In this document: positions 1 through 64,000 of the stretch, one piece after another
Layout: each line of letters opens with the position of its first letter
Numbering within the stretch: position 1 is the stretch's first letter
Assembly: GCA_044375675.1 (NCBI GenBank)
Contig: JBILMD010000002.1
Location: forward strand, 41,104-105,103
Direction of reading: 5' to 3'
Origin: Alphaproteobacteria bacterium
Lineage (GTDB): Bacteria; Pseudomonadota; Alphaproteobacteria; JAJTHO01; CANGYM01
DNA: 64,000 nt
Made by a program: the position numbers and the translations under genes
The notes under the pieces: model-generated
What the model saw: only the letters and a program-made list of their open reading frames with translations
Database searches by the model: none
What the model was told of the DNA's origin: nothing

Positions 1-626
1 AATTTTTTGCAAATTTCCTCTCGTAAGGTCTCACCCACCCACTGATACATTGTCGCCGCATGTTCGGGTAAAAGATCATCCCTGCTGAGCAGGGGATTGC
101 GGTAAACATCAATTTTTTTTGACTGATCCACCAGATAGTGCAGGGTGGCCTCCCCGATTTTTGCCCCTTTGTTTTTCAGCAATTCTGTAATCAGCAGAGG
201 ATTGTTTTGCTCGATGATAGCATCGCTGACGTGTTCGGTTAAATGTTTGCGGCAGGTAATTGCCATCTGATGCTGCAGGGTGCGGTGGCGAATAATATCA
301 ACCAGCGCCCGATCACTCAGCACATCGCATTTTGATAAAACAACCTCTGCAACAGAAAAATCATCTTGGGCCAGCGCCTCCATCAAAGGGCGTGGCGCTT
401 GGGGGTGATCGGAAAGCGATAACGCCAAGCTTTGTTTCAAATCAAGGGTTGCCGTGTTCAAAAGATGCAACATGATTTCCGTAAAAAGCGCACGCTCTTG
501 ATCGCTCAGGTACGTGTAATCCTCAAGACAAATGGATCCCACAGAATCCGCCAGATTCCGACGATCTTTGGGATCTTGGCTTTTGGCCATATCCAAAATA
601 GCGTTTTTGTTGAACTGCGGTGCCAT
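1..626 (-). CDS. hypothetical helical-repeat protein, N-terminal part; the gene runs off the left edge and is absent from the ORF track because it has no stop in the window
   Basis: Manual reverse-complement translation from the ATG (cat at 624-626) stays open to position 1 (MAPQFNKNAILDMAKSQDPKDRRNLADSVGS...). An in-frame stop lies upstream at 672-674. A GGATGG SD-like motif precedes the ATG. Resemblance to alphaproteobacterial DUF2336-type proteins is by recall only. Confidence 0.5.
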   Translation of the reverse strand, partial: MAPQFNKNAILDMAKSQDPKDRRNLADSVGSICLEDYTYLSDQERALFTEIMLHLLNTATLDLKQSLALSLSDHPQAPRPLMEALAQDDFSVAEVVLSKCDVLSDRALVDIIRHRTLQHQMAITCRKHLTEHVSDAIIEQNNPLLITELLKNKGAKIGEATLHYLVDQSKKIDVYRNPLLSRDDLLPEHAATMYQWVGETLREEICKK

Positions 627-689
627 CTGATTCCATCCACATCCGAGGGATACCAGTAGACAGCAATAGGGTTAAAAAAAAGTGTGGAA

Positions 690-1790
690 TCAGCGCTTAG
701 GCAACAAAATCATTGCCTCGCCCCCTGTATTCATGCTGCTGGCAAGGTTCATGGCGTCTGTGCCGGATCCCGTGAAAAAATCAAATCGCTTTGGCCCCCG
801 AATGGCCGATCCCGTATCGTGGCTAAAAGCCACCTTTTCAATCACTTCCCCCGTGGCCTTTGTGTTATCAATACGGATAATAAACGGCAAGCCATAGGCG
901 TGATACGCCGGATCGATGGCCACGCTATGCTGCGCCTCTAAACCATGACCGGAAGCCCCCATAATCTCATTTTGGGTTTCTTTGAAAAAAACATAGCTGG
1001 GGTTGGTATTCATGATGGATTCGGCCACGTTTGGCCCCGCTTTACGAAGGGATTCTTTTATGGACAACATGGTCACGTCTTCTTTTTTCAGCAGTCCGCG
1101 GCGCACGACTTCTTTGCCAATGGCTTTGTAATCATAGCCGTTTCGGCCGGAAAAGGTGATGGATGTTGTGCCCCCATCCGGCAGGGATACCACGCCAGAT
1201 CCCTGGATTTGTAAAAAAAACAGATCCACAGGGTCCTTGGCCCATAAAATAACGTGTTTATCGCCCAAATGACCTGGGATTTGGGCGCGGGGGGGATAGG
1301 GTTTCAGGTTAACCTGTGAACGCATCAGCCAAAGGCGTCGTTTTGGCAGATCAGGATCGGCATCCTGCAAATCCAGAACAGACAAATCATCGGGCCATTC
1401 ATAAACAGGGGTGTTGTAAACGGAGTCTTTTTTATAAGAGGCCTCAAGTCCCGCCAAATAATATCCTGTAAATTTTGCGGGCTCTTGGCCCAAGGGGATA
1501 CATTCAAAATGGCCCTGAAAAAAATCACGAACAGCCTGAGGGTGTGGGGTGGGCCCCATATTGAGGGCTGCTGAGCATGCCGCCTGCCAAGATAGCGGAG
1601 ACCATAGGGATCGATAAGGGGAAGAAGGGGGGACTTGCGGTGGTTTTTCTTGGCATGACCCCAGATAAATGCTCCAAACGGCAGACCAATCCTGCATGGG
1701 TGGGGTGTCATAACAAGATGCGCTAAGGGCCGGAGACGCGGCCCCAACACAACAGGCCAAAACAGCCCATTGAATCCATCCTTTTATCAT
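690..1790 (-). CDS. mltA: membrane-bound lytic murein transglycosylase A (MltA family), signal peptide/possible lipoprotein
   Basis: 366-aa ORF with ATG start. N-terminal signal peptide ending LSASC. MltA/3D-domain-like sequence throughout (…GSGVVSLPDGG…, AIDP…); resemblance to MltA by recall. Confidence 0.85.
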   Translation of the reverse strand: MIKGWIQWAVLACCVGAASPALSASCYDTPPMQDWSAVWSIYLGSCQEKPPQVPPSSPYRSLWSPLSWQAACSAALNMGPTPHPQAVRDFFQGHFECIPLGQEPAKFTGYYLAGLEASYKKDSVYNTPVYEWPDDLSVLDLQDADPDLPKRRLWLMRSQVNLKPYPPRAQIPGHLGDKHVILWAKDPVDLFFLQIQGSGVVSLPDGGTTSITFSGRNGYDYKAIGKEVVRRGLLKKEDVTMLSIKESLRKAGPNVAESIMNTNPSYVFFKETQNEIMGASGHGLEAQHSVAIDPAYHAYGLPFIIRIDNTKATGEVIEKVAFSHDTGSAIRGPKRFDFFTGSGTDAMNLASSMNTGGEAMILLPKR

Positions 1791-2431
1791 GCCGACCCTG
1801 CCCGCACTGCCACCAAAGACCAGTTCGGGTTGGGGGCTTTTAAATCTCTGGCAAAGGACCAGATATCTCTGACTTCGATGATGTGATCCGCATCGCCTTC
1901 AATCACATTTCCTTCGGCCTCTTTGACAAACTCGGCTTGGTCGCTGTCAAAAATGACATCTATGGTGGCCTGGGACCCCTGTAACATCGCCTGGTTGACG
2001 ATGGCATCCCGAATACGGTGCAGGGTAAAGTGAACGGTTTCTTTGTTTTTTGCGCGTTGATCGATGGTTTTGCAAAATGTTTTAAAGACATCAGGGCTCA
2101 GCAGGGGTGCCAAGGTCTCTTTGTCCCCAGCGGCAAAGGCGGTTACGATGATTTTAAAGGCTTCTTTGGCCCCCCCCAAAAAAGATTTTTCTGAAAAAGT
2201 GGGGTCGATTTTGGCCATGGCCTTCAGGATGTGGTCCAAAGACGAACCCCCTGATGGGGATGATGGATCCGAAGAGGTAATTTCATCGGGATTCAGAGTG
2301 ATAACGGAACTCTCTTGCGCAAACGAAAAGGGCTTTTGTGTTGGCGTATCCTCTGGGGGTGCGCCCAAAACGCCACGATAACGGATGAAAAAATAAACGG
2401 CTAATCCTAAAAAAAACAGAATGTCGAGCAT
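1787..2431 (-). CDS. Tim44-like domain protein (alphaproteobacterial Tim44 homologue)
   Basis: ORF 1787..2497. I prefer the ATG at 2429-2431 (MLDILFFLGLAVYFF… N-terminal TM helix) over the TTG at 2497. The C-terminal half looks like a Tim44 domain. The 4-nt overlap with mltA is a common arrangement. Confidence 0.75.
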   Translation of the reverse strand: MLDILFFLGLAVYFFIRYRGVLGAPPEDTPTQKPFSFAQESSVITLNPDEITSSDPSSPSGGSSLDHILKAMAKIDPTFSEKSFLGGAKEAFKIIVTAFAAGDKETLAPLLSPDVFKTFCKTIDQRAKNKETVHFTLHRIRDAIVNQAMLQGSQATIDVIFDSDQAEFVKEAEGNVIEGDADHIIEVRDIWSFARDLKAPNPNWSLVAVRAGSA

Positions 2432-2678
2432 TGTATGATGCCTAAATTGACGCTGGTCTATCGCTTGGGAAACGATTATGCTACAAAACGTCTTCAAAAA
2501 CTACGAAAAAACCATCATGCGGCTTTGGGCTTTGTCCTTTATCGATAGTTTCGGGGTTTTGGGCCATAAAAGGTTCTATGGGATGCGCCAAGGGCAGGCA
2601 TACTTGGGGGAACATTCAAAAAAATCTTTGATGCCCCATGTCATTATGGGTTTTGTAAAGCAAGGTTAGGGATTCCTC

Positions 2679-3392
2679 ATGCGCCCCGTTATCGGATTGA
2701 CATTGGATTCTGAGGATGAAGGGGGCGGCTACTCCGCCATGCCTTGGTACGCCCTGCGACAAAATTATTGTCATGCTGTGCATCAGGCGGGGGGCTTGCC
2801 CCTATTATTGCCCCATTACCCCGAAGAGGCTGCGCACTATGCGGACCGTCTGGATGGTTTGATTGTCACGGGGGGGGATTTTGATCTGGACCCGCGACTT
2901 TATGGGGAAAGCACCATTCACGAGCGCGTCACCATCAAACACAGGCGCACCCAGTTTGAATGGGCGTTGGTGGAGGCCATGCTGCGTCAAGACAAACCCG
3001 TTTTGGGCATTTGTGGGGGTCAGCAGCTATTGGCCGTTATTTTGGGGGCCACGTTGATTCAGCACATCCCCGATGCTCTGCCCTCGGCCTTGGCCCATGA
3101 ACAACCCAACCCCCGAACAGAATCTGGACACGCAGTTACCGTTGTTCCTGATTCGTTGCTGTTTCATATCGTTCAAAAGAAAACCTTGCATGTGAACTCA
3201 GCCCATCATCAGGCTGTTCGTTCTGTCCCAGACACGCTGATTGTCAATGCCTTTGCGCCGGATGGAATTATTGAGGGCATCGAAGCCCCGCGCTATCGTT
3301 TTTGTCTTGGCGTGCAGTGGCATCCTGAATATCATGTCGACAGCGCCGATGGGCGTTTGTTTGATTGTTTGATTCAGGCAGCAACGGCATGA
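2679..3392 (+). CDS. class I glutamine amidotransferase / peptidase C26 (gamma-glutamyl-GABA hydrolase PuuD-like)
   Basis: 237 aa with ATG start. GICGGQQLL catalytic-Cys motif and a C-terminal His/Glu region typical of the C26 family. Confidence 0.8.
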   Translation: MRPVIGLTLDSEDEGGGYSAMPWYALRQNYCHAVHQAGGLPLLLPHYPEEAAHYADRLDGLIVTGGDFDLDPRLYGESTIHERVTIKHRRTQFEWALVEAMLRQDKPVLGICGGQQLLAVILGATLIQHIPDALPSALAHEQPNPRTESGHAVTVVPDSLLFHIVQKKTLHVNSAHHQAVRSVPDTLIVNAFAPDGIIEGIEAPRYRFCLGVQWHPEYHVDSADGRLFDCLIQAATA

Positions 3393-4918
3393 AACCTTTT
3401 TTTTGGATTGCAGTCTTTTTATTGTCTTGGTGCGGCTCCTCGCTGGCGGCCCTTGGGGTGGCGTCCCCTGTGTTATCCTCCTCGCCTCTGGCAGAAACGA
3501 AGTCCTTGGATTTTGATAATCTTAGTGCGGGTCCGTCAGACCCCGAGATTCAGCCCCAGTGGTCTTTGGACAATTTTTCTGATGTTGCGGTGTCATTCCA
3601 AAACCTTGGGCGGGGACAAAAAACAGCCCTGATCCGAAATCTGATGCACCCTGTTTTGATAACCGGAACGGATGGCCCTCAGGGGCAGCCGGAACCGGCG
3701 GCGTTTCTTCATCAACGTCTTTCCGCCCTTATCGCTTTGGGGTTTGTGGAGGATGCTTGGGCCCTGTTACAGAAAATCCCAAAAGAACAGCGCCCTGCTG
3801 TTTTGCATGGGGATGCGGTGATGATCATGTTGCTGCAAAATCGCCGTGTTGATGCCTGCGCTTACGGGGATTCCATCCCTGACACGAGCGCCAAAATCAG
3901 GGCATTTTGTTTGGTGTCTGTCCAAGATACGGACAAAGCCCAGCTGCTGATGGACCTTGAGGCCGAATACAATCCCGCAGCCGCCCAAGACCCTTTTTGG
4001 GTTCTTTTAAGGCAGGTTTTGGATGATTTGCCCCCCAGCGTAGAGGTTACCGATCCCCTCTCGGTCATGTTGGCGCTTTACCAGAAAAAAGCGTTTTCTG
4101 TGTCTTCTTTTTCACCCATGGCTGTGCCGTTTTATGTATGGATTGCCAATGCGCCGTTTATGCCGATAGACACCAGAATCGCCGCAGCAGAAGCGGCCTT
4201 GGCCGCCGATGTGTTTTCTCCGTCTATGGTTCGGTCCCTATATGACGCCCATCCTGCCTTCAAGGCTGAGGCGCTGGCCAAGCCGAAAGCGACTTTAAAA
4301 ACACTGGATTCGGGATCCAAAGGGGCTTTTTTGTGGCAATGGTCTAAAAAAAATCCTTCTCGTTTATCAACGCTTATGCGTCTTCTTCCGGAAACGGGCC
4401 TTTCCCCCCAAGTTCTGGCGGGCCTTTTTGAGCCTGTTTTGCAAAACACCTCTGCTTTGAACGATGTGAAACCGTCTGCGGACCTTATTGCCGCGCTTCT
4501 TTACTTGGGGGATCAAGAGCAGGCCAAGATGCTTTGGGATCAGTTGGCACGGCAGGCGCTTGGTCAAAGTCTTGATGCCAAAAGTGAGCTTTTGAAAACA
4601 TGGGGTTATGATAATGTGTTTGATCTTAGCCCCCACATTTCAGGACACGCGGGGGGATGGCAGATGTTGATTCATAAAATGTGGGAAAAAACTGTCTATA
4701 CCCATCAGGTTGCGGTGTTGGATTATCTCACAGGCAGGGCCAAAGCCCCCCCCAGCAGCATCACCACAGGCTTTGACATTACGAAACTGTGTTTATCTCT
4801 TCAAAATCTTAAGGAATCCCCCCCAACGCGGTTAACTTTGGGGAAATATTTTTCGATGATCAAAAGTTATGCGCCCGAGCAAAAGCTTTCTTTTGCTCGG
4901 GCTGTTTATGTACCTTAA
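3389..4918 (+). CDS. hypothetical secreted Ala/Leu-rich helical-repeat protein
   Basis: ORF 3365..4918. The internal ATG at 3389 gives a clean signal peptide, MKPFFWIAVFLLSWCGSSLAALGVASP. I recognise no family. Confidence 0.6.
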   Translation: MKPFFWIAVFLLSWCGSSLAALGVASPVLSSSPLAETKSLDFDNLSAGPSDPEIQPQWSLDNFSDVAVSFQNLGRGQKTALIRNLMHPVLITGTDGPQGQPEPAAFLHQRLSALIALGFVEDAWALLQKIPKEQRPAVLHGDAVMIMLLQNRRVDACAYGDSIPDTSAKIRAFCLVSVQDTDKAQLLMDLEAEYNPAAAQDPFWVLLRQVLDDLPPSVEVTDPLSVMLALYQKKAFSVSSFSPMAVPFYVWIANAPFMPIDTRIAAAEAALAADVFSPSMVRSLYDAHPAFKAEALAKPKATLKTLDSGSKGAFLWQWSKKNPSRLSTLMRLLPETGLSPQVLAGLFEPVLQNTSALNDVKPSADLIAALLYLGDQEQAKMLWDQLARQALGQSLDAKSELLKTWGYDNVFDLSPHISGHAGGWQMLIHKMWEKTVYTHQVAVLDYLTGRAKAPPSSITTGFDITKLCLSLQNLKESPPTRLTLGKYFSMIKSYAPEQKLSFARAVYVP

Positions 4919-4945
4919 CGATTCTTTTTTTTAAAGAGGCCCCCC

Positions 4946-5665
4946 ATGTACGACATGACCTACACCATTCATGGGACCAGCATGGAGATTGTAGAATTCA
5001 GCCTTTTCCCCGGGCAATTTATTCAGGCTGAGATAGGGTCCATGATCTATATGGGCGATTCCATGGAGATGAAAACCGGCACAGGGGGGGGGATTTGGAA
5101 AGGCCTGAAGCGAAAACTGGCCGGTGAACGATTTTTGGTTTCCCAGTTTAAAAACCGCGGAATAGAAAAATCCTATGTCGGGATAGGGTCCTATTACCCA
5201 GGCAAAATTCAAATGATTAACCTCGGTGCCCATGATGGGGTTTATTACACACAAAAGCGGGCTTTTTTATGTGCCACGCCCGACGTGGACATCAGCATTG
5301 GCATCGCAAAGCGCCTGGGGGTGGGTTTTTTTGGGGGGGAAGGCTTCATTTTGCAAAAATATTCGGGCGAGGGAATGGTTTTTATCCACGCAGGAGGAAC
5401 GATTATCCGCAAAGTTCTGAATCACGATGAAACCCTGCAGGTGGACACGGGATGCCTTTTGGGATTTAGCGCAACGGTGGATTATAACATTCGGATGGTG
5501 AGCGGGATTATGAATCCCCTTTTCGGGGGAGAAGGGTTGTTTTTGGCGCACCTGAAAGGCCCTGGTGAAGTCATCATGCAATCCCTGCCGTTTTCTCGGT
5601 TGGCGGATAACCTGTATGCCGTTATGTCACAGTTTACCGCCACCCCCCAGAAAGACGAGGGCTAA
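4946..5665 (+). CDS. AIM24 family protein (TIGR00266/DUF124)
   Basis: 239 aa. The N-terminus YTIHGTSMEIVEFSLFPGQFIQAEIGSMIYM matches the AIM24/DUF124 pattern. Confidence 0.8.
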   Translation: MYDMTYTIHGTSMEIVEFSLFPGQFIQAEIGSMIYMGDSMEMKTGTGGGIWKGLKRKLAGERFLVSQFKNRGIEKSYVGIGSYYPGKIQMINLGAHDGVYYTQKRAFLCATPDVDISIGIAKRLGVGFFGGEGFILQKYSGEGMVFIHAGGTIIRKVLNHDETLQVDTGCLLGFSATVDYNIRMVSGIMNPLFGGEGLFLAHLKGPGEVIMQSLPFSRLADNLYAVMSQFTATPQKDEG

Positions 5666-5671
5666 GCCTTT

Positions 5672-6589
5672 GTGCTTTTGACAGTCCCCCCTAAACATCA
5701 TGGAGAGCGTCTGGACCTGTGGCTGTCAACCCTGTTGCCGGATCATAGCCGCAATCAAATCCAGCGCTGGATCCGCGAAGGGGCCGTTCAGATGGCTCAC
5801 ACAGCCCTTGCGCTGCGCCCGTCCCAACGGATTGAAAAGGGGCAAACCTTTGTCATCACTCCGCCAGATGTTCGCCCCACGGATTTGGTGGCCGAAACGA
5901 TTCCTTTGGATATTGTTTTTGAAGATGATGCCCTGGTGGTTGTCAACAAAGCGGCGGGTATGGTCGTGCATCCCGCGGTGGGGCATAGCCAAGGAACGTT
6001 GGTTCACGCCCTGCTCGCCCATTGTGGGGATAGTCTGCGCGGCATCGGGGACATAAAGCGCCCTGGCATCGTGCATCGTCTGGATAAAGAGACCAGCGGC
6101 CTGATGGTGGTGGCCAAAACAGAAAACGTCCACCGCCATTTGGTGGGGCAATTTCAGGACCGCAGTCTGAAACGCACCTATCATGCCTTGTGTTCAGGAA
6201 CGCCGCAGCCCCCCAAGGGCACCATTGTCACCCTTATGGGGCGCTCGCCCTTGCATCGGAAAAAAATGGCCGTTGTCCCTAAAAATGGCAAAGAGGCCAT
6301 CACCCATTATGAAACCCTGAAAACCTTCGGGGATCGCAGCTTGATCGTGTGTCGTCTGGATACAGGACGAACACACCAAATTCGCGTGCATCTGCAGCAT
6401 ATTGGCCATCCCCTGTTGGGGGATCCTGTTTATGGGGGACGCCGAAGTCAGACCCCTCTGATTCAGCGGCAAGCCCTGCATGCGTCCCATTTGTCCCTGA
6501 TCCATCCCATAACCCAAGACCAGATGCATTTTTCCTGTCCATGGCCACAGGATTTTATCGACGCCGTGGGGGAAACTATGCCATACTAA
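5672..6589 (+). CDS. rluD: 23S rRNA pseudouridine synthase, RluA/RluD family
   Basis: GTG start directly after the upstream stop. S4-like N-terminus (GERLDLWLS…). HRLDKETSGLMVVAKT catalytic-Asp motif. Confidence 0.85.
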   Translation: MLLTVPPKHHGERLDLWLSTLLPDHSRNQIQRWIREGAVQMAHTALALRPSQRIEKGQTFVITPPDVRPTDLVAETIPLDIVFEDDALVVVNKAAGMVVHPAVGHSQGTLVHALLAHCGDSLRGIGDIKRPGIVHRLDKETSGLMVVAKTENVHRHLVGQFQDRSLKRTYHALCSGTPQPPKGTIVTLMGRSPLHRKKMAVVPKNGKEAITHYETLKTFGDRSLIVCRLDTGRTHQIRVHLQHIGHPLLGDPVYGGRRSQTPLIQRQALHASHLSLIHPITQDQMHFSCPWPQDFIDAVGETMPY

Positions 6590-6600
6590 TCGACCTTTGT

Positions 6601-6685
<85 letters not shown>

Positions 6686-6723
6686 TGTTGAAAAAATCTT
6701 GTCTTTGTTAAGGGTCCCTTGGG

Positions 6724-7839
6724 TTAACCATGCACCAAGGGCTGATTGAAAAGGCCCTCAAAAGCAGACTCCAGACCTGAAGCCATGGCCCCGATGTCAA
6801 TTTTTCCAAAATTCTGAGCGGGGATTTTGGGGAACATTAAACCCGCATCCGACGCCAGACGCTTGGCAATGCCCATGATGCTGGATGCCTGATAATTTTG
6901 GGTTTCCATGGCCTGCGCTGCCATGTCCATAATGGGCGCAGTGTTTTTGCTGGCGATGGTGTACAGGGCGTGGCCGCTGTGTCTGTGGATGCCCATGGCA
7001 ATGGATGACAAAGAGGCTGATCTCAGCTGCCCAATGCCGTTTGCAATGTCGTTTTCATTGACATTCAGGGCTTTGGCAACATCGCGGGATTTGACCTCGA
7101 TGCTGTACTCTGCCAGCACGTCATCAATGCGGTCCATCACAAAATCGGGGTGCACCACTTGCCGGTAATTCAAAATCTCTGGCCCCGACAAAATTACGGC
7201 CTGGGCCAGCATGGTGACGGAAGAACTGATCCCCAGGACAGAGGTGAGGGTTGTAGGCGAGGTCAGCGCCACAGCCCCAATGCCGGCGGCCCCCAGCCAG
7301 AAGGAAGCCCCCCCCCGTCCCAACATCGTGAGCATGGCATAGCGTATCAGACGCTTGGGCAGCAAATGGCGGGGCATGTCCTGCATCATTTTGGTTTTGA
7401 GTTCGTCCACGGGCATCCCGCTGGCGCGGGCCATATCCAAATAATTTTGGGTTTGATCCAAAATGGGTTGAATATGATGCAGGCCTGTTTTGATCAGCCT
7501 GCTGATCACACCCCCCGCCCCCATGAGGCCCCCCAAAAAGAAGGATAAAAAGCTCGACATCAGCAAGCCCTGAATCATGGAAAAGATGCCTGCCCCCATG
7601 AGTCCTTTTTGCATGTAGGGCAACAAGGCCCCATCATGATCCAGCAAATTCATACGGGCTGCGCTGCGGCGGTTTTTTCGTTGACGGGGTTTTTTGCTGG
7701 GGGTTGCGGCGGCTTCTTCAAAAACAAAGCTGACCCCTAGGCTCTCTAAAACAGCGCGACGGGCCAGAACGTCATCCGAAATCAGCGTTTGGCCGTCGGA
7801 TTCTGGCGCGTTTTGCAAAGAGACAGGGGTTGTTGTCAT
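6724..7839 (-). CDS. hypothetical protein with basic N-terminal tract and glycine-zipper hydrophobic segments
   Basis: 371-aa ORF, normal GC. KKPRQRKNRRSAAR tract. Segments such as LMGAGIFSMIQGLLMSSFLSFFLGGLMGAGGVISRL and ASFWLGAAGIGAVALTS. No recognisable family. Confidence 0.6.
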   Translation of the reverse strand: MTTTPVSLQNAPESDGQTLISDDVLARRAVLESLGVSFVFEEAAATPSKKPRQRKNRRSAARMNLLDHDGALLPYMQKGLMGAGIFSMIQGLLMSSFLSFFLGGLMGAGGVISRLIKTGLHHIQPILDQTQNYLDMARASGMPVDELKTKMMQDMPRHLLPKRLIRYAMLTMLGRGGASFWLGAAGIGAVALTSPTTLTSVLGISSSVTMLAQAVILSGPEILNYRQVVHPDFVMDRIDDVLAEYSIEVKSRDVAKALNVNENDIANGIGQLRSASLSSIAMGIHRHSGHALYTIASKNTAPIMDMAAQAMETQNYQASSIMGIAKRLASDAGLMFPKIPAQNFGKIDIGAMASGLESAFEGLFNQPLVHG

Positions 7840-8058
7840 GCCAATCCGTGGTTAAAAAAGGTTGTCTATCAAGATCAAGAAGTCGAAAAACAAAACAATC
7901 GTGATGGACAACATTTTCTACCTTTAGTCTAGTATAATCACGTTTTTCGCGTGCGTACTGTGATGCCTGTCACATTGAGCGGCGTTATTTTTTTGTATAA
8001 ACTACCCAAAAAGGGGTGTATAATCCCCCATCCAGAACACAATGGATGTTGCTTGATC

Positions 8059-8856
8059 ATGAAAACGCTGTCTTATGTTTTGCTCGCAGTCCTGATTGTG
8101 GCTGGCACTCTGCTTTATACCCGTGGTCTGCCATCCGCCCCATGGTCCCAGCCCCCTGTCGATCAGAAACAGCGTGTGATTCGTATTGGCACCGAAGCCC
8201 TATATCGTCCCTTTAATTATTTTGATGATACGGGTCGGCTCACGGGCTTTGATATTGATATTGTCCGTGCCATTTGTGAAACAGAGGGTCTGACGTGTGA
8301 GTTTATTTCCCAAGATTGGGATGGTCTGATTCCCAGTCTGCTTGCCAAAAAATTTGATGTGATCGCGGCCAGTCTGTCTATTACGCCGGAACGCAAGAAG
8401 GCCGTGGCCTTCACCAACCGTTACTACCGCACACCCATACGGTTTATTACTGCAAAAAATCAGACGTTGGTCATTTCGCCTGAGGGCCTGAAGGGCAAAA
8501 AAGTGGGCGCCCAGCGGGCCACCACGGCCGCCATTTATCTGAATGCCAACTTTGCTGGGATTGCGGACATTAAACTGTACGATACTCAGCAAAATGGGTA
8601 TCTGGATTTGAAAAGTGGGCGACTGGATGCCATGCTTTCGGACGCCATCATGGGATGGTCTTGGCTGTTGTCGGATGAGGGTAAGGGGTATGCCTTTCGC
8701 AGTGAGTCCATTTATGTAGACGAAGGGATCGGTTTTGCCATGCGTCAGGATGAAGAGGAACTTGTGGCCATCTTTAACCAAGGCCTGAATAAAATCTTGA
8801 GCAACGGCACCTATGACATGATCCGCCAGCGCTATTTCCCCTTTGATATTTATTGA
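8059..8856 (+). CDS. amino-acid ABC transporter substrate-binding protein (family 3 SBP, Lys/Arg/Orn/His-type)
   Basis: ORF 7951..8856. ATG at 8059 gives signal peptide MKTLSYVLLAVLIVAGTLL. IRIGTEALYRPFNYFDD… and FDVIAASLSITPERKK are typical of this family. The upstream intergenic region is AT-rich and contains TATAAT-like boxes. Confidence 0.85.
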   Translation: MKTLSYVLLAVLIVAGTLLYTRGLPSAPWSQPPVDQKQRVIRIGTEALYRPFNYFDDTGRLTGFDIDIVRAICETEGLTCEFISQDWDGLIPSLLAKKFDVIAASLSITPERKKAVAFTNRYYRTPIRFITAKNQTLVISPEGLKGKKVGAQRATTAAIYLNANFAGIADIKLYDTQQNGYLDLKSGRLDAMLSDAIMGWSWLLSDEGKGYAFRSESIYVDEGIGFAMRQDEEELVAIFNQGLNKILSNGTYDMIRQRYFPFDIY

Positions 8857-8880
8857 TTTTTGGATACTCGGGATTGTTTT

Positions 8881-9396
8881 ATGACCCAAGAGCGCCCTCA
8901 GGAACGTACCCATATCATCTCTGTTTTGGTAGATAATGAGCCTGGGGTTCTGGCCCGTGTTATTGGCCTGTTTTCTGGGCGTGGGTATAACATCGAAAGT
9001 TTGACCGTATCTGAGGTGGATGCAGAGGCCATGCTGTCGCGCATTACCCTCGTCACCCGTGGCACCAGTCAGATTATTGAGCAAATTAAGGCCCAGCTGT
9101 TTCGCATTGTGCCTGTGCGTACGGTTAAGGATCTGACAGAAAATGGACCCGTTGTTGACCGCGAACTGGCTTTGGTGAAGGTTCTCAGCCAGGGAGAATC
9201 CCGTTTAGAGGCCATGCGTCTGGCGGATATTTTTCGGGCGCGGGTTGTGGATAGCACGCTGCAGTCTTTGATTTTTGAGGTTTCCGGTCGCACGGATAAA
9301 GTTGAGGCGTTTATTGCCCTGATGAGGCCCTTGGGCTGTATTGAAATTGCCCGTACAGGGTGTGTCGCCATGGCGCGAGGGGAAGCGCCTTTTTAA
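8881..9396 (+). CDS. ilvH: acetolactate synthase small (regulatory) subunit
   Basis: ATG at 8881, in preference to the TTG at 8860. The ACT domain THIISVLVDNEPGVLARVIGLFSGRGYNIESLTV and the C-terminal ALS_ss_C-like region match IlvH/IlvN. Confidence 0.85.
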   Translation: MTQERPQERTHIISVLVDNEPGVLARVIGLFSGRGYNIESLTVSEVDAEAMLSRITLVTRGTSQIIEQIKAQLFRIVPVRTVKDLTENGPVVDRELALVKVLSQGESRLEAMRLADIFRARVVDSTLQSLIFEVSGRTDKVEAFIALMRPLGCIEIARTGCVAMARGEAPF

Positions 9397-9398
9397 TC

Positions 9399-10277
9399 AT
9401 GGCCACCTTGCCCCGTCATGTTCATTTTGTGGGCTTTGGGTTGATTGGTTCGTCCTTGGCACGGGCCCTGAGGGTCCTGAATCCCACCATGCGCCTGACG
9501 GTTTATGATCATAGTCCTGCTGTGCGCCAGACTGTGCAGGATCTTGGCTTGGTTGATCAGGTTATGGGGTCTTTGAGCCCCGTTCCTGAGGGTGCGGATT
9601 TGGTGGTTCTGGCTGTGCCCATGCTGGCATTTTCTGATGTTTTAAGGGATCTTGAGGTCCCCCCCCATGCCATCCTCACCGATGTGGGGTCGGTTAAGGG
9701 CATCGTTGAAGAGGCGCTGCGCCTTTACGCCCCATCGTTGTTGCCCCGTTTTGTTCTGGGCCATCCGTTGGCAGGCACAGAACACAGTGGGCCAGAGCAT
9801 GGGTTTGCAGAACTTTTTCAGAATCGCTGGTGCTTGCTCACCCCCCTTTCTGAGACAGATCCCAGCGCTTTGGCCATGGTGAGAAACGTCTGGGAAGGGG
9901 TGGGGGCCCGCGTTGATACCATGAGTGTGGACCATCACGATCAGATTTTGGCCATAACATCCCATATCCCCCATTTGATTGCCTTTACCATTGTGGATAC
10001 AGCGGTGACGTTGGGGGAAGATCTTTGTCAAGAAGTGGTGCAGTATGCGGCCAGTGGTTTTCGGGATTTTACACGCATCGCGGCGTCGGATCCGACCATG
10101 TGGCGGGATATTTTTTTAACCAACAAAGAGGCTGTTTTGTCCATGCTCGATCGCTTTACGGAGGATCTGGAGGCCCTGAAAACAGCCATATCCAATGGTC
10201 AAGGGGAGGTCCTGTTTAAAACCTTTGCCAACGCTCGCCGGATTCGTCGGGATATTATCGCCGCCGGACAGGCCTGA
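9399..10277 (+). CDS. tyrC: prephenate/arogenate (cyclohexadienyl) dehydrogenase
   Basis: ATG at 9399 within ORF 9360..10277. Rossmann motif VHFVGFGLIGSSLARAL. TyrA-family core LGHPLAGTEHSGPE. Confidence 0.85.
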   Translation: MATLPRHVHFVGFGLIGSSLARALRVLNPTMRLTVYDHSPAVRQTVQDLGLVDQVMGSLSPVPEGADLVVLAVPMLAFSDVLRDLEVPPHAILTDVGSVKGIVEEALRLYAPSLLPRFVLGHPLAGTEHSGPEHGFAELFQNRWCLLTPLSETDPSALAMVRNVWEGVGARVDTMSVDHHDQILAITSHIPHLIAFTIVDTAVTLGEDLCQEVVQYAASGFRDFTRIAASDPTMWRDIFLTNKEAVLSMLDRFTEDLEALKTAISNGQGEVLFKTFANARRIRRDIIAAGQA

Positions 10278-10291
10278 GAAACGCATCATCA

Positions 10292-11224
10292 ATGCACATC
10301 ACACCCTGCACTTTGCAAAAAGATTGGCGGGCTTTGCTCGGCAGGGGGGATAAGGTCCCTTTGGAACAAAGTTGGGGTTACGGCGAAGCCGTCGCCCGAC
10401 GCTATGGTGTCAAAAGAACCCGCCTGATGGTGCATCCTGCTGAGGGGGATGCCCCTGTGGCTTGCCTTCAGGTGTTACAAAAAACGTTGGTGGGGCAGGC
10501 TTTACGGGGACCTGTCGTTGTATCCCCTATGTCATGGGATCAGAGGCGGGCCATGATGAAAGCCTTGGGGTCAAGATATCGTTGGTATCGGGACGGGATT
10601 CTGTTTTGGCTTCCCGATTTACCGGATACCCCGCCGCATCGTTCGTTGCTGTGGCGTTCCGGTTTTTTGCGGGTGCAGGGGGGCTATCAAACCGCCTATA
10701 TCGACTTGGGCAACGAGCCGGAGGCTTTGCTGCGGGGTTTCCGCGCCTCATGGCGACAGGATTTACAAAAAGCTCTGGTGAGGGAGGATGTGGAGCGCGT
10801 ACCTGTGTCCACACCTCAGGATCTAGAATGGTTTTTAAATGCGCATGAGGGTTTTCGTCAATCCACCAAAATCAAGGCCCCATCCCGCGGATTTTTATCG
10901 GATTTGTACCAATGTTTTCTGCCCTATCAAGAAAGCATGATTCTTTTGTCCCGCCACCAAGGGACATATCATGCGGGGATTATGATTCTGAGTCACGGGA
11001 ACACGGCCACGTATTTTGCGGGTGTCACAACGTCGCAGGGGCGGAACCTCAGGGCCCATCACGGTCTTTTATGGTATGCCATGGACTTGTTAAGGCAAAA
11101 GGGCATCCGGTGGTTGGATCTGTGTAGCCTGAACCCCAAAACCATGCCTGGGGTCACGGCCTTTAAAAGGGGCTTAGGGGGAGAAGAGATGCGTTTGTGC
11201 GGAACCTACATGCGCGTGGGTTGA
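10292..11224 (+). CDS. FemAB-like / GNAT (Acetyltransf_6-type) family protein
   Basis: 310 aa with ATG start. The C-terminal half resembles FemAB/BioF2-like GNAT proteins by recall; weak call. Confidence 0.5.
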   Translation: MHITPCTLQKDWRALLGRGDKVPLEQSWGYGEAVARRYGVKRTRLMVHPAEGDAPVACLQVLQKTLVGQALRGPVVVSPMSWDQRRAMMKALGSRYRWYRDGILFWLPDLPDTPPHRSLLWRSGFLRVQGGYQTAYIDLGNEPEALLRGFRASWRQDLQKALVREDVERVPVSTPQDLEWFLNAHEGFRQSTKIKAPSRGFLSDLYQCFLPYQESMILLSRHQGTYHAGIMILSHGNTATYFAGVTTSQGRNLRAHHGLLWYAMDLLRQKGIRWLDLCSLNPKTMPGVTAFKRGLGGEEMRLCGTYMRVG

Positions 11225-11250
11225 TTGTTAATCACCATTCCTGTGGTATT

Positions 11251-11703
11251 ATGGGGGCTGTGAAAGGAGAGGCGTTTGTTGTGCGTTTATTGATTCTGTT
11301 TTTGCTTTGTCTTTTGTTTGCGGGTCCGCATATAGTTTCGGTTCCCTCGCCGCCTGTTGAGGCGACTGCGCCGCCGCCTGTTGTGGCACAAAGTCCCAAC
11401 TTTTGGGATCATTCCGAAACACGAATCAATCAATGGATGAAACGCAATCTGCCCGATTTTGTTTATGCTTGGGCCCCAAGGCTGTTGTCACCGACCTTTG
11501 AAACCTTGGCAAGCCTTTATCGTTGGGGCCGCATGGGTGCGCAGGATCCCGAGGTGGGATTTATCGAATATCACGCCGCCCGCGCCACCCTTTGGATTTT
11601 TTACCATCCATGGATCAGTGGGTTGGTGGGATTGGCTTTGATGCTTCGGGGACGACGGTGGATCCTTTGGCCTGTTCGGAAATGGATCTTTCGGCGGCGC
11701 TGA
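11251..11703 (+). CDS. hypothetical membrane protein
   Basis: ORF 11197..11703. The ATG at 11251 precedes a hydrophobic helix (FVVRLLILFLLCLLFAGPHIV). No recognisable family; it could be spurious. Confidence 0.35.
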   Translation: MGAVKGEAFVVRLLILFLLCLLFAGPHIVSVPSPPVEATAPPPVVAQSPNFWDHSETRINQWMKRNLPDFVYAWAPRLLSPTFETLASLYRWGRMGAQDPEVGFIEYHAARATLWIFYHPWISGLVGLALMLRGRRWILWPVRKWIFRRR

Positions 11704-11846
11704 TGGGGCTTTCGTTAACCTTTTGTTAACCAGAAGGTGATTGTTTAGAAAGGTTTGGCTGCTATAGTGTTTGGGAAGTATCGGTGTTTCTGCCGCCACG
11801 TACCGTTTTTGGCTGCCGCTCGATGTGTGCTTTTTTAAGGAACTCT

Positions 11847-12494
11847 ATGATTATTGACCCTCAAGATGCTTTTAGCCAAAGAATGGCAGAGCTGCTCATT
11901 TCCAAAATGACCCATGATCTTGCTGGACCGATTGGCGCCACAGAAAATGGGTTGGAGCTTTTGGAAGAAGATGGTTCTTTTGCATCCGAGGCCCTAGCCA
12001 TTGCCCGCCAAAGTGCCCGCAATGTGTCGTCCCGACTGCGGTATTATCGTTTGGCCTATGGCTCCAGTTCGGCGTGTCAGACGTTGGACCCCAACAGCAT
12101 TAAAAAAACCGTAGAGGCTTTTTTTGGATCAGACCGTAAAGTGGACATTACATTCAGCGAAATCAATGAAATTTTGCCCAAGGAATTGACCAAGTGTCTG
12201 CTGAACATGATTTTATGCGCCAAGGATGCCCTGATGTACGGGGGAAAAATGCACATTGATTGGACAACGCAGCATATTCGCATTGCCCTAACCAGTGTTG
12301 ATCCGGCAAAACCGTTAAAAACGGGCACATTGGCCCTGATTGACAAAACAACACGACTGCCAGAGGATTTAAGTGCCTATACCGTGCAAGCATGGTATAC
12401 AGGATACTATGCATTTTCCCAAGGCATGCAAATGCAGTGTGATGGAACCGCACCCGATCAGATGATCTTTGAGGTGCGGGCGCCTCAAGGATAG
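11847..12494 (+). CDS. ChpT-like histidine phosphotransferase (HPTransfase family)
   Basis: ATG at 11847 with an AAGGA SD 6 nt upstream. ELLISKMTHDLAGPIGATENGLELLEED matches the ChpT signature (…CHDFISP…GLDLLED…) including the phospho-His. It sits immediately upstream of the CheA-REC gene. Confidence 0.7.
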   Translation: MIIDPQDAFSQRMAELLISKMTHDLAGPIGATENGLELLEEDGSFASEALAIARQSARNVSSRLRYYRLAYGSSSACQTLDPNSIKKTVEAFFGSDRKVDITFSEINEILPKELTKCLLNMILCAKDALMYGGKMHIDWTTQHIRIALTSVDPAKPLKTGTLALIDKTTRLPEDLSAYTVQAWYTGYYAFSQGMQMQCDGTAPDQMIFEVRAPQG

Positions 12495-12505
12495 GAGCAG
12501 TCGCC

Positions 12506-15223
12506 ATGGATGATGGATTATTGCAGGATTTTTTGGTGGAAACCACCGAGAGCATCGAGAAAATCGACCAAGATCTCTTGTCTTTGGAAAAAGATCCCAA
12601 CAACCCCCCGCTGATTGACAGCATTTTCCGCCTGATGCACACCATTAAGGGAACATGCGGCTTTTTGGAATTAAAACGTCTCGCCAGTTTGGCGCACGCC
12701 GCTGAAACGCTGCTGGGGAAAATGCGCGATGGGGAAAAACCCATCACGCAAGAGCCCATCTCTCTGATCCTAGAGGCCATGGATCAAGTTAAGTTTATCA
12801 TTGCCGTTTTGGAAGAGGATAAAGTCGAGCCTGAGGGCGATGATAACCCCCTGATTGCCAGTCTGGATGCCATGAGTCGGGGAGAGATCGGTGGCCCAGA
12901 GTCCGAGGCCTCTTCTGTGGACGCCTCTTCTCAGCCCATCGAACTCTCGCTCTTAGAATCCCTTGAGGAATCCTCTAACTCAGAACCAGAGACTGTTGTT
13001 GTCTCAGAAGCCCCTGCTGCGCCGTCCTTAAAAACCGTTGCCAAGGCCCCAGCGCCCGAAAAACCAAAGCCAGAGGCTAAATCTGAACCAAAAAAACCCT
13101 CAGCCGAGGATTCTGCCGAAGAAAAAGGGGGCGCCGCTGTTGATCAAACCATTCGCATCCGTGTGGATCTGGTGGAATCGTTGATGAATCTGGTTGGGGA
13201 ATTGGTGTTAACGCGCAATCAGCTGTTGCAGCTGATGCGTCAGGAACAGGATAATCTGTCGGTTTTTGCCACCCCCTTGCAGCATCTTTCCCATGTGACG
13301 TCTGAATTGCAGGATGGCATTGTGCAGGCCCGCATGCAGCCCGTGGGCAATGCGTGGAAAAAATTACCCCGCATCATTCGGGATCTCAGCGTTGAGCTTG
13401 GCAAAAAAATGGATTTGATTCTGGTGGGGGAGGAAACCGAGCTGGATCGTCAAGTCATCGAAATGATTCGCGATCCCCTGATTCACATGGTCAGAAATGC
13501 TGCGGATCACGGCGTTGAAACGCCGGCGGAGCGTTTGGCCGCTGGAAAACCGGAAACGGGTCAAATTCATCTGCAGGCCCGTCATGAAGGGGGTTATATT
13601 GTCATGACCCTAAAAGATGATGGTCGCGGGTTAAATATCGACGCGATTAAGAAAAAAGTCCTAGAAAAAGGCCTGTGTTCCCCAGAAAAACTGGCGGATA
13701 TGGAGGATGAAAAAATCCAACAGTTTATTTTTGCCCCGGGCTTTTCCACAGCGGCCACATTAACCTCTGTTTCCGGCCGAGGGGTGGGTATGGATGTGGT
13801 TTGCACAAACATCGAACGCATCGGGGGCGTGATCCAAATGGCATCCCAGCAGGGCCAAGGATCAACGTTTACCATTAAAATCCCCCTGACTTTGGCGATT
13901 ATCTCTGCCATGATCGTGGGCATAGGCGGACAACGGATGGCTATCCCTCAGCTGGGTGTCAGTGAACTGGTGCGGATTACCCCGCAGTCCGACCATAAAA
14001 TTGAGTTTCTTAAAGGCGCCCCTGTCCTGCGTCTGCGCAACAAACTGTTGCCGCTTGTGGATTTGCGGTCTCTTTTGCATCTGGAATCGGATAAGCCTGA
14101 GGGGGGAAGCACAACGATTTTTATTGTCGTGGCGCGGGTTGGGGCCAGCCATTTTGGCATGATTGTGGATCGGGTTTTTGATACCGAAGACATTGTCGTA
14201 AAACCTCTGGCCCCCATTTTGCAAAATCTGGGCGTTTTTTCTGGCAACACCATTCTTGGGGATGGTCAGGTGATTATGATTTTGGATACCAATGGCGTGG
14301 CCCAGACCTTGGGGGACACCTTAACCGGTCAGGACAGTGGTCCCACAACGCCTGCGGTTAAAAAAACCATAGCGTCTAACCTAGAGGAACAGGTTTCTTT
14401 GCTGGTTTTCCGTGCGGGGACAAAAGCCATGAAGGCCATACCGCTGGCTATGATCGCCCGTTTAGAGGAAATTGATTTAAAAACCCTAGAATACACCACC
14501 GACAAACCCGTGTTACAATATCGGGGCAGCCTGATTCCCATCGTGACCATTTCTGGTGATTATCATCTGGCGGAAGAGGGCATTGCCCCCATGCTGGTTT
14601 TTAATACAAAAAAACAAAGCGTGGGTATGATTGTTGATGAAATTATTGATATTGTTCAGGCACCGATGCATTTAACGTTGCCCAGCGAAGGCACAGGAAT
14701 TTTGGGGACGCTGATTATCAATAATCAAGCCACCGATATTGTGGATGCCTACCATCACATGCACAAAGTTGTGAACACGTGGCAGGATTCCATGCCCATG
14801 TCCACAAAGGGGGGATTTTCTTCAGCAGCCTCTAAGCGGAGTCAACGGATTTTGTTTGTGGATGACAGTGCGTTTTTTAGAAATTTGCTCACGCCCATGC
14901 TAGAGACAGCAGGCTACGCGGTTTTGGGATTTGAGGCCGCAGCGGATGCCCTTCGCGCCCTGAAATCAGATCCTGATACGGTGGATTTGATTCTCAGTGA
15001 CATTGAAATGCCGGAAATGAATGGTTTTGCCTTTGCCAAAGCGGTGACAGAGGATCCCACGCTGCAAAACATTCCTCTGATTGCCTTTACCGCCCATGTC
15101 AACAGCGATATGACCATAAAAGCCCGAAAATCCGGCTTTCGCGAGTGTGTTGCAAAATTTGATCGGGAAGGTCTTTTGTCCCATATCGCCCATTTTTTGG
15201 GCCATCATTCTGTGGCGGCGTAG
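12506..15223 (+). CDS. cheA: chemotaxis histidine kinase CheA, hybrid type (Hpt-P3-HATPase-CheW-CheW-REC)
   Basis: 905 aa. P1 Hpt with HTIKG, then an acidic Pro/Lys-rich linker, a dimerisation region, HATPase motifs (HMVRNAADHG…, GRGVGMDVV), two CheW-like domains, and a C-terminal receiver (ILFVDDSAFFRNLL…DLILSDIEMPEMNG…). Confidence 0.9.
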   Translation: MDDGLLQDFLVETTESIEKIDQDLLSLEKDPNNPPLIDSIFRLMHTIKGTCGFLELKRLASLAHAAETLLGKMRDGEKPITQEPISLILEAMDQVKFIIAVLEEDKVEPEGDDNPLIASLDAMSRGEIGGPESEASSVDASSQPIELSLLESLEESSNSEPETVVVSEAPAAPSLKTVAKAPAPEKPKPEAKSEPKKPSAEDSAEEKGGAAVDQTIRIRVDLVESLMNLVGELVLTRNQLLQLMRQEQDNLSVFATPLQHLSHVTSELQDGIVQARMQPVGNAWKKLPRIIRDLSVELGKKMDLILVGEETELDRQVIEMIRDPLIHMVRNAADHGVETPAERLAAGKPETGQIHLQARHEGGYIVMTLKDDGRGLNIDAIKKKVLEKGLCSPEKLADMEDEKIQQFIFAPGFSTAATLTSVSGRGVGMDVVCTNIERIGGVIQMASQQGQGSTFTIKIPLTLAIISAMIVGIGGQRMAIPQLGVSELVRITPQSDHKIEFLKGAPVLRLRNKLLPLVDLRSLLHLESDKPEGGSTTIFIVVARVGASHFGMIVDRVFDTEDIVVKPLAPILQNLGVFSGNTILGDGQVIMILDTNGVAQTLGDTLTGQDSGPTTPAVKKTIASNLEEQVSLLVFRAGTKAMKAIPLAMIARLEEIDLKTLEYTTDKPVLQYRGSLIPIVTISGDYHLAEEGIAPMLVFNTKKQSVGMIVDEIIDIVQAPMHLTLPSEGTGILGTLIINNQATDIVDAYHHMHKVVNTWQDSMPMSTKGGFSSAASKRSQRILFVDDSAFFRNLLTPMLETAGYAVLGFEAAADALRALKSDPDTVDLILSDIEMPEMNGFAFAKAVTEDPTLQNIPLIAFTAHVNSDMTIKARKSGFRECVAKFDREGLLSHIAHFLGHHSVAA

Positions 15224-15227
15224 TCGT

Positions 15228-15677
15228 ATGAAAACCGAAAAACACGTTCTTTTTTCCATTGGCAGCCAAATGTTTGCCATGTCTGTTTCCGATGTTACGG
15301 ATGTGCTTCATAACCCTGTATCCACACGCATCCCTTTGGCTGTGCCAGAGATCGTGGGGGTTTTGAATATGCGCGGCTATATTGTGACGGTTCTGGATAT
15401 GCGCGTGCGCCTGAATATCCAAGAGGATAAACCAAAACCGGATATCGACACCCCCATGTGCATTGTTGTGGTGTTTCGGGGCACGCGTTATGGATTAATG
15501 GTGGATTATGTTCATGATGTGGTGGATCTTTCTGCGTCCTTATCCGCCCCTGTGCCCCCGTCCTTGGATCCGTCTGTGCGTTCCATGGCCGTTGGCGTTT
15601 ATCAACATCAAAAACATCTGGTGTTGGCGCTGGATATCACTAAGATTGTGGGAATCTCTGAAACCTTGGCGGCCTGA
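15228..15677 (+). CDS. cheW: chemotaxis coupling protein CheW
   Basis: ATG at 15228 within ORF 15147..15677. The gene length (~450 nt) and the internal hydrophobic segment (GVLNMRGYIVTVLDMRVRL) fit CheW. Confidence 0.85.
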   Translation: MKTEKHVLFSIGSQMFAMSVSDVTDVLHNPVSTRIPLAVPEIVGVLNMRGYIVTVLDMRVRLNIQEDKPKPDIDTPMCIVVVFRGTRYGLMVDYVHDVVDLSASLSAPVPPSLDPSVRSMAVGVYQHQKHLVLALDITKIVGISETLAA

Positions 15678-16264
15678 TGCGGGTTATTTCCTCTCTTTGT
15701 ATTTATTGTGGGTCGTCAAAGCCCCAACCTCGTCACCAAGAACAGGCGGAAGCCCTGGCCGATATTCTGGTTAGCCAAGGCATCGATATGGTTTACGGCG
15801 GTGCCCGCGCCGGCCTGATGGGATTTACCGCCGATGCTGTGTTGTCCCGCGGCGGCCGCGTTATTGGGATCATTCCTGAGTATTTGGACAAATACGAAAT
15901 TGGCCATACAGGTGTGACAAAACTGCACATTGTGGCCAACATGCATGTGCGAAAAATGATGATGTTTGACTCTTCGGATGCATTTCTTGTGTTTCCCGGG
16001 GGATATGGCACCATGGATGAGATGTTTGAAATGCTCACTTGGCGACAGTTGGCCATGCATGACAAGCCCATTATTGTGGTGAACATCGATGGGTATTGGG
16101 ACCCTTTGGTGAAGCTCTTAGAGCATATCGTCCAGCAGGGCTATGCCAAGCCAGAAACCAAAAACCTTTTGCACATCATATCGGACGTTTCCGAAATGAT
16201 GGGTTTGTTTAAAGATATGTCGCCCCCAGATCCCACCCCGCCCAAGGTTTGGTTGCAGGCCTAA
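15677..16264 (+). CDS. LOG family protein (cytokinin riboside 5'-monophosphate phosphoribohydrolase-like, TIGR00730)
   Basis: 195 aa. PGGYGTMDEMFE and GGARAGLMG motifs. Confidence 0.85.
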   Translation: MRVISSLCIYCGSSKPQPRHQEQAEALADILVSQGIDMVYGGARAGLMGFTADAVLSRGGRVIGIIPEYLDKYEIGHTGVTKLHIVANMHVRKMMMFDSSDAFLVFPGGYGTMDEMFEMLTWRQLAMHDKPIIVVNIDGYWDPLVKLLEHIVQQGYAKPETKNLLHIISDVSEMMGLFKDMSPPDPTPPKVWLQA

Positions 16265-16287
16265 ACAGGGCGATTCAACACAGGTTT

Positions 16288-17283
16288 TTACGGTACGAGT
16301 TTTCCCCGCGCATAAAATCTGCGCATCATCTCTTCGGCCACCCCTTTGGCGGGGTTTTCAAGGGGGACGGTTTCCCACGAAAGGTCGGGTCGAAAGGGGG
16401 CAAGAGATCCTCTTGCGATCAAAGCGTCAAACAAAGCCGAAAAAGGAATATGATTTGATGGGTGAAACCGTTGCAGGGGAACGGGATAATAGGCAACGGG
16501 CCTGCCGCTGCCCAAGGCTTCGGTGAGCATACTGACAGAGTCTTGGGTAACAATTATGCGTTCGCAGCAGGCCAGGGCCCCCACAAAGGGATTGGCCTGT
16601 CCTTTTTGGCCCCAAATATAGAAACTGTGGGGTCTGCCTTTCAGGTCTTTTTGCCACAAACTTATCAGAGAGGCAGGGGTGCGGCGGCTGGTGAGGATGA
16701 TGAGAGAGCCCCCATCACGGTCTTGCATCGCACATAAATCACGGATCATTTGACGGATCATCCCATCGGTAAAGCTGTAATGGCGAGAGCTCCCCCCAAC
16801 AAAAACCGCCGTTTTGGGATAGGGCAAAAGGGCAAAATAGGGGGAAAATTCATCAAAGGCCGCAACCAGTTTCTGTCTGGTGATGCGATGGGGGGCGCCT
16901 ATTGTTCTAAAAATAGAGGGGTGCTCTGGGGCGCGATCATGGGTGGGTAAAACCACCATATCAAAATGGCTGTACCCCAGTTCAGGGCGCATGATTTGAC
17001 AAACAAAGGTCTTGCCGTCGGATTTGCGTTTTATGGCGGCGGCAATGCGTGCCTGACGGCGGCCCGCAGTAATCACAATATCTGGCCAAGGGGGGGACAA
17101 ATCGTGCTGATGGATGCCCAGAAAATTCAGGGGCAAAAATTCATTATAAAGTCTGGAAAAAAAAGTGTAACGCAGGGTTTTGATCATCACAGGGTGAATC
17201 AAATAGCTGGCCACACCGTCCACTTGGCTGTTATTGCCAGGGCGGTGATCATGAAGCCCCCAGATGATAGGTGGATTGCTCAT
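16288..17283 (-). CDS. ELM1/DUF1022 family protein (mitochondrial-fission ELM1-like)
   Basis: ORF 16288..17637, trimmed to the ATG at 17281-17283 (MSNPPIIWGLHDHRPGNNSQVDGVASYL…), which matches the ELM1 N-terminus. The longer version would overlap the divergent popZ-like gene. Confidence 0.7.
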   Translation of the reverse strand: MSNPPIIWGLHDHRPGNNSQVDGVASYLIHPVMIKTLRYTFFSRLYNEFLPLNFLGIHQHDLSPPWPDIVITAGRRQARIAAAIKRKSDGKTFVCQIMRPELGYSHFDMVVLPTHDRAPEHPSIFRTIGAPHRITRQKLVAAFDEFSPYFALLPYPKTAVFVGGSSRHYSFTDGMIRQMIRDLCAMQDRDGGSLIILTSRRTPASLISLWQKDLKGRPHSFYIWGQKGQANPFVGALACCERIIVTQDSVSMLTEALGSGRPVAYYPVPLQRFHPSNHIPFSALFDALIARGSLAPFRPDLSWETVPLENPAKGVAEEMMRRFYARGKLVP

Positions 17284-17385
17284 AGACGTGTTTTTCTTTT
17301 TGAGGATAGCCCTTGCTTTGTACGAAGAGTTGACGCATCCGTCCAGAGTGCGTATCGTAAAAAAAACACAAGGGGAAAAGCGCCT

Positions 17386-18315
17386 ATGAGTACCGCGCAA
17401 AAACAGGTTCAGGATGAAGAATCCATAGAAGGCATTTTGCTTTCCATACGGGAAATCATGATGAACGACGGAGCCGAGGAAGCGGGCGCCACCCGCACCA
17501 TGGATGATGCCCCTGTTTTGGATTTGACCCAACTGATTCGTGACAATGGTCAAATTCAGGAAATTCCCAAACCCAAAGCCCCTATCCCCGAAGATATCCT
17601 GAAAGAAATTGACAAAAATAATTTTAAAAACAAACAACTGGCCGAGTCAATCCTTCAGCAGCAAGCTGAGGCAAAAAACATGGTTTTTGAGGATCAGCAA
17701 CCCGATGCTGTCCATCAAGACTTTGTAAGTCAGGATGTTTTTGACGATCAAACTGCCCTGAATGAAATCGCGGATATGCTGGAAGAGGACTTGCCAGACG
17801 TGCAAAGCCTTTCCGAATCCCCCCAAAACGAAGAGTCTTTTTTGGAAGATGAGGACATTTTAGATATTGAAAGCAACGAAGCGCTTGAGCCCCTAAAAAC
17901 AGAAGATGATGGCGATCTTTTTTCGCTGGACATCTCAGAAGATGACGAAGCGTTAAGTTTGGATCATGAGGGTGAGGATGTGACGGAATCCCTGTTGTTA
18001 GAGTCGATGGATCAAGAGGATCTCCAGAGCGATGAAGAGGCTTTGCTGGGTCAGGATGCTTTGGCGTCATCCCTGCGGGCCTTGGATCGGTTGGATGTGG
18101 CTGTGGCCCAAACACGCTTGAAGCCCGATCCCTTGTTTGATCAGGACGATGCCATCGGGACCAGCATCCCCAGCAAATCCTTGGAAGATGTGATTGTCCA
18201 AGCCGTGCAGCCCTATCTCAAAGCTTGGTTAAACACGCATTTGCCCACCATTGTGGAACAAAAAGTTCAAGAAGAAATCCGTCGTTTGGTCAACAAAAAA
18301 TTGGGATCTTCGTGA
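17386..18315 (+). CDS. PopZ-like pole-organising protein (acidic, C-terminal DUF2497)
   Basis: ATG at 17386 within ORF 16966..18315. N-terminal SIEGILLSIREIMMND motif, long Asp/Glu/Gln-rich middle, and C-terminal LEDVIVQAVQPYLKAWLNTHLPTIVEQKVQEEIRRL DUF2497-like helix. Confidence 0.65.
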   Translation: MSTAQKQVQDEESIEGILLSIREIMMNDGAEEAGATRTMDDAPVLDLTQLIRDNGQIQEIPKPKAPIPEDILKEIDKNNFKNKQLAESILQQQAEAKNMVFEDQQPDAVHQDFVSQDVFDDQTALNEIADMLEEDLPDVQSLSESPQNEESFLEDEDILDIESNEALEPLKTEDDGDLFSLDISEDDEALSLDHEGEDVTESLLLESMDQEDLQSDEEALLGQDALASSLRALDRLDVAVAQTRLKPDPLFDQDDAIGTSIPSKSLEDVIVQAVQPYLKAWLNTHLPTIVEQKVQEEIRRLVNKKLGSS

Positions 18316-20186
18316 CGCCAACAGGCGGCCTGTGGGTCCGTGGATGCGTTTTCTTTTTTTTGATTATCTTTTGTGCCCGCGCCTACGGCGATGATCTGGT
18401 GGGCCGCATTGACAGCCTAGAGCCGCAGGGAAAGCGTCTTCGGGCCATCATCACCCCCCTGATGCTAGATCCCCCCCAGAAAACGCAGCGATTGCGTCTC
18501 AGCTTGCCCAGCAAAAACAATACCCATTTGCGCCCTGGGGATACGGTTGGGATGATTGCGAAAATTTATCCCCCTTACCCGCCCCTTGTCCCCGGGGGGT
18601 TTGATTGGCAGCGCTGGTTATATGAAAAAAATATCAGCCACATTGGCTACAGCATGGGCAGGGTGCAGCGATTGAGCGGGGACATATCCCAGCTTTCCCG
18701 CTGGCAACGGTTGCGTATTGAAATCGAGCGTGCCCGTTACGACGTGACCCAGCGCTGGATCCAAGCGGCTCCTGACCCAGAAACAGGGGCCTTTGCTGCC
18801 GCCTTGTTTACCGGTATGCGCGGGGCCATCAGTGCATCCTTGGTGGAATCGATGCGGGTTGCGGGATTGACGCACCTGTTATCCATTTCAGGTTTGCATA
18901 TGTCCCTGGTGGCGGGATTGGTTTATTTGACATTCAGGTATGCTTTGGCGCTATTTGTTTTTCGTTTTCCCGTGAAAGCTGTGGCGGCGGCCTTGGCGTG
19001 GGTGTTTTCTTTGATTTATTTGGCGTTTAGCGGGGCCGATATACCCACGCAGCGGTCTTTTATTATGATCAGTCTTGTGCTGCTGGCTGTGATAACGCAT
19101 CGACAGCCATTTTCGTTATGGACGGTTTTTGTGGCGGCCTGTGTTGTGTTGATGATGGATCATCAGGCGCTTAGCAATCCTGGTTTTCAGATGTCTTTTA
19201 TGGCGGTGATCAGTTTGATTGTTTATTATCAACGTCATCGCCCGATGTTCGAGGCGGAATCCACCCGCCTGCGCACCATGGGATTGTATTTTTATGGTCT
19301 GTTCATTTCGACGTTTTGGGTGAACATCACCACCGCGCCCATTGTGGCGTGGCATTTTTATCGGTTTAATCTTTATGGGCCGCTGGCCAACATGGTGGCC
19401 ATTCCGCTGAGTTCCTTTTTTCTGATGCCACTCATTATTCTGGCGGCTCTGGCAACGCCCTTTGGGTTAGAGGGGCCTTTTTTATGGGTGTTTTCCCTAG
19501 GGTCCCAGCCCCTGTTTGATCTGACGTATGCCATTGAATCGTGGCCTGCGGCCAACATTTTGCTGGGGGCCTATGATCAGCGGGCCTTTTTTTGTTTTGT
19601 TCTGGCCGGGTTTTTGTTTCTGTTTTTGCGGGGATGGCGGCAATGTCTGAGCCTGCTGCCCGTGGGTTTGGGGCTGTTTTTTATGTCCCTGACGGTGCGT
19701 GCGGACATGCTGATCAGTCATGATGGGCGTCATTTGGTCACCATAGGTCCTCAGGCCCTGACCATCTACACACGCCGCCCCAGTGATTTTATTTTTGAAA
19801 AATGGGCCGATTATTGGGGCGTTCCCATGGATCGGGTGACGGTGGTGAAGCTTTTGGAAAAGGATCCGCCGGCGGATCTTTGTGCAAACAATCTTTGTTT
19901 GATTCCCTACAAACCTGGGCATGTGGCCGCTATGCCGCTGAGTGCGTCTGCTTTGGCCGCCGGTTGTGCCCGCTCGGATATTGATTTTCTTGTGACGCCC
20001 TATACGGCGCCTGCGGCGTGTCGCGCAAAAACCGTTGTGGATCGGGCTTCCTTGGCCAAAACGGGGGCGCAGCTCATATGGTTTGCGCCGTATCGGGTTT
20101 TAACGGATTACGATGTGCGGGGGGCGCAGCCGTGGAATGCCTTTGAAAATCAGCCTGAAAATCAGCCTAGGGCCTCATCGCCATAG
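18312..20186 (+). CDS. comEC: ComEC/Rec2 family DNA internalisation protein (no C-terminal beta-lactamase domain); start uncertain
   Basis: GTG at 18312 overlaps the popZ-like stop as GTGA. DUF4131-like OB region, then the competence core (GLTHLLSISGLHMSLVAGLVYL…) and multiple TM helices. In-frame ATG alternatives lie at ~18460 and ~18552. Confidence 0.75.
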   Translation: MTPTGGLWVRGCVFFFLIIFCARAYGDDLVGRIDSLEPQGKRLRAIITPLMLDPPQKTQRLRLSLPSKNNTHLRPGDTVGMIAKIYPPYPPLVPGGFDWQRWLYEKNISHIGYSMGRVQRLSGDISQLSRWQRLRIEIERARYDVTQRWIQAAPDPETGAFAAALFTGMRGAISASLVESMRVAGLTHLLSISGLHMSLVAGLVYLTFRYALALFVFRFPVKAVAAALAWVFSLIYLAFSGADIPTQRSFIMISLVLLAVITHRQPFSLWTVFVAACVVLMMDHQALSNPGFQMSFMAVISLIVYYQRHRPMFEAESTRLRTMGLYFYGLFISTFWVNITTAPIVAWHFYRFNLYGPLANMVAIPLSSFFLMPLIILAALATPFGLEGPFLWVFSLGSQPLFDLTYAIESWPAANILLGAYDQRAFFCFVLAGFLFLFLRGWRQCLSLLPVGLGLFFMSLTVRADMLISHDGRHLVTIGPQALTIYTRRPSDFIFEKWADYWGVPMDRVTVVKLLEKDPPADLCANNLCLIPYKPGHVAAMPLSASALAAGCARSDIDFLVTPYTAPAACRAKTVVDRASLAKTGAQLIWFAPYRVLTDYDVRGAQPWNAFENQPENQPRASSP

Positions 20187-21165
20187 CCACATCCAGCATG
20201 CGATGGGAAAAACCCCATTCGTTATCATACCACGAAAGGACCTTGATCATCTCCCCAACCTGACGGGTTTGGGTGGCATCGAAAATCGAGCTTTCTGATG
20301 TGTGGTTAAAATCGGTGGACACCAGCGGCAGGGTGTTGATGGACAAAACGCCTTTCATCGGGCCGTCGGCGGCGTTTTGCATGGCGTTATGAATCTCAGG
20401 GATTGTGGTGGGGCGTTCGGGCAAAAAGGTCAGATCCACAACAGACACATTGGGCACGGGCACACGCATGGCAAAGCCATCCAGTTTTCCCTTCAGCTGG
20501 GGTAAAACCAAAGCAACCGCTTTGGCGGCGCCGGTGCTGGTGGGGATCATGGATGTTCCCGCCGTGCGGGCCCGCCGCAGATCACGGTGATTGCCATCCA
20601 GAATCCTTTGATCATTGGTGTACGCATGAATGGTGGTCATGATGCCGGATCGAATGCCGCAGCATGCATCCAAAACCGCCGCAACAGGGGCCAAGCAATT
20701 TGTGGTGCAAGAGGCATTGGACACAATACGGTGCTCGGCCGTTAAATGGCCATGATTCACCCCATAAACCACGGTAATATCGGCATCATCCGCGGGGGCG
20801 GAAATCAGAACGCGCCCAGCCCCCGCCGCCAGATGCATCATGGCCCCTACGCGGTTGGCAAATTTTCCCGTACATTCCATAACAACATCCACGCCCAAAT
20901 CCCCCCAGGGCAAGGTTTCCGGTGAATGTTCCGCAAACATGGCGATGCTGTGTTTGCCCACGCTTAGGGTTGTGTCCCCTTTGACAACAGGGGTGTTCAA
21001 ACGGCCATGGACAGAATCAAACTGTAACAAATGGGCGTTGCTGTCGATGCCACCGCGATCATTGATGGCGACAATCTGAATGTCATCCTGCGGACGATCC
21101 AAAAGACCGCGTACAACCAAACGCCCAATGCGTCCAAAACCGTTGATGGCAATGCGTAGGGTCAT
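20167..21165 (-). CDS. gap: glyceraldehyde-3-phosphate dehydrogenase
   Basis: INGFGRIGR Rossmann motif, SNASCTTNCLAP active site, WYDNEWG. Confidence 0.95.
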   Translation of the reverse strand: MTLRIAINGFGRIGRLVVRGLLDRPQDDIQIVAINDRGGIDSNAHLLQFDSVHGRLNTPVVKGDTTLSVGKHSIAMFAEHSPETLPWGDLGVDVVMECTGKFANRVGAMMHLAAGAGRVLISAPADDADITVVYGVNHGHLTAEHRIVSNASCTTNCLAPVAAVLDACCGIRSGIMTTIHAYTNDQRILDGNHRDLRRARTAGTSMIPTSTGAAKAVALVLPQLKGKLDGFAMRVPVPNVSVVDLTFLPERPTTIPEIHNAMQNAADGPMKGVLSINTLPLVSTDFNHTSESSIFDATQTRQVGEMIKVLSWYDNEWGFSHRMLDVAMAMRP

Positions 21166-21444
21166 AAGGATCCGCCCTTTTGTAAAAATTCCCGATTCAG
21201 AAGGTTGGATATACTGACTTTGGGATAGAAAATCCAGTGTTTGTTGGGGAACAGGGCGACTTTCTGAGAGTTTTATTAACTCATTTCAAGGGAAGCCCTT
21301 GGTAGGTATCTTGCTGGATTTAGCTGTGAGGACGGTCTAATATCAGGTTCATTCTCAAGGCGGTTAATTTCTTGTTGTAGTGCGTCTCTATCAAGTAAAC
21401 ATAAATATATTGTGATGAGTGATAAACTGTAATAACATGCAGCT

Positions 21445-23031
21445 ATGATGTTTAATAACTTTATGCGCTATGCACTGCTTCCCTTATGGGTAGTTTCATT
21501 TCTGAGCAGCACAGCAAATGCTAGTGGTTACTGTATATACGATATTGCGGCACCGCAGCCTTATCTATCAGACGATATCAAAAACAATCCATTATTGGAG
21601 AGCGGTAGAGATGGAAAGGCCATACTGCCAAGTTACTGGAAAAAACTTGATGGAAGCAATCGGGTCATCGCGCATAATGACATATCTGTTTCTACAGACG
21701 AGAGCGAAAAATATGCCCGTCGCATTGCGTCCGTATTTTGGCAGTTTTCTCCTGATGATAAAATCTTCAAACAGCCGCAGTTAATTGAACCGTATGTTAA
21801 TGAACGGCATTACTCTCCATTAGAAGATAGAATATTATTTGTTGATGGAAGATGGATCGAGAAAGACGGCTCAAAAACATATCAACCGGAATTATATGAA
21901 TATGATTTTAAGTCTTCAGCTCGATTAGTTAATTCCAGCTTAGCAAACTTCCCAAGCGACGTTAGTGATATATTATGGAGCGAAGGTTTAAATGGTTGGC
22001 TGCTAACGTATACGCACCACCAACAAGATCAAGTGGCTTTATGGACAAAATCTGCTCTAAAACCACTTGATATTGATGGTGGTGTGGACATGTTAAAGTA
22101 CCTACCCAAGATTGAAAAAGTCGCAGTACTTAATCGAAGAGGATTTTATTTACTAAACCTTGATGGGTCTACGGCACTTTTTCAGGAGATCAATCCTGGG
22201 GATGATGCTGCTAATGGTTGGGATGGCCTCTACCCATTACCAAACAACTGGTTTTATGTTGGTGCAGTGGAGTATGACCACCTGTTTCAAATAATACAAG
22301 AAGGTAATGAGTGGCGAACTGGAGAATTAATCCGCTTGCGCCCGAAAGAAGGATTTTTCTTGAGCCTACTGACCAAGCTCACAGGCTTTGATAAACGAGA
22401 TAATTTAAGTTCAATCAAGAATCTTGGAGGATGGTCGTATAGCCCCCTTTTAGACACGATGATTTTTGGAGAAGCCGGCAAAATATTTAAAAACGGGAAG
22501 CTGGAAAAAATCTATTCGCCGGTCAAATTAGATTGGCCACTGGGAGATATTGAATTTGCAGGCGTCACAGCCTATTACGGAAAAGATAAAAAGGTTCACC
22601 TATACGATGGAAAAAAATGGATGGTTGCGTCTGGCCCAAAGGTTCTGCGTGGTCGTTTTTCTATCGTATCTAGTCAGAAGCGTATTTTTTACTCTACTTA
22701 TAATGATAGATATTCAACAACGCCACTTTATGAGTTGCTACAAAAAGACGGTAGCTGGGTGATTGAGTTGGTAAACATACCAGAAGAAAGCCCCGACTCG
22801 TTCACCAGATTCTATGAGCCTTTACACGGTAATGATATATTAGTGTTTACCCGTCGTTCTATTTACGCCCTGAATGGCAATAGTTGGCAGGCTATATGGG
22901 AGCCAGAAAATGGTGGTTTTGTGGATCTCACAAGCCATTTGGCACCATTAAGATTAGGCTCTGAAGCAGAGAAACAAGGGATTCTCTTTACAGCTGGTGA
23001 TACTTTCCATTGGCTTGAGCGATGTGAATAA
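21445..23031 (+). CDS. hypothetical secreted protein encoded in an AT-rich (foreign-looking) segment
   Basis: 528 aa. Signal peptide MRYALLPLWVVSFLSSTANA followed by SGYC. Lys/Asn/Tyr-rich composition. The gene and its flanks are about 38% GC in a counted sample, against high-50s % around them. No recognisable family. Confidence 0.7.
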   Translation: MMFNNFMRYALLPLWVVSFLSSTANASGYCIYDIAAPQPYLSDDIKNNPLLESGRDGKAILPSYWKKLDGSNRVIAHNDISVSTDESEKYARRIASVFWQFSPDDKIFKQPQLIEPYVNERHYSPLEDRILFVDGRWIEKDGSKTYQPELYEYDFKSSARLVNSSLANFPSDVSDILWSEGLNGWLLTYTHHQQDQVALWTKSALKPLDIDGGVDMLKYLPKIEKVAVLNRRGFYLLNLDGSTALFQEINPGDDAANGWDGLYPLPNNWFYVGAVEYDHLFQIIQEGNEWRTGELIRLRPKEGFFLSLLTKLTGFDKRDNLSSIKNLGGWSYSPLLDTMIFGEAGKIFKNGKLEKIYSPVKLDWPLGDIEFAGVTAYYGKDKKVHLYDGKKWMVASGPKVLRGRFSIVSSQKRIFYSTYNDRYSTTPLYELLQKDGSWVIELVNIPEESPDSFTRFYEPLHGNDILVFTRRSIYALNGNSWQAIWEPENGGFVDLTSHLAPLRLGSEAEKQGILFTAGDTFHWLERCE

Positions 23032-23154
23032 AGTTCGATATTTCTCATTCATAACAATTTTTTATTGCCCTTATTGAAACCCACGTAAAACCCTTTCCCC
23101 CGCCCCTGTCGGTGTGGTAAAAGGGGGACTCTTTGAATTTGTGTGGATTTGCTC

Positions 23155-26100
23155 ATGTTAAACCTTCCTAATGGCGTAACGTTTGCTGATTTTTATACGG
23201 CGGAGGGACTGTCGCGGCTGGATAGCCTTTTCCTTGAAACATTGAACCAAAAGGCCCCCGCGCTGGCAGAATCCCTTTTGGCCGCCCGTGCCCATCCAGA
23301 AACGGTGGGCAAGTTGGAAGAGTCCACCCTGATTCTGGCCGTTGCCCCTGTTTTAGAGGATTTTTTGACAACGCTTTTTGGCATTGAAAAACAGGCTGCT
23401 GCCCTCAGCCAAAATCATCACGACCTGATGCCGTTGTTTGAGGTCCGCCGCCTGTTCGTGCAGCGTCAGGCCATGAAAACTTACGGCAAAGAGGCCGCCA
23501 CCTTTGATGGTGCCGCATTGTGGCGGGATTTGGCCCCTCATTTCCCCCGCAAGACCGAGGATGCGGAACTGGATTTCGCCCACGCTGTTTTGATCTGGCA
23601 AGAGGAAGAGGGCAGGGGGGATCTTCTGGACCTGGCGCTGCGTTACGCCGCATGGGCAACGGTGCAGGAAAAATCATCCTCTGTGTTGTTTAAAGAGCCC
23701 AAGAAACTGGATTTTGCCCATTTGGTGCATACCCAAAAAATTCACCGTGACGGCGTGGATATGTTCGTGGCGCCAGAGGGCCATTTGCGCCCTCGCCATG
23801 GCTTTGCCCTGACGGATGCGGGGGGAACCCTGCGTGATGCCCTCAGCGAGGCCACCTATTGCATTCATTGTCATAACCAAGGGCGGGATTCCTGCAGCCA
23901 AGGTCTGAAAGACAAAAAAACCGGCGCATTCCAAAAAAGCGCCTTTGGCGTCACCCTGACGGGCTGCCCGCTAGAGGAAAAAATCTCCGAAATGCACACC
24001 CTGAAAATACAGGGGCATGCCTTGGGCGCTTTGGCGGTGATTACCATTGATAACCCTATGGCCGCCGCCACGGGCCACCGCATTTGCAATGACTGTATGA
24101 AGGCCTGCATTTACCAGAAACAGGAACCCGTCAACATCCCCCAAGCCGAAACACGCATTTTGCGGGATATTTTGGAACTGCCCTATGGGTTTGAGATCTA
24201 CAGCTTGCTGACCCGCTGGAACCCCCTGAACATCCATCGTCCCTATCCCAAGGCCGCCACGGGCAAAAAGGTCTTGGTGGTGGGCATGGGGCCCGCGGGC
24301 TTTACGCTGGCGCATCATTTGATGAATGACGGGCACACGGTGGTGGGGATTGATGGGGCGAAGATCGAGCCCCTGCCGGATGTCTTAACCGATACCACCA
24401 AACCCATTGAGGATATAAAAGCCCTTTGGGAAAATCTGGACGAACGGATTTTGGCCGGCTTTGGGGGCGTTGCGGAATATGGGATCACGGTTCGGTGGGA
24501 TAAAAACTTTTTAAAGGTCGTGCGTCTTTTGCTGCAACGGCGGGCGCAGTTTTCCCTGTTTGGCGGGGTGCGTTTTGGGGGAACCTTGAGTGTGGCTCAG
24601 GCCTTTGATGATTTTGGGTTTGATCATATTGCCCTGTGTGCAGGGGCAGGGGCCCCCACAATTGTGGATATGAAAAACGGTCTGGCAAAGGGGGTGCGGC
24701 AGGCCTCGGACTTCCTGATGGCCCTGCAACTCACGGGGGCGGCCAAGGCCGATGCCTTGGCCAACCTGCAAATCCGCTTGCCGGTGGTGGTGATTGGCGG
24801 CGGCCTCACAGGGGTAGATACCACGACAGAGGCCTTGGCCTATTATCCCGTGATGGTGGAAAAAACCCTGAAACGCTATGATAGTTTATCCGAAAAAAAC
24901 GGTGAAGCCGCCGTTCGCGACGCCTATCGGCCCGAAGATCTGGCCATTTTGGATGAATACCTGATGCATGCCAGGGCCCTGCGGGCAGAAAAGGCCAAAC
25001 CCAACCCCGATGTGATCGGTCTTTTGCAATCTTGGGGGGGATCGACGTTGGCGTATCGAAAGGATTTAACCGATGCCCCGTCCTATACCCTGAATCACGA
25101 AGAGGTGGAAAAGGCCCTGGAAGAGGGGATTGCCATTGCCCCCAACTGCACCCCTGTGGCGGTGGAGGTGGATGAATCGGGATGGGCCAAGGGTCTGACG
25201 GTGAAACACACAAACGGCGGCACCCACACCCTGCCGGCCCGCACCATTCTGGTGGCGGCGGGCACCAAGCCCAACGTGGTGCTGCATGATGAAGACCCCA
25301 CGCACATCACGCTGGATGGACGTTATTTTCAGGCCATTGATGAAACGGGAAGCCCTGTGAAGCCCGAAGCTCTGGCCAAACCCACAACGCCCCATATTTT
25401 GGCCAGCCGGTATGACCATCATCGCTTTATCAGCTTTTTTGGGGATATGCATCCCTCCTTTGCGGGGAATGTGGTGAAGGCCATGGGCAGTGCGAAGCAG
25501 GGCTATCCCATCGTATCCCGCGTTTTGGAAACCGAGGGCCAAAGACAGCAGGTGGACAATGCCGCATTTTTTGCCCATCTGCATGATCAGTTGTTTGCCA
25601 CGGTCCACGCCGTCAATCGTTTAACCCCCAACATTGTGGAGGTTGTGGTGCGTGCCCCCCAGGCCGCGCGGCAGTTTCAGCCTGGGCAGTTTTACCGTTT
25701 GCAAAATTTTGAAACCTACGCCCCCATCATCAACGACACGCGCTTGGCCATGGAGGGCATCGCCGCCACAGGGGCTTGGGTGGATAAAGAACAGGGATTG
25801 CTGGCCACCATCATTTTGGAAATGGGCGGATCATCCAGTTTGTGTCAATATCTGAAGATTGGTGAGCCCATAATCCTGATGGGCCCAACGGGGGAGCCCA
25901 CCCATATTCCCCACAACACAACCGTCATTCTGGTGGGCGGGGGCTTGGGCAATGCCGTTTTGTTTTCCATCGGGGCCGCGCTAAAGGCAGCGGGCAGCCG
26001 CGTTTTGTATTTTGCGGGCTATAAAAAATCCGGTGACCGCTATCACGTGGATAAAATCGAATCCGCCAGTGATGTGGTGGTGTGGTGCTGTGACGAGCCT

Positions 26101-26544
26101 TCAGACTTTACCCCAAACCGCCCCCAAGATCGGGCCTATACGGGGAACATTGTGCAGGCCATCGCCGCCTATGCGCGGGGGGATTTGGGGACGCCGTCGA
26201 TTCCCACGGAAACCGTGGATCATCTGGTTGTCATTGGATCCGACCGCATGATGGATGCCGTTCGCATCGCCCGCCACGGTGTTTTGGCCCCCTATCTGCC
26301 CAACGTGACGCAGGCCATTGGCAGCATCAACAGCCCCATGCAATGTATGATGAAAAAAATCTGCGCCCAGTGTCTGCAAATCCACCGCGACCCTGTAACA
26401 GGGCAGGAAACGGTGGTGTATTCCTGTCACAATCAGGATCAGCCGCTGGATCAGGTGGATTTCAAATGCCTGAATGATCGTTTGGGGCAAAACAGAGCGC
26501 TGGAGATTCTCACAGCGGGGTGGATCAAGGCGTTGCCCGTCTAG
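23155..26544 (+). CDS. large FAD/NAD(P)H iron-sulfur oxidoreductase: N-terminal unknown domain + GltD/NfnB-like + PyrK/NfnA-like fusion
   Basis: ORF from GTG 23143; I prefer ATG 23155. N-terminal Cys clusters (CIHCHNQGRDSC…GCP and CNDCMKAC). Rossmann motifs (VLVVGMGPAGF, VVVIGGGLTG). FNR-like motifs in the C-terminal third (GQFYRLQN, VGGGLGNAV). C-terminal Cys4 (CMMKKICAQC…CHN…C). Confidence 0.75.
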   Translation: MLNLPNGVTFADFYTAEGLSRLDSLFLETLNQKAPALAESLLAARAHPETVGKLEESTLILAVAPVLEDFLTTLFGIEKQAAALSQNHHDLMPLFEVRRLFVQRQAMKTYGKEAATFDGAALWRDLAPHFPRKTEDAELDFAHAVLIWQEEEGRGDLLDLALRYAAWATVQEKSSSVLFKEPKKLDFAHLVHTQKIHRDGVDMFVAPEGHLRPRHGFALTDAGGTLRDALSEATYCIHCHNQGRDSCSQGLKDKKTGAFQKSAFGVTLTGCPLEEKISEMHTLKIQGHALGALAVITIDNPMAAATGHRICNDCMKACIYQKQEPVNIPQAETRILRDILELPYGFEIYSLLTRWNPLNIHRPYPKAATGKKVLVVGMGPAGFTLAHHLMNDGHTVVGIDGAKIEPLPDVLTDTTKPIEDIKALWENLDERILAGFGGVAEYGITVRWDKNFLKVVRLLLQRRAQFSLFGGVRFGGTLSVAQAFDDFGFDHIALCAGAGAPTIVDMKNGLAKGVRQASDFLMALQLTGAAKADALANLQIRLPVVVIGGGLTGVDTTTEALAYYPVMVEKTLKRYDSLSEKNGEAAVRDAYRPEDLAILDEYLMHARALRAEKAKPNPDVIGLLQSWGGSTLAYRKDLTDAPSYTLNHEEVEKALEEGIAIAPNCTPVAVEVDESGWAKGLTVKHTNGGTHTLPARTILVAAGTKPNVVLHDEDPTHITLDGRYFQAIDETGSPVKPEALAKPTTPHILASRYDHHRFISFFGDMHPSFAGNVVKAMGSAKQGYPIVSRVLETEGQRQQVDNAAFFAHLHDQLFATVHAVNRLTPNIVEVVVRAPQAARQFQPGQFYRLQNFETYAPIINDTRLAMEGIAATGAWVDKEQGLLATIILEMGGSSSLCQYLKIGEPIILMGPTGEPTHIPHNTTVILVGGGLGNAVLFSIGAALKAAGSRVLYFAGYKKSGDRYHVDKIESASDVVVWCCDEPSDFTPNRPQDRAYTGNIVQAIAAYARGDLGTPSIPTETVDHLVVIGSDRMMDAVRIARHGVLAPYLPNVTQAIGSINSPMQCMMKKICAQCLQIHRDPVTGQETVVYSCHNQDQPLDQVDFKCLNDRLGQNRALEILTAGWIKALPV

Positions 26545-26557
26545 GTGGTTGAAAATC

Positions 26558-27922
26558 CTATATTTTCTCCCACCGTGTTCCTTCCGGCGTATCTTTTAAA
26601 CGAATCCCCCACGACAACAGGCGCTGCCGAAGGCTGTCCGCCGCGGCAAAATCTTTATTTTTTTTGGCCGCATCCCGCTGATGAATCATTTCGGCAATGG
26701 CATCATGCAGCGCGACATCGTCCCCTTGTAACCAAGAGGGGGTGAAAAGAAGACCCAAAATGTTTCCTGACGCCCTTAAAATCAACTGCTTATGCCGACG
26801 CAGGGCGGGGGTGGGCTCGGATTGAATGTCAGAGGCCAAGGCCTGCAGGCGATGCAGCGCCCGCGGTGTGTCCAAGTCGTTTTGCAGGGCCGCCATAACG
26901 TCGGCATCAGAATCAATGGATTCCAAACTGTCTTCGTGCGATCCCTCCAGAGCCCGATAAAGGCGATTGAGCAAATGCTGCGCCTCTGCCACCGCCGCAT
27001 CATCCCAATTCACGGGTTGGCGGTAATGGGCAGAGAGCAGAACGTAACGGATCACTTCCCCCCGAACGCCGCGGCGGATCAGATCATGCACGGTGGTGAT
27101 GTTGCCCACAGATTTGGACATTTTCTGGTTATTCAATGTCACAAAGCCGTTGTGCATCCAGTGGCGAACAAAGGGCTCCCCCCAACAGCACGCACTTTGG
27201 GCGCGTTCGTTTTCGTGGTGGGGAAACAGCAAATCTTGCCCACCGCCATGAATATCAATACTTTTGCCCAAATGCCGGTGAATCATGGCGGAGCATTCCA
27301 AATGCCAGCCCGGACGCCCAGGGCCAAAGGGGCTGTCCCACGATGGTTCGTTGGGCGAAGAGGGCTTCCATAACACAAAATCCGCCGGATGCTTTTTATA
27401 AGAGGCAATGGTGACCCGCGCCCCCGCCTGTTCTTCTTCTGCTGGACGACGCGAAAGGGCCCCATAATCCGGATACGACGACAAATCAAACAAAACATGA
27501 CCCTGCGCCGCATAGGCATGGCCGCGGTCCAGCAACGTTTGGATCATGGCAATCATATCCGCAATATGATCCGTGGCTTTGGGCTCTAGGGTGGGGGATA
27601 ATACATTGAGCGCCGCCATGTCCTGATGATACGCCATCAAGGTGCGATGGGTTAACAGGGCAATGGATTCCCCTGTTTCGTGGCTGCGGGCAATAATTTT
27701 ATCATCAATGTCCGTGATGTTTCGGGCATACACCACGGCGGATTCCCCGTAACTCTGGCGCAGCAAACGAAACAAGGTATCAAAAACAACCGCAGGGCGG
27801 GCATTGCCGATATGCGCATAATCATAAACCGTCGGGCCGCACACATACAGGGTGATTCGCGTGGGGTCCTGCGGCTCAAACGGAACAACCTGCCCCCGTG
27901 CTGAATCGGTGAACCGGATCAT
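26558..27922 (-). CDS. cysS: cysteine--tRNA ligase
   Basis: HIGN (HIGH-type) and KMSKS motifs. CGPTVYD N-terminus. Confidence 0.95.
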   Translation of the reverse strand: MIRFTDSARGQVVPFEPQDPTRITLYVCGPTVYDYAHIGNARPAVVFDTLFRLLRQSYGESAVVYARNITDIDDKIIARSHETGESIALLTHRTLMAYHQDMAALNVLSPTLEPKATDHIADMIAMIQTLLDRGHAYAAQGHVLFDLSSYPDYGALSRRPAEEEQAGARVTIASYKKHPADFVLWKPSSPNEPSWDSPFGPGRPGWHLECSAMIHRHLGKSIDIHGGGQDLLFPHHENERAQSACCWGEPFVRHWMHNGFVTLNNQKMSKSVGNITTVHDLIRRGVRGEVIRYVLLSAHYRQPVNWDDAAVAEAQHLLNRLYRALEGSHEDSLESIDSDADVMAALQNDLDTPRALHRLQALASDIQSEPTPALRRHKQLILRASGNILGLLFTPSWLQGDDVALHDAIAEMIHQRDAAKKNKDFAAADSLRQRLLSWGIRLKDTPEGTRWEKI

Positions 27923-29079
27923 TGCCCGCCAAAGAAATAAGAGATGCGCTGCGACAATCCGTCAAAAAACCCGATAGACGGCACATCCTCCGCCACCACA
28001 ATATCCCGCGTTACGTTGATATTATAATACGTGCTAAGGTATGTGGCTTTCCCAACAATATCCCCTTTTTTCAAAGGGGCCGACAGAACAGAGGGAAAGG
28101 ATAACGTGCGCTTAACACCATCGCGGGCAGCGGCAGGAAAGGTGGCCACCAAATCCTCGGCCACGGTCAGGTTGACAGTGTCTTTTTGTCCCTGCCAAAC
28201 TGCGGTGGTGGCCACAGATTCCCCGCCTTTGGCGAATCTCAGGCGGGAAAATTCACGAAATCCCCAATCCAGAAAACGGCGTGTTTCAACGGCCCGATCT
28301 TTGGCGGTTTTCATTCCCCCCACAACAAAGACAATGCGGCGTCCATTTTTGATGCCCGATCCGATCAGGCAGTATCCCGACATATCGGTAAACCCTGTCT
28401 TCATCCCATCGGCATAGGGAACAGCCCCCAACAGGGGGTTGCGATTAAACTGACGAATGCCGTTATAGGTGAATTCCCGCGTGGAATAAATGGGATAGTA
28501 TTCTGGAAAACGCCGAATCAAATCGGCGGCCAAAATGCCCAAATCATGGGCGCTGGTGAAATGGTTTTCATCGGGCCAACCATAGGGGTTGCGGAAATGG
28601 GTTTTGGTCATGCCCAGCTCTTTGGCTTTGGCGTTCATCAAATCCACAAAGGCCTCTTCGCTGCCGGCAATCCCCTCGGCCAAGGCCGTGGTGGCATCGT
28701 TGCCGGACTGCACGATCATACCATAAATCAAATCCTTCACCGCAACGTTGCTACCAAGGCCCACAAAGGTTTTAGAGCCTTGTTTCCGCCACGCATTCTC
28801 ACTGATGGCCAGCGTGTCGTCCATTTTTAGGCGTCCGTCTTTTAACCGTTCAAACGTCAGATAGGCCGTCATGGCCTTGGTCATAGAGGCAGGATGAAAC
28901 GAGGTATCCGCTGATTTTTGAAACAAAACCGTGTTGGTGGATACATCCACCATGTACATATAGGGGGCAGTGGAATCAAAAACGGGCGCTTCGGCAACGG
29001 AGGTTTCGGCCCGCGCCATGCCCACAGACACTGTCAGGATAAAAAGGATCAGTAAGGAAAAGAATCTCAAAGCCCGCAT
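27919..29079 (-). CDS. dacC: D-alanyl-D-alanine carboxypeptidase (PBP5/6 family serine peptidase)
   Basis: Signal peptide. ASMTK (SxxK) and SGN motifs. Confidence 0.9.
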   Translation of the reverse strand: MRALRFFSLLILFILTVSVGMARAETSVAEAPVFDSTAPYMYMVDVSTNTVLFQKSADTSFHPASMTKAMTAYLTFERLKDGRLKMDDTLAISENAWRKQGSKTFVGLGSNVAVKDLIYGMIVQSGNDATTALAEGIAGSEEAFVDLMNAKAKELGMTKTHFRNPYGWPDENHFTSAHDLGILAADLIRRFPEYYPIYSTREFTYNGIRQFNRNPLLGAVPYADGMKTGFTDMSGYCLIGSGIKNGRRIVFVVGGMKTAKDRAVETRRFLDWGFREFSRLRFAKGGESVATTAVWQGQKDTVNLTVAEDLVATFPAAARDGVKRTLSFPSVLSAPLKKGDIVGKATYLSTYYNINVTRDIVVAEDVPSIGFFDGLSQRISYFFGGQ

Positions 29080-29130
29080 AAAAGTCTAAACCCATTGTTT
29101 TTGTGGTTGTATGTATGTTTGCCGTGGTTT

Positions 29131-30102
29131 TCAGAGTCGGATCACGCACGCACCCCATGTCAGGCCACCGCCAATGGCGGCCATCAGGATGGTTTGACCC
29201 CCAGCCACTTTACCATTCTGCCACGCAGAATCAAGGGCCAGAGGCACAGAGGCCGCGGACGTGTTGGCATGCTGGTTGACGGTGATGACCATTTGATCGT
29301 CTCTGGCGGACAGGCGGTCCTGCAGGGATGCCAAGATACGGGCGTTGGCTTGGTGGGGAATGATTTTATCAATCTCTGAGATGCTAAGGTGCGCTTGATC
29401 CAGCACTTCGAAACAGGCACTGCCCAGTTTTTGGACCGCATGACGAAAAACATCTTGCCCTTGCATCTGAATGTGTCCAACGGTGCCGGTTCCTGAGGGG
29501 CCCCCGTCTGTTTTTAAAATATCATGATACGCCCCATCACAGTGCATGGCACTGCCCAGCAGGCCAGACGTTGTGTTTTTTGCTGCACGCAAAATCATCG
29601 CCCCAGCCCCATCCCCAAACAAAACGGCTGTCCGTCGGTCTTTCCAATCCACTAAGGATGACATGGTTTCGGCCCCGATAACCAAAACGGTGCGAACGTG
29701 GCCCGCCTGAATCCATGCATCAGCTGTGACCAGCGCATACAGAAACCCGCTGCACACCCCTTGCACATCAAAGGCAGGAATCGTCCGACATCCCAAAGCA
29801 TACTGGACCTTGCTGGCCACACTGGGAAAGGTGTCATCAGGGGACGTGGTGGCCAAAACAATCATATCAATGTCAGAGGCCCGAAGAGACGCGGTGTCCA
29901 GGGCAGCCAAGGAGGCCTTCACCGCCATGGTGGATGTTGTTTCCCCTTTTTCCGCCAAATGTCTTTGGACAATTCCTGTGCGCTGCACGATCCATTCATG
30001 GTCCGTCTCTAAGCCAAAGAGCGCCATCAAATCGTTGTTATGCACAACGCGTGGGGGCAGATAGGACCCCGTACCCAAAACAGTCCAAGGGCGGCGCGTC
30101 AC
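29131..30102 (-). CDS. fabH: 3-oxoacyl-ACP synthase III
   Basis: The active-site Cys (GVCSGF), His (IPHQAN) and Asn (NTSAAS) are in the expected context. Confidence 0.95.
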   Translation of the reverse strand: MTRRPWTVLGTGSYLPPRVVHNNDLMALFGLETDHEWIVQRTGIVQRHLAEKGETTSTMAVKASLAALDTASLRASDIDMIVLATTSPDDTFPSVASKVQYALGCRTIPAFDVQGVCSGFLYALVTADAWIQAGHVRTVLVIGAETMSSLVDWKDRRTAVLFGDGAGAMILRAAKNTTSGLLGSAMHCDGAYHDILKTDGGPSGTGTVGHIQMQGQDVFRHAVQKLGSACFEVLDQAHLSISEIDKIIPHQANARILASLQDRLSARDDQMVITVNQHANTSAASVPLALDSAWQNGKVAGGQTILMAAIGGGLTWGACVIRL

Positions 30103-31151
30103 AAAACCAAATCCGCTTGGGGCTGAGGGACAGAGGCCGGCAAGGCAGGAAGAGGGGATTCCTCTGTAAAGCGTTGAATCATAAGAGGGATCGTTTTGTA
30201 TTGAATCATGTCCACCGCAACACCGATGGCGGTGGCTGTGCCCACGGCATCGGATCGGCCGTGACTTTTAATTACCGTCTTTTGCAGTCCCAAAAACACC
30301 GCGCCGTTATAACGGCGGGGGTCCAGTTGTCCCCTTAGCTTAGCAAACGCAGGGCGGGCCAGAACATAGCCCAGTTTGGCCAAAGGTGTATGCTGAAAGG
30401 CCCGTTTGGTCATTTTGTTGATCAAATCGGCGGTTCCCTCCGCCATTTTCAGGGCAACGTTCCCCGTAAAGCCATCGGTAACAACCACATCAGCCCGACC
30501 TTGGCTGATGTGATTGCTTTCTAAAAAGCCTGTGTAATGGATGCGGGTATCTTGTGCCATCAGGGCCGCGGCTTCTTTCAGTTCTTCATGGCCCTTTTGG
30601 TGTTCTTCTCCGACATTCAGCAGACCCACCGATGGAGTGTTCCATCCCAGAACGGTTTGGGCAAACGTGGATCCCATCAACCCAAATTGATACAACGTTG
30701 CCGCGTCACACTCAAGCGTCGCCCCCAGATCCAGCATAATGACGCTGCCGGTATAACTGGGAAACATCGCTGTTATGGCGGGGCGGCGAACCCCGGGAAT
30801 CATTTTTAAAATCATTTTGGAAAGGGCCATCAGGGCCCCTGTGTTGCCGGCGGAAATTACCGCATCGGCGCGACCCTCAGCCACGGCCTCTAGGGCCATG
30901 CGCATGCTGGTGTCCCGACTCTGGCGCAAGGATTGGGATGCCGACATGGTGGCAGGGATAACATGCGGCGCATGCACAATGTCAGACACATGCTGCATTT
31001 TTTTCAGGCGTGATAAGCGGGGGGCCAAAACCGCTTCGTCACCAAAAAACAAAAAACGCAGGCTTGGATGACGACGCAGCGCCAGATTGGCCCCTTTAAG
31101 AACGGCATCGGGGGCCAAATCTCCCCCCATAGCATCCAGAGCCAAAGTCAT
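30099..31151 (-). CDS. plsX: phosphate acyltransferase PlsX
   Basis: ORF to 31172. The ATG at 31149-51 gives MTLALDAMGGDLAP, which matches the PlsX N-terminus. 4-nt overlap with fabH. Confidence 0.9.
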   Translation of the reverse strand: MTLALDAMGGDLAPDAVLKGANLALRRHPSLRFLFFGDEAVLAPRLSRLKKMQHVSDIVHAPHVIPATMSASQSLRQSRDTSMRMALEAVAEGRADAVISAGNTGALMALSKMILKMIPGVRRPAITAMFPSYTGSVIMLDLGATLECDAATLYQFGLMGSTFAQTVLGWNTPSVGLLNVGEEHQKGHEELKEAAALMAQDTRIHYTGFLESNHISQGRADVVVTDGFTGNVALKMAEGTADLINKMTKRAFQHTPLAKLGYVLARPAFAKLRGQLDPRRYNGAVFLGLQKTVIKSHGRSDAVGTATAIGVAVDMIQYKTIPLMIQRFTEESPLPALPASVPQPQADLVL

Positions 31152-31202
31152 AGACTGGGCAGAGGCAGGCATAGCGCCATCCTTTTGAAAGGCAAAAAGG
31201 GG

Positions 31203-31403
31203 TTACGAAGCGTCTTGTTGATCCGCGTTGGGCTTTGCCAAAACGAAGCGCCCTTTATAATGACCACACGAGGGGCAAACATGGTGGGGCAAACGGTTGC
31301 TGCCGCAATTCGGGCACTCGGTGGATGCGACAATCCGCATGGCATCATGGGCGCGGCGCATGCCTCGGCGAGAGGGGGTGGTTTTTCTCTTAGGAACAGC
31401 CAT
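31203..31403 (-). CDS. rpmF: 50S ribosomal protein L32
   Basis: [17 protein letters not shown]…CPNCG…CPSCGHY. Classic rpmF-plsX-fabH arrangement. Confidence 0.9.
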
Positions 31404-31573
31404 GGGGGTATCCTTAAAAATTCTAAAAACAAGTCAAAGGGGAATCCCTCTTACACGATTTTTTTGATCACCACAAGGGGGTGGTGGCATAATGTTCATA
31501 AGGATAATGGGATAGACTTGACTTTTTTTTGAAATTTAGGCCCCATGGAAAAAACGCAAGGGGACAAAACCAA

Positions 31574-32311
31574 ATGCGCGGTTTTTGGATTGTTGGATTT
31601 GCCGTGGTCATGCTGCTGCTGGGGGGCCATGGGGCTTGGGCTCAGGCCATTTCCATTGATTTTGCCGATGAAATGCAAGGCGAGGCCTCAGGACGTATTT
31701 TCCAGCTGGTGGCCCTGATTACCGTCCTCAGCTTGGCCCCATCCATTTTGGTGATGGTCACATCGTTTACGCGGATTATCATCGTGTTTTCCTTCTTACG
31801 CACGGCTTTGGGGTTGCAACAGACGCCGCCCAACGTGGTGTTGATTGGTTTGGCCCTGTTTATGACCCTCTTTATTATGACGCCCACATTAGAAGAGGCC
31901 TACACCACAGCTATTGAGCCCATGATGGCGGAAAAAATAAGCGAGGAAGAGGCCCTCAAGCTTGTGGGCAAGCCCTTTCACGCCTTTATGCGCAAACAGG
32001 TGCGGGAAAAAGACGTGGCTTTGTTTGTGAACATGGTGAAAAAAACAGAGGTGACCACGCCGGAGGCTCTGCCGTTTCGCATCCTAATTCCGGCATTTAT
32101 CCTCAGCGAGCTGCGGCGGGCCTTTGAAATGGGCTTTTTGATTTTTATCCCGTTTTTGATCATTGATATGGTGGTGTCCAGCATTTTGATGTCCATGGGG
32201 ATGATGATGTTGCCGCCAATTTCGATTTCCTTGCCGTTTAAACTGATTTTCTTTGTGCTGGTGGATGGCTGGTATATTCTGGCGGGATCGTTGGTGCAAA
32301 GTTTCGGATAG
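31574..32311 (+). CDS. fliP: flagellar biosynthesis protein FliP
   Basis: ORF from TTG 31529. The ATG at 31574 gives signal peptide MRGFWIVGFAVVMLLLGGHGAWAQ, then the FliP core (ALGLQQTPPNVVLIGLALFMTLFIMTP…). Confidence 0.9.
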   Translation: MRGFWIVGFAVVMLLLGGHGAWAQAISIDFADEMQGEASGRIFQLVALITVLSLAPSILVMVTSFTRIIIVFSFLRTALGLQQTPPNVVLIGLALFMTLFIMTPTLEEAYTTAIEPMMAEKISEEEALKLVGKPFHAFMRKQVREKDVALFVNMVKKTEVTTPEALPFRILIPAFILSELRRAFEMGFLIFIPFLIIDMVVSSILMSMGMMMLPPISISLPFKLIFFVLVDGWYILAGSLVQSFG

Positions 32312-32313
32312 CC

Positions 32314-33114
32314 ATGACCCCCCGCGATGTGGCCCATTTGGTGCGTTTGAATAAACCTGTGGGGATTTTTTTGTTGTTTTGGCCCTGTGCCTTTGCCCTT
32401 GCCCTTTTTCAGGCCCCTTTGTTTTTTTATGGCCTTTTTTTTGTCGGGGCGGTGGTCATGCGCAGCGCCGGATGCATTATCAATGATTTATGGGATCGAC
32501 GTATTGATGCGGCGGTGGCGCGGACGCGGGGCCGCCCTTTGGCTGCGGGGAAAATCACACCATTTCAGGCCCTGAGCGTTCTGGCGGTTTTTTTGCTTAT
32601 GGGGCTATGGGTTTTGCGGCAATTGCCTTTTGCGGCCATTGTGGTGGGTTTGGCGACGCTGCCGCTGGTGGTTTTGTATCCTCTGGCCAAGCGATTTGTT
32701 GTTTGGCCGCAGGTGGTGCTGGCTTTGACCTTTAATGCGGGGGTGTTGGTGGTGGCCGCTACGGTGGGTCAGCCGGTGCCTTGGCTGTTGTATGCGGCCT
32801 GCGTGGTGTGGACGTTGGCGTATGACACATTATACGCTTGCCAAGACAGGGCGGACGATGCCCGCTTGCACATTCATTCCGGCGCGTTGTTGTTTGGCAA
32901 TTCTGTCAAGCCGGTGGTGATGGGGCTTTACGGGCTCGCGTTTTTGCTATGGGGGGTGTTTATGCCTTGGGTGGTGGCTTTGGGGCTTGCGTGGTGCGCG
33001 GCCTTGGGGTGGCTTTGGTCGCCGGAGAGCCCCACCGCAACCCAGCGTTGGTTTCATGCCAACGGATGGCTGGGCGCAGGGGTTGCGGGCATGATTCTTT
33101 TGGCGGGGCGATAA
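32314..33114 (+). CDS. ubiA: 4-hydroxybenzoate polyprenyltransferase (UbiA family)
   Basis: NDLWDRRID Asp-rich motif and multiple TM helices. Somewhat short at 266 aa. Confidence 0.8.
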   Translation: MTPRDVAHLVRLNKPVGIFLLFWPCAFALALFQAPLFFYGLFFVGAVVMRSAGCIINDLWDRRIDAAVARTRGRPLAAGKITPFQALSVLAVFLLMGLWVLRQLPFAAIVVGLATLPLVVLYPLAKRFVVWPQVVLALTFNAGVLVVAATVGQPVPWLLYAACVVWTLAYDTLYACQDRADDARLHIHSGALLFGNSVKPVVMGLYGLAFLLWGVFMPWVVALGLAWCAALGWLWSPESPTATQRWFHANGWLGAGVAGMILLAGR

Positions 33115-33155
33115 AGAATCTTGCGACCCGTCGGATTCCCCCCCATAATAGGGCT

Positions 33156-34343
33156 ATGAACACGAGACATATGGTCGATACTCTGATTGTTGGGGGCGGT
33201 TTGGCGGGGGCCCTATGTGCCTTGACGTTGGCCTCTGTGGGGGCGCGGTGTGTTGTTTTTGAAAAAAGCCGTTTTGAGGATCTGCTGGCCCGAGATCGCC
33301 GCACCACGGCCATAAACAGCGGGGCGGTGCCGCTTTTGAAAGAGCTTGGGGTTTGGGATTCCATGATCTCCGGTGCAGGCCTGATTCGCCGGATTGAGAT
33401 CATCAGCGATGGGGCGCGTTGTACGTTTGATGATGCCCTGCATGATCTGCAGCCGTTTGGGTATATTGTGGATAATGCCGTGTGGCGACGGATTGTTAAG
33501 GACGCCATCGATGCGCACCCCCTGATTCAATGGGTGGAAGAGACTGGGGTTGCCGGCTTTGCGTCCGATGCAACCGGCATAACCGCGCAGGACACGGCGG
33601 GGCACAGTTGGCGGGCGCAGCTGCTGATTGCGGCAGATGGGCGGGAATCCGGCGTGCGTGCCTTGGCGGGTATTGACGTGCATCGTCATGTGTATCCAGA
33701 ATCGGCGCTGGTGGGCACAGTGCGCCACGCCCAGCCCCACCACGAAACAGCGTTTGAGATTTTTTTACCCACCGGTCCGTTGGCCCTTCTGCCGCTTAAG
33801 GACGAGCATGCCTCTTGCTTCGTATGGACCGAGCCCGCCGAGCATGCCAAGGCCCGTTTAGAAGGCGGGGATGCCTTGTTCCTGAAGGCTTTATCGGCCC
33901 AATGTGGTAGGATTCTTGGGGATTTGGAGCTTGTGGTGGCCCCTCAGGCTTGGGCTTTGACGCGCATTTTGGCGTCAACCTATGTTTACGATCGGGTGGT
34001 GTTGCTGGGGGATGCGGCCCACGCGATTCATCCCATTGCAGGACAAGGGTTTAATTTAACGTTGCGGGATCTGGTGGCCCTGCGTCGGGCGTTGCAGCCA
34101 CAGCTAAACGTGGGCTTGCCTTTAAAGGATGCCTTGTCCCTGTATAACCGTTTGCGGCAGGTGGATGCCGCTGTGATGGCAGAGGCCACACATGTCCTAA
34201 ACACCCTATTTCTGAATTCGGGGATGCTGCCTGTGGCCATGCGCAGGGTGGGATTAACCATGCTGAATCGCCTGCCGATCCTTAAAAAACCCTTTGTCCG
34301 TCATGCAACCGGCGTGTCCCGTCTGGCAAGATTGGGATTTTAG
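33156..34343 (+). CDS. UbiH/UbiF/VisC/COQ6-family FAD-dependent monooxygenase
   Basis: ATG at 33156 within ORF 32838..34343. LIVGGGLAGALCAL FAD motif. GDAAHAIHPIAGQGFNLTLRD. Confidence 0.85.
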   Translation: MNTRHMVDTLIVGGGLAGALCALTLASVGARCVVFEKSRFEDLLARDRRTTAINSGAVPLLKELGVWDSMISGAGLIRRIEIISDGARCTFDDALHDLQPFGYIVDNAVWRRIVKDAIDAHPLIQWVEETGVAGFASDATGITAQDTAGHSWRAQLLIAADGRESGVRALAGIDVHRHVYPESALVGTVRHAQPHHETAFEIFLPTGPLALLPLKDEHASCFVWTEPAEHAKARLEGGDALFLKALSAQCGRILGDLELVVAPQAWALTRILASTYVYDRVVLLGDAAHAIHPIAGQGFNLTLRDLVALRRALQPQLNVGLPLKDALSLYNRLRQVDAAVMAEATHVLNTLFLNSGMLPVAMRRVGLTMLNRLPILKKPFVRHATGVSRLARLGF

Positions 34344-34351
34344 AGTGGGCT

Positions 34352-35206
34352 ATGCAATTCATTTGTCCTATTAAGATCAATTTAAATCTTCATGTTATTT
34401 CAAAGAGAAAAGACAATTATCATAACCTACAAAGCTTGGTTGTTTTTGTGGAGGGAGGAGACGGTTTATCGTTTCACCCAGAGGGCGAAATGTCTTTAAG
34501 GGGGGGGGCGCCCCAGTCAAAAGAAACCCAGCGCCTGCAGGTTACGGGACCTTTTGCGGGGGCTGTGCCCACCGATAACACCAACAGCATCCTGCGGGCC
34601 CACACAGCGTTTGAAGAGGCCCTAGGTCACCCTGTGGCTGGCCGGTGGCAGCTGAATAAAACGGTTCCTGTGGGGGCGGGACTGGGCAGTGCCTCTGCCA
34701 ATGCGGCAGCGGCCCTGAGGTTACTTCAAAACATTCATCCACTACATGAAGAAAAGATTTTATCCATCGGAAAATCCATAGGATCAGACGTTCCCGTTTG
34801 TCTTTTGTCCCAAAACGCGATTATGGAGGGAACGGGGGATCGCCTGACCGTAACCCCCGATGTTATCACGCCCCCTCTGGTGATTGTTTTTCCTGGTGTT
34901 GTGCTGTCAACAAAAATGATGTTTGAAAAGTTTTCTTTTGAAAAATCAAAATATTGTGACGAACAATCAATCAAAAACATGAAAGATATTTGGGCCACCC
35001 ACAATGCTTTTGAATCTCTGGCCTGTCAACAGGCCCCTGTGATTGCCGATGTTCTGGAGTCTCTGCGGAAAACAACAGGATGTCGCTTGGCCCGCTTATC
35101 GGGCAGTGGCAGCGCGTGTTTTGGTGTTTATGAAACCCAATATCAGGCGGTTGCTGCATCTCAGGCTTTGAAAATAAAATACCCCTCTATGTGGGTCTGG
35201 CTTTAA
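34352..35206 (+). CDS. ispE: 4-diphosphocytidyl-2-C-methyl-D-erythritol kinase
   Basis: PVGAGLGSASANAAAALRLL GHMP-kinase motif. KINLNLHV N-terminus. Confidence 0.85.
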   Translation: MQFICPIKINLNLHVISKRKDNYHNLQSLVVFVEGGDGLSFHPEGEMSLRGGAPQSKETQRLQVTGPFAGAVPTDNTNSILRAHTAFEEALGHPVAGRWQLNKTVPVGAGLGSASANAAAALRLLQNIHPLHEEKILSIGKSIGSDVPVCLLSQNAIMEGTGDRLTVTPDVITPPLVIVFPGVVLSTKMMFEKFSFEKSKYCDEQSIKNMKDIWATHNAFESLACQQAPVIADVLESLRKTTGCRLARLSGSGSACFGVYETQYQAVAASQALKIKYPSMWVWL

Positions 35207-35277
35207 ATGCGATGGTGGTATAAAATGATTAAAGCAATAGCAATGTTCCCTTGGTATGATCATAGTCTTGTATTGTG

Positions 35278-36969
35278 ATGGATGTTTTTTTATCTGAAAC
35301 CCCTATGTCCTTGATTGATAAAATTTTGATGGTTTTTGGTGTGCGTCGTGAATCTGCTCGGGATGTTCAGCGGCAGAGAAAAATTCGTTTTTTGTTGGAC
35401 AAATCTCCCTTACCGTCTTGGATTCGGGATAAGGGCATGGTGCTCCAGTATTGCAATTTTGCGTATGCGGATATTTTTGAAACCACGCCAGAACGTGTTC
35501 TTCAAAAACAAACTCCTTTTTATGGCGATGGGGACGCCTGTGCTTTGGCGAGAGTGGCTTTGGAGCGGGATACCCCACAATCCACCACGGCAACGGTGAT
35601 TGTGGGGGGAAAACGTCGGTTGTATGAAATCACCGAAATTCCCACATTGGACGGTGAAGCCGTAGTTGGCTATGCCAGCGATTACAGCGCCGTTGAGGAT
35701 TTACAAAGCGCCCTAGAGCGGCACATTCAGTCATCACAAGATATTTACGAGTTTCTGGGATCTGCGGTGGCCATTTTTGGGGCCGGACGCACCCTGCAGT
35801 TTTATAACCATGCTTTTGTGCAAATGTGGAAGCTTGAGGAGGAGTGGTTATCCCAAGGCCCCACAGTGGGGGAATTTTTGGATCATCTGCGCAGGCGTCG
35901 CATGATGCCAGAATCGCTGGATTTTCAAAACATGCGAAAAGAATACATGGGGATGTTCACATCCTTGCTGGAGCCCAAGCAAGCGTTTTGGCACTTACCA
36001 GATGAGCGCACCATCAAAATTACCATTATCCCCCATCCTTTGGGGGGCATTTTCTTTTCTTATGAAAATGTAACCGACCGCTTGGCTTTGGAACGCAATT
36101 ATAAAACCCTGCTGTCTGTTCATGAATCTGTGATCCAGGATTTAGAAGAGGGTCTGCTAATTTGGGGATCCGATGGGCGTATTCAAAGGATGAACACGTC
36201 TTGTTATGAACTTTTGTGTTTGGATCAGCCCAAGGATTCTTATGAGGGGATGCGCCTGCATGATCTTCTGGACTCTCTCAGGCCTCTGCTGCTAAGACAC
36301 CTTTCTGGATACCGTTGGTCTGCCTTTCAAAAACGGTTACTCGGCCGGTTTATGGGGCAAAAACCACGTCATGGAATGTTTCGTCTTAATAATGGCGTCA
36401 GATTGCGTTATGCTCTGCGCTCTTTGCCCGATGGGGCTTTTGTTTTGTCTCTTTTGCCCATGATACCGTCCTCTATCGGTACAGGGACCCACTTTGCGGA
36501 AGGTGCCATAAAAAATAACGGTGCTGCAGAAAGTCAAATCCATGATTCCATGGTTATGGCGCCTGTTTTGACGATGATGGATGCCGTTATTCCGGCTTTT
36601 CAAAATCAGTTTCAGCACAAGGGGGTCTCAATTTCCCTAAACCACAGCGGTGGATCTGATGTGACGTTGCCTCAAAAGTTGTTTGAGGATGCTATCAAAA
36701 TGCTTTTATCGCTGATTGTGCTGTGTGTTAAGCCGAAAAGTGAAGTTGTTATGACCCTTAAATTTTTGAGGGGGTATGTTATTTTGGATGTGGTTTTTGT
36801 TTTAAGCAAAGACGCGTTTCACGTGTTGCCGCGGGATCTGAAAGACTTGCCTGGGATCACCAGTCTGGCACGACAGTATAGCCAATATCTAAAACTTGAT
36901 GTAGAGTTGGGGCAGGGGGATGCTATAGAGCTATCGCTGGCTTTTTTCCCGCATCACTCTGCCTCTTAA
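35278..36969 (+). CDS. PAS-domain sensor protein with degenerate histidine-kinase-like C-terminus (no H-box recognisable)
   Basis: 563 aa. The GC is visibly lower than in neighbouring genes (sampled ~45%). Three PAS-like segments, then a C-terminal region with alternating hydrophobic segments (…VVMTLKFLRGYVILDVVFVLSKD…) that loosely resembles a histidine-kinase ATPase fold but lacks the H-box, N, G1 and G2 motifs. Confidence 0.55.
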   Translation: MDVFLSETPMSLIDKILMVFGVRRESARDVQRQRKIRFLLDKSPLPSWIRDKGMVLQYCNFAYADIFETTPERVLQKQTPFYGDGDACALARVALERDTPQSTTATVIVGGKRRLYEITEIPTLDGEAVVGYASDYSAVEDLQSALERHIQSSQDIYEFLGSAVAIFGAGRTLQFYNHAFVQMWKLEEEWLSQGPTVGEFLDHLRRRRMMPESLDFQNMRKEYMGMFTSLLEPKQAFWHLPDERTIKITIIPHPLGGIFFSYENVTDRLALERNYKTLLSVHESVIQDLEEGLLIWGSDGRIQRMNTSCYELLCLDQPKDSYEGMRLHDLLDSLRPLLLRHLSGYRWSAFQKRLLGRFMGQKPRHGMFRLNNGVRLRYALRSLPDGAFVLSLLPMIPSSIGTGTHFAEGAIKNNGAAESQIHDSMVMAPVLTMMDAVIPAFQNQFQHKGVSISLNHSGGSDVTLPQKLFEDAIKMLLSLIVLCVKPKSEVVMTLKFLRGYVILDVVFVLSKDAFHVLPRDLKDLPGITSLARQYSQYLKLDVELGQGDAIELSLAFFPHHSAS

Positions 36970-37011
36970 AAATTTAAATTTCATTTGTGTCCGTTGTCTC
37001 TGGCTTTTCCC

Positions 37012-37428
37012 ATGATGTCCCGTATTTTGATTGTACGCGCTACGTTTTACCGTGAGATTGCAGATTTTTTGCTGGAAGGGGCTTGCGCTGCCTTAAACGA
37101 TAAAGGTGTGCTTTACGAGGTTCTGGATGTCCCGGGGGCCATGGAAATTCCCTTGGCAATGGCGGGGGCGTCTTCGGACTTTGACGGCTATCTTGCCTTG
37201 GGATGCGTGATTCGGGGGGAAACCAGCCATTATGATGTGGTGTGTCAAACCAGTGCCAATGGATTGATGACACTGGCTTTATCAAAAAACATCATTATCA
37301 TCAATGGCATTCTAACAACAGAAAACTGGGATCAGGCGATAGAACGCGCCCATCCCACCAAAAAAAACAAAGGGGGCTATGCAGCGGAAGCTTGCCTGGT
37401 CATGATTCATCAAAGGGATTCACAATGA
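37012..37428 (+). CDS. ribH: 6,7-dimethyl-8-ribityllumazine synthase
   Basis: RILIVRATFYREI…DVPGAMEIPLA…GCVIRGETSHYD. Confidence 0.85.
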   Translation: MMSRILIVRATFYREIADFLLEGACAALNDKGVLYEVLDVPGAMEIPLAMAGASSDFDGYLALGCVIRGETSHYDVVCQTSANGLMTLALSKNIIIINGILTTENWDQAIERAHPTKKNKGGYAAEACLVMIHQRDSQ

Positions 37429-39689
37429 CAAAATTCGACGATGCGGCGTTAAATTATCACGAGTTTCCAAGGCCAGGGAAGCTGGAAATCAAACCCACGA
37501 AAAATCTGAGCAATCAAAGGGATCTGGCTCTGGCCTATTCCCCAGGGGTGGCTGCCCCCTGTCTGGCCATTGTGGATGATGAAGAGGCCATTTTCCGTTA
37601 CACCAACCGCCGCAACTTGGTGGCCGTCATCAGCAACGGAACCGCAGTTTTGGGTTTGGGCAACATCGGCCCCAAAGCGGCCAAGCCCGTGATGGAGGGC
37701 AAGGCCGTTTTGTTTAAAAAATTTGCCAACATTGATTGTTTTGATATCGAAATTGATGAACAGGATCCCAGCAAATTGATTGATATCGTGGCATCGCTGG
37801 CCCCCACGTTTGGCGGGATCAATTTAGAGGATATCAAAGCCCCCGATTGTTTTCTGGTGGAACAGGCGCTGGCGGCGAAGTTAGACATTCCGGTTTTTCA
37901 TGACGATCAGCATGGCACGGCCATCATTGTGGCGGCGGCGTTGGTGAATGCCATTGAGGTGGCGGGAAAAACCCTGGAAACCGTCAAACTGACAACCTCC
38001 GGCGGCGGGGCGGCGGCCTTGGCATGTTTGGATATGCTGGTGAAATTGGGGCTGCCACGGGACAACATCATTGTCACCGATCTTTATGGTGTGGTTTATC
38101 GGGGTCGGGAAGAGGGCATGAATCCCTTCCTCAGTAAATTTGCCTCTGGAACATCAGCGCGGACTTTGGAGGGGGCCCTCGTCGGGGTGGATATTTTTCT
38201 GGGCCTCAGCGCCCCCAATGTGCTAAAGCCCGAATGGCTCAAAGGCATGAATCAAAACCCCATCGTTTTTGCGCTGGCCAATCCGGATCCTGAGATTCTT
38301 CCGTCCCTGACAAAGGCGGCCCGTCCCGATGCCATTATTGCCACCGGTCGGTCGGATTATCCCAATCAGGTCAACAATGTATTGTGTTTTCCCTATATTT
38401 TCCGTGGGGCGCTGGATGTGGGGGCCACCTGCATCAACGATGCCATGAAAATTGCGTGTGTGAAGGCCATTGCGGATTTGGCCAAGGCCGAGCCATCCGA
38501 AGTGGTCGCCCGCGCCTATAACAGTGCCGAATCCATGATTTTCGGGCGGGATTATTTGATTCCTAAACCCTTTGATCCCCGTTTGTATGTCCATATCACG
38601 GCGGCGGTGGCTCAGGCGGCTATGGACTCGGGGGTGGCGAAACGGCCCCTTTCCGATATCAAGGCCTATATTCAGGGGCTGAATCAGTTTGTGATCCGCT
38701 CGGGTCTGCTGATGCGTCCCGTGTTTGATCGGGCCCGCGGCAGCGGCAAAAAAATTGTTTTTGCCGAAGGGGACGATGACCGCGTGTTGCGGGCAGGTCA
38801 GATTCTGGTGGACGAGGGGTTGGCCCGCCCTGTGTTCATCGGGGATCCCGCCATGATTGAAGGCCGTCTGGAACAGTTGGGATTAAAAATTCAAATCGGC
38901 GCCCATTGTGATGTGGTTGATCCTGCCCATAATCCGGGTTATGCCCATCACTGGCGCATGTATCACCAGATTACCGCCCGTCATGGGGTTTCACCAGACA
39001 AAGCCCAGTTTATTGTGGGCACCGATACAACGGTTCTGGCCGCCTTGCTGGTGAAGAGTGGACACGCCGATGCCATGCTGTGCGGGATTCGGGGATCGTA
39101 TCAAGAAAGCCTGAAGCACATTAACCGCATTATTGGCCTAAAGGCGGGTGTTAAACGCTGCTCGGCCCTGTCTATTCTGATTTTGCCGCGGGGCGTTTAC
39201 TTTTTTTCCGATACCTACGTGAATCCCGATCCCAGCGCAGAAGATCTGGTGGATATGATCTTTTTGGGTGCGGATCAAATTCGCCGGTTTGGTTTGGAGC
39301 CCAAGGTGGCCCTGTTATCCCATTCCAATTTCGGCAGCAGCAAATTGCCCTCTGCCAAAAAAATGGCCCGTGTTCGCGAGCTTTTGCTGGCAAAGGATCC
39401 CTCTTTCCCCGTAGAGGGCGAAATGCATGCCGATGCGGCCCTGGATACAACGGTGCGGGATCGTATTTTCCCTGATTCCGCCTTTGCGGGGGAGGCCAAT
39501 TTTCTGGTGATGCCGTCACTGGATGCGGCCAACATTGCCTATACCATGACCAAGGCGCTGGGAGAGGGATTGCCCATCGGGCCCCTGTTGCTGGGTGTGG
39601 ATCGTCCGGCGTATGTGGCAACGCCCTCCATCACCGCGCGGGGCCTTGTGAATATGGCAGCCATTGCGGTTGTTGATGCAGAAGGGTAG
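37425..39689 (+). CDS. maeB: NADP-dependent malic enzyme with C-terminal phosphotransacetylase-like domain
   Basis: ATG at 37425 (ATGA overlap with the ribH stop) within ORF 37242..39689. Malic-enzyme N-terminal and NAD domains (LALAYSPGVA, GTAVLGLGNIGP) followed by a PTA-like C-terminal half. Confidence 0.9.
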   Translation: MTKFDDAALNYHEFPRPGKLEIKPTKNLSNQRDLALAYSPGVAAPCLAIVDDEEAIFRYTNRRNLVAVISNGTAVLGLGNIGPKAAKPVMEGKAVLFKKFANIDCFDIEIDEQDPSKLIDIVASLAPTFGGINLEDIKAPDCFLVEQALAAKLDIPVFHDDQHGTAIIVAAALVNAIEVAGKTLETVKLTTSGGGAAALACLDMLVKLGLPRDNIIVTDLYGVVYRGREEGMNPFLSKFASGTSARTLEGALVGVDIFLGLSAPNVLKPEWLKGMNQNPIVFALANPDPEILPSLTKAARPDAIIATGRSDYPNQVNNVLCFPYIFRGALDVGATCINDAMKIACVKAIADLAKAEPSEVVARAYNSAESMIFGRDYLIPKPFDPRLYVHITAAVAQAAMDSGVAKRPLSDIKAYIQGLNQFVIRSGLLMRPVFDRARGSGKKIVFAEGDDDRVLRAGQILVDEGLARPVFIGDPAMIEGRLEQLGLKIQIGAHCDVVDPAHNPGYAHHWRMYHQITARHGVSPDKAQFIVGTDTTVLAALLVKSGHADAMLCGIRGSYQESLKHINRIIGLKAGVKRCSALSILILPRGVYFFSDTYVNPDPSAEDLVDMIFLGADQIRRFGLEPKVALLSHSNFGSSKLPSAKKMARVRELLLAKDPSFPVEGEMHADAALDTTVRDRIFPDSAFAGEANFLVMPSLDAANIAYTMTKALGEGLPIGPLLLGVDRPAYVATPSITARGLVNMAAIAVVDAEG

Positions 39690-39695
39690 GGGGGC

Positions 39696-41048
39696 ATGGC
39701 CGATGAAAAGGAATGGACCCCTGAACATTTATCGGCTCTTTTGGATTTAGAGACGGTGGAAAGCCGCATGGCTTTACCGGCCGCTTTAAGGACCCTGCAC
39801 CCCGCCGATGCCGCAGAATGGATCCACAGCCTGAGTGATGAAGATCAGCGGGACGTGGCCTGCCGGCTGGATGCCGATACGCTGTCGGACATTTTAACCT
39901 ATTTGAACGAGCCTGCCCGCGAAATTATCATTCCCCATTTGGACGAGAAGATCCTCACAGAAGCCTTCCGTCAGATGGACACGGATGATGCGGTTCAGAT
40001 CATCGAGGCCTTTCGGCCCGAGGATAAAGAACAGCTGCTCTCGGCCCTGCCGTCCAAAGAGCGTGTGATTTTAGAAGAATCGCTGGTTTATCCCGAAGAG
40101 TCCGCCGGACGATTGATGCAGCGCGACTGTGTCACCGCGCCCGAGCATTGGGACGTGGGCCAGATGATCGATTATGTCCGCAGTCATCGCAATTTGCCGG
40201 ATGATTTTTATGATGTGTTTATTGTGGATGCGAAAAACCGTCCCCTCGGCGTGTTGCCGTTATCCCGCCTGATTCGATCACGCCGCAGCCAGAGTTTATC
40301 CGAGCTGATGGAAACGCAGCTGCACACCATCGCAGCAGAAGAAGATCAGGAAAACGTGGCCTTTTTGTTTCGAAAATACGGTTTGGTTTCCGCCCCTGTG
40401 GTGAATAAGAGTGGTCATATTTTGGGGATGATCACCGTGGATGACGTGGTTCACATCATTGATCGGGAAATTGAGGAAGATTTTTTGCGTCTGGCCGGTG
40501 TATCCTCCAGCGGTCAGGTGTACAAAGCGGCGTGGCGTTCGGCTTTTGGGCGGTTTCAGTGGTTGTTTGTGAACTTGCTCACAGCCATTTTGGCATCCCT
40601 GGTGATTTCGCAATTTCAGGACTCTATCAGCAGTTTGGTGGCGTTGGCGGTTTTGATGCCCATTGTGGCCTCTATGGGGGGCAATTCGGGAACCCAAACC
40701 TTAACCATCATCGTGCGGGCACTGGCCATGCGTCATATCGGGAATGAAAACCGGCTAAGTGTGGTCAGCAAAGAAATCATGACGGGTCTGTTGCTGGGCA
40801 CCGTGTTTGCGGTCCTTAGCGGGGTTGTGACCTATTTATGGTTTCATAATGCCAAGCTGGGGATTGTGATGGCGGCGGCCATGCTGGCCAATCTGGTGGC
40901 GGCCAGTGCGGCGGGGGCTTTGATCCCCCTGAGTCTTAAGAAAATGGGTCTGGATCCGGCTCTGTCCTCCACAGTGTTTTTGACCACCGTGACGGATGTT
41001 GTTGGCTTTTTTGCCTTTTTGGGATTGGCCAGCGCGTTTTTGGTGTGA
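39696..41048 (+). CDS. mgtE: magnesium transporter MgtE
   Basis: MgtE N-domain, tandem CBS region and C-terminal TM domain (…GGNSGTQTLTIIVRALA…). Confidence 0.9.
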   Translation: MADEKEWTPEHLSALLDLETVESRMALPAALRTLHPADAAEWIHSLSDEDQRDVACRLDADTLSDILTYLNEPAREIIIPHLDEKILTEAFRQMDTDDAVQIIEAFRPEDKEQLLSALPSKERVILEESLVYPEESAGRLMQRDCVTAPEHWDVGQMIDYVRSHRNLPDDFYDVFIVDAKNRPLGVLPLSRLIRSRRSQSLSELMETQLHTIAAEEDQENVAFLFRKYGLVSAPVVNKSGHILGMITVDDVVHIIDREIEEDFLRLAGVSSSGQVYKAAWRSAFGRFQWLFVNLLTAILASLVISQFQDSISSLVALAVLMPIVASMGGNSGTQTLTIIVRALAMRHIGNENRLSVVSKEIMTGLLLGTVFAVLSGVVTYLWFHNAKLGIVMAAAMLANLVAASAAGALIPLSLKKMGLDPALSSTVFLTTVTDVVGFFAFLGLASAFLV

Positions 41049-41056
41049 TGGCTGTC

Positions 41057-42019
41057 TTATCCAACCAAATCGGCCAAAATATCCGCAACGCTTTCTTCCC
41101 GTGTGACCATCCCCACACTTTGGCCGCACATCAGGGATCCTGTGTCCACATCCCCATCCATCACCGCGCGGCGAAGGGCGCCGGCCCAGTAATGTTCAAT
41201 TTTCAATTGACCCTCTTTCAGGGTCAGGGCGCCGCGGTCCACCTCATCAATGACGTGTCGTTGAAACGTTACAAAATCGTCCATCCCCTGATTTTTTAGG
41301 GCGCGGACAGGAATAACCGGAAAGCGTTTATCCAGTTGCACGGAAACAATGGCATCTCGGGCGCTGGCTTTGATAAAAGCGGTTTTAAAGTTAGGGTGCG
41401 CTCTGGATTCTGTGGCACACACAAAACGGGTCCCCAGTTGGCAGCCTGCGGCCCCCATGTCCATATACGCCTGTATGGCCTTGCGACTGCCGATGCCACC
41501 TGCCACAAAAACAGGAACCTCTGTGATGGTGCCCAGAATCTCTTGGACCAAAACGGTGGTGCTGACGGGGCCGATGTGGCCGCCAGCTTCATGGCCCTCG
41601 ATAATCAGGGCATCAATGCCGGATTTGACCAGTTTTTTGGCAATGCCCGCATTGGGGGCAAAGCCCATGACCTTCACGTGATCCTGATGGGCCCGATCGA
41701 TGTGGGTTTTGCTAGGAATACCGCCGGCAAAGACCAGATGGGATACCTTTTCCTCGCAAACCACATCAATCAGGGTATCCAGTTCCGGATGCATCAAAAT
41801 CAGATTGACCCCAAAGGGCTTATCGGTCAGGGCGCGTGTGGCCTGAATTTCCTCGCGCAGTCGCTCTGGCGACATGGCCCCACAGGCCAAAACCCCAAAA
41901 GCCCCAGCATTCGACAGGGCGGAAACAAGGGAGCGTTCCGATACCCACGTCATGCCCCCCCCCAAAATGGGATAATGGCACCCTAAAAAATCCGTGCCCC
42001 GCTGATGATTCACGGTCAT
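41057..42019 (-). CDS. nitronate monooxygenase / FabK-like 2-nitropropane dioxygenase family protein
   Basis: TIM-barrel NMO motifs (IIEGHEAGGHIGP, VFVAGGIG). Confidence 0.8.
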   Translation of the reverse strand: MTVNHQRGTDFLGCHYPILGGGMTWVSERSLVSALSNAGAFGVLACGAMSPERLREEIQATRALTDKPFGVNLILMHPELDTLIDVVCEEKVSHLVFAGGIPSKTHIDRAHQDHVKVMGFAPNAGIAKKLVKSGIDALIIEGHEAGGHIGPVSTTVLVQEILGTITEVPVFVAGGIGSRKAIQAYMDMGAAGCQLGTRFVCATESRAHPNFKTAFIKASARDAIVSVQLDKRFPVIPVRALKNQGMDDFVTFQRHVIDEVDRGALTLKEGQLKIEHYWAGALRRAVMDGDVDTGSLMCGQSVGMVTREESVADILADLVG

Positions 42020-43245
42020 AAAACGGGTGTTCCGTGATCCAGACCATAGGCGGTATGCAGGGATCTGACCGCCAGCTCGGTATAGGCATCATCAATCAAA
42101 ACGCTGATTTTGATCTCAGAGGTAGAAATCACCTGAATGTTGATTTTCTTATCGGCCAAGGTTTCAAACATTTTTTTCGCCACCCCGACGTGGCTGCGCA
42201 TACCCAATCCCACAACGCTGATTTTGGCAACATCTTGCCGGATATCCAGGGCATCATAGCCCAAGGTTTCCTTGAGTTCGCCTAAAATCACTTTGGTTCG
42301 CGCCGCATCACTGCGCGTGACGGTAAAGGTCATATCCGTGCGTCCATCGCCGCCTGCGTTGGTTTGCACAATCATATCCACGTTGATCCCCGCATCTGCG
42401 AGACGACCAAACAAAGACGCCGATATCCCGGGTTGATCCACCACCTTAAACAAAGACACCTTGGCCTCGTCCCGTGTATAGGTGACGCCGCGGATCACTT
42501 CACTTTCCAAAACGCGGCTTTCATCCACCACCATGGTTCCCTCACTTTCTGTAAAACTGGATCGCACTTGAACAGCAACCCCTTCTTTCATGGCCAATTC
42601 CACCGAACGGGTTTGCAGCACTTTGGCCCCCAAAGAGGCCATTTCCAGCATTTCCTCATAACTGATGGTATGCAGTTTCCGCGCCGCTGGCACAATACGG
42701 GGATCACAGGTATAAACCCCGTCAACATCGGTATAAATATCGCAGCGATCGGCCTTTAATGCCGCCGCCAAAGCCACGGCCGCTGTATCACTGCCGCCCC
42801 GTCCCACCGTTGTGATGCGTCCATCGGGGGCCACCCCCTGAAATCCCGCCACCACAGGAACCTCTCCGCGGGTCATAGAGGCCACAAGGTCTTTGCCCTC
42901 AATGCCTAAAATGCGGGCCTTGGCGTGCAGGGCGGATGTGCGGATGGGAATTTGCCACCCCAACCAAGAACGGGCCGTCAAGCCGTGGTCCTGTAAAAGG
43001 AGGGCCATCAATCCGGCCGTGACCTGCTCCCCCGTGGAAACCACAGCGTCATATTCCCGTGGGTCATGGATGGGGCTGGCCTCTTCGACCCAGCGCACCA
43101 GTTGGTTGGTGGTGCCGGCCATGGCGGATACCACCACGGCGACCTCGTGGCCGGCTTGGATCTCACGGGCGACGATGGTTGCCACATGGCGCATGCGGCC
43201 AATATCGGCCACAGAGGTTCCCCCAAATTTTAAAACCAAACGCAT
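42016..43245 (-). CDS. lysC: aspartate kinase
   Basis: KFGGTSV N-terminus and two C-terminal ACT domains. 4-nt overlap with the downstream gene. Confidence 0.9.
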   Translation of the reverse strand: MRLVLKFGGTSVADIGRMRHVATIVAREIQAGHEVAVVVSAMAGTTNQLVRWVEEASPIHDPREYDAVVSTGEQVTAGLMALLLQDHGLTARSWLGWQIPIRTSALHAKARILGIEGKDLVASMTRGEVPVVAGFQGVAPDGRITTVGRGGSDTAAVALAAALKADRCDIYTDVDGVYTCDPRIVPAARKLHTISYEEMLEMASLGAKVLQTRSVELAMKEGVAVQVRSSFTESEGTMVVDESRVLESEVIRGVTYTRDEAKVSLFKVVDQPGISASLFGRLADAGINVDMIVQTNAGGDGRTDMTFTVTRSDAARTKVILGELKETLGYDALDIRQDVAKISVVGLGMRSHVGVAKKMFETLADKKINIQVISTSEIKISVLIDDAYTELAVRSLHTAYGLDHGTPVL

Positions 43246-43266
43246 GGCCTGTTCAAAACAACAGGC

Positions 43267-43500
43267 TTAGGCCGTGCCGCCCGGGAACGTCATGCCCTTA
43301 AACCGCTTGTTAAAGCGGGACAATTGTCCGGCATCGGTCAATTTCCGCTGGCCACCCACCCAAGCGGGATGGGTTTTGGGGTCAATGTCCAAATTCATGG
43401 TGTCCCCTGGCTTTCCCCAAGTGGTGCGGGTTTTAAAAGATGTCCCATCGGTCATAACAACCGTAATTTCATGGTATTTGGGGTGAATGCCAGATTTCAT
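43267..43500 (-). CDS. rpmE: 50S ribosomal protein L31
   Basis: [22 protein letters not shown]… is typical of L31. Confidence 0.9.
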
Positions 43501-43790
43501 AACAAAAAAGCCTCTTTTAAAATCAAGGGCCTCACCTTAAAAGAAGCGCCAGAATTGTCAAGGACATATTTATAGCCCATCGCATAGAAACGGATCCTTG
43601 GCCGACCGTTCGCCTGCCCATAATCTGCCTTTGGGATGGGCGTGGATGGTGTCAAAAAAATCTCAAAAAAAACCTTGCATGCAGGGCGCAGTTTGTGTAT
43701 CACGGGTTTCGTTTTGATTGCGCCAACAGAGGTTTGCAAAGGCAACGCAAGAAAAGCGCTGTGTCAACGTTTTTGGGGTCTTTATGCGAA

Positions 43791-44999
43791 ATGAGCACCA
43801 CGACAACTGCTACAGCCCTGTCCTTGCGACAGCTTTGTGATCCTGCGGTTTTGTATCGCCCCCATGCTTTGGCGGCAGCGACCCAGTATTTTCACGACAA
43901 TTTTCAGGCTCGGTTGCTTTACGCCGTAAAGACCAACCCTGATCCTGTCATCTTGACCGATTTGTATCGGGCAGGGGTGCGCTCTTTTGATGTGGCATCC
44001 TTGACAGAGGCTGAGGATCTCTCTGGCCGATTCCCCGATGCCACATTGTTTTACATGCATCCGGTCAAGCCCCGTCATGCCATTGCCAAGGCCTACCACG
44101 ACTTTGGTGTGCGGCATTTTTCGCTGGATTCCGAGGCGGAGCTGAGAAAAATCCTAGAAGAAACAGGGCACGCCAAGGACCTGTCGCTGCATGTTCGCTT
44201 GGCCATGCCCAACAGCTATTCGGAAATTACGCTGGCCAACAAATTTGGTGTGGCCCTGCATGATGCGCCGGCGTTGATTGGTTTGGTGTCCCAGCATGCC
44301 GCCGAAGTGGGCATTTCTTTTCATGTGGGATCCCAGTGCATGAATCCCGATGCCTACCGCATTGCCATTCGCATGTGCCGCACGGTGTTGGATGATTTGC
44401 CCACCCCCCCGCAGTATTTCAATGTCGGGGGTGGGTTTCCGTCCATTTATCCCGGGTTAACGCCGCCGGATTTGCATTTGTATTTTGATGCCATCCACGA
44501 AGCCTTTTCCCACCTGCCAAACCACGAAAACATGACCCTGCTGGCTGAGCCAGGGCGGGCTCTGGTGGCCGAAAGCGGATCGGTTTTGGTGCGTGTGGAT
44601 ATGCGGCGGGGGGATACCCTGTATATCAACGATGGCACCTACGGCAGTTTGTTTGATGCGGGGCAGCTTGGGTTTGTGTTTCCCACGCGCCTGCATCGCG
44701 CGTCCTTGCGGGTGCCCAAGGCGGAACATGCGTTCCGGTTTTACGGCCCAACGTGTGATTCCATGGATGTTATGCAGGGCCCCTTCATGGTGCCCGATGA
44801 TGTGCAAGAGGGGGATTACATCGAAATTGGTCAACTGGGGGCCTACGGCTGCACCATGGCCACAAAGTTCAATGGTTTCACGCAGGACTCTGTTTTGTAT
44901 ACGGTTTCGGATGATCCGTTGCTCAGTTTATATCCCGCTTTCACCAAACCGCAGGAACAATTGCGCAAACCCCTTGCGTTTACAGGAAAAAAGTGGTAG
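43791..44999 (+). CDS. ornithine/lysine decarboxylase (fold-III PLP-dependent, eukaryotic-ODC-like)
   Basis: ATG at 43791 within ORF 43695..44999. YAVKTN PLP-Lys motif. GGGF and EPGR motifs. C-terminal beta-barrel domain. Confidence 0.8.
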   Translation: MSTTTTATALSLRQLCDPAVLYRPHALAAATQYFHDNFQARLLYAVKTNPDPVILTDLYRAGVRSFDVASLTEAEDLSGRFPDATLFYMHPVKPRHAIAKAYHDFGVRHFSLDSEAELRKILEETGHAKDLSLHVRLAMPNSYSEITLANKFGVALHDAPALIGLVSQHAAEVGISFHVGSQCMNPDAYRIAIRMCRTVLDDLPTPPQYFNVGGGFPSIYPGLTPPDLHLYFDAIHEAFSHLPNHENMTLLAEPGRALVAESGSVLVRVDMRRGDTLYINDGTYGSLFDAGQLGFVFPTRLHRASLRVPKAEHAFRFYGPTCDSMDVMQGPFMVPDDVQEGDYIEIGQLGAYGCTMATKFNGFTQDSVLYTVSDDPLLSLYPAFTKPQEQLRKPLAFTGKKW

Positions 45000-45039
45000 A
45001 TAATGGGGGTTATGGCAACATAACTATGACGATAAATGG

Positions 45040-45370
45040 TGTATGGAATAGGCGTTTCGGACCCGGGGGCGGAACCCGGCACCTCCACCCCAGAGCCCTT
45101 AAAAAAAAACTTTGGGGACTTTGCGGCGGGGGTGAATCAGGATCGACGGGCGTAATAAAGATATGACTTTCGTTCGGTATGGTACCGCTGTTATCGGGCC
45201 AAAACTCTAAGTGCTAACGATAACGTTACACCTCAGGCGAACCTGAAACTGGCTGCCTAACCGCGGCTTGTTTTGGATTTTCCTAGCGGTCGGGGGGCAC
45301 CGGGCAACAGAACGCCCCCACAGCTGGTTTTGATCCACAGTGGTTTCAGGACTGTTGCTTTCTTTTTGTT
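45040..45370 (+). ncRNA. ssrA: tmRNA (ssrA), two-piece circularly permuted form: acceptor piece ending ~45087, coding piece beginning 45128; outer boundaries approximate
   Basis: The 5' strand GGGGGUG (45128-45134) pairs with CACCUCC (45080-45086), including the G3.U70 wobble, followed by discriminator A. The T-arm CCGGG-GGCGGAA-CCCGG lies upstream of that. The segment GGGGGUGAAUCAGGAUCGACGGG closely resembles the E. coli tmRNA 5' end, and UUUCGGACCCGGG…CACCUCCA resembles its 3' end. Confidence 0.65.
45213..45260 (+). other. tmRNA tag-peptide reading frame: ANDNVTPQANLKLAA*
   Basis: gct aac gat aac gtt aca cct cag gcg aac ctg aaa ctg gct gcc taa, read directly from the sequence. An ANDN… start and …LAA end are the alphaproteobacterial proteolysis-tag pattern. 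Confidence 0.65.
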
Positions 45371-45588
45371 GACGCGCTTGGCGTGTTGACGCCTTTGCCC
45401 TTGATGCGGCCGGAAGATTGACCCGCCCCACACCCCTCTTTTTATGGTTGATGCCACTGATGCTTTTAGGTCTGGCCGAAATAGCTTTCTGGAAAATAGC
45501 TTGCCCTTGGCCCTGATTTTTTTGATGATGGGTCTGTGATTGATGGGCTGGCGTTAAGCAGGATTTCAGGGATGATAGGGTAAACATA

Positions 45589-47601
45589 ATGTCTCTCTGC
45601 AGAGTTTTTTGTATGCGGTTTTTGTTTTTTGCATGGATCTGTTTTGGCTTTACGGTTTCGGCGGCGGCATCGTTGTCGTCATCGGATCGGCAGGCGTATC
45701 AATCAGCCTTTGATGCCTTGGATCGGGGGCGATGGGATGATGCCCAAACGTGGGCCAGACGGGCCCAAAACCCCGTTTTAAAAGACGCCGTCACGTGGTT
45801 TCGTTTACGATCCGATCCAAAGGCTTCGGCAGATGACATAGCCGCATTTTTGGGCGCCCATCCCAATTGGCCTATGCAGGCCGCCCTTCAGGCCAAGGGT
45901 GAATCGGATATTGTGGGGCGTCAGGACGGCGCGGCGTTGACGGCTTGGTTGTTGAGATTTCCCCCCCAAACCAATGGGGGGCGCGTTCATTTTTTAAGCA
46001 TGATGGATCAGGATGCCAGCCTTCCCCGTTCTTTTATCAAATCCTATGCTGTTTTTTTGTGGCGTACCGGCGATTTTTCAGAAGCAGAGGCCAGCGATTT
46101 CATCGCCCGCTACGGGGATGTTTTGCGGGATGATGATCATCTGATGCGGGCCAGCCAGCTGGTATGGGATAAAAAATACGATCAACTGCCTATGATGCGC
46201 GGGTATTTATCGCCGCAGGCTTGGGATTTGATCGAGGCCCGCAAAGCCCTGAAAACCAAATCACGTCGCGCCGCGCAGGCCGCTTCGGCCGTTTCCGGAC
46301 GGTATCGGCAAGACCCTGGGTTTTTATCCGATGCTGCAGTTTATGCCTATGATGCCAAAAAAAATGAGGATATGGCCCGATTTTTAGGGCGCATTTCCCC
46401 TGATGCAACCGTTTTAGAGCCCGATAAAGTCTGGAAATATCAATCCATTGTGGTGCGGCGTTTTTTAAGGGATGGGGACGATAAAAAAGCCTACGCCTTC
46501 GCCGCCAACAATCACCAAAACGACGGGGAGGGGTTGGCAGAGGCAGAATTTCTAGCAGGCTTCATTGCCCTGAAAAAACTGGGGTGGGCCGAGCAATCGT
46601 TGATCCATTTTCACCGTCTGCATGATGCCGTGGAAACCCCCATCAGCCAAGCCCGCGGGGCGTACTGGTTGGCGGAAGGGTATGCCGCCCTGAACAACAC
46701 AGACAAACAACAACAGTATTTGGAAGATGCCGCCAGTCACCCCACCACGTTTTATGGCCAACTGGCGCTCAGCAAATTGGGACGCAAGGGCGTGTTGCCG
46801 CAACCCCCCGCCGCAACGCCGCTGTCTTCGGCGCCGACCCAGTTTCAGACATTTATTAAAATTTTAGGGGCCCTGAATGATCTGGGGGAAGACAAACGCA
46901 TGGTGCCGTTTGCCCGTCATACCTTTGAAACGTTCGATGATGTGGGCCTGCGCGTGGCATTGCTGGATCATCTGGTGGACTGGGGACGGATGAATCTATC
47001 TGTATCGTTGGCCAAAAAAGCCAAAAACGATGGACAATCGTTGGTGATGTTCGAATTTCCCAGCCAGTTTTCCTATATGAAAAACCTATCGACGGAAAGG
47101 CCGTTGACACTGGCCATCACGCGGCAGGAAAGTGTTTTTCAGGTGGACGCCCGCAGCCCTGTGGGGGCCATGGGCCTGATGCAGCTGATGCCTGGCACGG
47201 CCAAAATGACGGCGAAACAATTGGGTGTGGGGTATAATCAGGCCGCCCTGACACAGGATCCCCACTATAATGTCATGCTGGGCAGCGCCCATTTGGAAAC
47301 GCTGCTACAGGATTTTGATGGGGCCTATCCCATGGCTATTGCTGCCTATAATGCCGGATCGGGGGCGGTGCGTCGTTGGATTCGGGATAATGGGGATCCC
47401 CGTTATCAAACCCCCACGCATATGTTGGATTGGATTGAAAACATTCCCTACCGCGAAACACGGAATTATGTTCAGCGTGTGCTGGAGGGGTTAGAGGTTT
47501 ACCGGATGCACCTGAATGCCCCTTTGCCTGCCAAAGATCAAAAGACGATGAATCTTGCCTGGTGCCGCGCAACGTGTATCGGGGAAGAGACCAACCAATA
47601 G
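45589..47601 (+). CDS. slt: soluble lytic murein transglycosylase (Slt70 family)
   Basis: Signal peptide, long superhelical N-terminal region, and C-terminal SLT domain ESVFQVDARSPVGAMGLMQLMPGTA…AYNAG. Confidence 0.9.
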   Translation: MSLCRVFCMRFLFFAWICFGFTVSAAASLSSSDRQAYQSAFDALDRGRWDDAQTWARRAQNPVLKDAVTWFRLRSDPKASADDIAAFLGAHPNWPMQAALQAKGESDIVGRQDGAALTAWLLRFPPQTNGGRVHFLSMMDQDASLPRSFIKSYAVFLWRTGDFSEAEASDFIARYGDVLRDDDHLMRASQLVWDKKYDQLPMMRGYLSPQAWDLIEARKALKTKSRRAAQAASAVSGRYRQDPGFLSDAAVYAYDAKKNEDMARFLGRISPDATVLEPDKVWKYQSIVVRRFLRDGDDKKAYAFAANNHQNDGEGLAEAEFLAGFIALKKLGWAEQSLIHFHRLHDAVETPISQARGAYWLAEGYAALNNTDKQQQYLEDAASHPTTFYGQLALSKLGRKGVLPQPPAATPLSSAPTQFQTFIKILGALNDLGEDKRMVPFARHTFETFDDVGLRVALLDHLVDWGRMNLSVSLAKKAKNDGQSLVMFEFPSQFSYMKNLSTERPLTLAITRQESVFQVDARSPVGAMGLMQLMPGTAKMTAKQLGVGYNQAALTQDPHYNVMLGSAHLETLLQDFDGAYPMAIAAYNAGSGAVRRWIRDNGDPRYQTPTHMLDWIENIPYRETRNYVQRVLEGLEVYRMHLNAPLPAKDQKTMNLAWCRATCIGEETNQ

Positions 47602-47805
47602 GCAGAAAAATCCCATTTTTATAGCGCAAAAAAGAAAATTTTTCCCCCATAGAATCAACCACATAAACATATCCCCGCCTGGTTTCATGCAGCAACAGGC
47701 AAAATTTTCCCATCCTTTACCCTTTTTTTAGATTTCAGGTTCACACTGAGTACGTGTTTTGGGATTAACCCCAAAAAAACCAAGAATGATAAAAAAAAGA
47801 AAACC

Positions 47806-49476
47806 ATGGCTGAAGACGTTCTTTCTTCCCCCCAAGGGTCATTGCTGGAAAAGCTTCGGGGCTTGGGCCCCGTGAAGTTGGTTTTGTTTGTTGGGTTGGC
47901 CCTGGCCCTGATTATCTTTACGTTTTCGGTCAGCACCCGCATGGGGACCGTGGACATGCAGCCCCTGTATAACGATTTGGATCCTGTGGATGCCAATGAA
48001 ATTGTGGCGCGGTTAGAGGTTGCGAACATCCCGTATCGCTTGGAAAAAGAGGGAAAATCCCTGTTGGTTGCCAGCGGAGAGTCAGGGCGCGTGCGCATTT
48101 TGCTGGCCGAGGCGGGCCTGCCCCGTGGGGGAAGCTCAGGATACGAGCTTTTTGACAAAGACGAGGGTCTTGGCACCAGCAGCTTTAAGCAAAACATCAC
48201 AAAAATCAGGGCTCTGGAGGGAGAGCTGGCCAAAACCATCATGTCCATCGCCGGAATCCGTAACGCCCGTGTGCATCTGGTCCTGCCTGAGCGGCAGTTG
48301 TTTTCTGAGGAAAAACAGGCCCCTTCGGCCTCGGTCTTTTTGCGCTTGGCATCGGCCACCACCTTGTCCAAATCTCAGGTCATGGCCATTCAATATCTGG
48401 TGGCCTCTGCTGTGCCGGAACTGAAAACCAATGCGGTATCTATTATTGACAATAACGGCAATCTGATTGCCCATGCCCAGGAAAACCAAGAGGGCGCGGG
48501 CGATGCCAGCACCAACGAAGATATGCGCTCTGCGTATCAAACACGGCTTTCCAGCGAATTAAAAACCCTTTTGGAAAGCACCTTGGGGGTGGGGAAAGTC
48601 CGTCTGCAAACCAATGTCGATATGGATTTTGATCAGGTCAGCACCAATACGGAAACCTTTGATCCTGAAAAATCGGCGGTGCGTTCATCCCAAACCGTGA
48701 CGGAAGACAATCAAACCACCAATCCCACCAAAACCGTTTCTGTGGAAAATAACCTGCCCGAAAACCAAGGCCAACAAAGCGAAAATGCAGCCCAAGACCT
48801 ATCGCGCCGGTCCGAAGAAACCCTGAATTACGAAGTTTCCAAGCAAATCACCAGCAAAGTCCGTCAATCCGGCGTGGTGCGAAAACTGTCCGTGGCTGTC
48901 GTTGTGGACGGGATGTATGACACCAATGATAAAGGCGAGCGCACTTATAAACCCCGCACCCCCGAAGAGTTGGAAAAAATTGCCACCATCGTGAAGTCCG
49001 CCGTAGGGTACGACGAAGAACGCGGGGACAAAGTCGAAGTCATCAACATGCAGTTCATTTCTTTTGCGGACGAGGCCATGGCCGAAGAGGCTACGCTGCT
49101 GGATCAGATTGACGTGAATAATTATGTCAAAATCATTGAAACGTTGGTTCTCTCGTTCATTGGTCTTTTGGTGATCTTCCTTGTGATTCGTCCGCTGATG
49201 CAAAAGGTTCTGGAAAGTGTCCCCGAAATTACGGGCGGCGAAACATCCGATCAGTTGCTGGCAGCAGCAGGTATTACCCCTGCTTTGGAGGGGCCCACAG
49301 GCAAAGCCATAGCAGGATCCCGTCAGGACAACGCGGATTCAGGGGACATGATCAACATTGATTCCATCAAAGGCCAAATTCGCACATCCAGCATCAAACG
49401 CGTGGGTGAAATCATCGAGCAACACCCAGAAGAAGCCCTGAATATCATTCGCGGCTGGATTTACGAGGGACAATAA
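47806..49476 (+). CDS. fliF: flagellar M-ring protein FliF
   Basis: 556 aa. N-terminal TM helix, FliF core (…NARVHLVLPERQLFSEEKQAPSASVFLRL…), second TM helix near the C-terminus. Confidence 0.9.
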   Translation: MAEDVLSSPQGSLLEKLRGLGPVKLVLFVGLALALIIFTFSVSTRMGTVDMQPLYNDLDPVDANEIVARLEVANIPYRLEKEGKSLLVASGESGRVRILLAEAGLPRGGSSGYELFDKDEGLGTSSFKQNITKIRALEGELAKTIMSIAGIRNARVHLVLPERQLFSEEKQAPSASVFLRLASATTLSKSQVMAIQYLVASAVPELKTNAVSIIDNNGNLIAHAQENQEGAGDASTNEDMRSAYQTRLSSELKTLLESTLGVGKVRLQTNVDMDFDQVSTNTETFDPEKSAVRSSQTVTEDNQTTNPTKTVSVENNLPENQGQQSENAAQDLSRRSEETLNYEVSKQITSKVRQSGVVRKLSVAVVVDGMYDTNDKGERTYKPRTPEELEKIATIVKSAVGYDEERGDKVEVINMQFISFADEAMAEEATLLDQIDVNNYVKIIETLVLSFIGLLVIFLVIRPLMQKVLESVPEITGGETSDQLLAAAGITPALEGPTGKAIAGSRQDNADSGDMINIDSIKGQIRTSSIKRVGEIIEQHPEEALNIIRGWIYEGQ

Positions 49477-49478
49477 CC

Positions 49479-50504
49479 ATGGCTGTACGCATTGACCGTG
49501 ATCAATACAAAACCTTAACCGGCCAAGAAAAAGCCGCCATGTTGATGCTGGCGCTTGGGGAAACCTATAGCATCAAGCTGTTTCGATTGATGCAGGATGA
49601 CGAAATCAGGGAAATTTCCCAAACCATGGCCACCCTTGGCAAAGTCGAAGCCGCTGTGATTGAAAAATTGCTCATGGATTTTGTGGAAGGCTTTAGCCAA
49701 TCGGGATCCCTAGTGGGTAGCTATGACACCACGGAACGCTTGTTGGCCCAGGTGATGGACAGCGAACGGGTGGGTGCCATTATGGAGGATATTCGCGGCC
49801 CCGCAGGACGCACCATGTGGGACAAGCTGGGGAACGTGAACGAAAACGTGCTCGCCAACTTCCTGAAAAACGAATACCCCCAAACGGTTTCTGTTGTTTT
49901 ATCCAAAGTGCGTCCGGATCATGCGGCCAAGGTTTTGGGGCTATTGCCGGAATCATTAGCCATGGATGTGATTAATCGGATGCTGAAAATGGAGGCCGTG
50001 AAAAAAGAAGTCCTGAACGACGTTGAAAAAACGCTGCGCAATGAATTCATGAGTAACATTGCCCGCACCAACAAACGCGATGCGTTTGAAATGATGGCAG
50101 AAATCTTTAACGGCTTTGATCGCAGCACGGAAACCCGATTCATGAGCGCCCTGGAAGAGCGGGATGGGGATTCTGCAGAAAAAATTAAGGCCATGATGTT
50201 TACCTTTAATGACCTCAATCGTCTGGATCCCACAGGCATTCAGGCCGTTCTCAGGGATGCGGACAAGGAAAAACTGGCTGTGGCTTTGAAAGGGGCGTCA
50301 GAGGGGATTCGCGAAATGTTCTTTGGGAATATGTCCGAGCGTGCGGCCAAAATCCTGCGTGAAGATATCGAGGCCATGGGACCCGTCAAGGTTCGGGATG
50401 TGGAAGATGCCCAGATGCACGTGGTGCGCGTGGCTAAAGACCTTTCTGACAAAGGAGAAATTGACATCTCCGACAGCAAGGGTGGGGATGAATTGGTGTA
50501 CTAG
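49479..50504 (+). CDS. fliG: flagellar motor switch protein FliG
   Basis: 341 aa. KAAMLMLALGE N-terminus and FliG_C-like region (…MFTFNDLNRLDPTGIQAVLR…). Confidence 0.9.
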   Translation: MAVRIDRDQYKTLTGQEKAAMLMLALGETYSIKLFRLMQDDEIREISQTMATLGKVEAAVIEKLLMDFVEGFSQSGSLVGSYDTTERLLAQVMDSERVGAIMEDIRGPAGRTMWDKLGNVNENVLANFLKNEYPQTVSVVLSKVRPDHAAKVLGLLPESLAMDVINRMLKMEAVKKEVLNDVEKTLRNEFMSNIARTNKRDAFEMMAEIFNGFDRSTETRFMSALEERDGDSAEKIKAMMFTFNDLNRLDPTGIQAVLRDADKEKLAVALKGASEGIREMFFGNMSERAAKILREDIEAMGPVKVRDVEDAQMHVVRVAKDLSDKGEIDISDSKGGDELVY

Positions 50505-50506
50505 TC

Positions 50507-51172
50507 ATGACGCAAAAATTTTTGTTTTCTCAGCGCTTTGATGATGCCGGTTTCGTTCAGGAACAGGTTCAGACCATGCCCGAGGCTGTTGTGATGGACG
50601 ATCTTCCCGAAGATACAGGCCCCTTGTTGCTTCATAGTGATGAGGATTTGCAGATTGCCAAAACTCTCGCCTTTGAAGAGGGTCGCAGCGAAGGCTATCA
50701 GGAAGCCCAAATCCAGTTCGAAGCCAAGCAGTCCCAAGCCCTGGAAAAACTCGCCGATCAAATCACGGACATCATGCTGATGCACGATCACCTAATTCAA
50801 ACCATGGAACATACGGCGGCGGACATTGCTTTGGCCATTGCGCGGATTTTTTTGCATAAAATTCCGGCCCCCGTGTATCAAAAGCAACTGCGGCAGATGG
50901 TCATGGATTTTTGCGCGGCCCATCGGGATAAAGACGGATTCCTGCGCATCACCTGCCACACGCAGGACATACCGATTGTTCAAGACACCCTGTCCAAACG
51001 CCCAGAAATGGCAGGAAAAATTCACATCGCTGAGGAAAACACCTTCACCCCTGGCGATGTGCAAATGTCTTGGGGGGATGGCTTTGTCACCTTTTCCCAA
51101 GACCAACTGCGCCAGCAGATCACAACCTTTTTTCAAAGCCACCAACCATCCCCTAAAGGAGAAAAAGCATGA
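50507..51172 (+). CDS. flbE: FliH-like flagellar assembly protein (FlbE of the Caulobacter-type fliF operon)
   Basis: Position between fliG and fliN, and a coiled-coil/acidic FliH-like sequence (…EEGRSEGYQEAQIQFEAKQSQALEKL…). Function inferred from operon context. Confidence 0.6.
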   Translation: MTQKFLFSQRFDDAGFVQEQVQTMPEAVVMDDLPEDTGPLLLHSDEDLQIAKTLAFEEGRSEGYQEAQIQFEAKQSQALEKLADQITDIMLMHDHLIQTMEHTAADIALAIARIFLHKIPAPVYQKQLRQMVMDFCAAHRDKDGFLRITCHTQDIPIVQDTLSKRPEMAGKIHIAEENTFTPGDVQMSWGDGFVTFSQDQLRQQITTFFQSHQPSPKGEKA

Positions 51173-51522
51173 GCGACACAATGAAATTGCCAAACCTGGA
51201 AAACCAAAACACAAACACAGAGGACCTGATGCAGGATCTGGATGATGAACCCAATTTATCGAAACATAAGGTCACAACCCATGATCTGGAGGCGGTTTAT
51301 ACCATCCCCATCAACGTCAAAGCGGTTTTGGGGGAAGCCCGCATGGAGGTCAACCAACTGCTAAAACTGGGCCGTGGGGCCGTGGTGGAGCTGGACCGCA
51401 AAGTGGGGGAGCCCATTGATATCTATGTCAATAACCGTCTGGTGGCCCGCGGCGAGGTTGTGATTGTTGATGACCGTCTGGGCGTGACCATGACAGAGAT
51501 CATCAAATCAGGCGCGGCGTAA
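51169..51522 (+). CDS. fliN: flagellar motor switch protein FliN
   Basis: C-terminal SpoA/FliN domain IPINVKAVLGEARMEVNQLLKLGRGAVVELDRKVGEPIDIYVNNRLVARGEVVIVDD. Confidence 0.85.
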   Translation: MSDTMKLPNLENQNTNTEDLMQDLDDEPNLSKHKVTTHDLEAVYTIPINVKAVLGEARMEVNQLLKLGRGAVVELDRKVGEPIDIYVNNRLVARGEVVIVDDRLGVTMTEIIKSGAA

Positions 51523-51555
51523 TATCCAAAAAATAAGAACAATAGGAGAAAAATC

Positions 51556-52914
51556 ATGAGACTGCTCATCGTTGGACATTTAGACGGACATTTTACCCAA
51601 GCGGCCGCCATCGCGGTGCGCAAAGGGGCCAAAGTGGCCCACGTTGACACCATGGAAAAGGCCCTGCATGCCCTGCGTTCCGGCCAGGGCGCCGACATGG
51701 TGATGATGGATGTCATGCTGCCCATAGGCAGCCTGATTGAGCAGATTCAGGCAGAACGCATCTTCGTGCCCGTGGTGGCGTGCGGTATCGGCAACGATAC
51801 ACAGGCCGCCGTGCGGGCCATTAAGGATGGGGCTAAGGAATACATCCCGCTGCCCCCAGATGTGGATTTGATTGCGGCGGTGTTAGCGGCCGTTTCGCAG
51901 GATAATCACAAAGTGATTTACCGCGACCCCGCCATGGGCCGCATTGTCAAACTGGCCGAACAGATTGCCCCATCCCAGGCCAGTGTTTTGATCACAGGCG
52001 AATCCGGAACCGGAAAGGAAGTCATCGCCCAATTCATCCACAGCAAAAGCAAACGTGCCGATCAAAATTTTATTTCCGTCAACTGCGCTGCGATTCCCGA
52101 AAATCTGTTGGAATCCGAACTGTTTGGGCATGAAAAGGGGGCCTTTACCGGCGCCGTCGCCAGACGCGTGGGAAAATTTGAAGAGGCCAACGGCGGCACC
52201 CTGTTGCTGGATGAGGTCACGGAAATGGACCCCCGTCTGCAGGCAAAATTGCTGCGGGCCATCCAAGAAAGAGAGATTGACCGTTTGGGCGGTTCCCAAC
52301 CGGTGAAAATTGATATCCGCCTGATTGCCACATCCAACCGTGACATGATGGAAGCGGTGAAAGATGGAACCTTTCGCGAAGACCTTTATTTCCGCCTGAA
52401 CGTCTTTAACCTGCAAATCCCCCCCTTGCGGAAACGTCCGCAAGACATTGCGGTTTTGGCCGATTATTTCATCAAAAAATATGCCGCGGCCAATGGCCTG
52501 CTGCCGCTGCCGTTGTCGGATAAGGCCTTGGCCAAACTGGAACAATACCACTGGCGCGGCAATGTTCGGGAACTGGAAAACGCCATGCATCGGGCGGTTT
52601 TGCTGGCGGAGGGGACCAAAATCGAAGAAGCCGCCATCATGATGACCAGCGACCTGTTAAAACTGGCCGAAGAACGGGACGATGATCTGGACGCCATGGC
52701 CACCAGTTTGGATGCCGTCACGCAGGCCACCAGCGATAACCCCCTCATCGGGCGCACGGTGGCGGATGTTGAGCGGGATTTGATTTTAAACACGCTGGAT
52801 CATTGCCTTGGCAACCGAACCCACGCCGCCAATATCCTCGGGATTTCCATCCGCACCCTCAGAAACAAACTGAAACAGTATGAGGACGAGGGGCTGAACA
52901 TGGCGCGGGCGTAA
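51556..52914 (+). CDS. flbD: sigma-54-dependent flagellar transcriptional regulator FlbD (NtrC/Fis family)
   Basis: Receiver-like N-terminus with GHLDG instead of the DD pair. AAA+ sigma-54 activation domain (GESGTGKE, GAFTGA motif, ESELFGHEKGAFTGA). C-terminal HTH (NRTHAANILGISIRTLRNKLK). Last gene of the fliF operon. Confidence 0.9.
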   Translation: MRLLIVGHLDGHFTQAAAIAVRKGAKVAHVDTMEKALHALRSGQGADMVMMDVMLPIGSLIEQIQAERIFVPVVACGIGNDTQAAVRAIKDGAKEYIPLPPDVDLIAAVLAAVSQDNHKVIYRDPAMGRIVKLAEQIAPSQASVLITGESGTGKEVIAQFIHSKSKRADQNFISVNCAAIPENLLESELFGHEKGAFTGAVARRVGKFEEANGGTLLLDEVTEMDPRLQAKLLRAIQEREIDRLGGSQPVKIDIRLIATSNRDMMEAVKDGTFREDLYFRLNVFNLQIPPLRKRPQDIAVLADYFIKKYAAANGLLPLPLSDKALAKLEQYHWRGNVRELENAMHRAVLLAEGTKIEEAAIMMTSDLLKLAEERDDDLDAMATSLDAVTQATSDNPLIGRTVADVERDLILNTLDHCLGNRTHAANILGISIRTLRNKLKQYEDEGLNMARA

Positions 52915-52924
52915 CTTTGCCCGT

Positions 52925-54484
52925 TTAATAAAACGACGCCCTCAGCAGCAACCGACCATACTCTGTTTGTGGGCCCGCAAAAAAGGCGGGGGCGGGTTGG
53001 TATTCGACGGTTTTTCCGTTTTTTAACACCAAAACGTCATGGGCCATGGATTGCACCACGCGCAAATCATGGCTGATGAACAGATAACTCAGACCCAGCG
53101 ACGTTTGCAAATGTTGCAAAAGCGAAATGATATGGCGGCGGGTTACGCTGTCCAGGGCCGATGTGGGCTCGTCCAAAATCAAAACATCAGGATCGGTCAT
53201 CAGGGCCCGTGCGATGGCCACACGTTGACGCTGCCCGCCAGAGAGTTGGTGCGGCCAAGCATAAAAAAAGTCCGGCGGCAACTGCACACGTTCCATCATG
53301 CCCAACACGTCCTGTTGTGTTTTCCCTGCTGCCGCCTGCATCAAAGAGGATCCCACGGTTTTTCGGGGATTCAGGGACGCAAAAGGATCCTGAAACACAA
53401 TCTGAACACGGGGGCGCTGCTGGCGCAGAGCCTTTGGGGGCAGGGTGTCCCACCGCGCGTCCTTCACCCAAATCTGCCCTTGGGACGGCAGGGTCCGCAG
53501 CAAAGCCAGAGCCAGCGTTGATTTTCCCGATCCGCTTTCCCCCACCACCGCCAACGTATGACTTTTTTTCAGCGTGAAAGACACCTGATCCACCAAAGGG
53601 GGGCCCAAGCGTTTTCGCCAAAAGGTCCCTGATTGGGGCAAAGACACGGACAGATCCTTGGCCGCCATGGCTGCGGGTGCATCCTGTGACACAACGGGCG
53701 GCACCAAATCCTGATAAACAGACAGCAATTGACGGGTATACGGTTGCTGGGGATCTGCAAACAGGGTTTCTGTGGGCTGCACCTCGATGATTTTGCCCTG
53801 ATGCATGACACAGGTCACGGTGGCCATTTTCCTCACCAGCGGCAAATCATGGCTGATCAGCAGCAGGGCCATGGTGTATTTTTCCTGCAGGGTCTTTAAA
53901 AGATTTAAAATTTTTTCCTGACTGTAAACGTCCAACGCGGTGGTGGGTTCATCCGCAATCAGCAGCCGCGGATGATTCAGCAGAGCCATGGCAATCACGG
54001 CCCGCTGGCGTTGCCCCCCCGAAAGTTGGTGGGGATAACGGGATAAAATGTGCGGCAGAGCGTGCAAATCAACATCACGTAAAACATCCATGATGCGACT
54101 TTTTTTCATTTCAGGTGAAAGATCTGGCTGGTGCAAATCAAGCGCTTCTTTCATTTGTTTCCCAAGGCATTGCAGGGGATTCAGGGCGGATTGGGGTTCC
54201 TGAAACACAAACCCGATGTCCCCCCCCCGAACACCCCGAAGGTTTTTAAGGGGCAGGGAGAGGAGATTTTTTCCCTCAAAAAAAACCTCCCCCGTATAGG
54301 GTGATGTCAGGCCATCATCCAACAGCCGAAGTACAGCGCCGGCGGTTAATGTTTTCCCAGAACCGCTTTCCCCCACCAGGGCAACACACTGCCCTGGCAG
54401 AACATCAAAGCTGACGTCGTGAACCAAGGGTTGCCCTAAGGTGACGGACAACCCACGAACAGAGAGCAGGGGGGCAGAGGTCAT
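52925..54484 (-). CDS. ABC transporter ATP-binding protein with two fused DppD/DppF-type ATPase domains (YejF-like)
   Basis: Two Walker A motifs (GESGSGKT, GESGSGKS), two LSGGQRQR signatures, and a QEPQSALNP oligopeptide-type motif. Confidence 0.85.
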   Translation of the reverse strand: MTSAPLLSVRGLSVTLGQPLVHDVSFDVLPGQCVALVGESGSGKTLTAGAVLRLLDDGLTSPYTGEVFFEGKNLLSLPLKNLRGVRGGDIGFVFQEPQSALNPLQCLGKQMKEALDLHQPDLSPEMKKSRIMDVLRDVDLHALPHILSRYPHQLSGGQRQRAVIAMALLNHPRLLIADEPTTALDVYSQEKILNLLKTLQEKYTMALLLISHDLPLVRKMATVTCVMHQGKIIEVQPTETLFADPQQPYTRQLLSVYQDLVPPVVSQDAPAAMAAKDLSVSLPQSGTFWRKRLGPPLVDQVSFTLKKSHTLAVVGESGSGKSTLALALLRTLPSQGQIWVKDARWDTLPPKALRQQRPRVQIVFQDPFASLNPRKTVGSSLMQAAAGKTQQDVLGMMERVQLPPDFFYAWPHQLSGGQRQRVAIARALMTDPDVLILDEPTSALDSVTRRHIISLLQHLQTSLGLSYLFISHDLRVVQSMAHDVLVLKNGKTVEYQPAPAFFAGPQTEYGRLLLRASFY

Positions 54485-55548
54485 GGCAGAACTTTAAACG
54501 TCCTTCCCGCGTTGGGGGCTTCGGGATCGGGTTCAAAAGAAAACGACAGGGTGTTTTTTTTGCCGGTGACAAGGTTTTTTAGGCCCTGAAAAAACGCACG
54601 ACCCTGTGACTGAAAGTCGGGATTGTCTTTCACAAAACTTTCCTCAAGCGTACTCAGGCGATCGGTGGCAAGGGTTACGGCCTCTGCCTGTGACACGCCG
54701 GCCTCTTTGGCAAAATAACCCAGCCAGACTTTCATAAGGCCCAAATCCTTAAACACGCTGGCCATCCCTTCCGCCTTAAGAGACGTTAAGGGATCAAAGG
54801 GCTGCGCAGAAACAGGATCTTGGCCTTTGCGCCATGCATCAATGGTTTCTGTCACACCCCGAAGCAGGGCGCGATTGGACAGGTCAAAAAGACCCGCCAC
54901 ATACCAGCGGTCCACATAAACCCACTGATCGATGGACGGGGTTTTCAAACTAAGATCCACCGCCACCCCTGTTTGGGGGAGTTTATTGAGAAGAAACAGA
55001 GCAAAATCCTCTTTTTGAGCCCCCAAAGATGTCCGCAGGGCTTTTTTAAAGGCTTCCATTTGGGCAGGGGCGGCTTCGCCCGCCAAAAACAAACTGGCCA
55101 ATTCCAAACGCCCCCCCCGAAATTGCCCTTGTTCGATCTTCAGATGGGACAAACGCACATCCCGCAGCCCCACCGTCAGCAATCCTTGTTCCGTTGGTGT
55201 CGAAAGGGATACATTGGTGATGATGGTTGACAAATCCCGCGCCACCGCCACCTGTTCCGCGTAAAAAATCGTTTTGTTTTCAGACCCTTTTTTCTGAACA
55301 TCGGTATAGAGATTCTTCAAAACGATCTTGCCGCCGTCTAAACGGATGCCATCAAAGGTGACTTTGCTGCCTGTGCTTTTTTCAAACTGGTAAATGATGG
55401 CCTGAGCCACGGGATAGGCGGGATGGGACACTTTTTGAATTTGCCGGACCACAAAAAAAAGGGCCACCACAGCCAGTGCCGCCAAAACCCCCAGAACAAT
55501 CCTGCGGGGTGTGAGTTTTATGGATTTTCCTTTAATGTTTAACGCCAT
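54481..55548 (-). CDS. hypothetical membrane-anchored periplasmic protein (operon partner of the ABC genes)
   Basis: ORF to the GTG at 55599. The ATG at 55546-48 gives MALNIKGKSIKLTPRRIVLGVLAALAVVALFFVV (N-terminal TM anchor). 4-nt overlap with the ATPase gene, and it overlaps the permease gene. No family recognised. Confidence 0.55.
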   Translation of the reverse strand: MALNIKGKSIKLTPRRIVLGVLAALAVVALFFVVRQIQKVSHPAYPVAQAIIYQFEKSTGSKVTFDGIRLDGGKIVLKNLYTDVQKKGSENKTIFYAEQVAVARDLSTIITNVSLSTPTEQGLLTVGLRDVRLSHLKIEQGQFRGGRLELASLFLAGEAAPAQMEAFKKALRTSLGAQKEDFALFLLNKLPQTGVAVDLSLKTPSIDQWVYVDRWYVAGLFDLSNRALLRGVTETIDAWRKGQDPVSAQPFDPLTSLKAEGMASVFKDLGLMKVWLGYFAKEAGVSQAEAVTLATDRLSTLEESFVKDNPDFQSQGRAFFQGLKNLVTGKKNTLSFSFEPDPEAPNAGRTFKVLP

Positions 55549-56299
55549 AGCCCCGTTTCCATCCCTCGTAACACAACGTCCATAAAACAACCGTGACACC
55601 CAAAACCACCGCCATGCCTAAGCGGATGTCACCATCATGATGGTCTGTCATGGCATAGCGCATCCCATCAATCATGTAAAAAATGGGATTAAAATCAATC
55701 ATAAAGTGCCAAGCTGGGTCCAGATTTTGAACCGAATAGAACGTGCCCGATAAAAATGACAGCGGGGCCACCACAAAATTGGTAATGGTGGCCACGTGAT
55801 CAAATTTTTCTGCCCACATTCCGGTTAAAACCCCCACAAGGCCCAGAGAAATCCCCCCAAAAATCGTGTGAAATGCCAGAATTTCAGGGTGGTGTATCGA
55901 AAGCGGAACAAACGCCATCATGGCCAAGGCCACACTCAGGGACACCAAAACCCCCCGTGTCATGGCCGCCGCGGCCATGGCCAACAAGAAGCCTGCGGTG
56001 CTGATGGGGGCCAGCAACAGATCCACCAAACAACCATTCATTTTGCTGATAATCAGGGAAGACGACGAATTGGCAAAAGCATTTTGCAGCAGCGCCATCA
56101 TGATCAGGCCAGGGGCCAAAAATTCTGGAAAAGAGAGCCCCCCAACGGTTGTTTGATCAGAATGGTGCAGGGCCACCTGAAACACTGTTAAAAACAACAA
56201 TGTGGTGACCATGGGGGCCACCATGGTTTGCATCCAGACTTTGACAAAACGGCGTGTTTCTTTTTGGTAGAGAACCCAAATTCCCAAGAGATTGGTCAT
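55532..56299 (-). CDS. ABC-2 family transporter permease (NodJ/YadH-like)
   Basis: ORF to the TTG at 56335; I prefer the ATG at 56299 (MTNLLGIWVLYQKETRRFVKVW…). Six TM helices typical of ABC-2 permeases. Confidence 0.75.
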   Translation of the reverse strand: MTNLLGIWVLYQKETRRFVKVWMQTMVAPMVTTLLFLTVFQVALHHSDQTTVGGLSFPEFLAPGLIMMALLQNAFANSSSSLIISKMNGCLVDLLLAPISTAGFLLAMAAAAMTRGVLVSLSVALAMMAFVPLSIHHPEILAFHTIFGGISLGLVGVLTGMWAEKFDHVATITNFVVAPLSFLSGTFYSVQNLDPAWHFMIDFNPIFYMIDGMRYAMTDHHDGDIRLGMAVVLGVTVVLWTLCYEGWKRGYGVKH

Positions 56300-56375
56300 A
56301 ATGGCCTTTTGATGACGATAGAATCTTTTCAACAAAGATCATGACGTTTTCCCCGCCACTTGGCAAGCGTCAGAA

Positions 56376-57533
56376 TCAAGACGATGGCGCCAAAAGCCCA
56401 AGGATCGTTTGCGCAGCAACGGCGGATGGTTTTTCCGGTGGATGGGTGGGGGAAAGCCCCAAGAGCGCCGTTTCTATGGCCTGCACCCGCTCTTGTCGTT
56501 TTTCTGGGGGCAGCAGGTCCATCATGGCGTGGGTGAGGTGATCCACGGTGGCATCGCCCTGAATGTATTCAGGGAAAATGGGCTGATTGGTCAAAATGTT
56601 AATCAGGCTGGCGTATTGAACGCGCACCAGTTGTCGCACCAGCCAAGCGGTGATGGGGGAAACACGGTACGTTACGACCGTGGGCACCCGCGCCCAAGCC
56701 AGTTCCAGAGTAATGGTGCCGGAGGCCGCCAAAGCCAAATCCATAGAGGCCAAGGTTTCTGTTTTTTTTGCGGGATCATCAATAATATCAACCGGCGTTG
56801 TCCATCCGGCGACGGCATCTTTCAAACGCTGGGCCACCGAAGGGGCCGCCAGCATGACAAAGGATGCGTTGGGCCGCTCTGCGGCCAAGCGTGCGGCCAC
56901 ATCCTGAAACAACGGCAAAAGAGCCTTCAGCTCTTGGCCGCGGCTGCCAGGCAGCAGGCCGATACGCAAAGGATCGGTGTCTTCTCTGGGATGTTTTTTG
57001 GGCAGCTCTGTTTGCAAAACCGGATGCCCCGTGCAGGTGGTGGGCAGGCCATGAACCGTAAAATAGGGTGGCTCAAAGGGATAAAGGCACAGCAAATGAT
57101 CCACGGTATGGGCCAATGTTTTGGCGCGGTATGCCTTCCAAGCCCACACAGACGGGGCAACGTAATGCACGAGAATGCTTTTAATTTTCCCCTGTTCTCT
57201 CGCTTTTTTTAGCTTCTTCATAATCCTGAGTGTGAAGTCCGGCGCATCCACGCCAATAACCATATCTGGATTCAGCGCCAGAATGTTTTTTGTGGTGTTT
57301 CCCATAATGCGTAAAATTTTTGGGATATGGGGGATGACCTCAGCCAAGCCCATAACATTCAAATCATTTTGATCCTGCCATGTGTGGCATCCCGCCGCCC
57401 GCATCTGGGGGCCGGTGACGCCGTAAAAGGTAAAAGCCCCCGGGGCCCGTTCCTGCAGTTCCCGAATCAAATGGCTGGCGATGGTATCGCCGGAGGTTTC
57501 ACCCGTTAAAATCACGATGGTTTTCATTGGCAT
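56376..57533 (-). CDS. lpxB: lipid-A-disaccharide synthase
   Basis: IVILTGETSGD N-terminus and GT-B fold motifs. Confidence 0.9.
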   Translation of the reverse strand: MPMKTIVILTGETSGDTIASHLIRELQERAPGAFTFYGVTGPQMRAAGCHTWQDQNDLNVMGLAEVIPHIPKILRIMGNTTKNILALNPDMVIGVDAPDFTLRIMKKLKKAREQGKIKSILVHYVAPSVWAWKAYRAKTLAHTVDHLLCLYPFEPPYFTVHGLPTTCTGHPVLQTELPKKHPREDTDPLRIGLLPGSRGQELKALLPLFQDVAARLAAERPNASFVMLAAPSVAQRLKDAVAGWTTPVDIIDDPAKKTETLASMDLALAASGTITLELAWARVPTVVTYRVSPITAWLVRQLVRVQYASLINILTNQPIFPEYIQGDATVDHLTHAMMDLLPPEKRQERVQAIETALLGLSPTHPPEKPSAVAAQTILGLLAPSS

Positions 57534-58342
57534 GTTACAAACATCCCCTCGGCATCGGCCAAGGCGATGACCTGTGGCTGATCCAAAATCAGGGTTGCCC
57601 CCAAACGCAGGGCCACCCCGCCCACATCAGCCTGCGCCATGATTTTCAGGGTTTCTAGGCCGATGGTGGGCATATCCAAACGCAAATCCTGACCCCGTTT
57701 TGGGGATTTCACCAGAACCGCCCTGTGTTTTCGTTTTTTCTGGGTATAGGGGGATAGGCGGTGAATCAGGGCATCGGTGCCCTCAATCCCTTCTATACCA
57801 AGCACTTGGCCCTCGCGGACAATCACGGCTTGCCCCATGTCAAAATCGGACAGGGCCGCCAGCACGTCAAACCCCAAATCAATATCATTTTGGGTGGCCT
57901 TGCTGGGTTTGTGCTTCCCCAAAAAAGGGGTTTGCGGGGTTAAATCCGGCCGCACGGTGTGGGCCCCGACAACGGCAATGTTGTCCTTTTCCAGCTCGGC
58001 GACCAACAAACTCAACAGGGTATTGTCCCCCCGCGTCCGGCGCAGGGCCAGCTTTGCCAGAATTTTTGCCCCCCGCATATCCACCGCCATATCCGATAAA
58101 TTGGGGCGTTGCATGCCACCTGCGAAAACGGCTTGGTTCACATGAAAACGTTTCAGGGTATCCAAAATGCGCTGGATTTTTCCCATGGGCAACACCACGT
58201 GGGGAATATCCGGATGGGGCAAAAGAGGGGGGGGCTGACCCTCGAAGCTGACCACGACACACCCATCGGGCCCCAGATGGCTGGCAAGCAGGGCGGGCAG
58301 GGTGCCTTGTCCGGCCAAAATGGCAGTCACGGGTTTATCCAT
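57524..58342 (-). CDS. lpxI: UDP-2,3-diacylglucosamine hydrolase LpxI (DUF1009)
   Basis: AILAGQGTLP N-terminus and LpxI_C-like region. It overlaps lpxB, which is the typical alphaproteobacterial arrangement. Confidence 0.85.
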   Translation of the reverse strand: MDKPVTAILAGQGTLPALLASHLGPDGCVVVSFEGQPPPLLPHPDIPHVVLPMGKIQRILDTLKRFHVNQAVFAGGMQRPNLSDMAVDMRGAKILAKLALRRTRGDNTLLSLLVAELEKDNIAVVGAHTVRPDLTPQTPFLGKHKPSKATQNDIDLGFDVLAALSDFDMGQAVIVREGQVLGIEGIEGTDALIHRLSPYTQKKRKHRAVLVKSPKRGQDLRLDMPTIGLETLKIMAQADVGGVALRLGATLILDQPQVIALADAEGMFVTCQ

Positions 58343-59222
58343 GATTCACCTTTTCCAGCATCAGCGTTTGCCAACGCTGATTCACAAAACCCCGTTTGTG
58401 CCGGAATCCAAAGGCCGAAAAAACCCGCCGCAGACGGGTTTGTTGATAGGTGTAAAACCCACTTAAAATCAAATATCCCCCGATATGAACCATGCCAGAG
58501 AGATCTTTGGCTAGGCGAAACAAAGGGCCCTCGAGGATATTCGCAATGACCAGATCGTGTCGCGGCAAAACCGTGTGTGTGTCTGCGCAGCGTGCAAAGG
58601 CTATGGTTTTCAGCGGGATATGATTCAAACGCCGGTTATGATGGGATTGGGCAATGGCATGGGGATCAATGTCCGTGCCCATGATGGGGGTTTGGGGCCA
58701 TAGCTTGGCCGCGGTTAACGCCAAAATCCCTGTACCCGTTCCGATATCAGCCACGTTTTGTGGGCGAAAGGCGTTCTGATGCAGATGAAAAAGGGCCTGA
58801 AGACACCCCAGTGTGCTGCCGTGACGGCCTGTGCCAAAAGCCGTGGCCGCATCAATCCGCAGGCGGTGTTGATAAAAGCGCGGGGCCTTTGGGCCGTGGG
58901 TCGCCTCGATAATCAGGGGGCCGCAGGCAATGGGGGGGAAGGAGCGTTGATTTTCAGTAACCCAGTCTCTGGGGGTTAGGGTTTCTGTGGCCACCACGGG
59001 GCAGGGCCCCCAGCCAAGGGCGGTGAAGAGGACATCCAAGTCTGTCCCAACATCCTCTGGGACCCAAGGTGTGTGCCGCAGAGCCGTGATGCGAAACAAT
59101 GTATCCTCATCATTCAGGGCAAAACACATGGTGGCATCGGCGCGTTGGCCAAAGAAATCCTCCACGGTGGGGGCCTGATCCGCCGGAACATCACAAAAAA
59201 TTTGATACAAAGTCGGGGTCAT
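58335..59222 (-). CDS. prmA: ribosomal protein L11 methyltransferase
   Basis: FGTGRHGST…DIGTGTGILA SAM-methyltransferase motifs characteristic of PrmA. Confidence 0.85.
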   Translation of the reverse strand: MTPTLYQIFCDVPADQAPTVEDFFGQRADATMCFALNDEDTLFRITALRHTPWVPEDVGTDLDVLFTALGWGPCPVVATETLTPRDWVTENQRSFPPIACGPLIIEATHGPKAPRFYQHRLRIDAATAFGTGRHGSTLGCLQALFHLHQNAFRPQNVADIGTGTGILALTAAKLWPQTPIMGTDIDPHAIAQSHHNRRLNHIPLKTIAFARCADTHTVLPRHDLVIANILEGPLFRLAKDLSGMVHIGGYLILSGFYTYQQTRLRRVFSAFGFRHKRGFVNQRWQTLMLEKVNHG

Positions 59223-59288
59223 ATTGCCAAAGTGCCTCTACCGCTTTATAAAAGGACCGCCGAAGAAACCCAAGGAAAAAAGATAGTC

Positions 59289-60314
59289 ATGATTGATCCC
59301 CGTTTTTTCCCGAAAAAAAACAGCATTGCGCTGGCGGAGATTGTTGCCGCCACGGGGGTTAACGTTTCTGAGACGATCCCGTTGACGCTGAATCTCAGCA
59401 ATGTGGCCCCCATTGCCCATGCCGGTCCCACGGATGTGACGTTTCTGAGCAACCGAAAATACGTCCAGCACTTGGCCACAACGCAGGCGGGGGCCTGTTT
59501 TGTTGAGGCGGATTTGGCCCACGCCCTTCCAGAATCCACAGTGGCGTTGGTGACGGATCAGCCCTATTTGGCCTATGCCAAAACGGCGGGTTTGTTGTAT
59601 CCCGCGCCGTCGCATCCTCAGGAATCGTTTCAGCACCCTTCCGCCGTTGTGGCTGAGGGGGTGGTCATCGGCAAGGCCTGTAGAATCGGCCCCCAAGTCA
59701 TCATCGAGAAAGGTGCCCACATTGGTGATCATACCGTCATCATGGGCCAAGCCTATATCGGTGAGGGGGTGAAGTTGGGATCCTTTTGCTGGGTGTTTCC
59801 GCAGGTTACGGTGACGCATGCCCTGGTGGGGGATCACGTGGTTTTGCATTCGGGGGCCCGCATTGGGCAGGCCGGCTTTGGCTTTGCCCCGTCGTTTGAT
59901 CATGGCGTGGGGCCCACAAAAATCCCGCAGTTGGGCAGGGTGATCCTGGAGGATCATGTGGATATCGGCGCCAACACCTGCATCGATCGGGGATCCGGCC
60001 CCGATACGGTCATTGGGCGCGGCACCATGATCGATAATTTGGTGCAAATTGGCCATAATGTCACCATTGGCGAAAACAGCATTATTGTGTCGCAGGTGGG
60101 GATTTCCGGCAGCACAGCCGTGGGCCATCATGTCCATATTGGCGGGCAGGTGGGGATTATTGGGCATATCACCATTGGCCATCATGCCAAAATCGCGGCG
60201 GGCAGCGGCGTGATGCGCAATGTTCCCGACCATCAATCCGTGGGGGGTCGTCCCGCTATACCGATGCGGGAATTTTTAAAACAAATCGCGTATTTAAAAA
60301 AGATGATGTCGTGA
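59289..60314 (+). CDS. lpxD: UDP-3-O-(3-hydroxyacyl)glucosamine N-acyltransferase
   Basis: ATG at 59289 within ORF 59073..60314. LpxD N-terminal domain followed by left-handed beta-helix hexapeptide repeats (…HVHIGGQVGIIGHITIGHHAKIAAGSGV…). Confidence 0.9.
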   Translation: MIDPRFFPKKNSIALAEIVAATGVNVSETIPLTLNLSNVAPIAHAGPTDVTFLSNRKYVQHLATTQAGACFVEADLAHALPESTVALVTDQPYLAYAKTAGLLYPAPSHPQESFQHPSAVVAEGVVIGKACRIGPQVIIEKGAHIGDHTVIMGQAYIGEGVKLGSFCWVFPQVTVTHALVGDHVVLHSGARIGQAGFGFAPSFDHGVGPTKIPQLGRVILEDHVDIGANTCIDRGSGPDTVIGRGTMIDNLVQIGHNVTIGENSIIVSQVGISGSTAVGHHVHIGGQVGIIGHITIGHHAKIAAGSGVMRNVPDHQSVGGRPAIPMREFLKQIAYLKKMMS

Positions 60315-60343
60315 AAAAGGGCAGGGACCAAATGTGTCAAAAC

Positions 60344-60362
60344 TTGTCAAGAACCTTGACAA
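60344..60362. promoter_or_regulatory. perfect 8-bp inverted repeat TTGTCAAG-N3-CTTGACAA overlapping a TTGACA -35-like box upstream of the DUF1013 gene
   Basis: Read directly from the sequence. A third TGTCAA copy lies at 60335-60340. TTGACA-N17-TAGGAT gives a plausible sigma-70 promoter for the downstream gene. Confidence 0.3.
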
Positions 60363-60441
60363 AAACGATCCATACCCGTAGGATTGCGGCCTGATCACAT
60401 TCAATTCTTGTGTCTGTTGGGGCAGTTAGGACTCTTTTCTC

Positions 60442-60999
60442 ATGACAAAACTTCTTTTGCCGCGTGCCACCGCGGCTTGGCTTGTTGACAATACGCGCTT
60501 AACATTTCGCCAAATTGCTCAGGTGGCTGGCCTTCATGAATTGGAAATTCAGGCTTTGGCCGATGGCGAAGGGGGCGCCCTGTTGCATCCTGTGAACCCC
60601 ATTGCCAATGGACAGATCACATCAGAGGAAATCGCCCGCTGCGAGGCCGATCCTGCCGCCCATCTGCAGTTAAAAGACAACCCCCTCATGGCCCAAAAAA
60701 CCAAGAAAAAAGGGGCAAAATACACACCGCTTAGCAAGCGCGGCGATAAGCCCGATGCCATTGCATGGCTGGTGAAATTTTACCCCCAAATGCCTGACAG
60801 CCAGATTTCAAAATTGATTGGCACCACCAAAAACACCATTTCCAAAATTCGGGACCGCACCCATTGGAATATGCAAAACATCAAAGCCCAAAATCCTGTG
60901 GATATGGGCCTGTGTTCCTTTGCGGATCTGAACGAAATTACCAAAAAGCTGGTTCCTGCCGTTGTGGAAACGGGCGCTGATGAAACGGACCACATTTAA
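60442..60999 (+). CDS. DUF1013 domain protein (alphaproteobacteria-specific)
   Basis: LLPRATAAWLVDNTRLTFRQIAQVAGLHELEIQALADGE matches the conserved DUF1013 N-terminus by recall. Confidence 0.7.
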   Translation: MTKLLLPRATAAWLVDNTRLTFRQIAQVAGLHELEIQALADGEGGALLHPVNPIANGQITSEEIARCEADPAAHLQLKDNPLMAQKTKKKGAKYTPLSKRGDKPDAIAWLVKFYPQMPDSQISKLIGTTKNTISKIRDRTHWNMQNIKAQNPVDMGLCSFADLNEITKKLVPAVVETGADETDHI

Positions 61000-61010
61000 C
61001 CGATACCGTT

Positions 61011-61487
61011 ATGAATATCAAAAACGATAAAAAACTTTGGGTTGGCGGCGTTCTGCTGGTGGTCATTGTGGTTATTGTTTTGTATGCTGTTTTTGGTTTT
61101 TTCCGGCCAACGGTTTCAGATTATGGTTTACCCACAGCGGAAATCTCTATCGGCAAAAATAACCCCGTGATTGTGGAGATTGTCGATTCGGAAGCATCCC
61201 GCGCCAAGGGATTGATGATGCGGACGTTTTTGCCGCAGGGCCAAGGGATGCTTTTTGTTTGGCCCGAGGAAGCCCCCCGCACCATGTGGATGAAAGATAC
61301 CTTCATCCCGCTGGATATCATTTTTATCGATGCTCAGGGGAACATTGTCGGCATTGTGACCGATGCGGCGCCCCATGATTTATCCCCCTTGGGGACGGAT
61401 CGCCCCGCCCGTTATGTTTTAGAGGTGCCCGCTGGAGACGCCAAGCGTCTGGGGCTGGCCGTGGGGCAATCCCTTGATCTGCCCTGA
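61011..61487 (+). CDS. DUF192 domain protein
   Basis: N-terminal TM/signal segment, then RAKGLMMR…GMLFVWPEE…MWMKDTFIPLDIIFIDAQGNIV…YVLEVPAG DUF192 core. Confidence 0.8.
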   Translation: MNIKNDKKLWVGGVLLVVIVVIVLYAVFGFFRPTVSDYGLPTAEISIGKNNPVIVEIVDSEASRAKGLMMRTFLPQGQGMLFVWPEEAPRTMWMKDTFIPLDIIFIDAQGNIVGIVTDAAPHDLSPLGTDRPARYVLEVPAGDAKRLGLAVGQSLDLP

Positions 61488-62848
61488 TGTTTCAAAAACT
61501 TACGTCTCTTTTAGGGTCGCATAAGGTTTTTGAGCCCGCAGACGTCGATCAGGCATGGCTGCAGGATCAGCGGGGCCGTTTCACCAGTGCCCCTTTGGCG
61601 GTGGTGTTTCCCGATAGCCAAGATGACGTTGTGCGTTTGGTGCGGTTTTGCTGCGATCATAACCTGTCTGTTGTGCCCCAAGGCGGCAACACCGGTCTGG
61701 TGGGGGGGGCTGTGGCGGGCGGAGAGCGGCAGATTCTGGTTAATTTTTCGGGGATGAATCGCATTCGCGCCCTGTATCCCCAGGATCGCGTTGTGGTGGC
61801 CGAGGCAGGATGCACCCTGCTTCAGATCAATGATGCGGCCAAAGATCATGGCCTCAGGTTTCCCTTGGGCCTGTCGGTGGCGGATCGCTGCCGTTTGGGG
61901 GGGAATATCGCCACCAACGCCGGCGGGATCAACGTGCTGCGCCATGGCATGACGCGTCACCTGATTTATGGGATAGAGGGGGTTTTGGCCGATGGCACAC
62001 CCCTGAATCACTTGGTGCGCGTGCCCAAAAACAATGTGGGTTTTGACGTGGCGCAACTGTTTATCGGAACGGAGGGGACGTTGGGCCTGATCACGGCCGC
62101 CACCCTGAAATTGGTGAGTTTGCCGCAAAACACGATCAGTGTGATGGTGGGTTGTCAGGATCTTGTTTTTGCCACATCGCTCCTTCATCGGTTACTGGGG
62201 CAAACGGCGGATAATGTTGAATCTTTCGAAATTATGTCCCGCGAAGCCTTGGATTTGGTGGTGCAGCATCGGGGTATTGCTGTTCCCCTGAAAACCAAAG
62301 CGCCGTGGGTCATTTTGACACAAATCATTTTGCCCCACTTTGTGAGTCCAGAGGAAGCCGTTGCCGCTTTGACGCAATCCCTAAAAGCCGAGGATGTGGT
62401 TATTGCGATTGCTCAGGAGGATCAAAAAACCCTCTGGTATCCCAGACGGGAATTGCCGTGGGTTCAGGGCCCCAGCATTAAGCATGATGTGGCTGTTCCC
62501 TTATCGGAATTGCCTTCTTTTTTGGAAACCACCCAAACCCTTTTGGCGCGTGCTGTGCCCGGGATTCGGCCCATCATTTTTGGGCATATGGGGGATGGCA
62601 ATTTGCATTATAATCTTTTGCCACCCTTGGGGCAGGCGCCTGAGACTTTTTTGGATCAGGCGCCTCAGCTGCATGATCTTGTTTACACGCAGGTGATGCG
62701 TCATCATGGGTCCATCAGCGCGGAACATGGGCTGGGAAGACTCAAAAAAACCCTGTATCATCATTACGCAGACGCCGGCGTCTTGGCCGCGACCCAGCGG
62801 ATCAAACAGATCATGGATCCCCATCATCGATTGAATCCAGAGCTTTAA
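61487..62848 (+). CDS. FAD-linked oxidase (GlcD/D-lactate dehydrogenase family, PCMH-type FAD-binding)
   Basis: VVPQGGNTGLVGGAV FAD motif and a C-terminal FAD-oxidase_C-like region ending GSISAEHGLGRLK. Confidence 0.85.
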   Translation: MFQKLTSLLGSHKVFEPADVDQAWLQDQRGRFTSAPLAVVFPDSQDDVVRLVRFCCDHNLSVVPQGGNTGLVGGAVAGGERQILVNFSGMNRIRALYPQDRVVVAEAGCTLLQINDAAKDHGLRFPLGLSVADRCRLGGNIATNAGGINVLRHGMTRHLIYGIEGVLADGTPLNHLVRVPKNNVGFDVAQLFIGTEGTLGLITAATLKLVSLPQNTISVMVGCQDLVFATSLLHRLLGQTADNVESFEIMSREALDLVVQHRGIAVPLKTKAPWVILTQIILPHFVSPEEAVAALTQSLKAEDVVIAIAQEDQKTLWYPRRELPWVQGPSIKHDVAVPLSELPSFLETTQTLLARAVPGIRPIIFGHMGDGNLHYNLLPPLGQAPETFLDQAPQLHDLVYTQVMRHHGSISAEHGLGRLKKTLYHHYADAGVLAATQRIKQIMDPHHRLNPEL

Positions 62849-62851
62849 GAC

Positions 62852-63334
62852 ATGAAAATTTTCTTTTTGGTTTTGATGGGTTTTTTTCTTGCGCCCCAAG
62901 CAGGCAGCACCGCCCCTGAGGGTTTAACTTTTCACGATGCCTGGACCGTGCCCTATCCGGAAAAAGAAAAGCCGGAATATCATATTTATGGGATCATGAG
63001 CAATTTAACCCCCCAAAACGATGTGCTGTTACGGGCGGAAACGTCTTTGGGCAAAACAGTTGTTTTTCAGAGCCTGATTTTTGCCCCACAAAAAAACCAA
63101 AACCCCCTCCTGACCACCGTTGAAACGCTGGATATTCCCGCAGAGCAGGTGATCTTTTATGATCCTGGGCGCACCCGCCTGACGGTAAAGCAGCCCTTAA
63201 AAATCTTAAAAGTGGGGGATACGTTTCCTTTGACGCTGACGTTTCGCCGCGCAGGGATCATAAAAACCACAGTTGAGGTGAAACGTTGCTGTGAAGACCG
63301 CCCTGCTTCGGCCCAAAAAGACGGAGATAGATAA
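62852..63334 (+). CDS. copper chaperone PCu(A)C (DUF461)
   Basis: Signal peptide. GDTFPLTLTFRRAG matches the PCu(A)C signature GDSFPLTLTFEKAG. His/Met ligands are present (FHDAW, HIYGIM). Confidence 0.75.
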   Translation: MKIFFLVLMGFFLAPQAGSTAPEGLTFHDAWTVPYPEKEKPEYHIYGIMSNLTPQNDVLLRAETSLGKTVVFQSLIFAPQKNQNPLLTTVETLDIPAEQVIFYDPGRTRLTVKQPLKILKVGDTFPLTLTFRRAGIIKTTVEVKRCCEDRPASAQKDGDR

Positions 63335-63478
63335 TACCAATCTGTTTTTTCATAATTTTTTTTAAAAACTCACGCTGAAAAGCGCCCCCTTGCCAGACGT
63401 TCATTGTTGCGTTTTTGTGCTGCGCCCTTGTTTTTTCCTTGCGTGCGCCCTATATCATTCGGGGAAAGGATCAAAGTC

Positions 63479-64000
63479 ATGACCACCGTTGTTGCCGTTC
63501 GCAAGGGAAAAGACATTGTTATCGCTGCCGATGGGCAGGTGTCTTTGGGGCCGACCATTATTAAAAACAATGCCAAGAAAGTCCGGTTGCTGGCCGATGG
63601 CAAAGTGATCGTGGGATTTGCCGGATCCACCGCCGATGCCTTTACGTTGTTTGAGCGTTTGGAGGCCAAACTGGAAAAACATTCCGGCCAACTGATGCGG
63701 GCGTGTGTTGAGTTGGCCAAGGATTGGCGCACCGACCGGTATTTGCGCCGGCTAGAGGCCATGATGCTGGTGGCGGATCAGCACACCATGCTTTTGCTCT
63801 CTGGTACGGGGGATGTTTTAGAGCCCCAAGACAACGTCATGGCCATTGGATCGGGCGGAAATTATGCTTTGGCCGCGGCTTTGGCCCTGTATGATCTGGA
63901 TGGGGATGCCAAAAGCATTGCCGAAAAAGCCATGCGCATCGCCGCTGGCATTTGTGTTTATACCAACGATACTGTGACCCTGGAAACCTTGAGTGCCGCA
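63479..64000 (+). CDS. hslV: ATP-dependent protease subunit HslV, N-terminal part; continues beyond the right edge and is not in the ORF track
   Basis: ATG at 63479 with an AAGGA SD 9 nt upstream. [24 protein letters not shown] has the N-terminal Thr nucleophile. [11 protein letters not shown] motif. Confidence 0.9.

Follow-up and report, generated by a model that had tools for sequence, protein, structure and literature searches.

Two described systems come closest to the locus analyzed here. The first is the alphaproteobacterial F5 class of chemotaxis systems, defined in the literature by a kinase of the CheA.V type with the domain order Hpt, dimerisation, HATPase_c, CheW, CheW, and REC; examples are Che1 with CheA1 of Azospirillum brasilense, Che1 of Rhodospirillum centenum, and CheA of Azorhizobium caulinodans. 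The second is the CckA–ChpT–CtrA/CpdR relay of Caulobacter crescentus and Brucella abortus, whose ChpT is known from several structures (PDB 4FMT, 4FPP, and 4QPJ). In the 64-kb stretch of DNA that we analyzed (the window), representatives of both systems are direct neighbors: a chpT gene is followed by cheA, cheW, and a LOG-family gene (Table 1). The host is a flagellated, uncultured freshwater alphaproteobacterium, with an alpha-type permuted tmRNA and flagellar genes of the Caulobacter-type hierarchy (FliP, FliF, FliG, FliH, and FlbD), which is the kind of host in which F5 systems are found. The initial annotation had regarded this arrangement as an unusual signalling architecture, namely a relay from CheA via its REC domain to ChpT. 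Our preferred reading, to which we assign a probability of about three in four, is a more familiar one: a canonical ChpT of the CckA–ChpT–CtrA relay is located beside a reduced, CtrA-controlled F5 che core.

Table 1. Features of the chpT–cheA–cheW–LOG module and its surroundings, in window coordinates.
Feature	Position	Strand	Description
CtrA-box consensus TTAA-N7-TTAA (TTAACCTTTTGTTAA)	11715–11729	+	Predicted; in the 143-bp intergenic region 5′ of chpT
Conserved promoter-like block (TGATTGTTTAGAAAGGTTTGGCTGCTATAGT)	11737–11768	+	Ends in the −10-like TATAGT (11763–11768)
chpT	11847–12494	+	ChpT-family histidine phosphotransferase, 215 aa; phospho-His is His23 in MTHDLAGP
cheA	12506–15223	+	905 aa, CheA.V/F5 architecture; Pfam, NCBIfam CheA
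CheA Hpt	12518–12790	+	Pfam
CheA dimerisation (H-kinase_dim)	13145–13327	+	Pfam
CheA HATPase_c	13472–13891	+	Pfam
CheA CheW-like 1	13907–14305	+	Pfam
CheA CheW-like 2	about 14399–14722	+	31.8 bits (cut-off 23.5) on a separate scan
CheA REC (Response_reg)	14849–15184	+	Pfam; phospho-Asp in LILSDIEMP
cheW	15228–15677	+	149 aa; Pfam CheW, E = 2e-21
LOG/TIGR00730-family gene	15677–16264	+	TIGR00730, 181.7 bits; Pfam Lysine_decarbox; last gene of the module
PopZ-like DUF2497 protein	within 16966–18315		Near the module; Pfam

The assignment of the first gene product to the ChpT-type phosphotransferases, originally proposed from a short signature, was confirmed by Pfam, NCBIfam, and PDB matches. Residues 83–199 match the HPTransfase profile (PF10090) with 57.6 bits (E = 1.4e-15; cut-off 22.9), corresponding to the C-terminal pseudo-kinase (pseudo-CA) domain of the family, and the homology to solved ChpT structures spans the full length: 4QPJ/4QPK are matched by residues 13–207 (E = 1.2e-24), 4FMT and 4FPP by residues 11–195 (about 7e-11). 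As in known ChpTs, the phospho-accepting histidine is part of an HDxxxP motif on an N-terminal DHp-like helix; its residues H23, D24, and P28 are invariant among the aligned relatives, and the surrounding segment aligns with CHDIISP in 4QPJ and CHDFISP in 4FMT. The start codon is backed by a homologue of equal length with the same methionine and is preceded by the Shine–Dalgarno sequence AAGGA. Sequence identity to named ChpTs is only 24–31%, and both NCBIfam ChpT models match along the whole protein (E = 9e-34 and 1e-28) but stay below their equivalog cut-offs (116.6 vs 240 bits for the Brucella/Rhizobiales model and 100.2 vs 225 bits for the Caulobacter model). Since these models were made for other orders, the low scores indicate divergence rather than a different fold or family. 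They would also suit a che-specialised second copy, for instance a sink- or phosphatase-like partner of the CheA REC domain, with the cell-cycle chpT encoded elsewhere in the genome, as would the H-box, which reads MTHDL in the window and has CHD in place of THD in other ChpTs. We nevertheless consider such a paralogue highly improbable: the che-adjacent gene occupies the same rpoH/rluA…chpT…ctrA position as chpT of S. meliloti, relatives lacking che genes keep the same orthologue by the same NAD-kinase/GNAT neighbors, the close homologues recovered form only one family, and each plasmid/chromid record searched contains only one ChpT-like place.

The initial description of the second gene product as a CheA with two CheW domains and a receiver was likewise correct, as were the calls for CheW, LOG, and the PopZ-like gene. 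The Pfam domains follow the published CheA.V order, and CheA thus has the architecture of the F5 class; it is 50–54% identical to homologues in Rhodospirillales and Holosporales, and cheW follows cheA as in the described F5 systems. Read off the translation, the P1 histidine (MHTIKG) and the N, G1, F, and G2 boxes (HMVRNAADHG, DDGRGL, FAPGFST, and GRGVGMD) are intact, and the DD…D…T…K acceptor set of REC is complete (FVDDS, LSDIEMP, AFTAH, and AKFD). The genes are tightly packed: cheA starts 11 bp past the chpT stop with its own Shine–Dalgarno sequence, the cheW ATG follows 4 bp past the cheA stop, and the LOG start overlaps the cheW stop by 1 nt (TGATG). A related lineage (L001), whose CheW is 65% identical, has a LOG gene in the same position with the same overlap; the next gene after LOG runs convergently. 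Four or more distinct flanking contexts contain the module, and it evolves under strong purifying selection (dN/dS 0.02–0.07), which argues that the linkage of its genes is not due to chance.

Of the partners that succeed cheA in F5 systems, cheW, cheY, cheB, and cheR, the window contains cheW alone, and the LOG gene, which is absent from all 80 metagenomic F5 loci compared, takes the place of the others. In tblastn searches of the window with CheY, CheB, CheR, and CtrA queries from four relatives, the only match at E ≤ 1 was the REC domain of CheA; an MCP signalling-domain probe, which does pick up the MCP of a control locus, gave no match at the same threshold, and a Pfam scan of window ORFs of at least 150 aa yielded no further che genes. 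The earlier observation that MCP, CheY, CheB, and CheR are not encoded nearby is therefore accurate. The missing MCP is normal for such clusters, as only 2 of the 80 loci contain one, and cheY, cheB, and cheR are present in L004, L019, and L021–L023 as well as in nearly all metagenomic loci: What is lineage-specific is only the absence of cheY–cheB–cheR and ctrA from the locus. Because genes for CckA, CtrA, CheY, and MCPs are found neither in the window nor within 10 kb past each of its ends, we assume canonical partners, presumably encoded elsewhere in the genome.

One could also read these losses as decay, with chemotaxis abandoned, chpT–cheA–cheW left as a relic, and only chpT still functional. 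Related lineages have indeed lost the entire che operon, and one metagenomic locus (L031) carries a degenerate, split CheA devoid of a kinase core. Such a relic is very unlikely in the window, however, considering the intact CheA boxes and REC acidic pocket, the strong purifying selection on cheA and cheW (dN/dS 0.05–0.07), the presence of flagellar genes, and the conservation relative to L001, which is higher for CheA (72%) than for ChpT (56%).

The neighborhood of chpT and cheA becomes understandable from the gene order in relatives. In Azospirillum lipoferum, chpT lies directly 5′ of the homologous cheA, with ctrA and fliI downstream, and in Terasakiella sp. SH-1 the same pair is followed by fliI/fliJ and a ctrA whose product is 77% identical to Azospirillum CtrA. 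The pair also occurs in a Magnetospirillum MAG, a Holosporales MAG, and Sphingomonas parapaucimobilis as well as in L004, which among relatives with a full operon is the closest. The window CheA has its nearest matches in the 80 metagenomic loci; chpT directly precedes cheA in 40 of the 44 that are informative, a proportion that for this reason describes the present F5 branch and not all F5 systems. The ChpTs of these loci have a median mutual identity of only 36%. The usual order is chpT–cheA–cheW–cheY–cheB–cheR, followed by a convergent ctrA, which was found after cheR in 22 of 35 informative loci (CtrA 70–89% identical to Azospirillum CtrA). In S. meliloti, chpT holds the same position without a che operon (rpoH–rluA…chpT–REC–ctrA–fliJ), and relatives at 46–48% identity likewise have chpT without che genes. 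Given a published CheA architecture and a chpT–cheA order that is standard in all named relatives examined and in the metagenomic loci, the locus is not a new signalling design but a trimmed form of a common motility-control cluster. The block chpT–cheAWYBR–ctrA(–fliIJ) is annotated in public records; we found no paper discussing it.

Compared with its counterparts in Azospirillum, Terasakiella, Magnetospirillum, and Sphingomonas, the window shares a chpT immediately 5′ of cheA on the same strand but ends the block after cheW, and its chpT–cheA distance of 11 bp contrasts with a more typical 110–380 bp. Moreover, while chpT is found near ctrA and flagellar genes in Azospirillum, Terasakiella, and S. 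meliloti, ctrA is located neither in the window nor in the flanks fetched for its lineage. Unlike the known ChpTs, the one in the window is predicted to be encoded in an operon with cheA, and neither CckA nor CtrA was found in the window. As the ancestral block came apart in the window lineage, chpT remained with cheA–cheW and not with ctrA.

The region upstream of chpT contains a perfect match to the CtrA box, one of two in the window (0.78 expected). An identical box precedes chpT in five related species-level loci (L010, L011, L013, L014, and L015), and L001 has a version with one mismatch; such a conserved promoter-region box is characteristic of the CtrA regulon and makes chpT a predicted target. 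The promoter-like block downstream of the box hardly varies among eight loci, one of them the distant L001, whereas the flanking intergenic sequence diverges. From this phylogenetic footprint, we infer that the block may function as a promoter. In the relatives, CtrA-box-like motifs are instead located in the chpT–cheA gap (26 of 37 loci; 4.6 per kb vs a background of 0.14 per kb), and the window differs from these F5 systems in having its box 5′ of chpT.

These observations can be combined into the following scenario for a canonical ChpT next to a reduced F5 core. The genes chpT, cheA, and cheW are neighbors because of the ancient alphaproteobacterial order chpT | cheA–cheW–cheY–cheB–cheR | convergent ctrA, often by fliI/fliJ, in which the che operon would have been driven by a promoter with a CtrA box in the chpT–cheA gap. 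The freshwater lineage appears to have trimmed this block by removing cheY, cheB, cheR, and ctrA, and to have repacked the remainder: the LOG gene was placed after cheW, the chpT–cheA gap shrank to its present length, and the CtrA box came to lie 5′ of chpT. Trimming and repacking together lead us to infer that chpT–cheA–cheW–LOG is one CtrA-dependent operon. Binding of CtrA to its box would then create a positive feedback of CtrA on its own phosphodonor. In this reading, CheA and CheW supply kinase and scaffold, the core of an F5-class flagellar chemotaxis system, in which signals probably pass as usual from receptors via CheW and CheA to a CheY encoded elsewhere. The REC domain of CheA probably tunes how phosphate flows on from P1, a role that has been reported in other F5 CheAs. 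By itself, the locus is ordinary and extends a common motility-control block, in trimmed form, to an uncultured freshwater lineage. Of some wider use is the comparison, in which chpT, the F5 che operon, and ctrA emerge as a single, deeply conserved block with CtrA-box-like motifs before cheA, a pattern that supports the view of motility control as the old role of CtrA.

The retention of chpT beside cheA–cheW would, however, also be predicted by a direct functional link between ChpT and CheA. In this alternative, the REC domain of F5 CheAs exchanges phosphoryl groups with ChpT, so that the activity of chemoreceptor arrays feeds or drains the ChpT–CtrA branch, and the gene order was kept because the two proteins are partners whose link was tightened to a single operon in the window lineage. 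The adjacency is preserved over very divergent lineages, and chpT was held beside cheA–cheW through several rearrangements that ctrA and cheYBR did not follow. The short chpT–cheA spacing and the full phospho-acceptor set of REC also fit, and the literature describes the REC domain of F5 CheAs as important yet not simply a phosphate sink; Che-type hybrid kinases with non-motility outputs are known, for example Che3 of R. centenum. On the other hand, close relatives as well as Rhizobiales and Rhodobacterales retain ChpT with no che genes at all, and Sphingomonas maintains the adjacency although its CheA REC is degenerate (acidic pocket DG, no Pfam REC match, truncated). The REC domain of the window CheA is no nearer to CckA and CtrA receivers than to others, the wide gaps with CtrA-box-like motifs in most loci fit separate transcription units side by side, and our literature search found no paper connecting ChpT and CheA. 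The relay proposed initially thus lacks specific support, and phosphotransfer between the CheA REC domain and ChpT seems unlikely to us; the deep conservation of the gene order keeps the idea testable. Similarly unlikely is a related reading, in which the near-universal chpT–cheA(F5) adjacency reflects a real, undescribed phosphotransfer link, with chemoreceptor arrays tuning CtrA~P or the CtrA relay draining CheA, and in which the window lineage consolidated this link into a minimal chpT–cheA–cheW operon no longer needing adjacent cheY, cheB, and cheR. If CheA1-REC and ChpT did exchange phosphate, this might be relevant to effects outside chemotaxis that have been reported for CheA1 mutants. 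Relays from a hybrid kinase to a separate Hpt and che-type relays with outputs other than motility (RcsC–RcsD, ArcB, ChpA of P. aeruginosa, and CheA3–CheS3 of R. centenum) share the layout of a kinase-attached receiver beside a gene for a histidine phosphotransfer protein; ChpT differs from these in being a dimeric, kinase-like protein and not a four-helix Hpt, and the window REC resembles their receivers no more than it does others.

The window genes chpT, cheA, cheW and LOG/TIGR00730 (see the table of features) are best read, with a probability of about 75%, as a canonical ChpT beside a reduced, CtrA-controlled che core of the alphaproteobacterial chemotaxis class F5. The ChpT-type phosphotransferase proposed in the initial annotation was confirmed by matches to the Pfam domain HPTransfase, to both NCBIfam ChpT models (full-length, E 9e-34 and 1e-28, with scores below the equivalog cut-offs) and to the solved structures of Brucella ChpT (4QPJ, E 1.2e-24) and Caulobacter ChpT (4FMT/4FPP, about 7e-11): It is the sequence match to these solved proteins that is decisive for assigning the predicted product to ChpT. 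Its phospho-histidine motif, MTHDLAGP, is invariant across its relatives. The ORF map and family scans likewise bore out a CheA with two CheW-like domains and a receiver domain (REC), followed by a CheW. The CheA comprises, in this order, Hpt, dimerisation, HATPase_c, CheW-like, second CheW-like (31.8 bits when scanned by itself) and C-terminal receiver domains, and its catalytic and phospho-acceptor motifs, as read from the translation, are all intact. The LOG-family gene after the cluster and the PopZ-like gene close by, both reported previously, were also identified in family scans; the gene 3′ of LOG is convergent, and chpT, cheA, cheW and LOG therefore form one compact unit. Translational coupling of LOG/TIGR00730 to cheW through a TGATG overlap occurs in the window and in the lineage of L001, a related locus with the module; LOG is absent from 80 other F5 loci. 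Genes for MCP, CheY, CheB, CheR and CtrA were not found in the 64-kb window by tblastn (E ≤ 1; a control locus confirmed that the MCP probe works) or by Pfam scans, which agrees with the earlier remark that the first four are missing nearby, and no che, ctrA or cckA genes lie within 10 kb outside either window end.

Features of the window discussed in the text
Feature	Position	Strand	Details
Tim44-like domain gene	1787-2497	-	family named for mitochondrial protein
ORF	3365-4918	+	
AIM24 gene	4946-5665	+	family named for mitochondrial protein
tRNA-Leu	6601-6685	+	
ORF	6724-7839	-	
CtrA box	11715-11729		TTAACCTTTTGTTAA; perfect match; 118 bp upstream of chpT ATG
chpT	11847-12494	+	215 aa; Pfam HPTransfase E 1.4e-15
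cheA	12506-15223	+	905 aa; starts 11 bp past chpT
cheW	15228-15677	+	starts 4 bp past cheA
LOG/TIGR00730 gene	15677-16264	+	one-base overlap with cheW stop
ELM1-family gene	16288-17637	-	mitochondrial fission factor name; convergent with LOG; adjoins PopZ-like gene
ORF	21445-23031	+	
fliP	31529-32311		standing alone
three-PAS protein gene	35275-36969	+	564 aa
tmRNA	44970-45351	+	permuted (two-piece), alphaproteobacterial; tag peptide ANDNVTPQANLKLAA
fliF-fliG-fliH(-small ORF)-flbD	47806-52914		
ORF	54481-55599	-	
LpxD gene	59073-60314	+	as called in related contigs
long ORF	59238-60236	-	probably a shadow ORF
TrcR-family gene	60442-60999	+	transcriptional cell-cycle regulator

While the gene parts of the earlier interpretation stood, its claim of an unusual wiring was not supported: chpT lies directly upstream of an F5 cheA in every named relative examined and in most informative metagenomic loci. 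The window CheA has the CheA.V architecture typical of the F5 class, whose members include A. brasilense CheA1, R. centenum CheA1 and A. caulinodans CheA. Outside the window lineage, its closest homologues (50-54% identity) belong to Rhodospirillales and Holosporales, and an HPTransfase gene is found directly upstream on the same strand in every CheA homologue locus examined. Immediate precedence of chpT is seen in a Magnetospirillum MAG, a Holosporales MAG, Sphingomonas parapaucimobilis and L004, which among relatives keeping the full operon is nearest to the window lineage; Azospirillum lipoferum 4B has the order chpT-cheA-cheW-cheY-cheB-cheR, then ctrA and fliI, and in Terasakiella sp. SH-1 chpT stands before cheA, and fliI, fliJ and a gene for CtrA (77% identity to Azospirillum CtrA) lie downstream. 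Metagenome contigs were scanned with aligned C-terminal CheA sequence specific to F5, which yielded 80 loci, 44 of them with informative upstream DNA; these are the best matches to the window CheA, and the figures cover this branch of F5 rather than all F5 systems. Here chpT directly precedes cheA in 40 of 44 loci (gaps of 32-377 bp), lies 3.5 kb upstream in one and is absent in three, one of which carries a degenerate split CheA (L031). At 9130-10798 of L031 this CheA consists of an Hpt-only ORF and a CheW-CheW-REC ORF, the kinase core being missing; there is no chpT upstream, and cheW-cheY-cheB-cheR is kept. Pairwise identity among the metagenomic ChpTs has a median of 36%. The genes usually run chpT-cheA-cheW-cheY-cheB-cheR, and a convergent ctrA (70-89% identical to Azospirillum CtrA) comes next after cheR in 22/35 informative loci; MCP genes are seldom part of the clusters (2/80). 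Across the metagenomic loci, A. lipoferum, Terasakiella and L004, chpT, the F5 che operon and the convergent ctrA are one deeply conserved block, and the window locus is a trimmed example of an already known kind of cluster. Our coverage of the literature, which was incomplete so that an earlier mention is possible, returned no paper on this block or on a connection between ChpT and CheA.

Gene pairs conserved as deeply as this one often encode proteins that interact, and when the block broke up in the window lineage, chpT stayed with cheA and not with ctrA. Both observations would suit a direct phosphotransfer from the CheA receiver to ChpT, as proposed in the initial annotation, which would be interesting if true. 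Such cross-talk is nevertheless improbable, as ChpT outlasts the loss of che genes, the adjacency outlasts the loss of a functional REC, and in most loci chpT and cheA are set apart by a gap that is as long as a promoter and contains a CtrA-box-like motif. Relatives at 46-48% ChpT identity carry chpT beside the same NAD-kinase/GNAT neighbours and have no che genes; S. meliloti chpT resides in an rpoH-rluA...chpT...ctrA-fliJ neighbourhood without a che operon, and in Sphingomonas the che operon is situated inside this same neighbourhood. Because chpT is kept in relatives without che genes, ChpT has a CheA-independent function. The CheA of Sphingomonas parapaucimobilis (L025, 5705-8029) has two CheW-like domains and a degenerate, truncated receiver (DD changed to DG, no Pfam REC match), and chpT lies 60 bp upstream of cheA despite this degeneration. 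NCBIfam ranking and HMMs did not single out the CheA REC as CckA- or CtrA-like; median scores with HMMs of CheY, CheB-REC and CtrA-REC from the same clusters are 56, 37 and 40 bits, respectively, values that do not discriminate between partners. The evidence says that the che-adjacent ChpT is the ordinary ChpT, and common descent, together with a motility island under joint control by CtrA, explains most other evidence more simply than a relay does. In S. meliloti, a response regulator with a single domain is encoded between chpT and ctrA; it was considered as a relic CheY, but its identity to F5 CheY is only 28%.

Readings of the locus as a relic or of its ChpT as a paralogue jointly take up the remaining probability. 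Each plasmid or chromid record searched contained one ChpT-like place; a scan of genome contigs with a ChpT alignment, whose patterns were too lineage-specific to reveal a second ChpT, gave only nine close loci. Strong purifying selection on the four-gene module (dN/dS 0.02-0.07) speaks against a decaying remnant. At least four flanking contexts (the window type, L012, L015 and L001) harbour the complete module, and the window and L001 share 72% identity in CheA and 56% in ChpT.

Compared with the conserved block, the window lineage has lost cheY, cheB, cheR and ctrA from the locus and gained the LOG gene. The perfect CtrA box upstream of chpT is one of only two in 64 kb. Five related loci at species level preserve it along with a neighbouring promoter-like block that ends in TATAGT; among them, L015 has a different gene upstream. 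The more distant L001 has the box with one mismatch. Among the relatives, CtrA-box-like motifs (≤1 mismatch) occupy the chpT-cheA gap in 26/37 loci, at a density of 4.6 per kb versus a background of 0.14 per kb (about 34-fold), and occur upstream of chpT in only 1/37. Perfect boxes in this gap (3/37) are too rare to judge; L004 has one. Because these motifs occupy the gap and rarely precede chpT, the ancestral arrangement seems to have been a chpT with a promoter to itself and, after it, a che operon expressed from a promoter with a CtrA box. Only 11 bp of this gap are left in the window lineage and the CtrA box now precedes chpT, which places chpT, cheA, cheW and LOG behind a single, presumed CtrA-dependent promoter.

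MAGs of an uncultured "Alphaproteobacteria bacterium", from Lake Mendota and a second freshwater series, carry this locus with 89-98% identity in ChpT; MAGs of the window species have the contig prefixes CANGYM01, JBIIHL01, JBILTX01 and JBILRW01. The species is also present on scaffolds of 0.4-0.5 Mb (ERZ28593332 KRAE22-1 scaffold_1, 492 kb; JGI 3300043343 Ga0480357_0000001, 418 kb). The host is a flagellated alphaproteobacterium; fliP, fliF-fliG-fliH and an FlbD scoring above its NCBIfam equivalog cut-off point to a flagellar hierarchy of the Caulobacter type. The TrcR-family gene is consistent with the alphaproteobacterial cell-cycle toolkit. The C-terminal ~220 aa of the three-PAS protein have no Pfam, NCBIfam or PDB match; the protein could be a degenerate kinase-like regulator, and any role like that of DivL is guesswork. 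Just past the left window end, the flanking DNA of the same organism (L110, 11165-13857) encodes a DUF2336 protein and then a receiver-less PAS-HisKA-HATPase histidine kinase, a candidate PleC/DivJ-type kinase. The long minus-strand ORF that faces the LpxD call of related contigs is probably a shadow ORF. Four ORFs of 372-528 aa have no Pfam or NCBIfam match; all except the one at 21445 are called as genes in related contigs too.

Follow-up and report, generated by a model that had tools for sequence, protein, structure and literature searches.

A laterally acquired AT-rich gene for a predicted exported beta-propeller protein between gap and an oxidoreductase gene in an alphaproteobacterium

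The window analysed here, a 64,000-nt stretch of alphaproteobacterial DNA, harbors a solitary AT-rich open reading frame (ORF) between two core genes. The left flank is gap, encoding glyceraldehyde-3-phosphate dehydrogenase (20167..21165, minus strand; Pfam Gp_dh_N and Gp_dh_C), which reads away from the island. The right flank is a gene for a GltD-like/FNR-like FAD oxidoreductase of the RP005_N family (23143..26544, plus strand; Pfam and NCBIfam), whose homologues share 99%, 88% and then only 63% identity. The ORF listing places the ORF itself at 21445..23031 on the plus strand, stop codon included; its product is a 528-aa protein of an unnamed family, predicted to be an exported beta-propeller. 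Gap and the ORF are transcribed divergently, and the intergenic DNA that separates them begins with a segment (21166..21398) that matches nothing in Rfam and is not common to the copies of the gene in a sister lineage (L084) or on a mobilizable element (L001).

The base composition and codon use of the ORF are foreign to the host genome. Measured every 300 nt, GC drops from 0.52-0.58 to 0.37-0.43 across approximately 21150-23100 and then returns to 0.51-0.57. The ORF has a GC of 0.410, against 0.525 in the rest of the window, and of the 64 bins of 1 kb the two that cover it have the lowest values (0.416 and 0.418). GC3 is 0.365 in the ORF, compared to 0.57 in the window and 0.58-0.65 in gap, ComEC, the oxidoreductase gene and CysS. 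Measured against the 50 other ORFs of the window, these values correspond to z = -4.0 for GC and z = -3.2 for GC3. Window-referenced codon adaptation is 0.534 versus 0.704 +/- 0.030 (z = -5.6), which places the ORF at the bottom of 51 genes. An earlier sequence-only reading had recognized the AT-rich single gene and its shift to A/T-ending codons, and the sliding-window GC and codon-adaptation analysis that it proposed bears out both. Several of its details require correction. It placed the drop after the gap stop codon; gap is on the minus strand, and the drop therefore follows the gap start codon (CAT, 21163-21165). The first 103 nt of the ORF contain 39 G+C, not 38, and the flanking genes have 52-56% GC rather than a value in the high 50s. 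Compared to the proteins of its neighbours, the 528-aa product is enriched in Lys, Asn and Tyr, as proposed, and also in Trp, with half the Ala; the proposed enrichment in Ile is absent (5.9% against 5.7%). The AT-rich leader described by the same reading has the stated length of 279 nt (21166-21444) and a GC of 0.394, but it is divergent intergenic DNA with a GC ordinary for the window, where such DNA spans 0.36 to 0.54. The demonstrably foreign unit is therefore approximately 21399-23065.

A strong hairpin, or quasi-palindrome, lies within the ORF (21998..22100, plus strand, codons ~185-219), with arms at 22004-22041 and 22058-22095, an RNA minimum free energy of -44 kcal/mol and z = -8.35. 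Its extended 5' arm is found in the window and in L095, from the same species, but not in L084 or L001, which marks the arm as derived in the window's species by sequence comparison. An Rfam scan of the leader and ORF returned only sub-threshold miRNA-like matches, which are due to this hairpin.

The product is likely exported by the Sec pathway, as judged from its sequence. The N-terminus, MMFNNFMR-YALLPLWVVSFL-SSTANA|SG, reads by inspection as a Sec signal peptide (SPase I), in agreement with the sequence-only reading. The predicted signal peptide spans residues 1-26 (21445..21522, plus strand) and comprises a positive n-region with R8, the hydrophobic core YALLPLWVVSFL and a c-region TANA, with predicted cleavage after Ala26 (ANA|SG). 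Within this A-x-A motif, Ala occupies position -3 in 83% of the family and position -1 in 79%. A cysteine, Cys30 (codon 21532..21534, plus strand), comes fourth in the mature protein as predicted. Cys30 does not lie in a lipobox ([LVI][ASTVI][GAS]C); it is preceded by S-G-Y, and 83% of the family have Tyr directly before it. The protein was thus rejected as a bacterial lipoprotein (SPase II), because Tyr is not a lipobox residue at that position. The only other cysteine is the penultimate residue, Cys527 (codon 23023..23025, plus strand). Cys30 is conserved in all 29 family members that cover the column and Cys527 in 36 of 36. In the structural model Cys30 falls in the N-terminal strand (29-34) and Cys527 in the last strand (520-526/7), and the two probably pair in a disulfide that acts as a ring clasp. 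Such a disulfide locking the ring would imply that the protein resides periplasmically or extracellularly.

Sequence searches assign the protein to no named family, as the sequence-only reading had supposed. The single protein has no match in Pfam (E <= 1), NCBIfam, PDB, PHROG or PADLOC. Pfam searches over 19 family members gave only two stray matches, US22 and HHH_6, and the family profile found nothing among PDB sequences at E <= 10. The word-indexed homologue search yielded only four close relatives, even with a profile query; the distant relatives were reached only by an exhaustive HMMER scan of 1.84 billion proteins, which found about 40 of them (cluster representatives) with motifs in common. 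The family is thus extremely rare, as 1.84 billion representatives yield about 40 clusters. The family alignment and a DNA pattern had zero matches in the metagenome contig collection, and viral contigs, phage genomes and plasmids likewise gave zero matches. Two giant proteins with weak single-blade matches (P0043 and P0044) contain no informative repeat family.

The fold is predicted with confidence. An AlphaFold model built from 44 sequences is all-beta with 42 strands (pLDDT 88.5, pTM 0.85), and replaced an earlier model from 5 close sequences (pLDDT 39.6). Comparison with solved structures gave a best TM-score of 0.51, to sortilin, and the top matches are the 10-bladed propellers of Vps10p/sortilin. 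The viral fold database BFVD returned generic propeller matches only, and named propeller repeat HMMs (WD40, Kelch, PQQ, FG-GAP, NHL, YVTN, PD40 and Reg_prop) gave no significant match. The model suggests that the protein may be a single large beta-propeller of about ten blades, in which the N-terminal strand would complete the last blade. The predicted fold is unusually large for a propeller, and its top counterparts among solved structures are the Vps10p receptors of eukaryotes alone.

The most conserved motifs of the family, as identified by alignments and per-column conservation, lie at residues 249-280 (22189..22284, plus strand) and form a candidate functional site. The first reads INPGDDAANGW in the window protein, where the family consensus is LNSGDDYxGW; the second reads GAVEYDH, where the consensus is GAQYDHA. 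In the model these are loops between strands 243-248 and 259-265 and between strands 269-274 and 278-286. The allele in the window departs from both motifs: SGDD has its S replaced by P and gains an Ala, and in QYDH the Q is replaced by E. Polar residues conserved in the family are N250, D253, D254, Y271, Y277, D278, R297, R318, S333, D368, D388, R413 and E430. D388-G389 and residues like it recur in blade turns, where their role is probably structural. The functional site would lie in the conserved acidic and aromatic loops (SGDD..GW, QYDH and RD) near the middle of the ring, and the protein may act as a soluble binding module, less likely as an enzyme, a choice that is a guess because no homology points to a function.

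Many secreted bacterial propellers are enzymes. The protein could be one as well, such as a metal-dependent hydrolase or lyase that cleaves glycosides or esters, with an active site of Asp, His, Tyr, Arg and Glu, and the conserved polar residues from N250 to E430 are consistent with such a site. This is unlikely, given that the protein has no sequence similarity to any enzyme family, that its top structural matches are receptor propellers and that some of the conserved residues belong to the blade turns. Moreover, an active site would be expected to tolerate poorly the changes that the window allele carries in both of its most conserved motifs.

The lateral acquisition of the ORF is well supported by comparison with its closest homologues, which are 83-92% identical in DNA and 77-92% identical in amino acids and occur in three unrelated genomic contexts. 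These contexts are the window locus, a site adjacent to CNNM/CorC in the sister lineage (L084) and a relaxase-bearing mobilizable element (L001). The element encodes a MobA/VirD2 relaxase fused to a RepB primase domain, together with NikA, PIN, RES-Xre and a group II intron. The flank of the L084 copy is 94% identical to the corresponding locus of a sister species (L093). DNA homology to the other copies stops approximately 45 nt 5' and 35 nt 3' of the ORF; by blastn it covers 21399-23065 for L084 and 21424-23034 for L001, and it also starts at 21399 for L085. The 46 nt upstream of the ORF (21399..21444, plus strand), delimited by the blastn boundaries and alignment, thus travel with the gene in other genomes. 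They contain TAATAA at 21430-21435, no Shine-Dalgarno sequence and no consensus promoter on the plus strand, and they may hold a promoter that belongs to the gene, from which the transcript would begin near-leaderless. Downstream, 34 nt (23032..23065, plus strand) are common to the sister-lineage copy and form the 3' edge of the transferred unit. The right junction is confined to 23066..23079: homology to the mobile copies ends at 23065, and homology to the DNA upstream of the sister species' oxidoreductase gene begins at 23080, which aligns with position 9926 of L093.

The comparison of neighbouring gene order proposed by the sequence-only reading points the same way. In the sister species, the 10 kb that precede the oxidoreductase gene contain neither the gene nor gap. 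No genome was recovered that has gap and lacks the gene, and for this reason the left boundary of the insertion is undefined; among the matches listed for the oxidoreductase in GTDB species representatives, a list from which closer relatives could be missing, the best is 61% identical and none is linked to gap. The synonymous divergence (dS) between the gene and its sister-lineage copy is 0.067, while that of the adjacent oxidoreductase gene between the same lineages is 0.96, 14-fold higher, indicating that the gene was exchanged long after the lineages split. Of the proposed old or minimal lateral insertion, the minimal part holds, with one gene and short shared flanks, but the insertion is not old. 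All five same-species assemblies besides the window carry the gene at this site (contigs L082, L083, L086 and L095-L097, of which L095 and L096 are near-duplicates). An assembly chimera was rejected because identical junctions recur in independent Logan, JGI and ENA assemblies.

The ORF has been kept intact, yet its amino-acid changes accumulate as fast as synonymous ones or faster. Among recent alleles dN/dS is 1.0-1.5, with a value of 1.39 from 47.5 non-synonymous and 9.5 synonymous differences. Six of seven neighbouring genes measured have values of 0.03-0.11, and the seventh, Elm1, has 0.31; a Fisher test gave p = 1.5e-16. Against the more distant L001 copy dN/dS is 0.3. No stop codon is observed in the ORF, compared to 3-12 expected from random substitution, and the reading of the ORF as a decaying pseudogene was considered and rejected. 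Values of dN/dS near 1 also fit relaxed constraint, and with 5-6 alleles compared positive selection is no more than a possibility. From its rapid amino-acid turnover and its repeated transfer, the protein may face a changing external partner, such as a phage, grazer, competitor or variable substrate.

Relaxed constraint would also be expected if the gene were native and vertically inherited, and had become AT-rich through weak constraint and GC-to-AT mutation bias. The family is somewhat AT-richer than its flanks everywhere (in 9/9 contexts), and a composition rich in Lys, Asn and Tyr could partly explain this. Vertical inheritance is nonetheless strongly disfavoured and very unlikely. The GC of the gene stays at 0.41 where the flanks have 0.45, 0.48 or 0.525, and the copies occur in unrelated surroundings with sharp ends of homology. 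The low dS to the sister-lineage copy, the absence of the gene beside the sister species' oxidoreductase gene and the intact ORF, despite the stop codons expected by chance, also argue against it.

The sequence-only reading had suggested that a host-associated alphaproteobacterium acquired the gene as a toxin or host-targeting effector. A laterally acquired, exported and fast-evolving gene without a known family does have a profile common to many effectors. However, this proposal is highly improbable, as no match to a toxin, effector, defence or phage family was found in Pfam, NCBIfam, PHROG, PADLOC or phage genomes, and the model shows a plain propeller, a scaffold for binding or for enzymes, to which neither a catalytic nor a translocation domain is attached. 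The protein appears to carry a Sec signal alone, with no apparent sequence features of T1SS, T3SS, T4SS, T5SS or T9SS substrates, and no secretion-system or immunity gene adjoins the gene in nine contexts. Nothing was seen in favour of host association; the surrounding genome has chemotaxis and flagellar genes, and the assemblies appear to derive from environmental metagenomes. The source metagenomes include SRR27430920, JGI 3300034118, 3300042380, 3300042542, 3300042544 and 3300043343, and ERZ28593332; a literature search for the sample accessions gave no result.

The mode of entry into the chromosome is most likely to have been plasmid-borne delivery, which would have been followed by illegitimate or short-homology recombination. 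No attachment site, transposon ends or integrase for the insertion are present. In integron gene cassettes the ORF is followed by an attC site, which is an imperfect palindrome 57-141 nt long, and an integron integrase is encoded nearby. Entry as such a cassette, or as a unit bounded by IS or MITE sequences, would agree with a transferred unit of about one ORF plus short flanks, with an 83-nt direct repeat that encloses the gene and a small ORF in L084 and with IS remnants near other copies, but it is extremely improbable. No context has an integrase, and only 34 nt are common downstream of the ORF, where there is no terminator- or attC-like structure and the sequence folds no more stably than its shuffled versions (z = -0.27). 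The window has no terminal inverted repeats or target duplications, and it lacks the repeat of L084, which belongs to the host sequence and is found as a single copy in L093.

As a whole, the locus is probably best explained by the recent lateral insertion of one gene (~21399-23065), with a predicted exported propeller as its product, between gap and the oxidoreductase gene. It provides a clean, well-delimited case of a single exported-protein gene spreading between chromosomes and plasmids of uncultured bacteria with minimal flanks and without dedicated recombination machinery. The finding touches no long-standing open question. A broader reading is that the gene represents an undescribed family of disulfide-clasped, approximately ten-bladed periplasmic or extracellular propellers that move among environmental Proteobacteria as minimal promoter-plus-ORF units, under diversifying selection because they make contact with a phage, predator or competitor; they could, for instance, be receptor decoys or sensors of variable ligands. 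This broader reading is speculative and quite doubtful. If it is true, the consistent AT-richness would make the gene a natural target of AT-directed silencing of the MucR type in alphaproteobacteria. Should positive selection underlie the fast turnover, the family would point to an extracellular interaction not yet described; otherwise, the gene is an ordinary orphan islet.

Among known propellers, the likeness to the Vps10p receptors (sortilin, SorLA and SorCS2) is in architecture only, and the window protein is not a member of that family. Vps10p and Asp-box propellers carry the Asp-box motif, S-x-D-x-G-x-T-W, repeated in their blades (Quistgaard and Thirup 2009, PMC2716378). The window protein has no Asp-box by a strict or relaxed pattern, and family members have 0-2; the turns found in its place are [DNE]-G-x-x-W only. 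It has no match to Pfam Sortilin-Vps10 or BNR at E <= 1 and shares 9-12% sequence identity with these receptors. It also lacks a transmembrane tail and the cysteine-rich 10CC module that follows the propeller in these receptors, ending one residue past its last strand with C30 and C527 as its only cysteines. Unlike these eukaryotic receptors, it is bacterial, has ~500 residues and probably closes its ring with terminal cysteines. BamB (YfgL) and YncE are soluble periplasmic propellers of 7-8 blades and ~320-390 residues, and BamB is a lipoprotein. Both are encoded by core, slowly evolving genes, whereas the window gene is mobile and fast-evolving, and there is no sequence similarity between them.

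The atypical composition of the locus is that of a classical genomic island, which was rejected because the integrase, adjoining tRNA or tmRNA gene and flanking direct repeats of such islands are absent. The sequence-only reading was correct on this point: there is no integrase among the neighbouring genes, no notable direct or inverted repeat flanks the ORF in the window, and no tRNA gene adjoins it, the nearest being at 6601 and 44998 (tRNA and tmRNA genes are 15-22 kb distant). The gene, which is solitary and without conserved neighbours in 9/9 contexts of its family, more closely resembles genomic islets and ORFan insertions in its atypical GC and codon use, housekeeping flanks, very narrow distribution, exported product and elevated dN/dS. 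It differs from such islets in that it is not strain-variable, being shared by all of the same-species assemblies.

The open reading frame (ORF) at 21445-23031 (+ strand), listed at 528 amino acids, forms an AT-rich island of one gene between gap and the FAD oxidoreductase gene (23143-26544, + strand). In 300-nt windows, GC content falls from 0.52-0.58 to 0.37-0.43 at approximately 21150-23100 and then recovers, and none of the other 1-kb bins, 64 in all, is as low as the two that cover the ORF (0.416 and 0.418). The ORF has a GC of 0.410 versus 0.525 in the rest of the window and a GC3 of 0.365 versus 0.58-0.65 in gap, ComEC, the oxidoreductase and CysS, corresponding to z-scores of -4.0 and -3.2, respectively, against 50 other ORFs. 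Its codon-adaptation index, with the other genes of the window as the reference set, is 0.534 versus 0.704 +/- 0.030 (z = -5.6), at the bottom of 51 genes. These profiles bear out the island of foreign codon use described by the sequence-only reading, with corrections of detail. gap (20167-21165) is on the minus strand, so the GC drop follows its start codon, not its stop codon, and the supposed 279-nt leader (21166-21444) is a divergent intergenic region; it is AT-rich as claimed (GC 0.394), but ordinary for the intergenic DNA of the window (0.36-0.54). A recount gave 39 G+C, rather than 38, in the first 103 nt of the ORF. The protein is enriched in Lys, Asn and Tyr as proposed, and also in Trp, with Ala halved, but Ile is not enriched.

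A second, weaker GC dip (0.43-0.45) lies at 17400-17900, in the acidic low-complexity middle of the DUF2497 protein gene; a 163-aa ORF antisense to that gene (17624-18115, - strand; GC3 0.256) is spurious. The next-lowest GC is found in two adjoining genes at 34352-36969 (284 aa and a 564-aa PAS-type sensor), with GC and GC3 both 0.47-0.48. The oxidoreductase starts at GTG 23143 (1133 aa) in the ORF listing, a length shared by one JGI call (P0166), versus ATG 23155 (1129 aa) in most public gene calls, giving a spacer of 111 or 123 nt, respectively, after the island.

An alpha-type two-piece (permuted) tmRNA at 44970-45322, with the tag ANDNVTPQANLKLAA, places the organism in the Alphaproteobacteria; apart from the tmRNA, one RNA gene was detected in the window, a tRNA-Leu (6601-6685). 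The same DNA recurs in independent metagenome assemblies (Logan, JGI and ENA), with contigs reaching 492 kb. Homologues of the oxidoreductase have 99% identity within the species and 88% in a single sister-species contig (L093), beyond which identity falls to 63%, indicating an isolated lineage. Neighbourhood genes include ChpT, CheA, CheW, FliP, FabH, PlsX and CysS, and this gene content contains no signs of host association.

The distribution of the island gene supports a recent lateral insertion of a unit of ~1.67 kb that is also seen on a mobilizable element. A word-indexed search of 5.8 billion proteins returned only four homologues, with 77-92% amino acid identity. Same-species contigs (L082, L083, L086 and L095-L097) carry the gene at the same gap/oxidoreductase site. 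The copy on L084 and L085 (85% protein and 91.5% DNA identity to the window) instead has a small hydrophobic ORF on one side and a CNNM/CorC gene on the other. In its left flank, L084 shares 94% identity with L093, which assigns L084 to the sister lineage. A third setting is a mobilizable element, the 21-kb contig L001 (77% protein and 83% DNA identity), which bears IS remnants and genes for a MobA/VirD2 relaxase with a fused RepB-primase domain, NikA, a PIN toxin, RES-Xre and a group II intron reverse transcriptase. The product of the island gene, a predicted propeller protein, matches no plasmid or phage record. DNA homology to the window is limited to 21399-23065 in L084 and 21424-23034 in L001, consistent with the minimal insertion previously suggested. 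The suggestion that it is old did not hold: dS between the window and the sister lineage is 0.96 for the oxidoreductase versus 0.067 for the propeller gene, indicating that the gene was exchanged long after the two lineages split.

Orthologues are not at the same site in all relatives. In L093, the 10 kb upstream of the oxidoreductase encodes an IS630-type HTH fragment, a small ORF, an amidohydrolase, PNPase and S15, with neither gap nor a trace of the propeller gene, and, among the matches listed, species-representative genomes held only relatives of <=61% identity without gap linkage. Homology between the window and L093 begins at 23080, 63 nt before the GTG start of the oxidoreductase; with L084 homology ending at 23065, the right junction falls in the 14 nt in between. 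The left junction would be marked by a genome that has gap and lacks the propeller gene; none was found among the matches listed. The IS630-family fragment (L093 9552-9764) is just upstream of the sister-species oxidoreductase and, with synteny starting only at 23080, marks this upstream region as a rearrangement hot spot in the two lineages. Among the flanking genes, gap is the most divergent at synonymous sites between strains of the same species (dS 0.13 versus 0.035-0.09), with 96.2% nucleotide identity versus 97.7-99.7% for the others, which suggests a tract of recombination or a hot spot of divergence reaching from the island into gap.

As the sequence-only reading had noted, the island lacks an integrase, tRNA and flanking repeats; the window also lacks an attC-like palindrome, terminal inverted repeats and target duplications. 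In L084, an 83-nt direct repeat (73-155 and 2002-2084; 90% identical) surrounds a 51-aa hydrophobic ORF and the propeller gene copy. This repeat is host sequence, present once in L093 (9338-9389) at the amidohydrolase/small-ORF junction, which suggests a recombination or duplication event there and not a defined element; the repeat may have arisen by a Campbell-type single crossover or by local duplication. The most economical reading is that a mobilizable plasmid or integrative element would have delivered the gene, followed by illegitimate or short-homology recombination. The 46 nt travelling with the ORF lack a Shine-Dalgarno sequence and include TAATAA, 9 nt before the ATG, so they may form a self-contained promoter with a near-leaderless start.

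The gene is changing rapidly at the protein level. The window and L095 alleles, from the same species, differ by 47.5 non-synonymous and 9.5 synonymous changes (dN/dS 1.39), whereas six of seven neighbouring genes have a dN/dS of 0.03-0.11 and the seventh, Elm1, 0.31 (Fisher p = 1.5e-16). Compared with the L084 and L001 copies, the ratio is 1.1 and 0.3, respectively. If substitutions at the observed levels fell at random, 3, 7 and 12 stop codons would be expected on average, with a chance of none of 0.05 for the lowest of these levels and < 1/2000 for the other two, yet the ORF is unbroken in every copy seen in full, indicating a functional, fast-evolving gene. The few alleles compared do not separate diversifying selection from partial relaxation. 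Within-species differences concentrate in the N-terminal half (27/234 versus 13/268 positions, p = 0.008) and also hit the two most conserved motifs. Within the ORF, a very stable hairpin at 21998-22100 (arms 22004-22041 and 22058-22095; RNA MFE -44 kcal/mol, z = -8.35) has an extended 5' arm only in the alleles of this species (window and L095); L084 and L001 have other sequence there, the arm altering ~8 codons with a 6-nt length difference. The arm looks like a quasi-palindrome template-switch mutation. The hairpin also yields spurious, sub-threshold miRNA matches in Rfam.

The product is, as proposed, a predicted secreted protein of an unfamiliar family, without sequence matches in Pfam, NCBIfam, PHROG, PADLOC or PDB. 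An exhaustive search of 1.84 billion cluster representatives with an HMMER profile yielded 42 proteins at E <= 1e-3, ~20 of them full-length (500-555 aa) with 20-29% identity; any that bear a name are called 'hypothetical protein'. Members share a signal peptide with a conserved A-x-A, Y-C 3-4 residues after the predicted cleavage site, the motifs LNSGDDYxGW, GAQYDHA, RDxL, GD, YDG and FTRF, and a C-terminal LLxxC. Cys30 and Cys527, the sole cysteines of the window protein, are present in 29/29 and 36/36 members spanning their columns. Most of the distant members have a second cysteine pair (CRxFS ... IFC) near a helical insert (family alignment A4, columns ~445-465), which the window subfamily has lost, with Trp330 replacing one cysteine and IFGEA in place of IFC. 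In nine contexts the family gene stands alone without conserved neighbours, and in every one its GC content is 1 to 17 points below that of its flanks. A distant relative with 29% identity (L087 4773-6344; also L088 and L089), in an unrelated genome where its neighbours are hisD and a DUF2541 gene, has a GC of 0.433 versus 0.60 in its flanks; this one-gene island is even sharper than that of the window. The simplest explanation is that the gene has spread laterally, and repeatedly, from donors richer in AT.

The protein is most likely a Sec-exported soluble propeller that would bind a ligand or partner through conserved acidic/aromatic loops; the main alternative is that it is an enzyme. The earlier proposal of an effector or toxin of a host-associated bacterium is unsupported, as no toxin domain, immunity gene, secretion-system linkage or defence or phage family match was found and nothing points to host association. 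The sequence has no lipobox or other recognisable sorting signal beyond the signal peptide. A confident AlphaFold model required 44 family sequences (pLDDT 88.5, pTM 0.85, versus pLDDT 39.6 with only 5 close sequences). The model is all-beta, with 42 strands, or about ten four-stranded blades, and residues 304-320 form a single helical insert. The closing blade probably combines the N-terminal strand (29-34) with the last strands (512-526), in which case pairing of Cys30 with Cys527 would clasp the ring. Such a clasp by two invariant terminal cysteines fits an oxidising compartment, the periplasm or the outside of the cell.

Foldseek matched the model to propellers generally in PDB, the best being sortilin (TM-score 0.51). 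Seven-bladed propellers align over only ~200-250 residues, which, with the sortilin match, suggests that the predicted architecture is one very large ring. The protein is not a member of the Vps10p family, lacking Asp-boxes, BNR or Sortilin Pfam matches and the 10CC module, but the modelled ring is likest the 10-bladed Vps10p propeller. The protein is the founding member of an unnamed, very rare family whose predicted propeller fold is unusually large.
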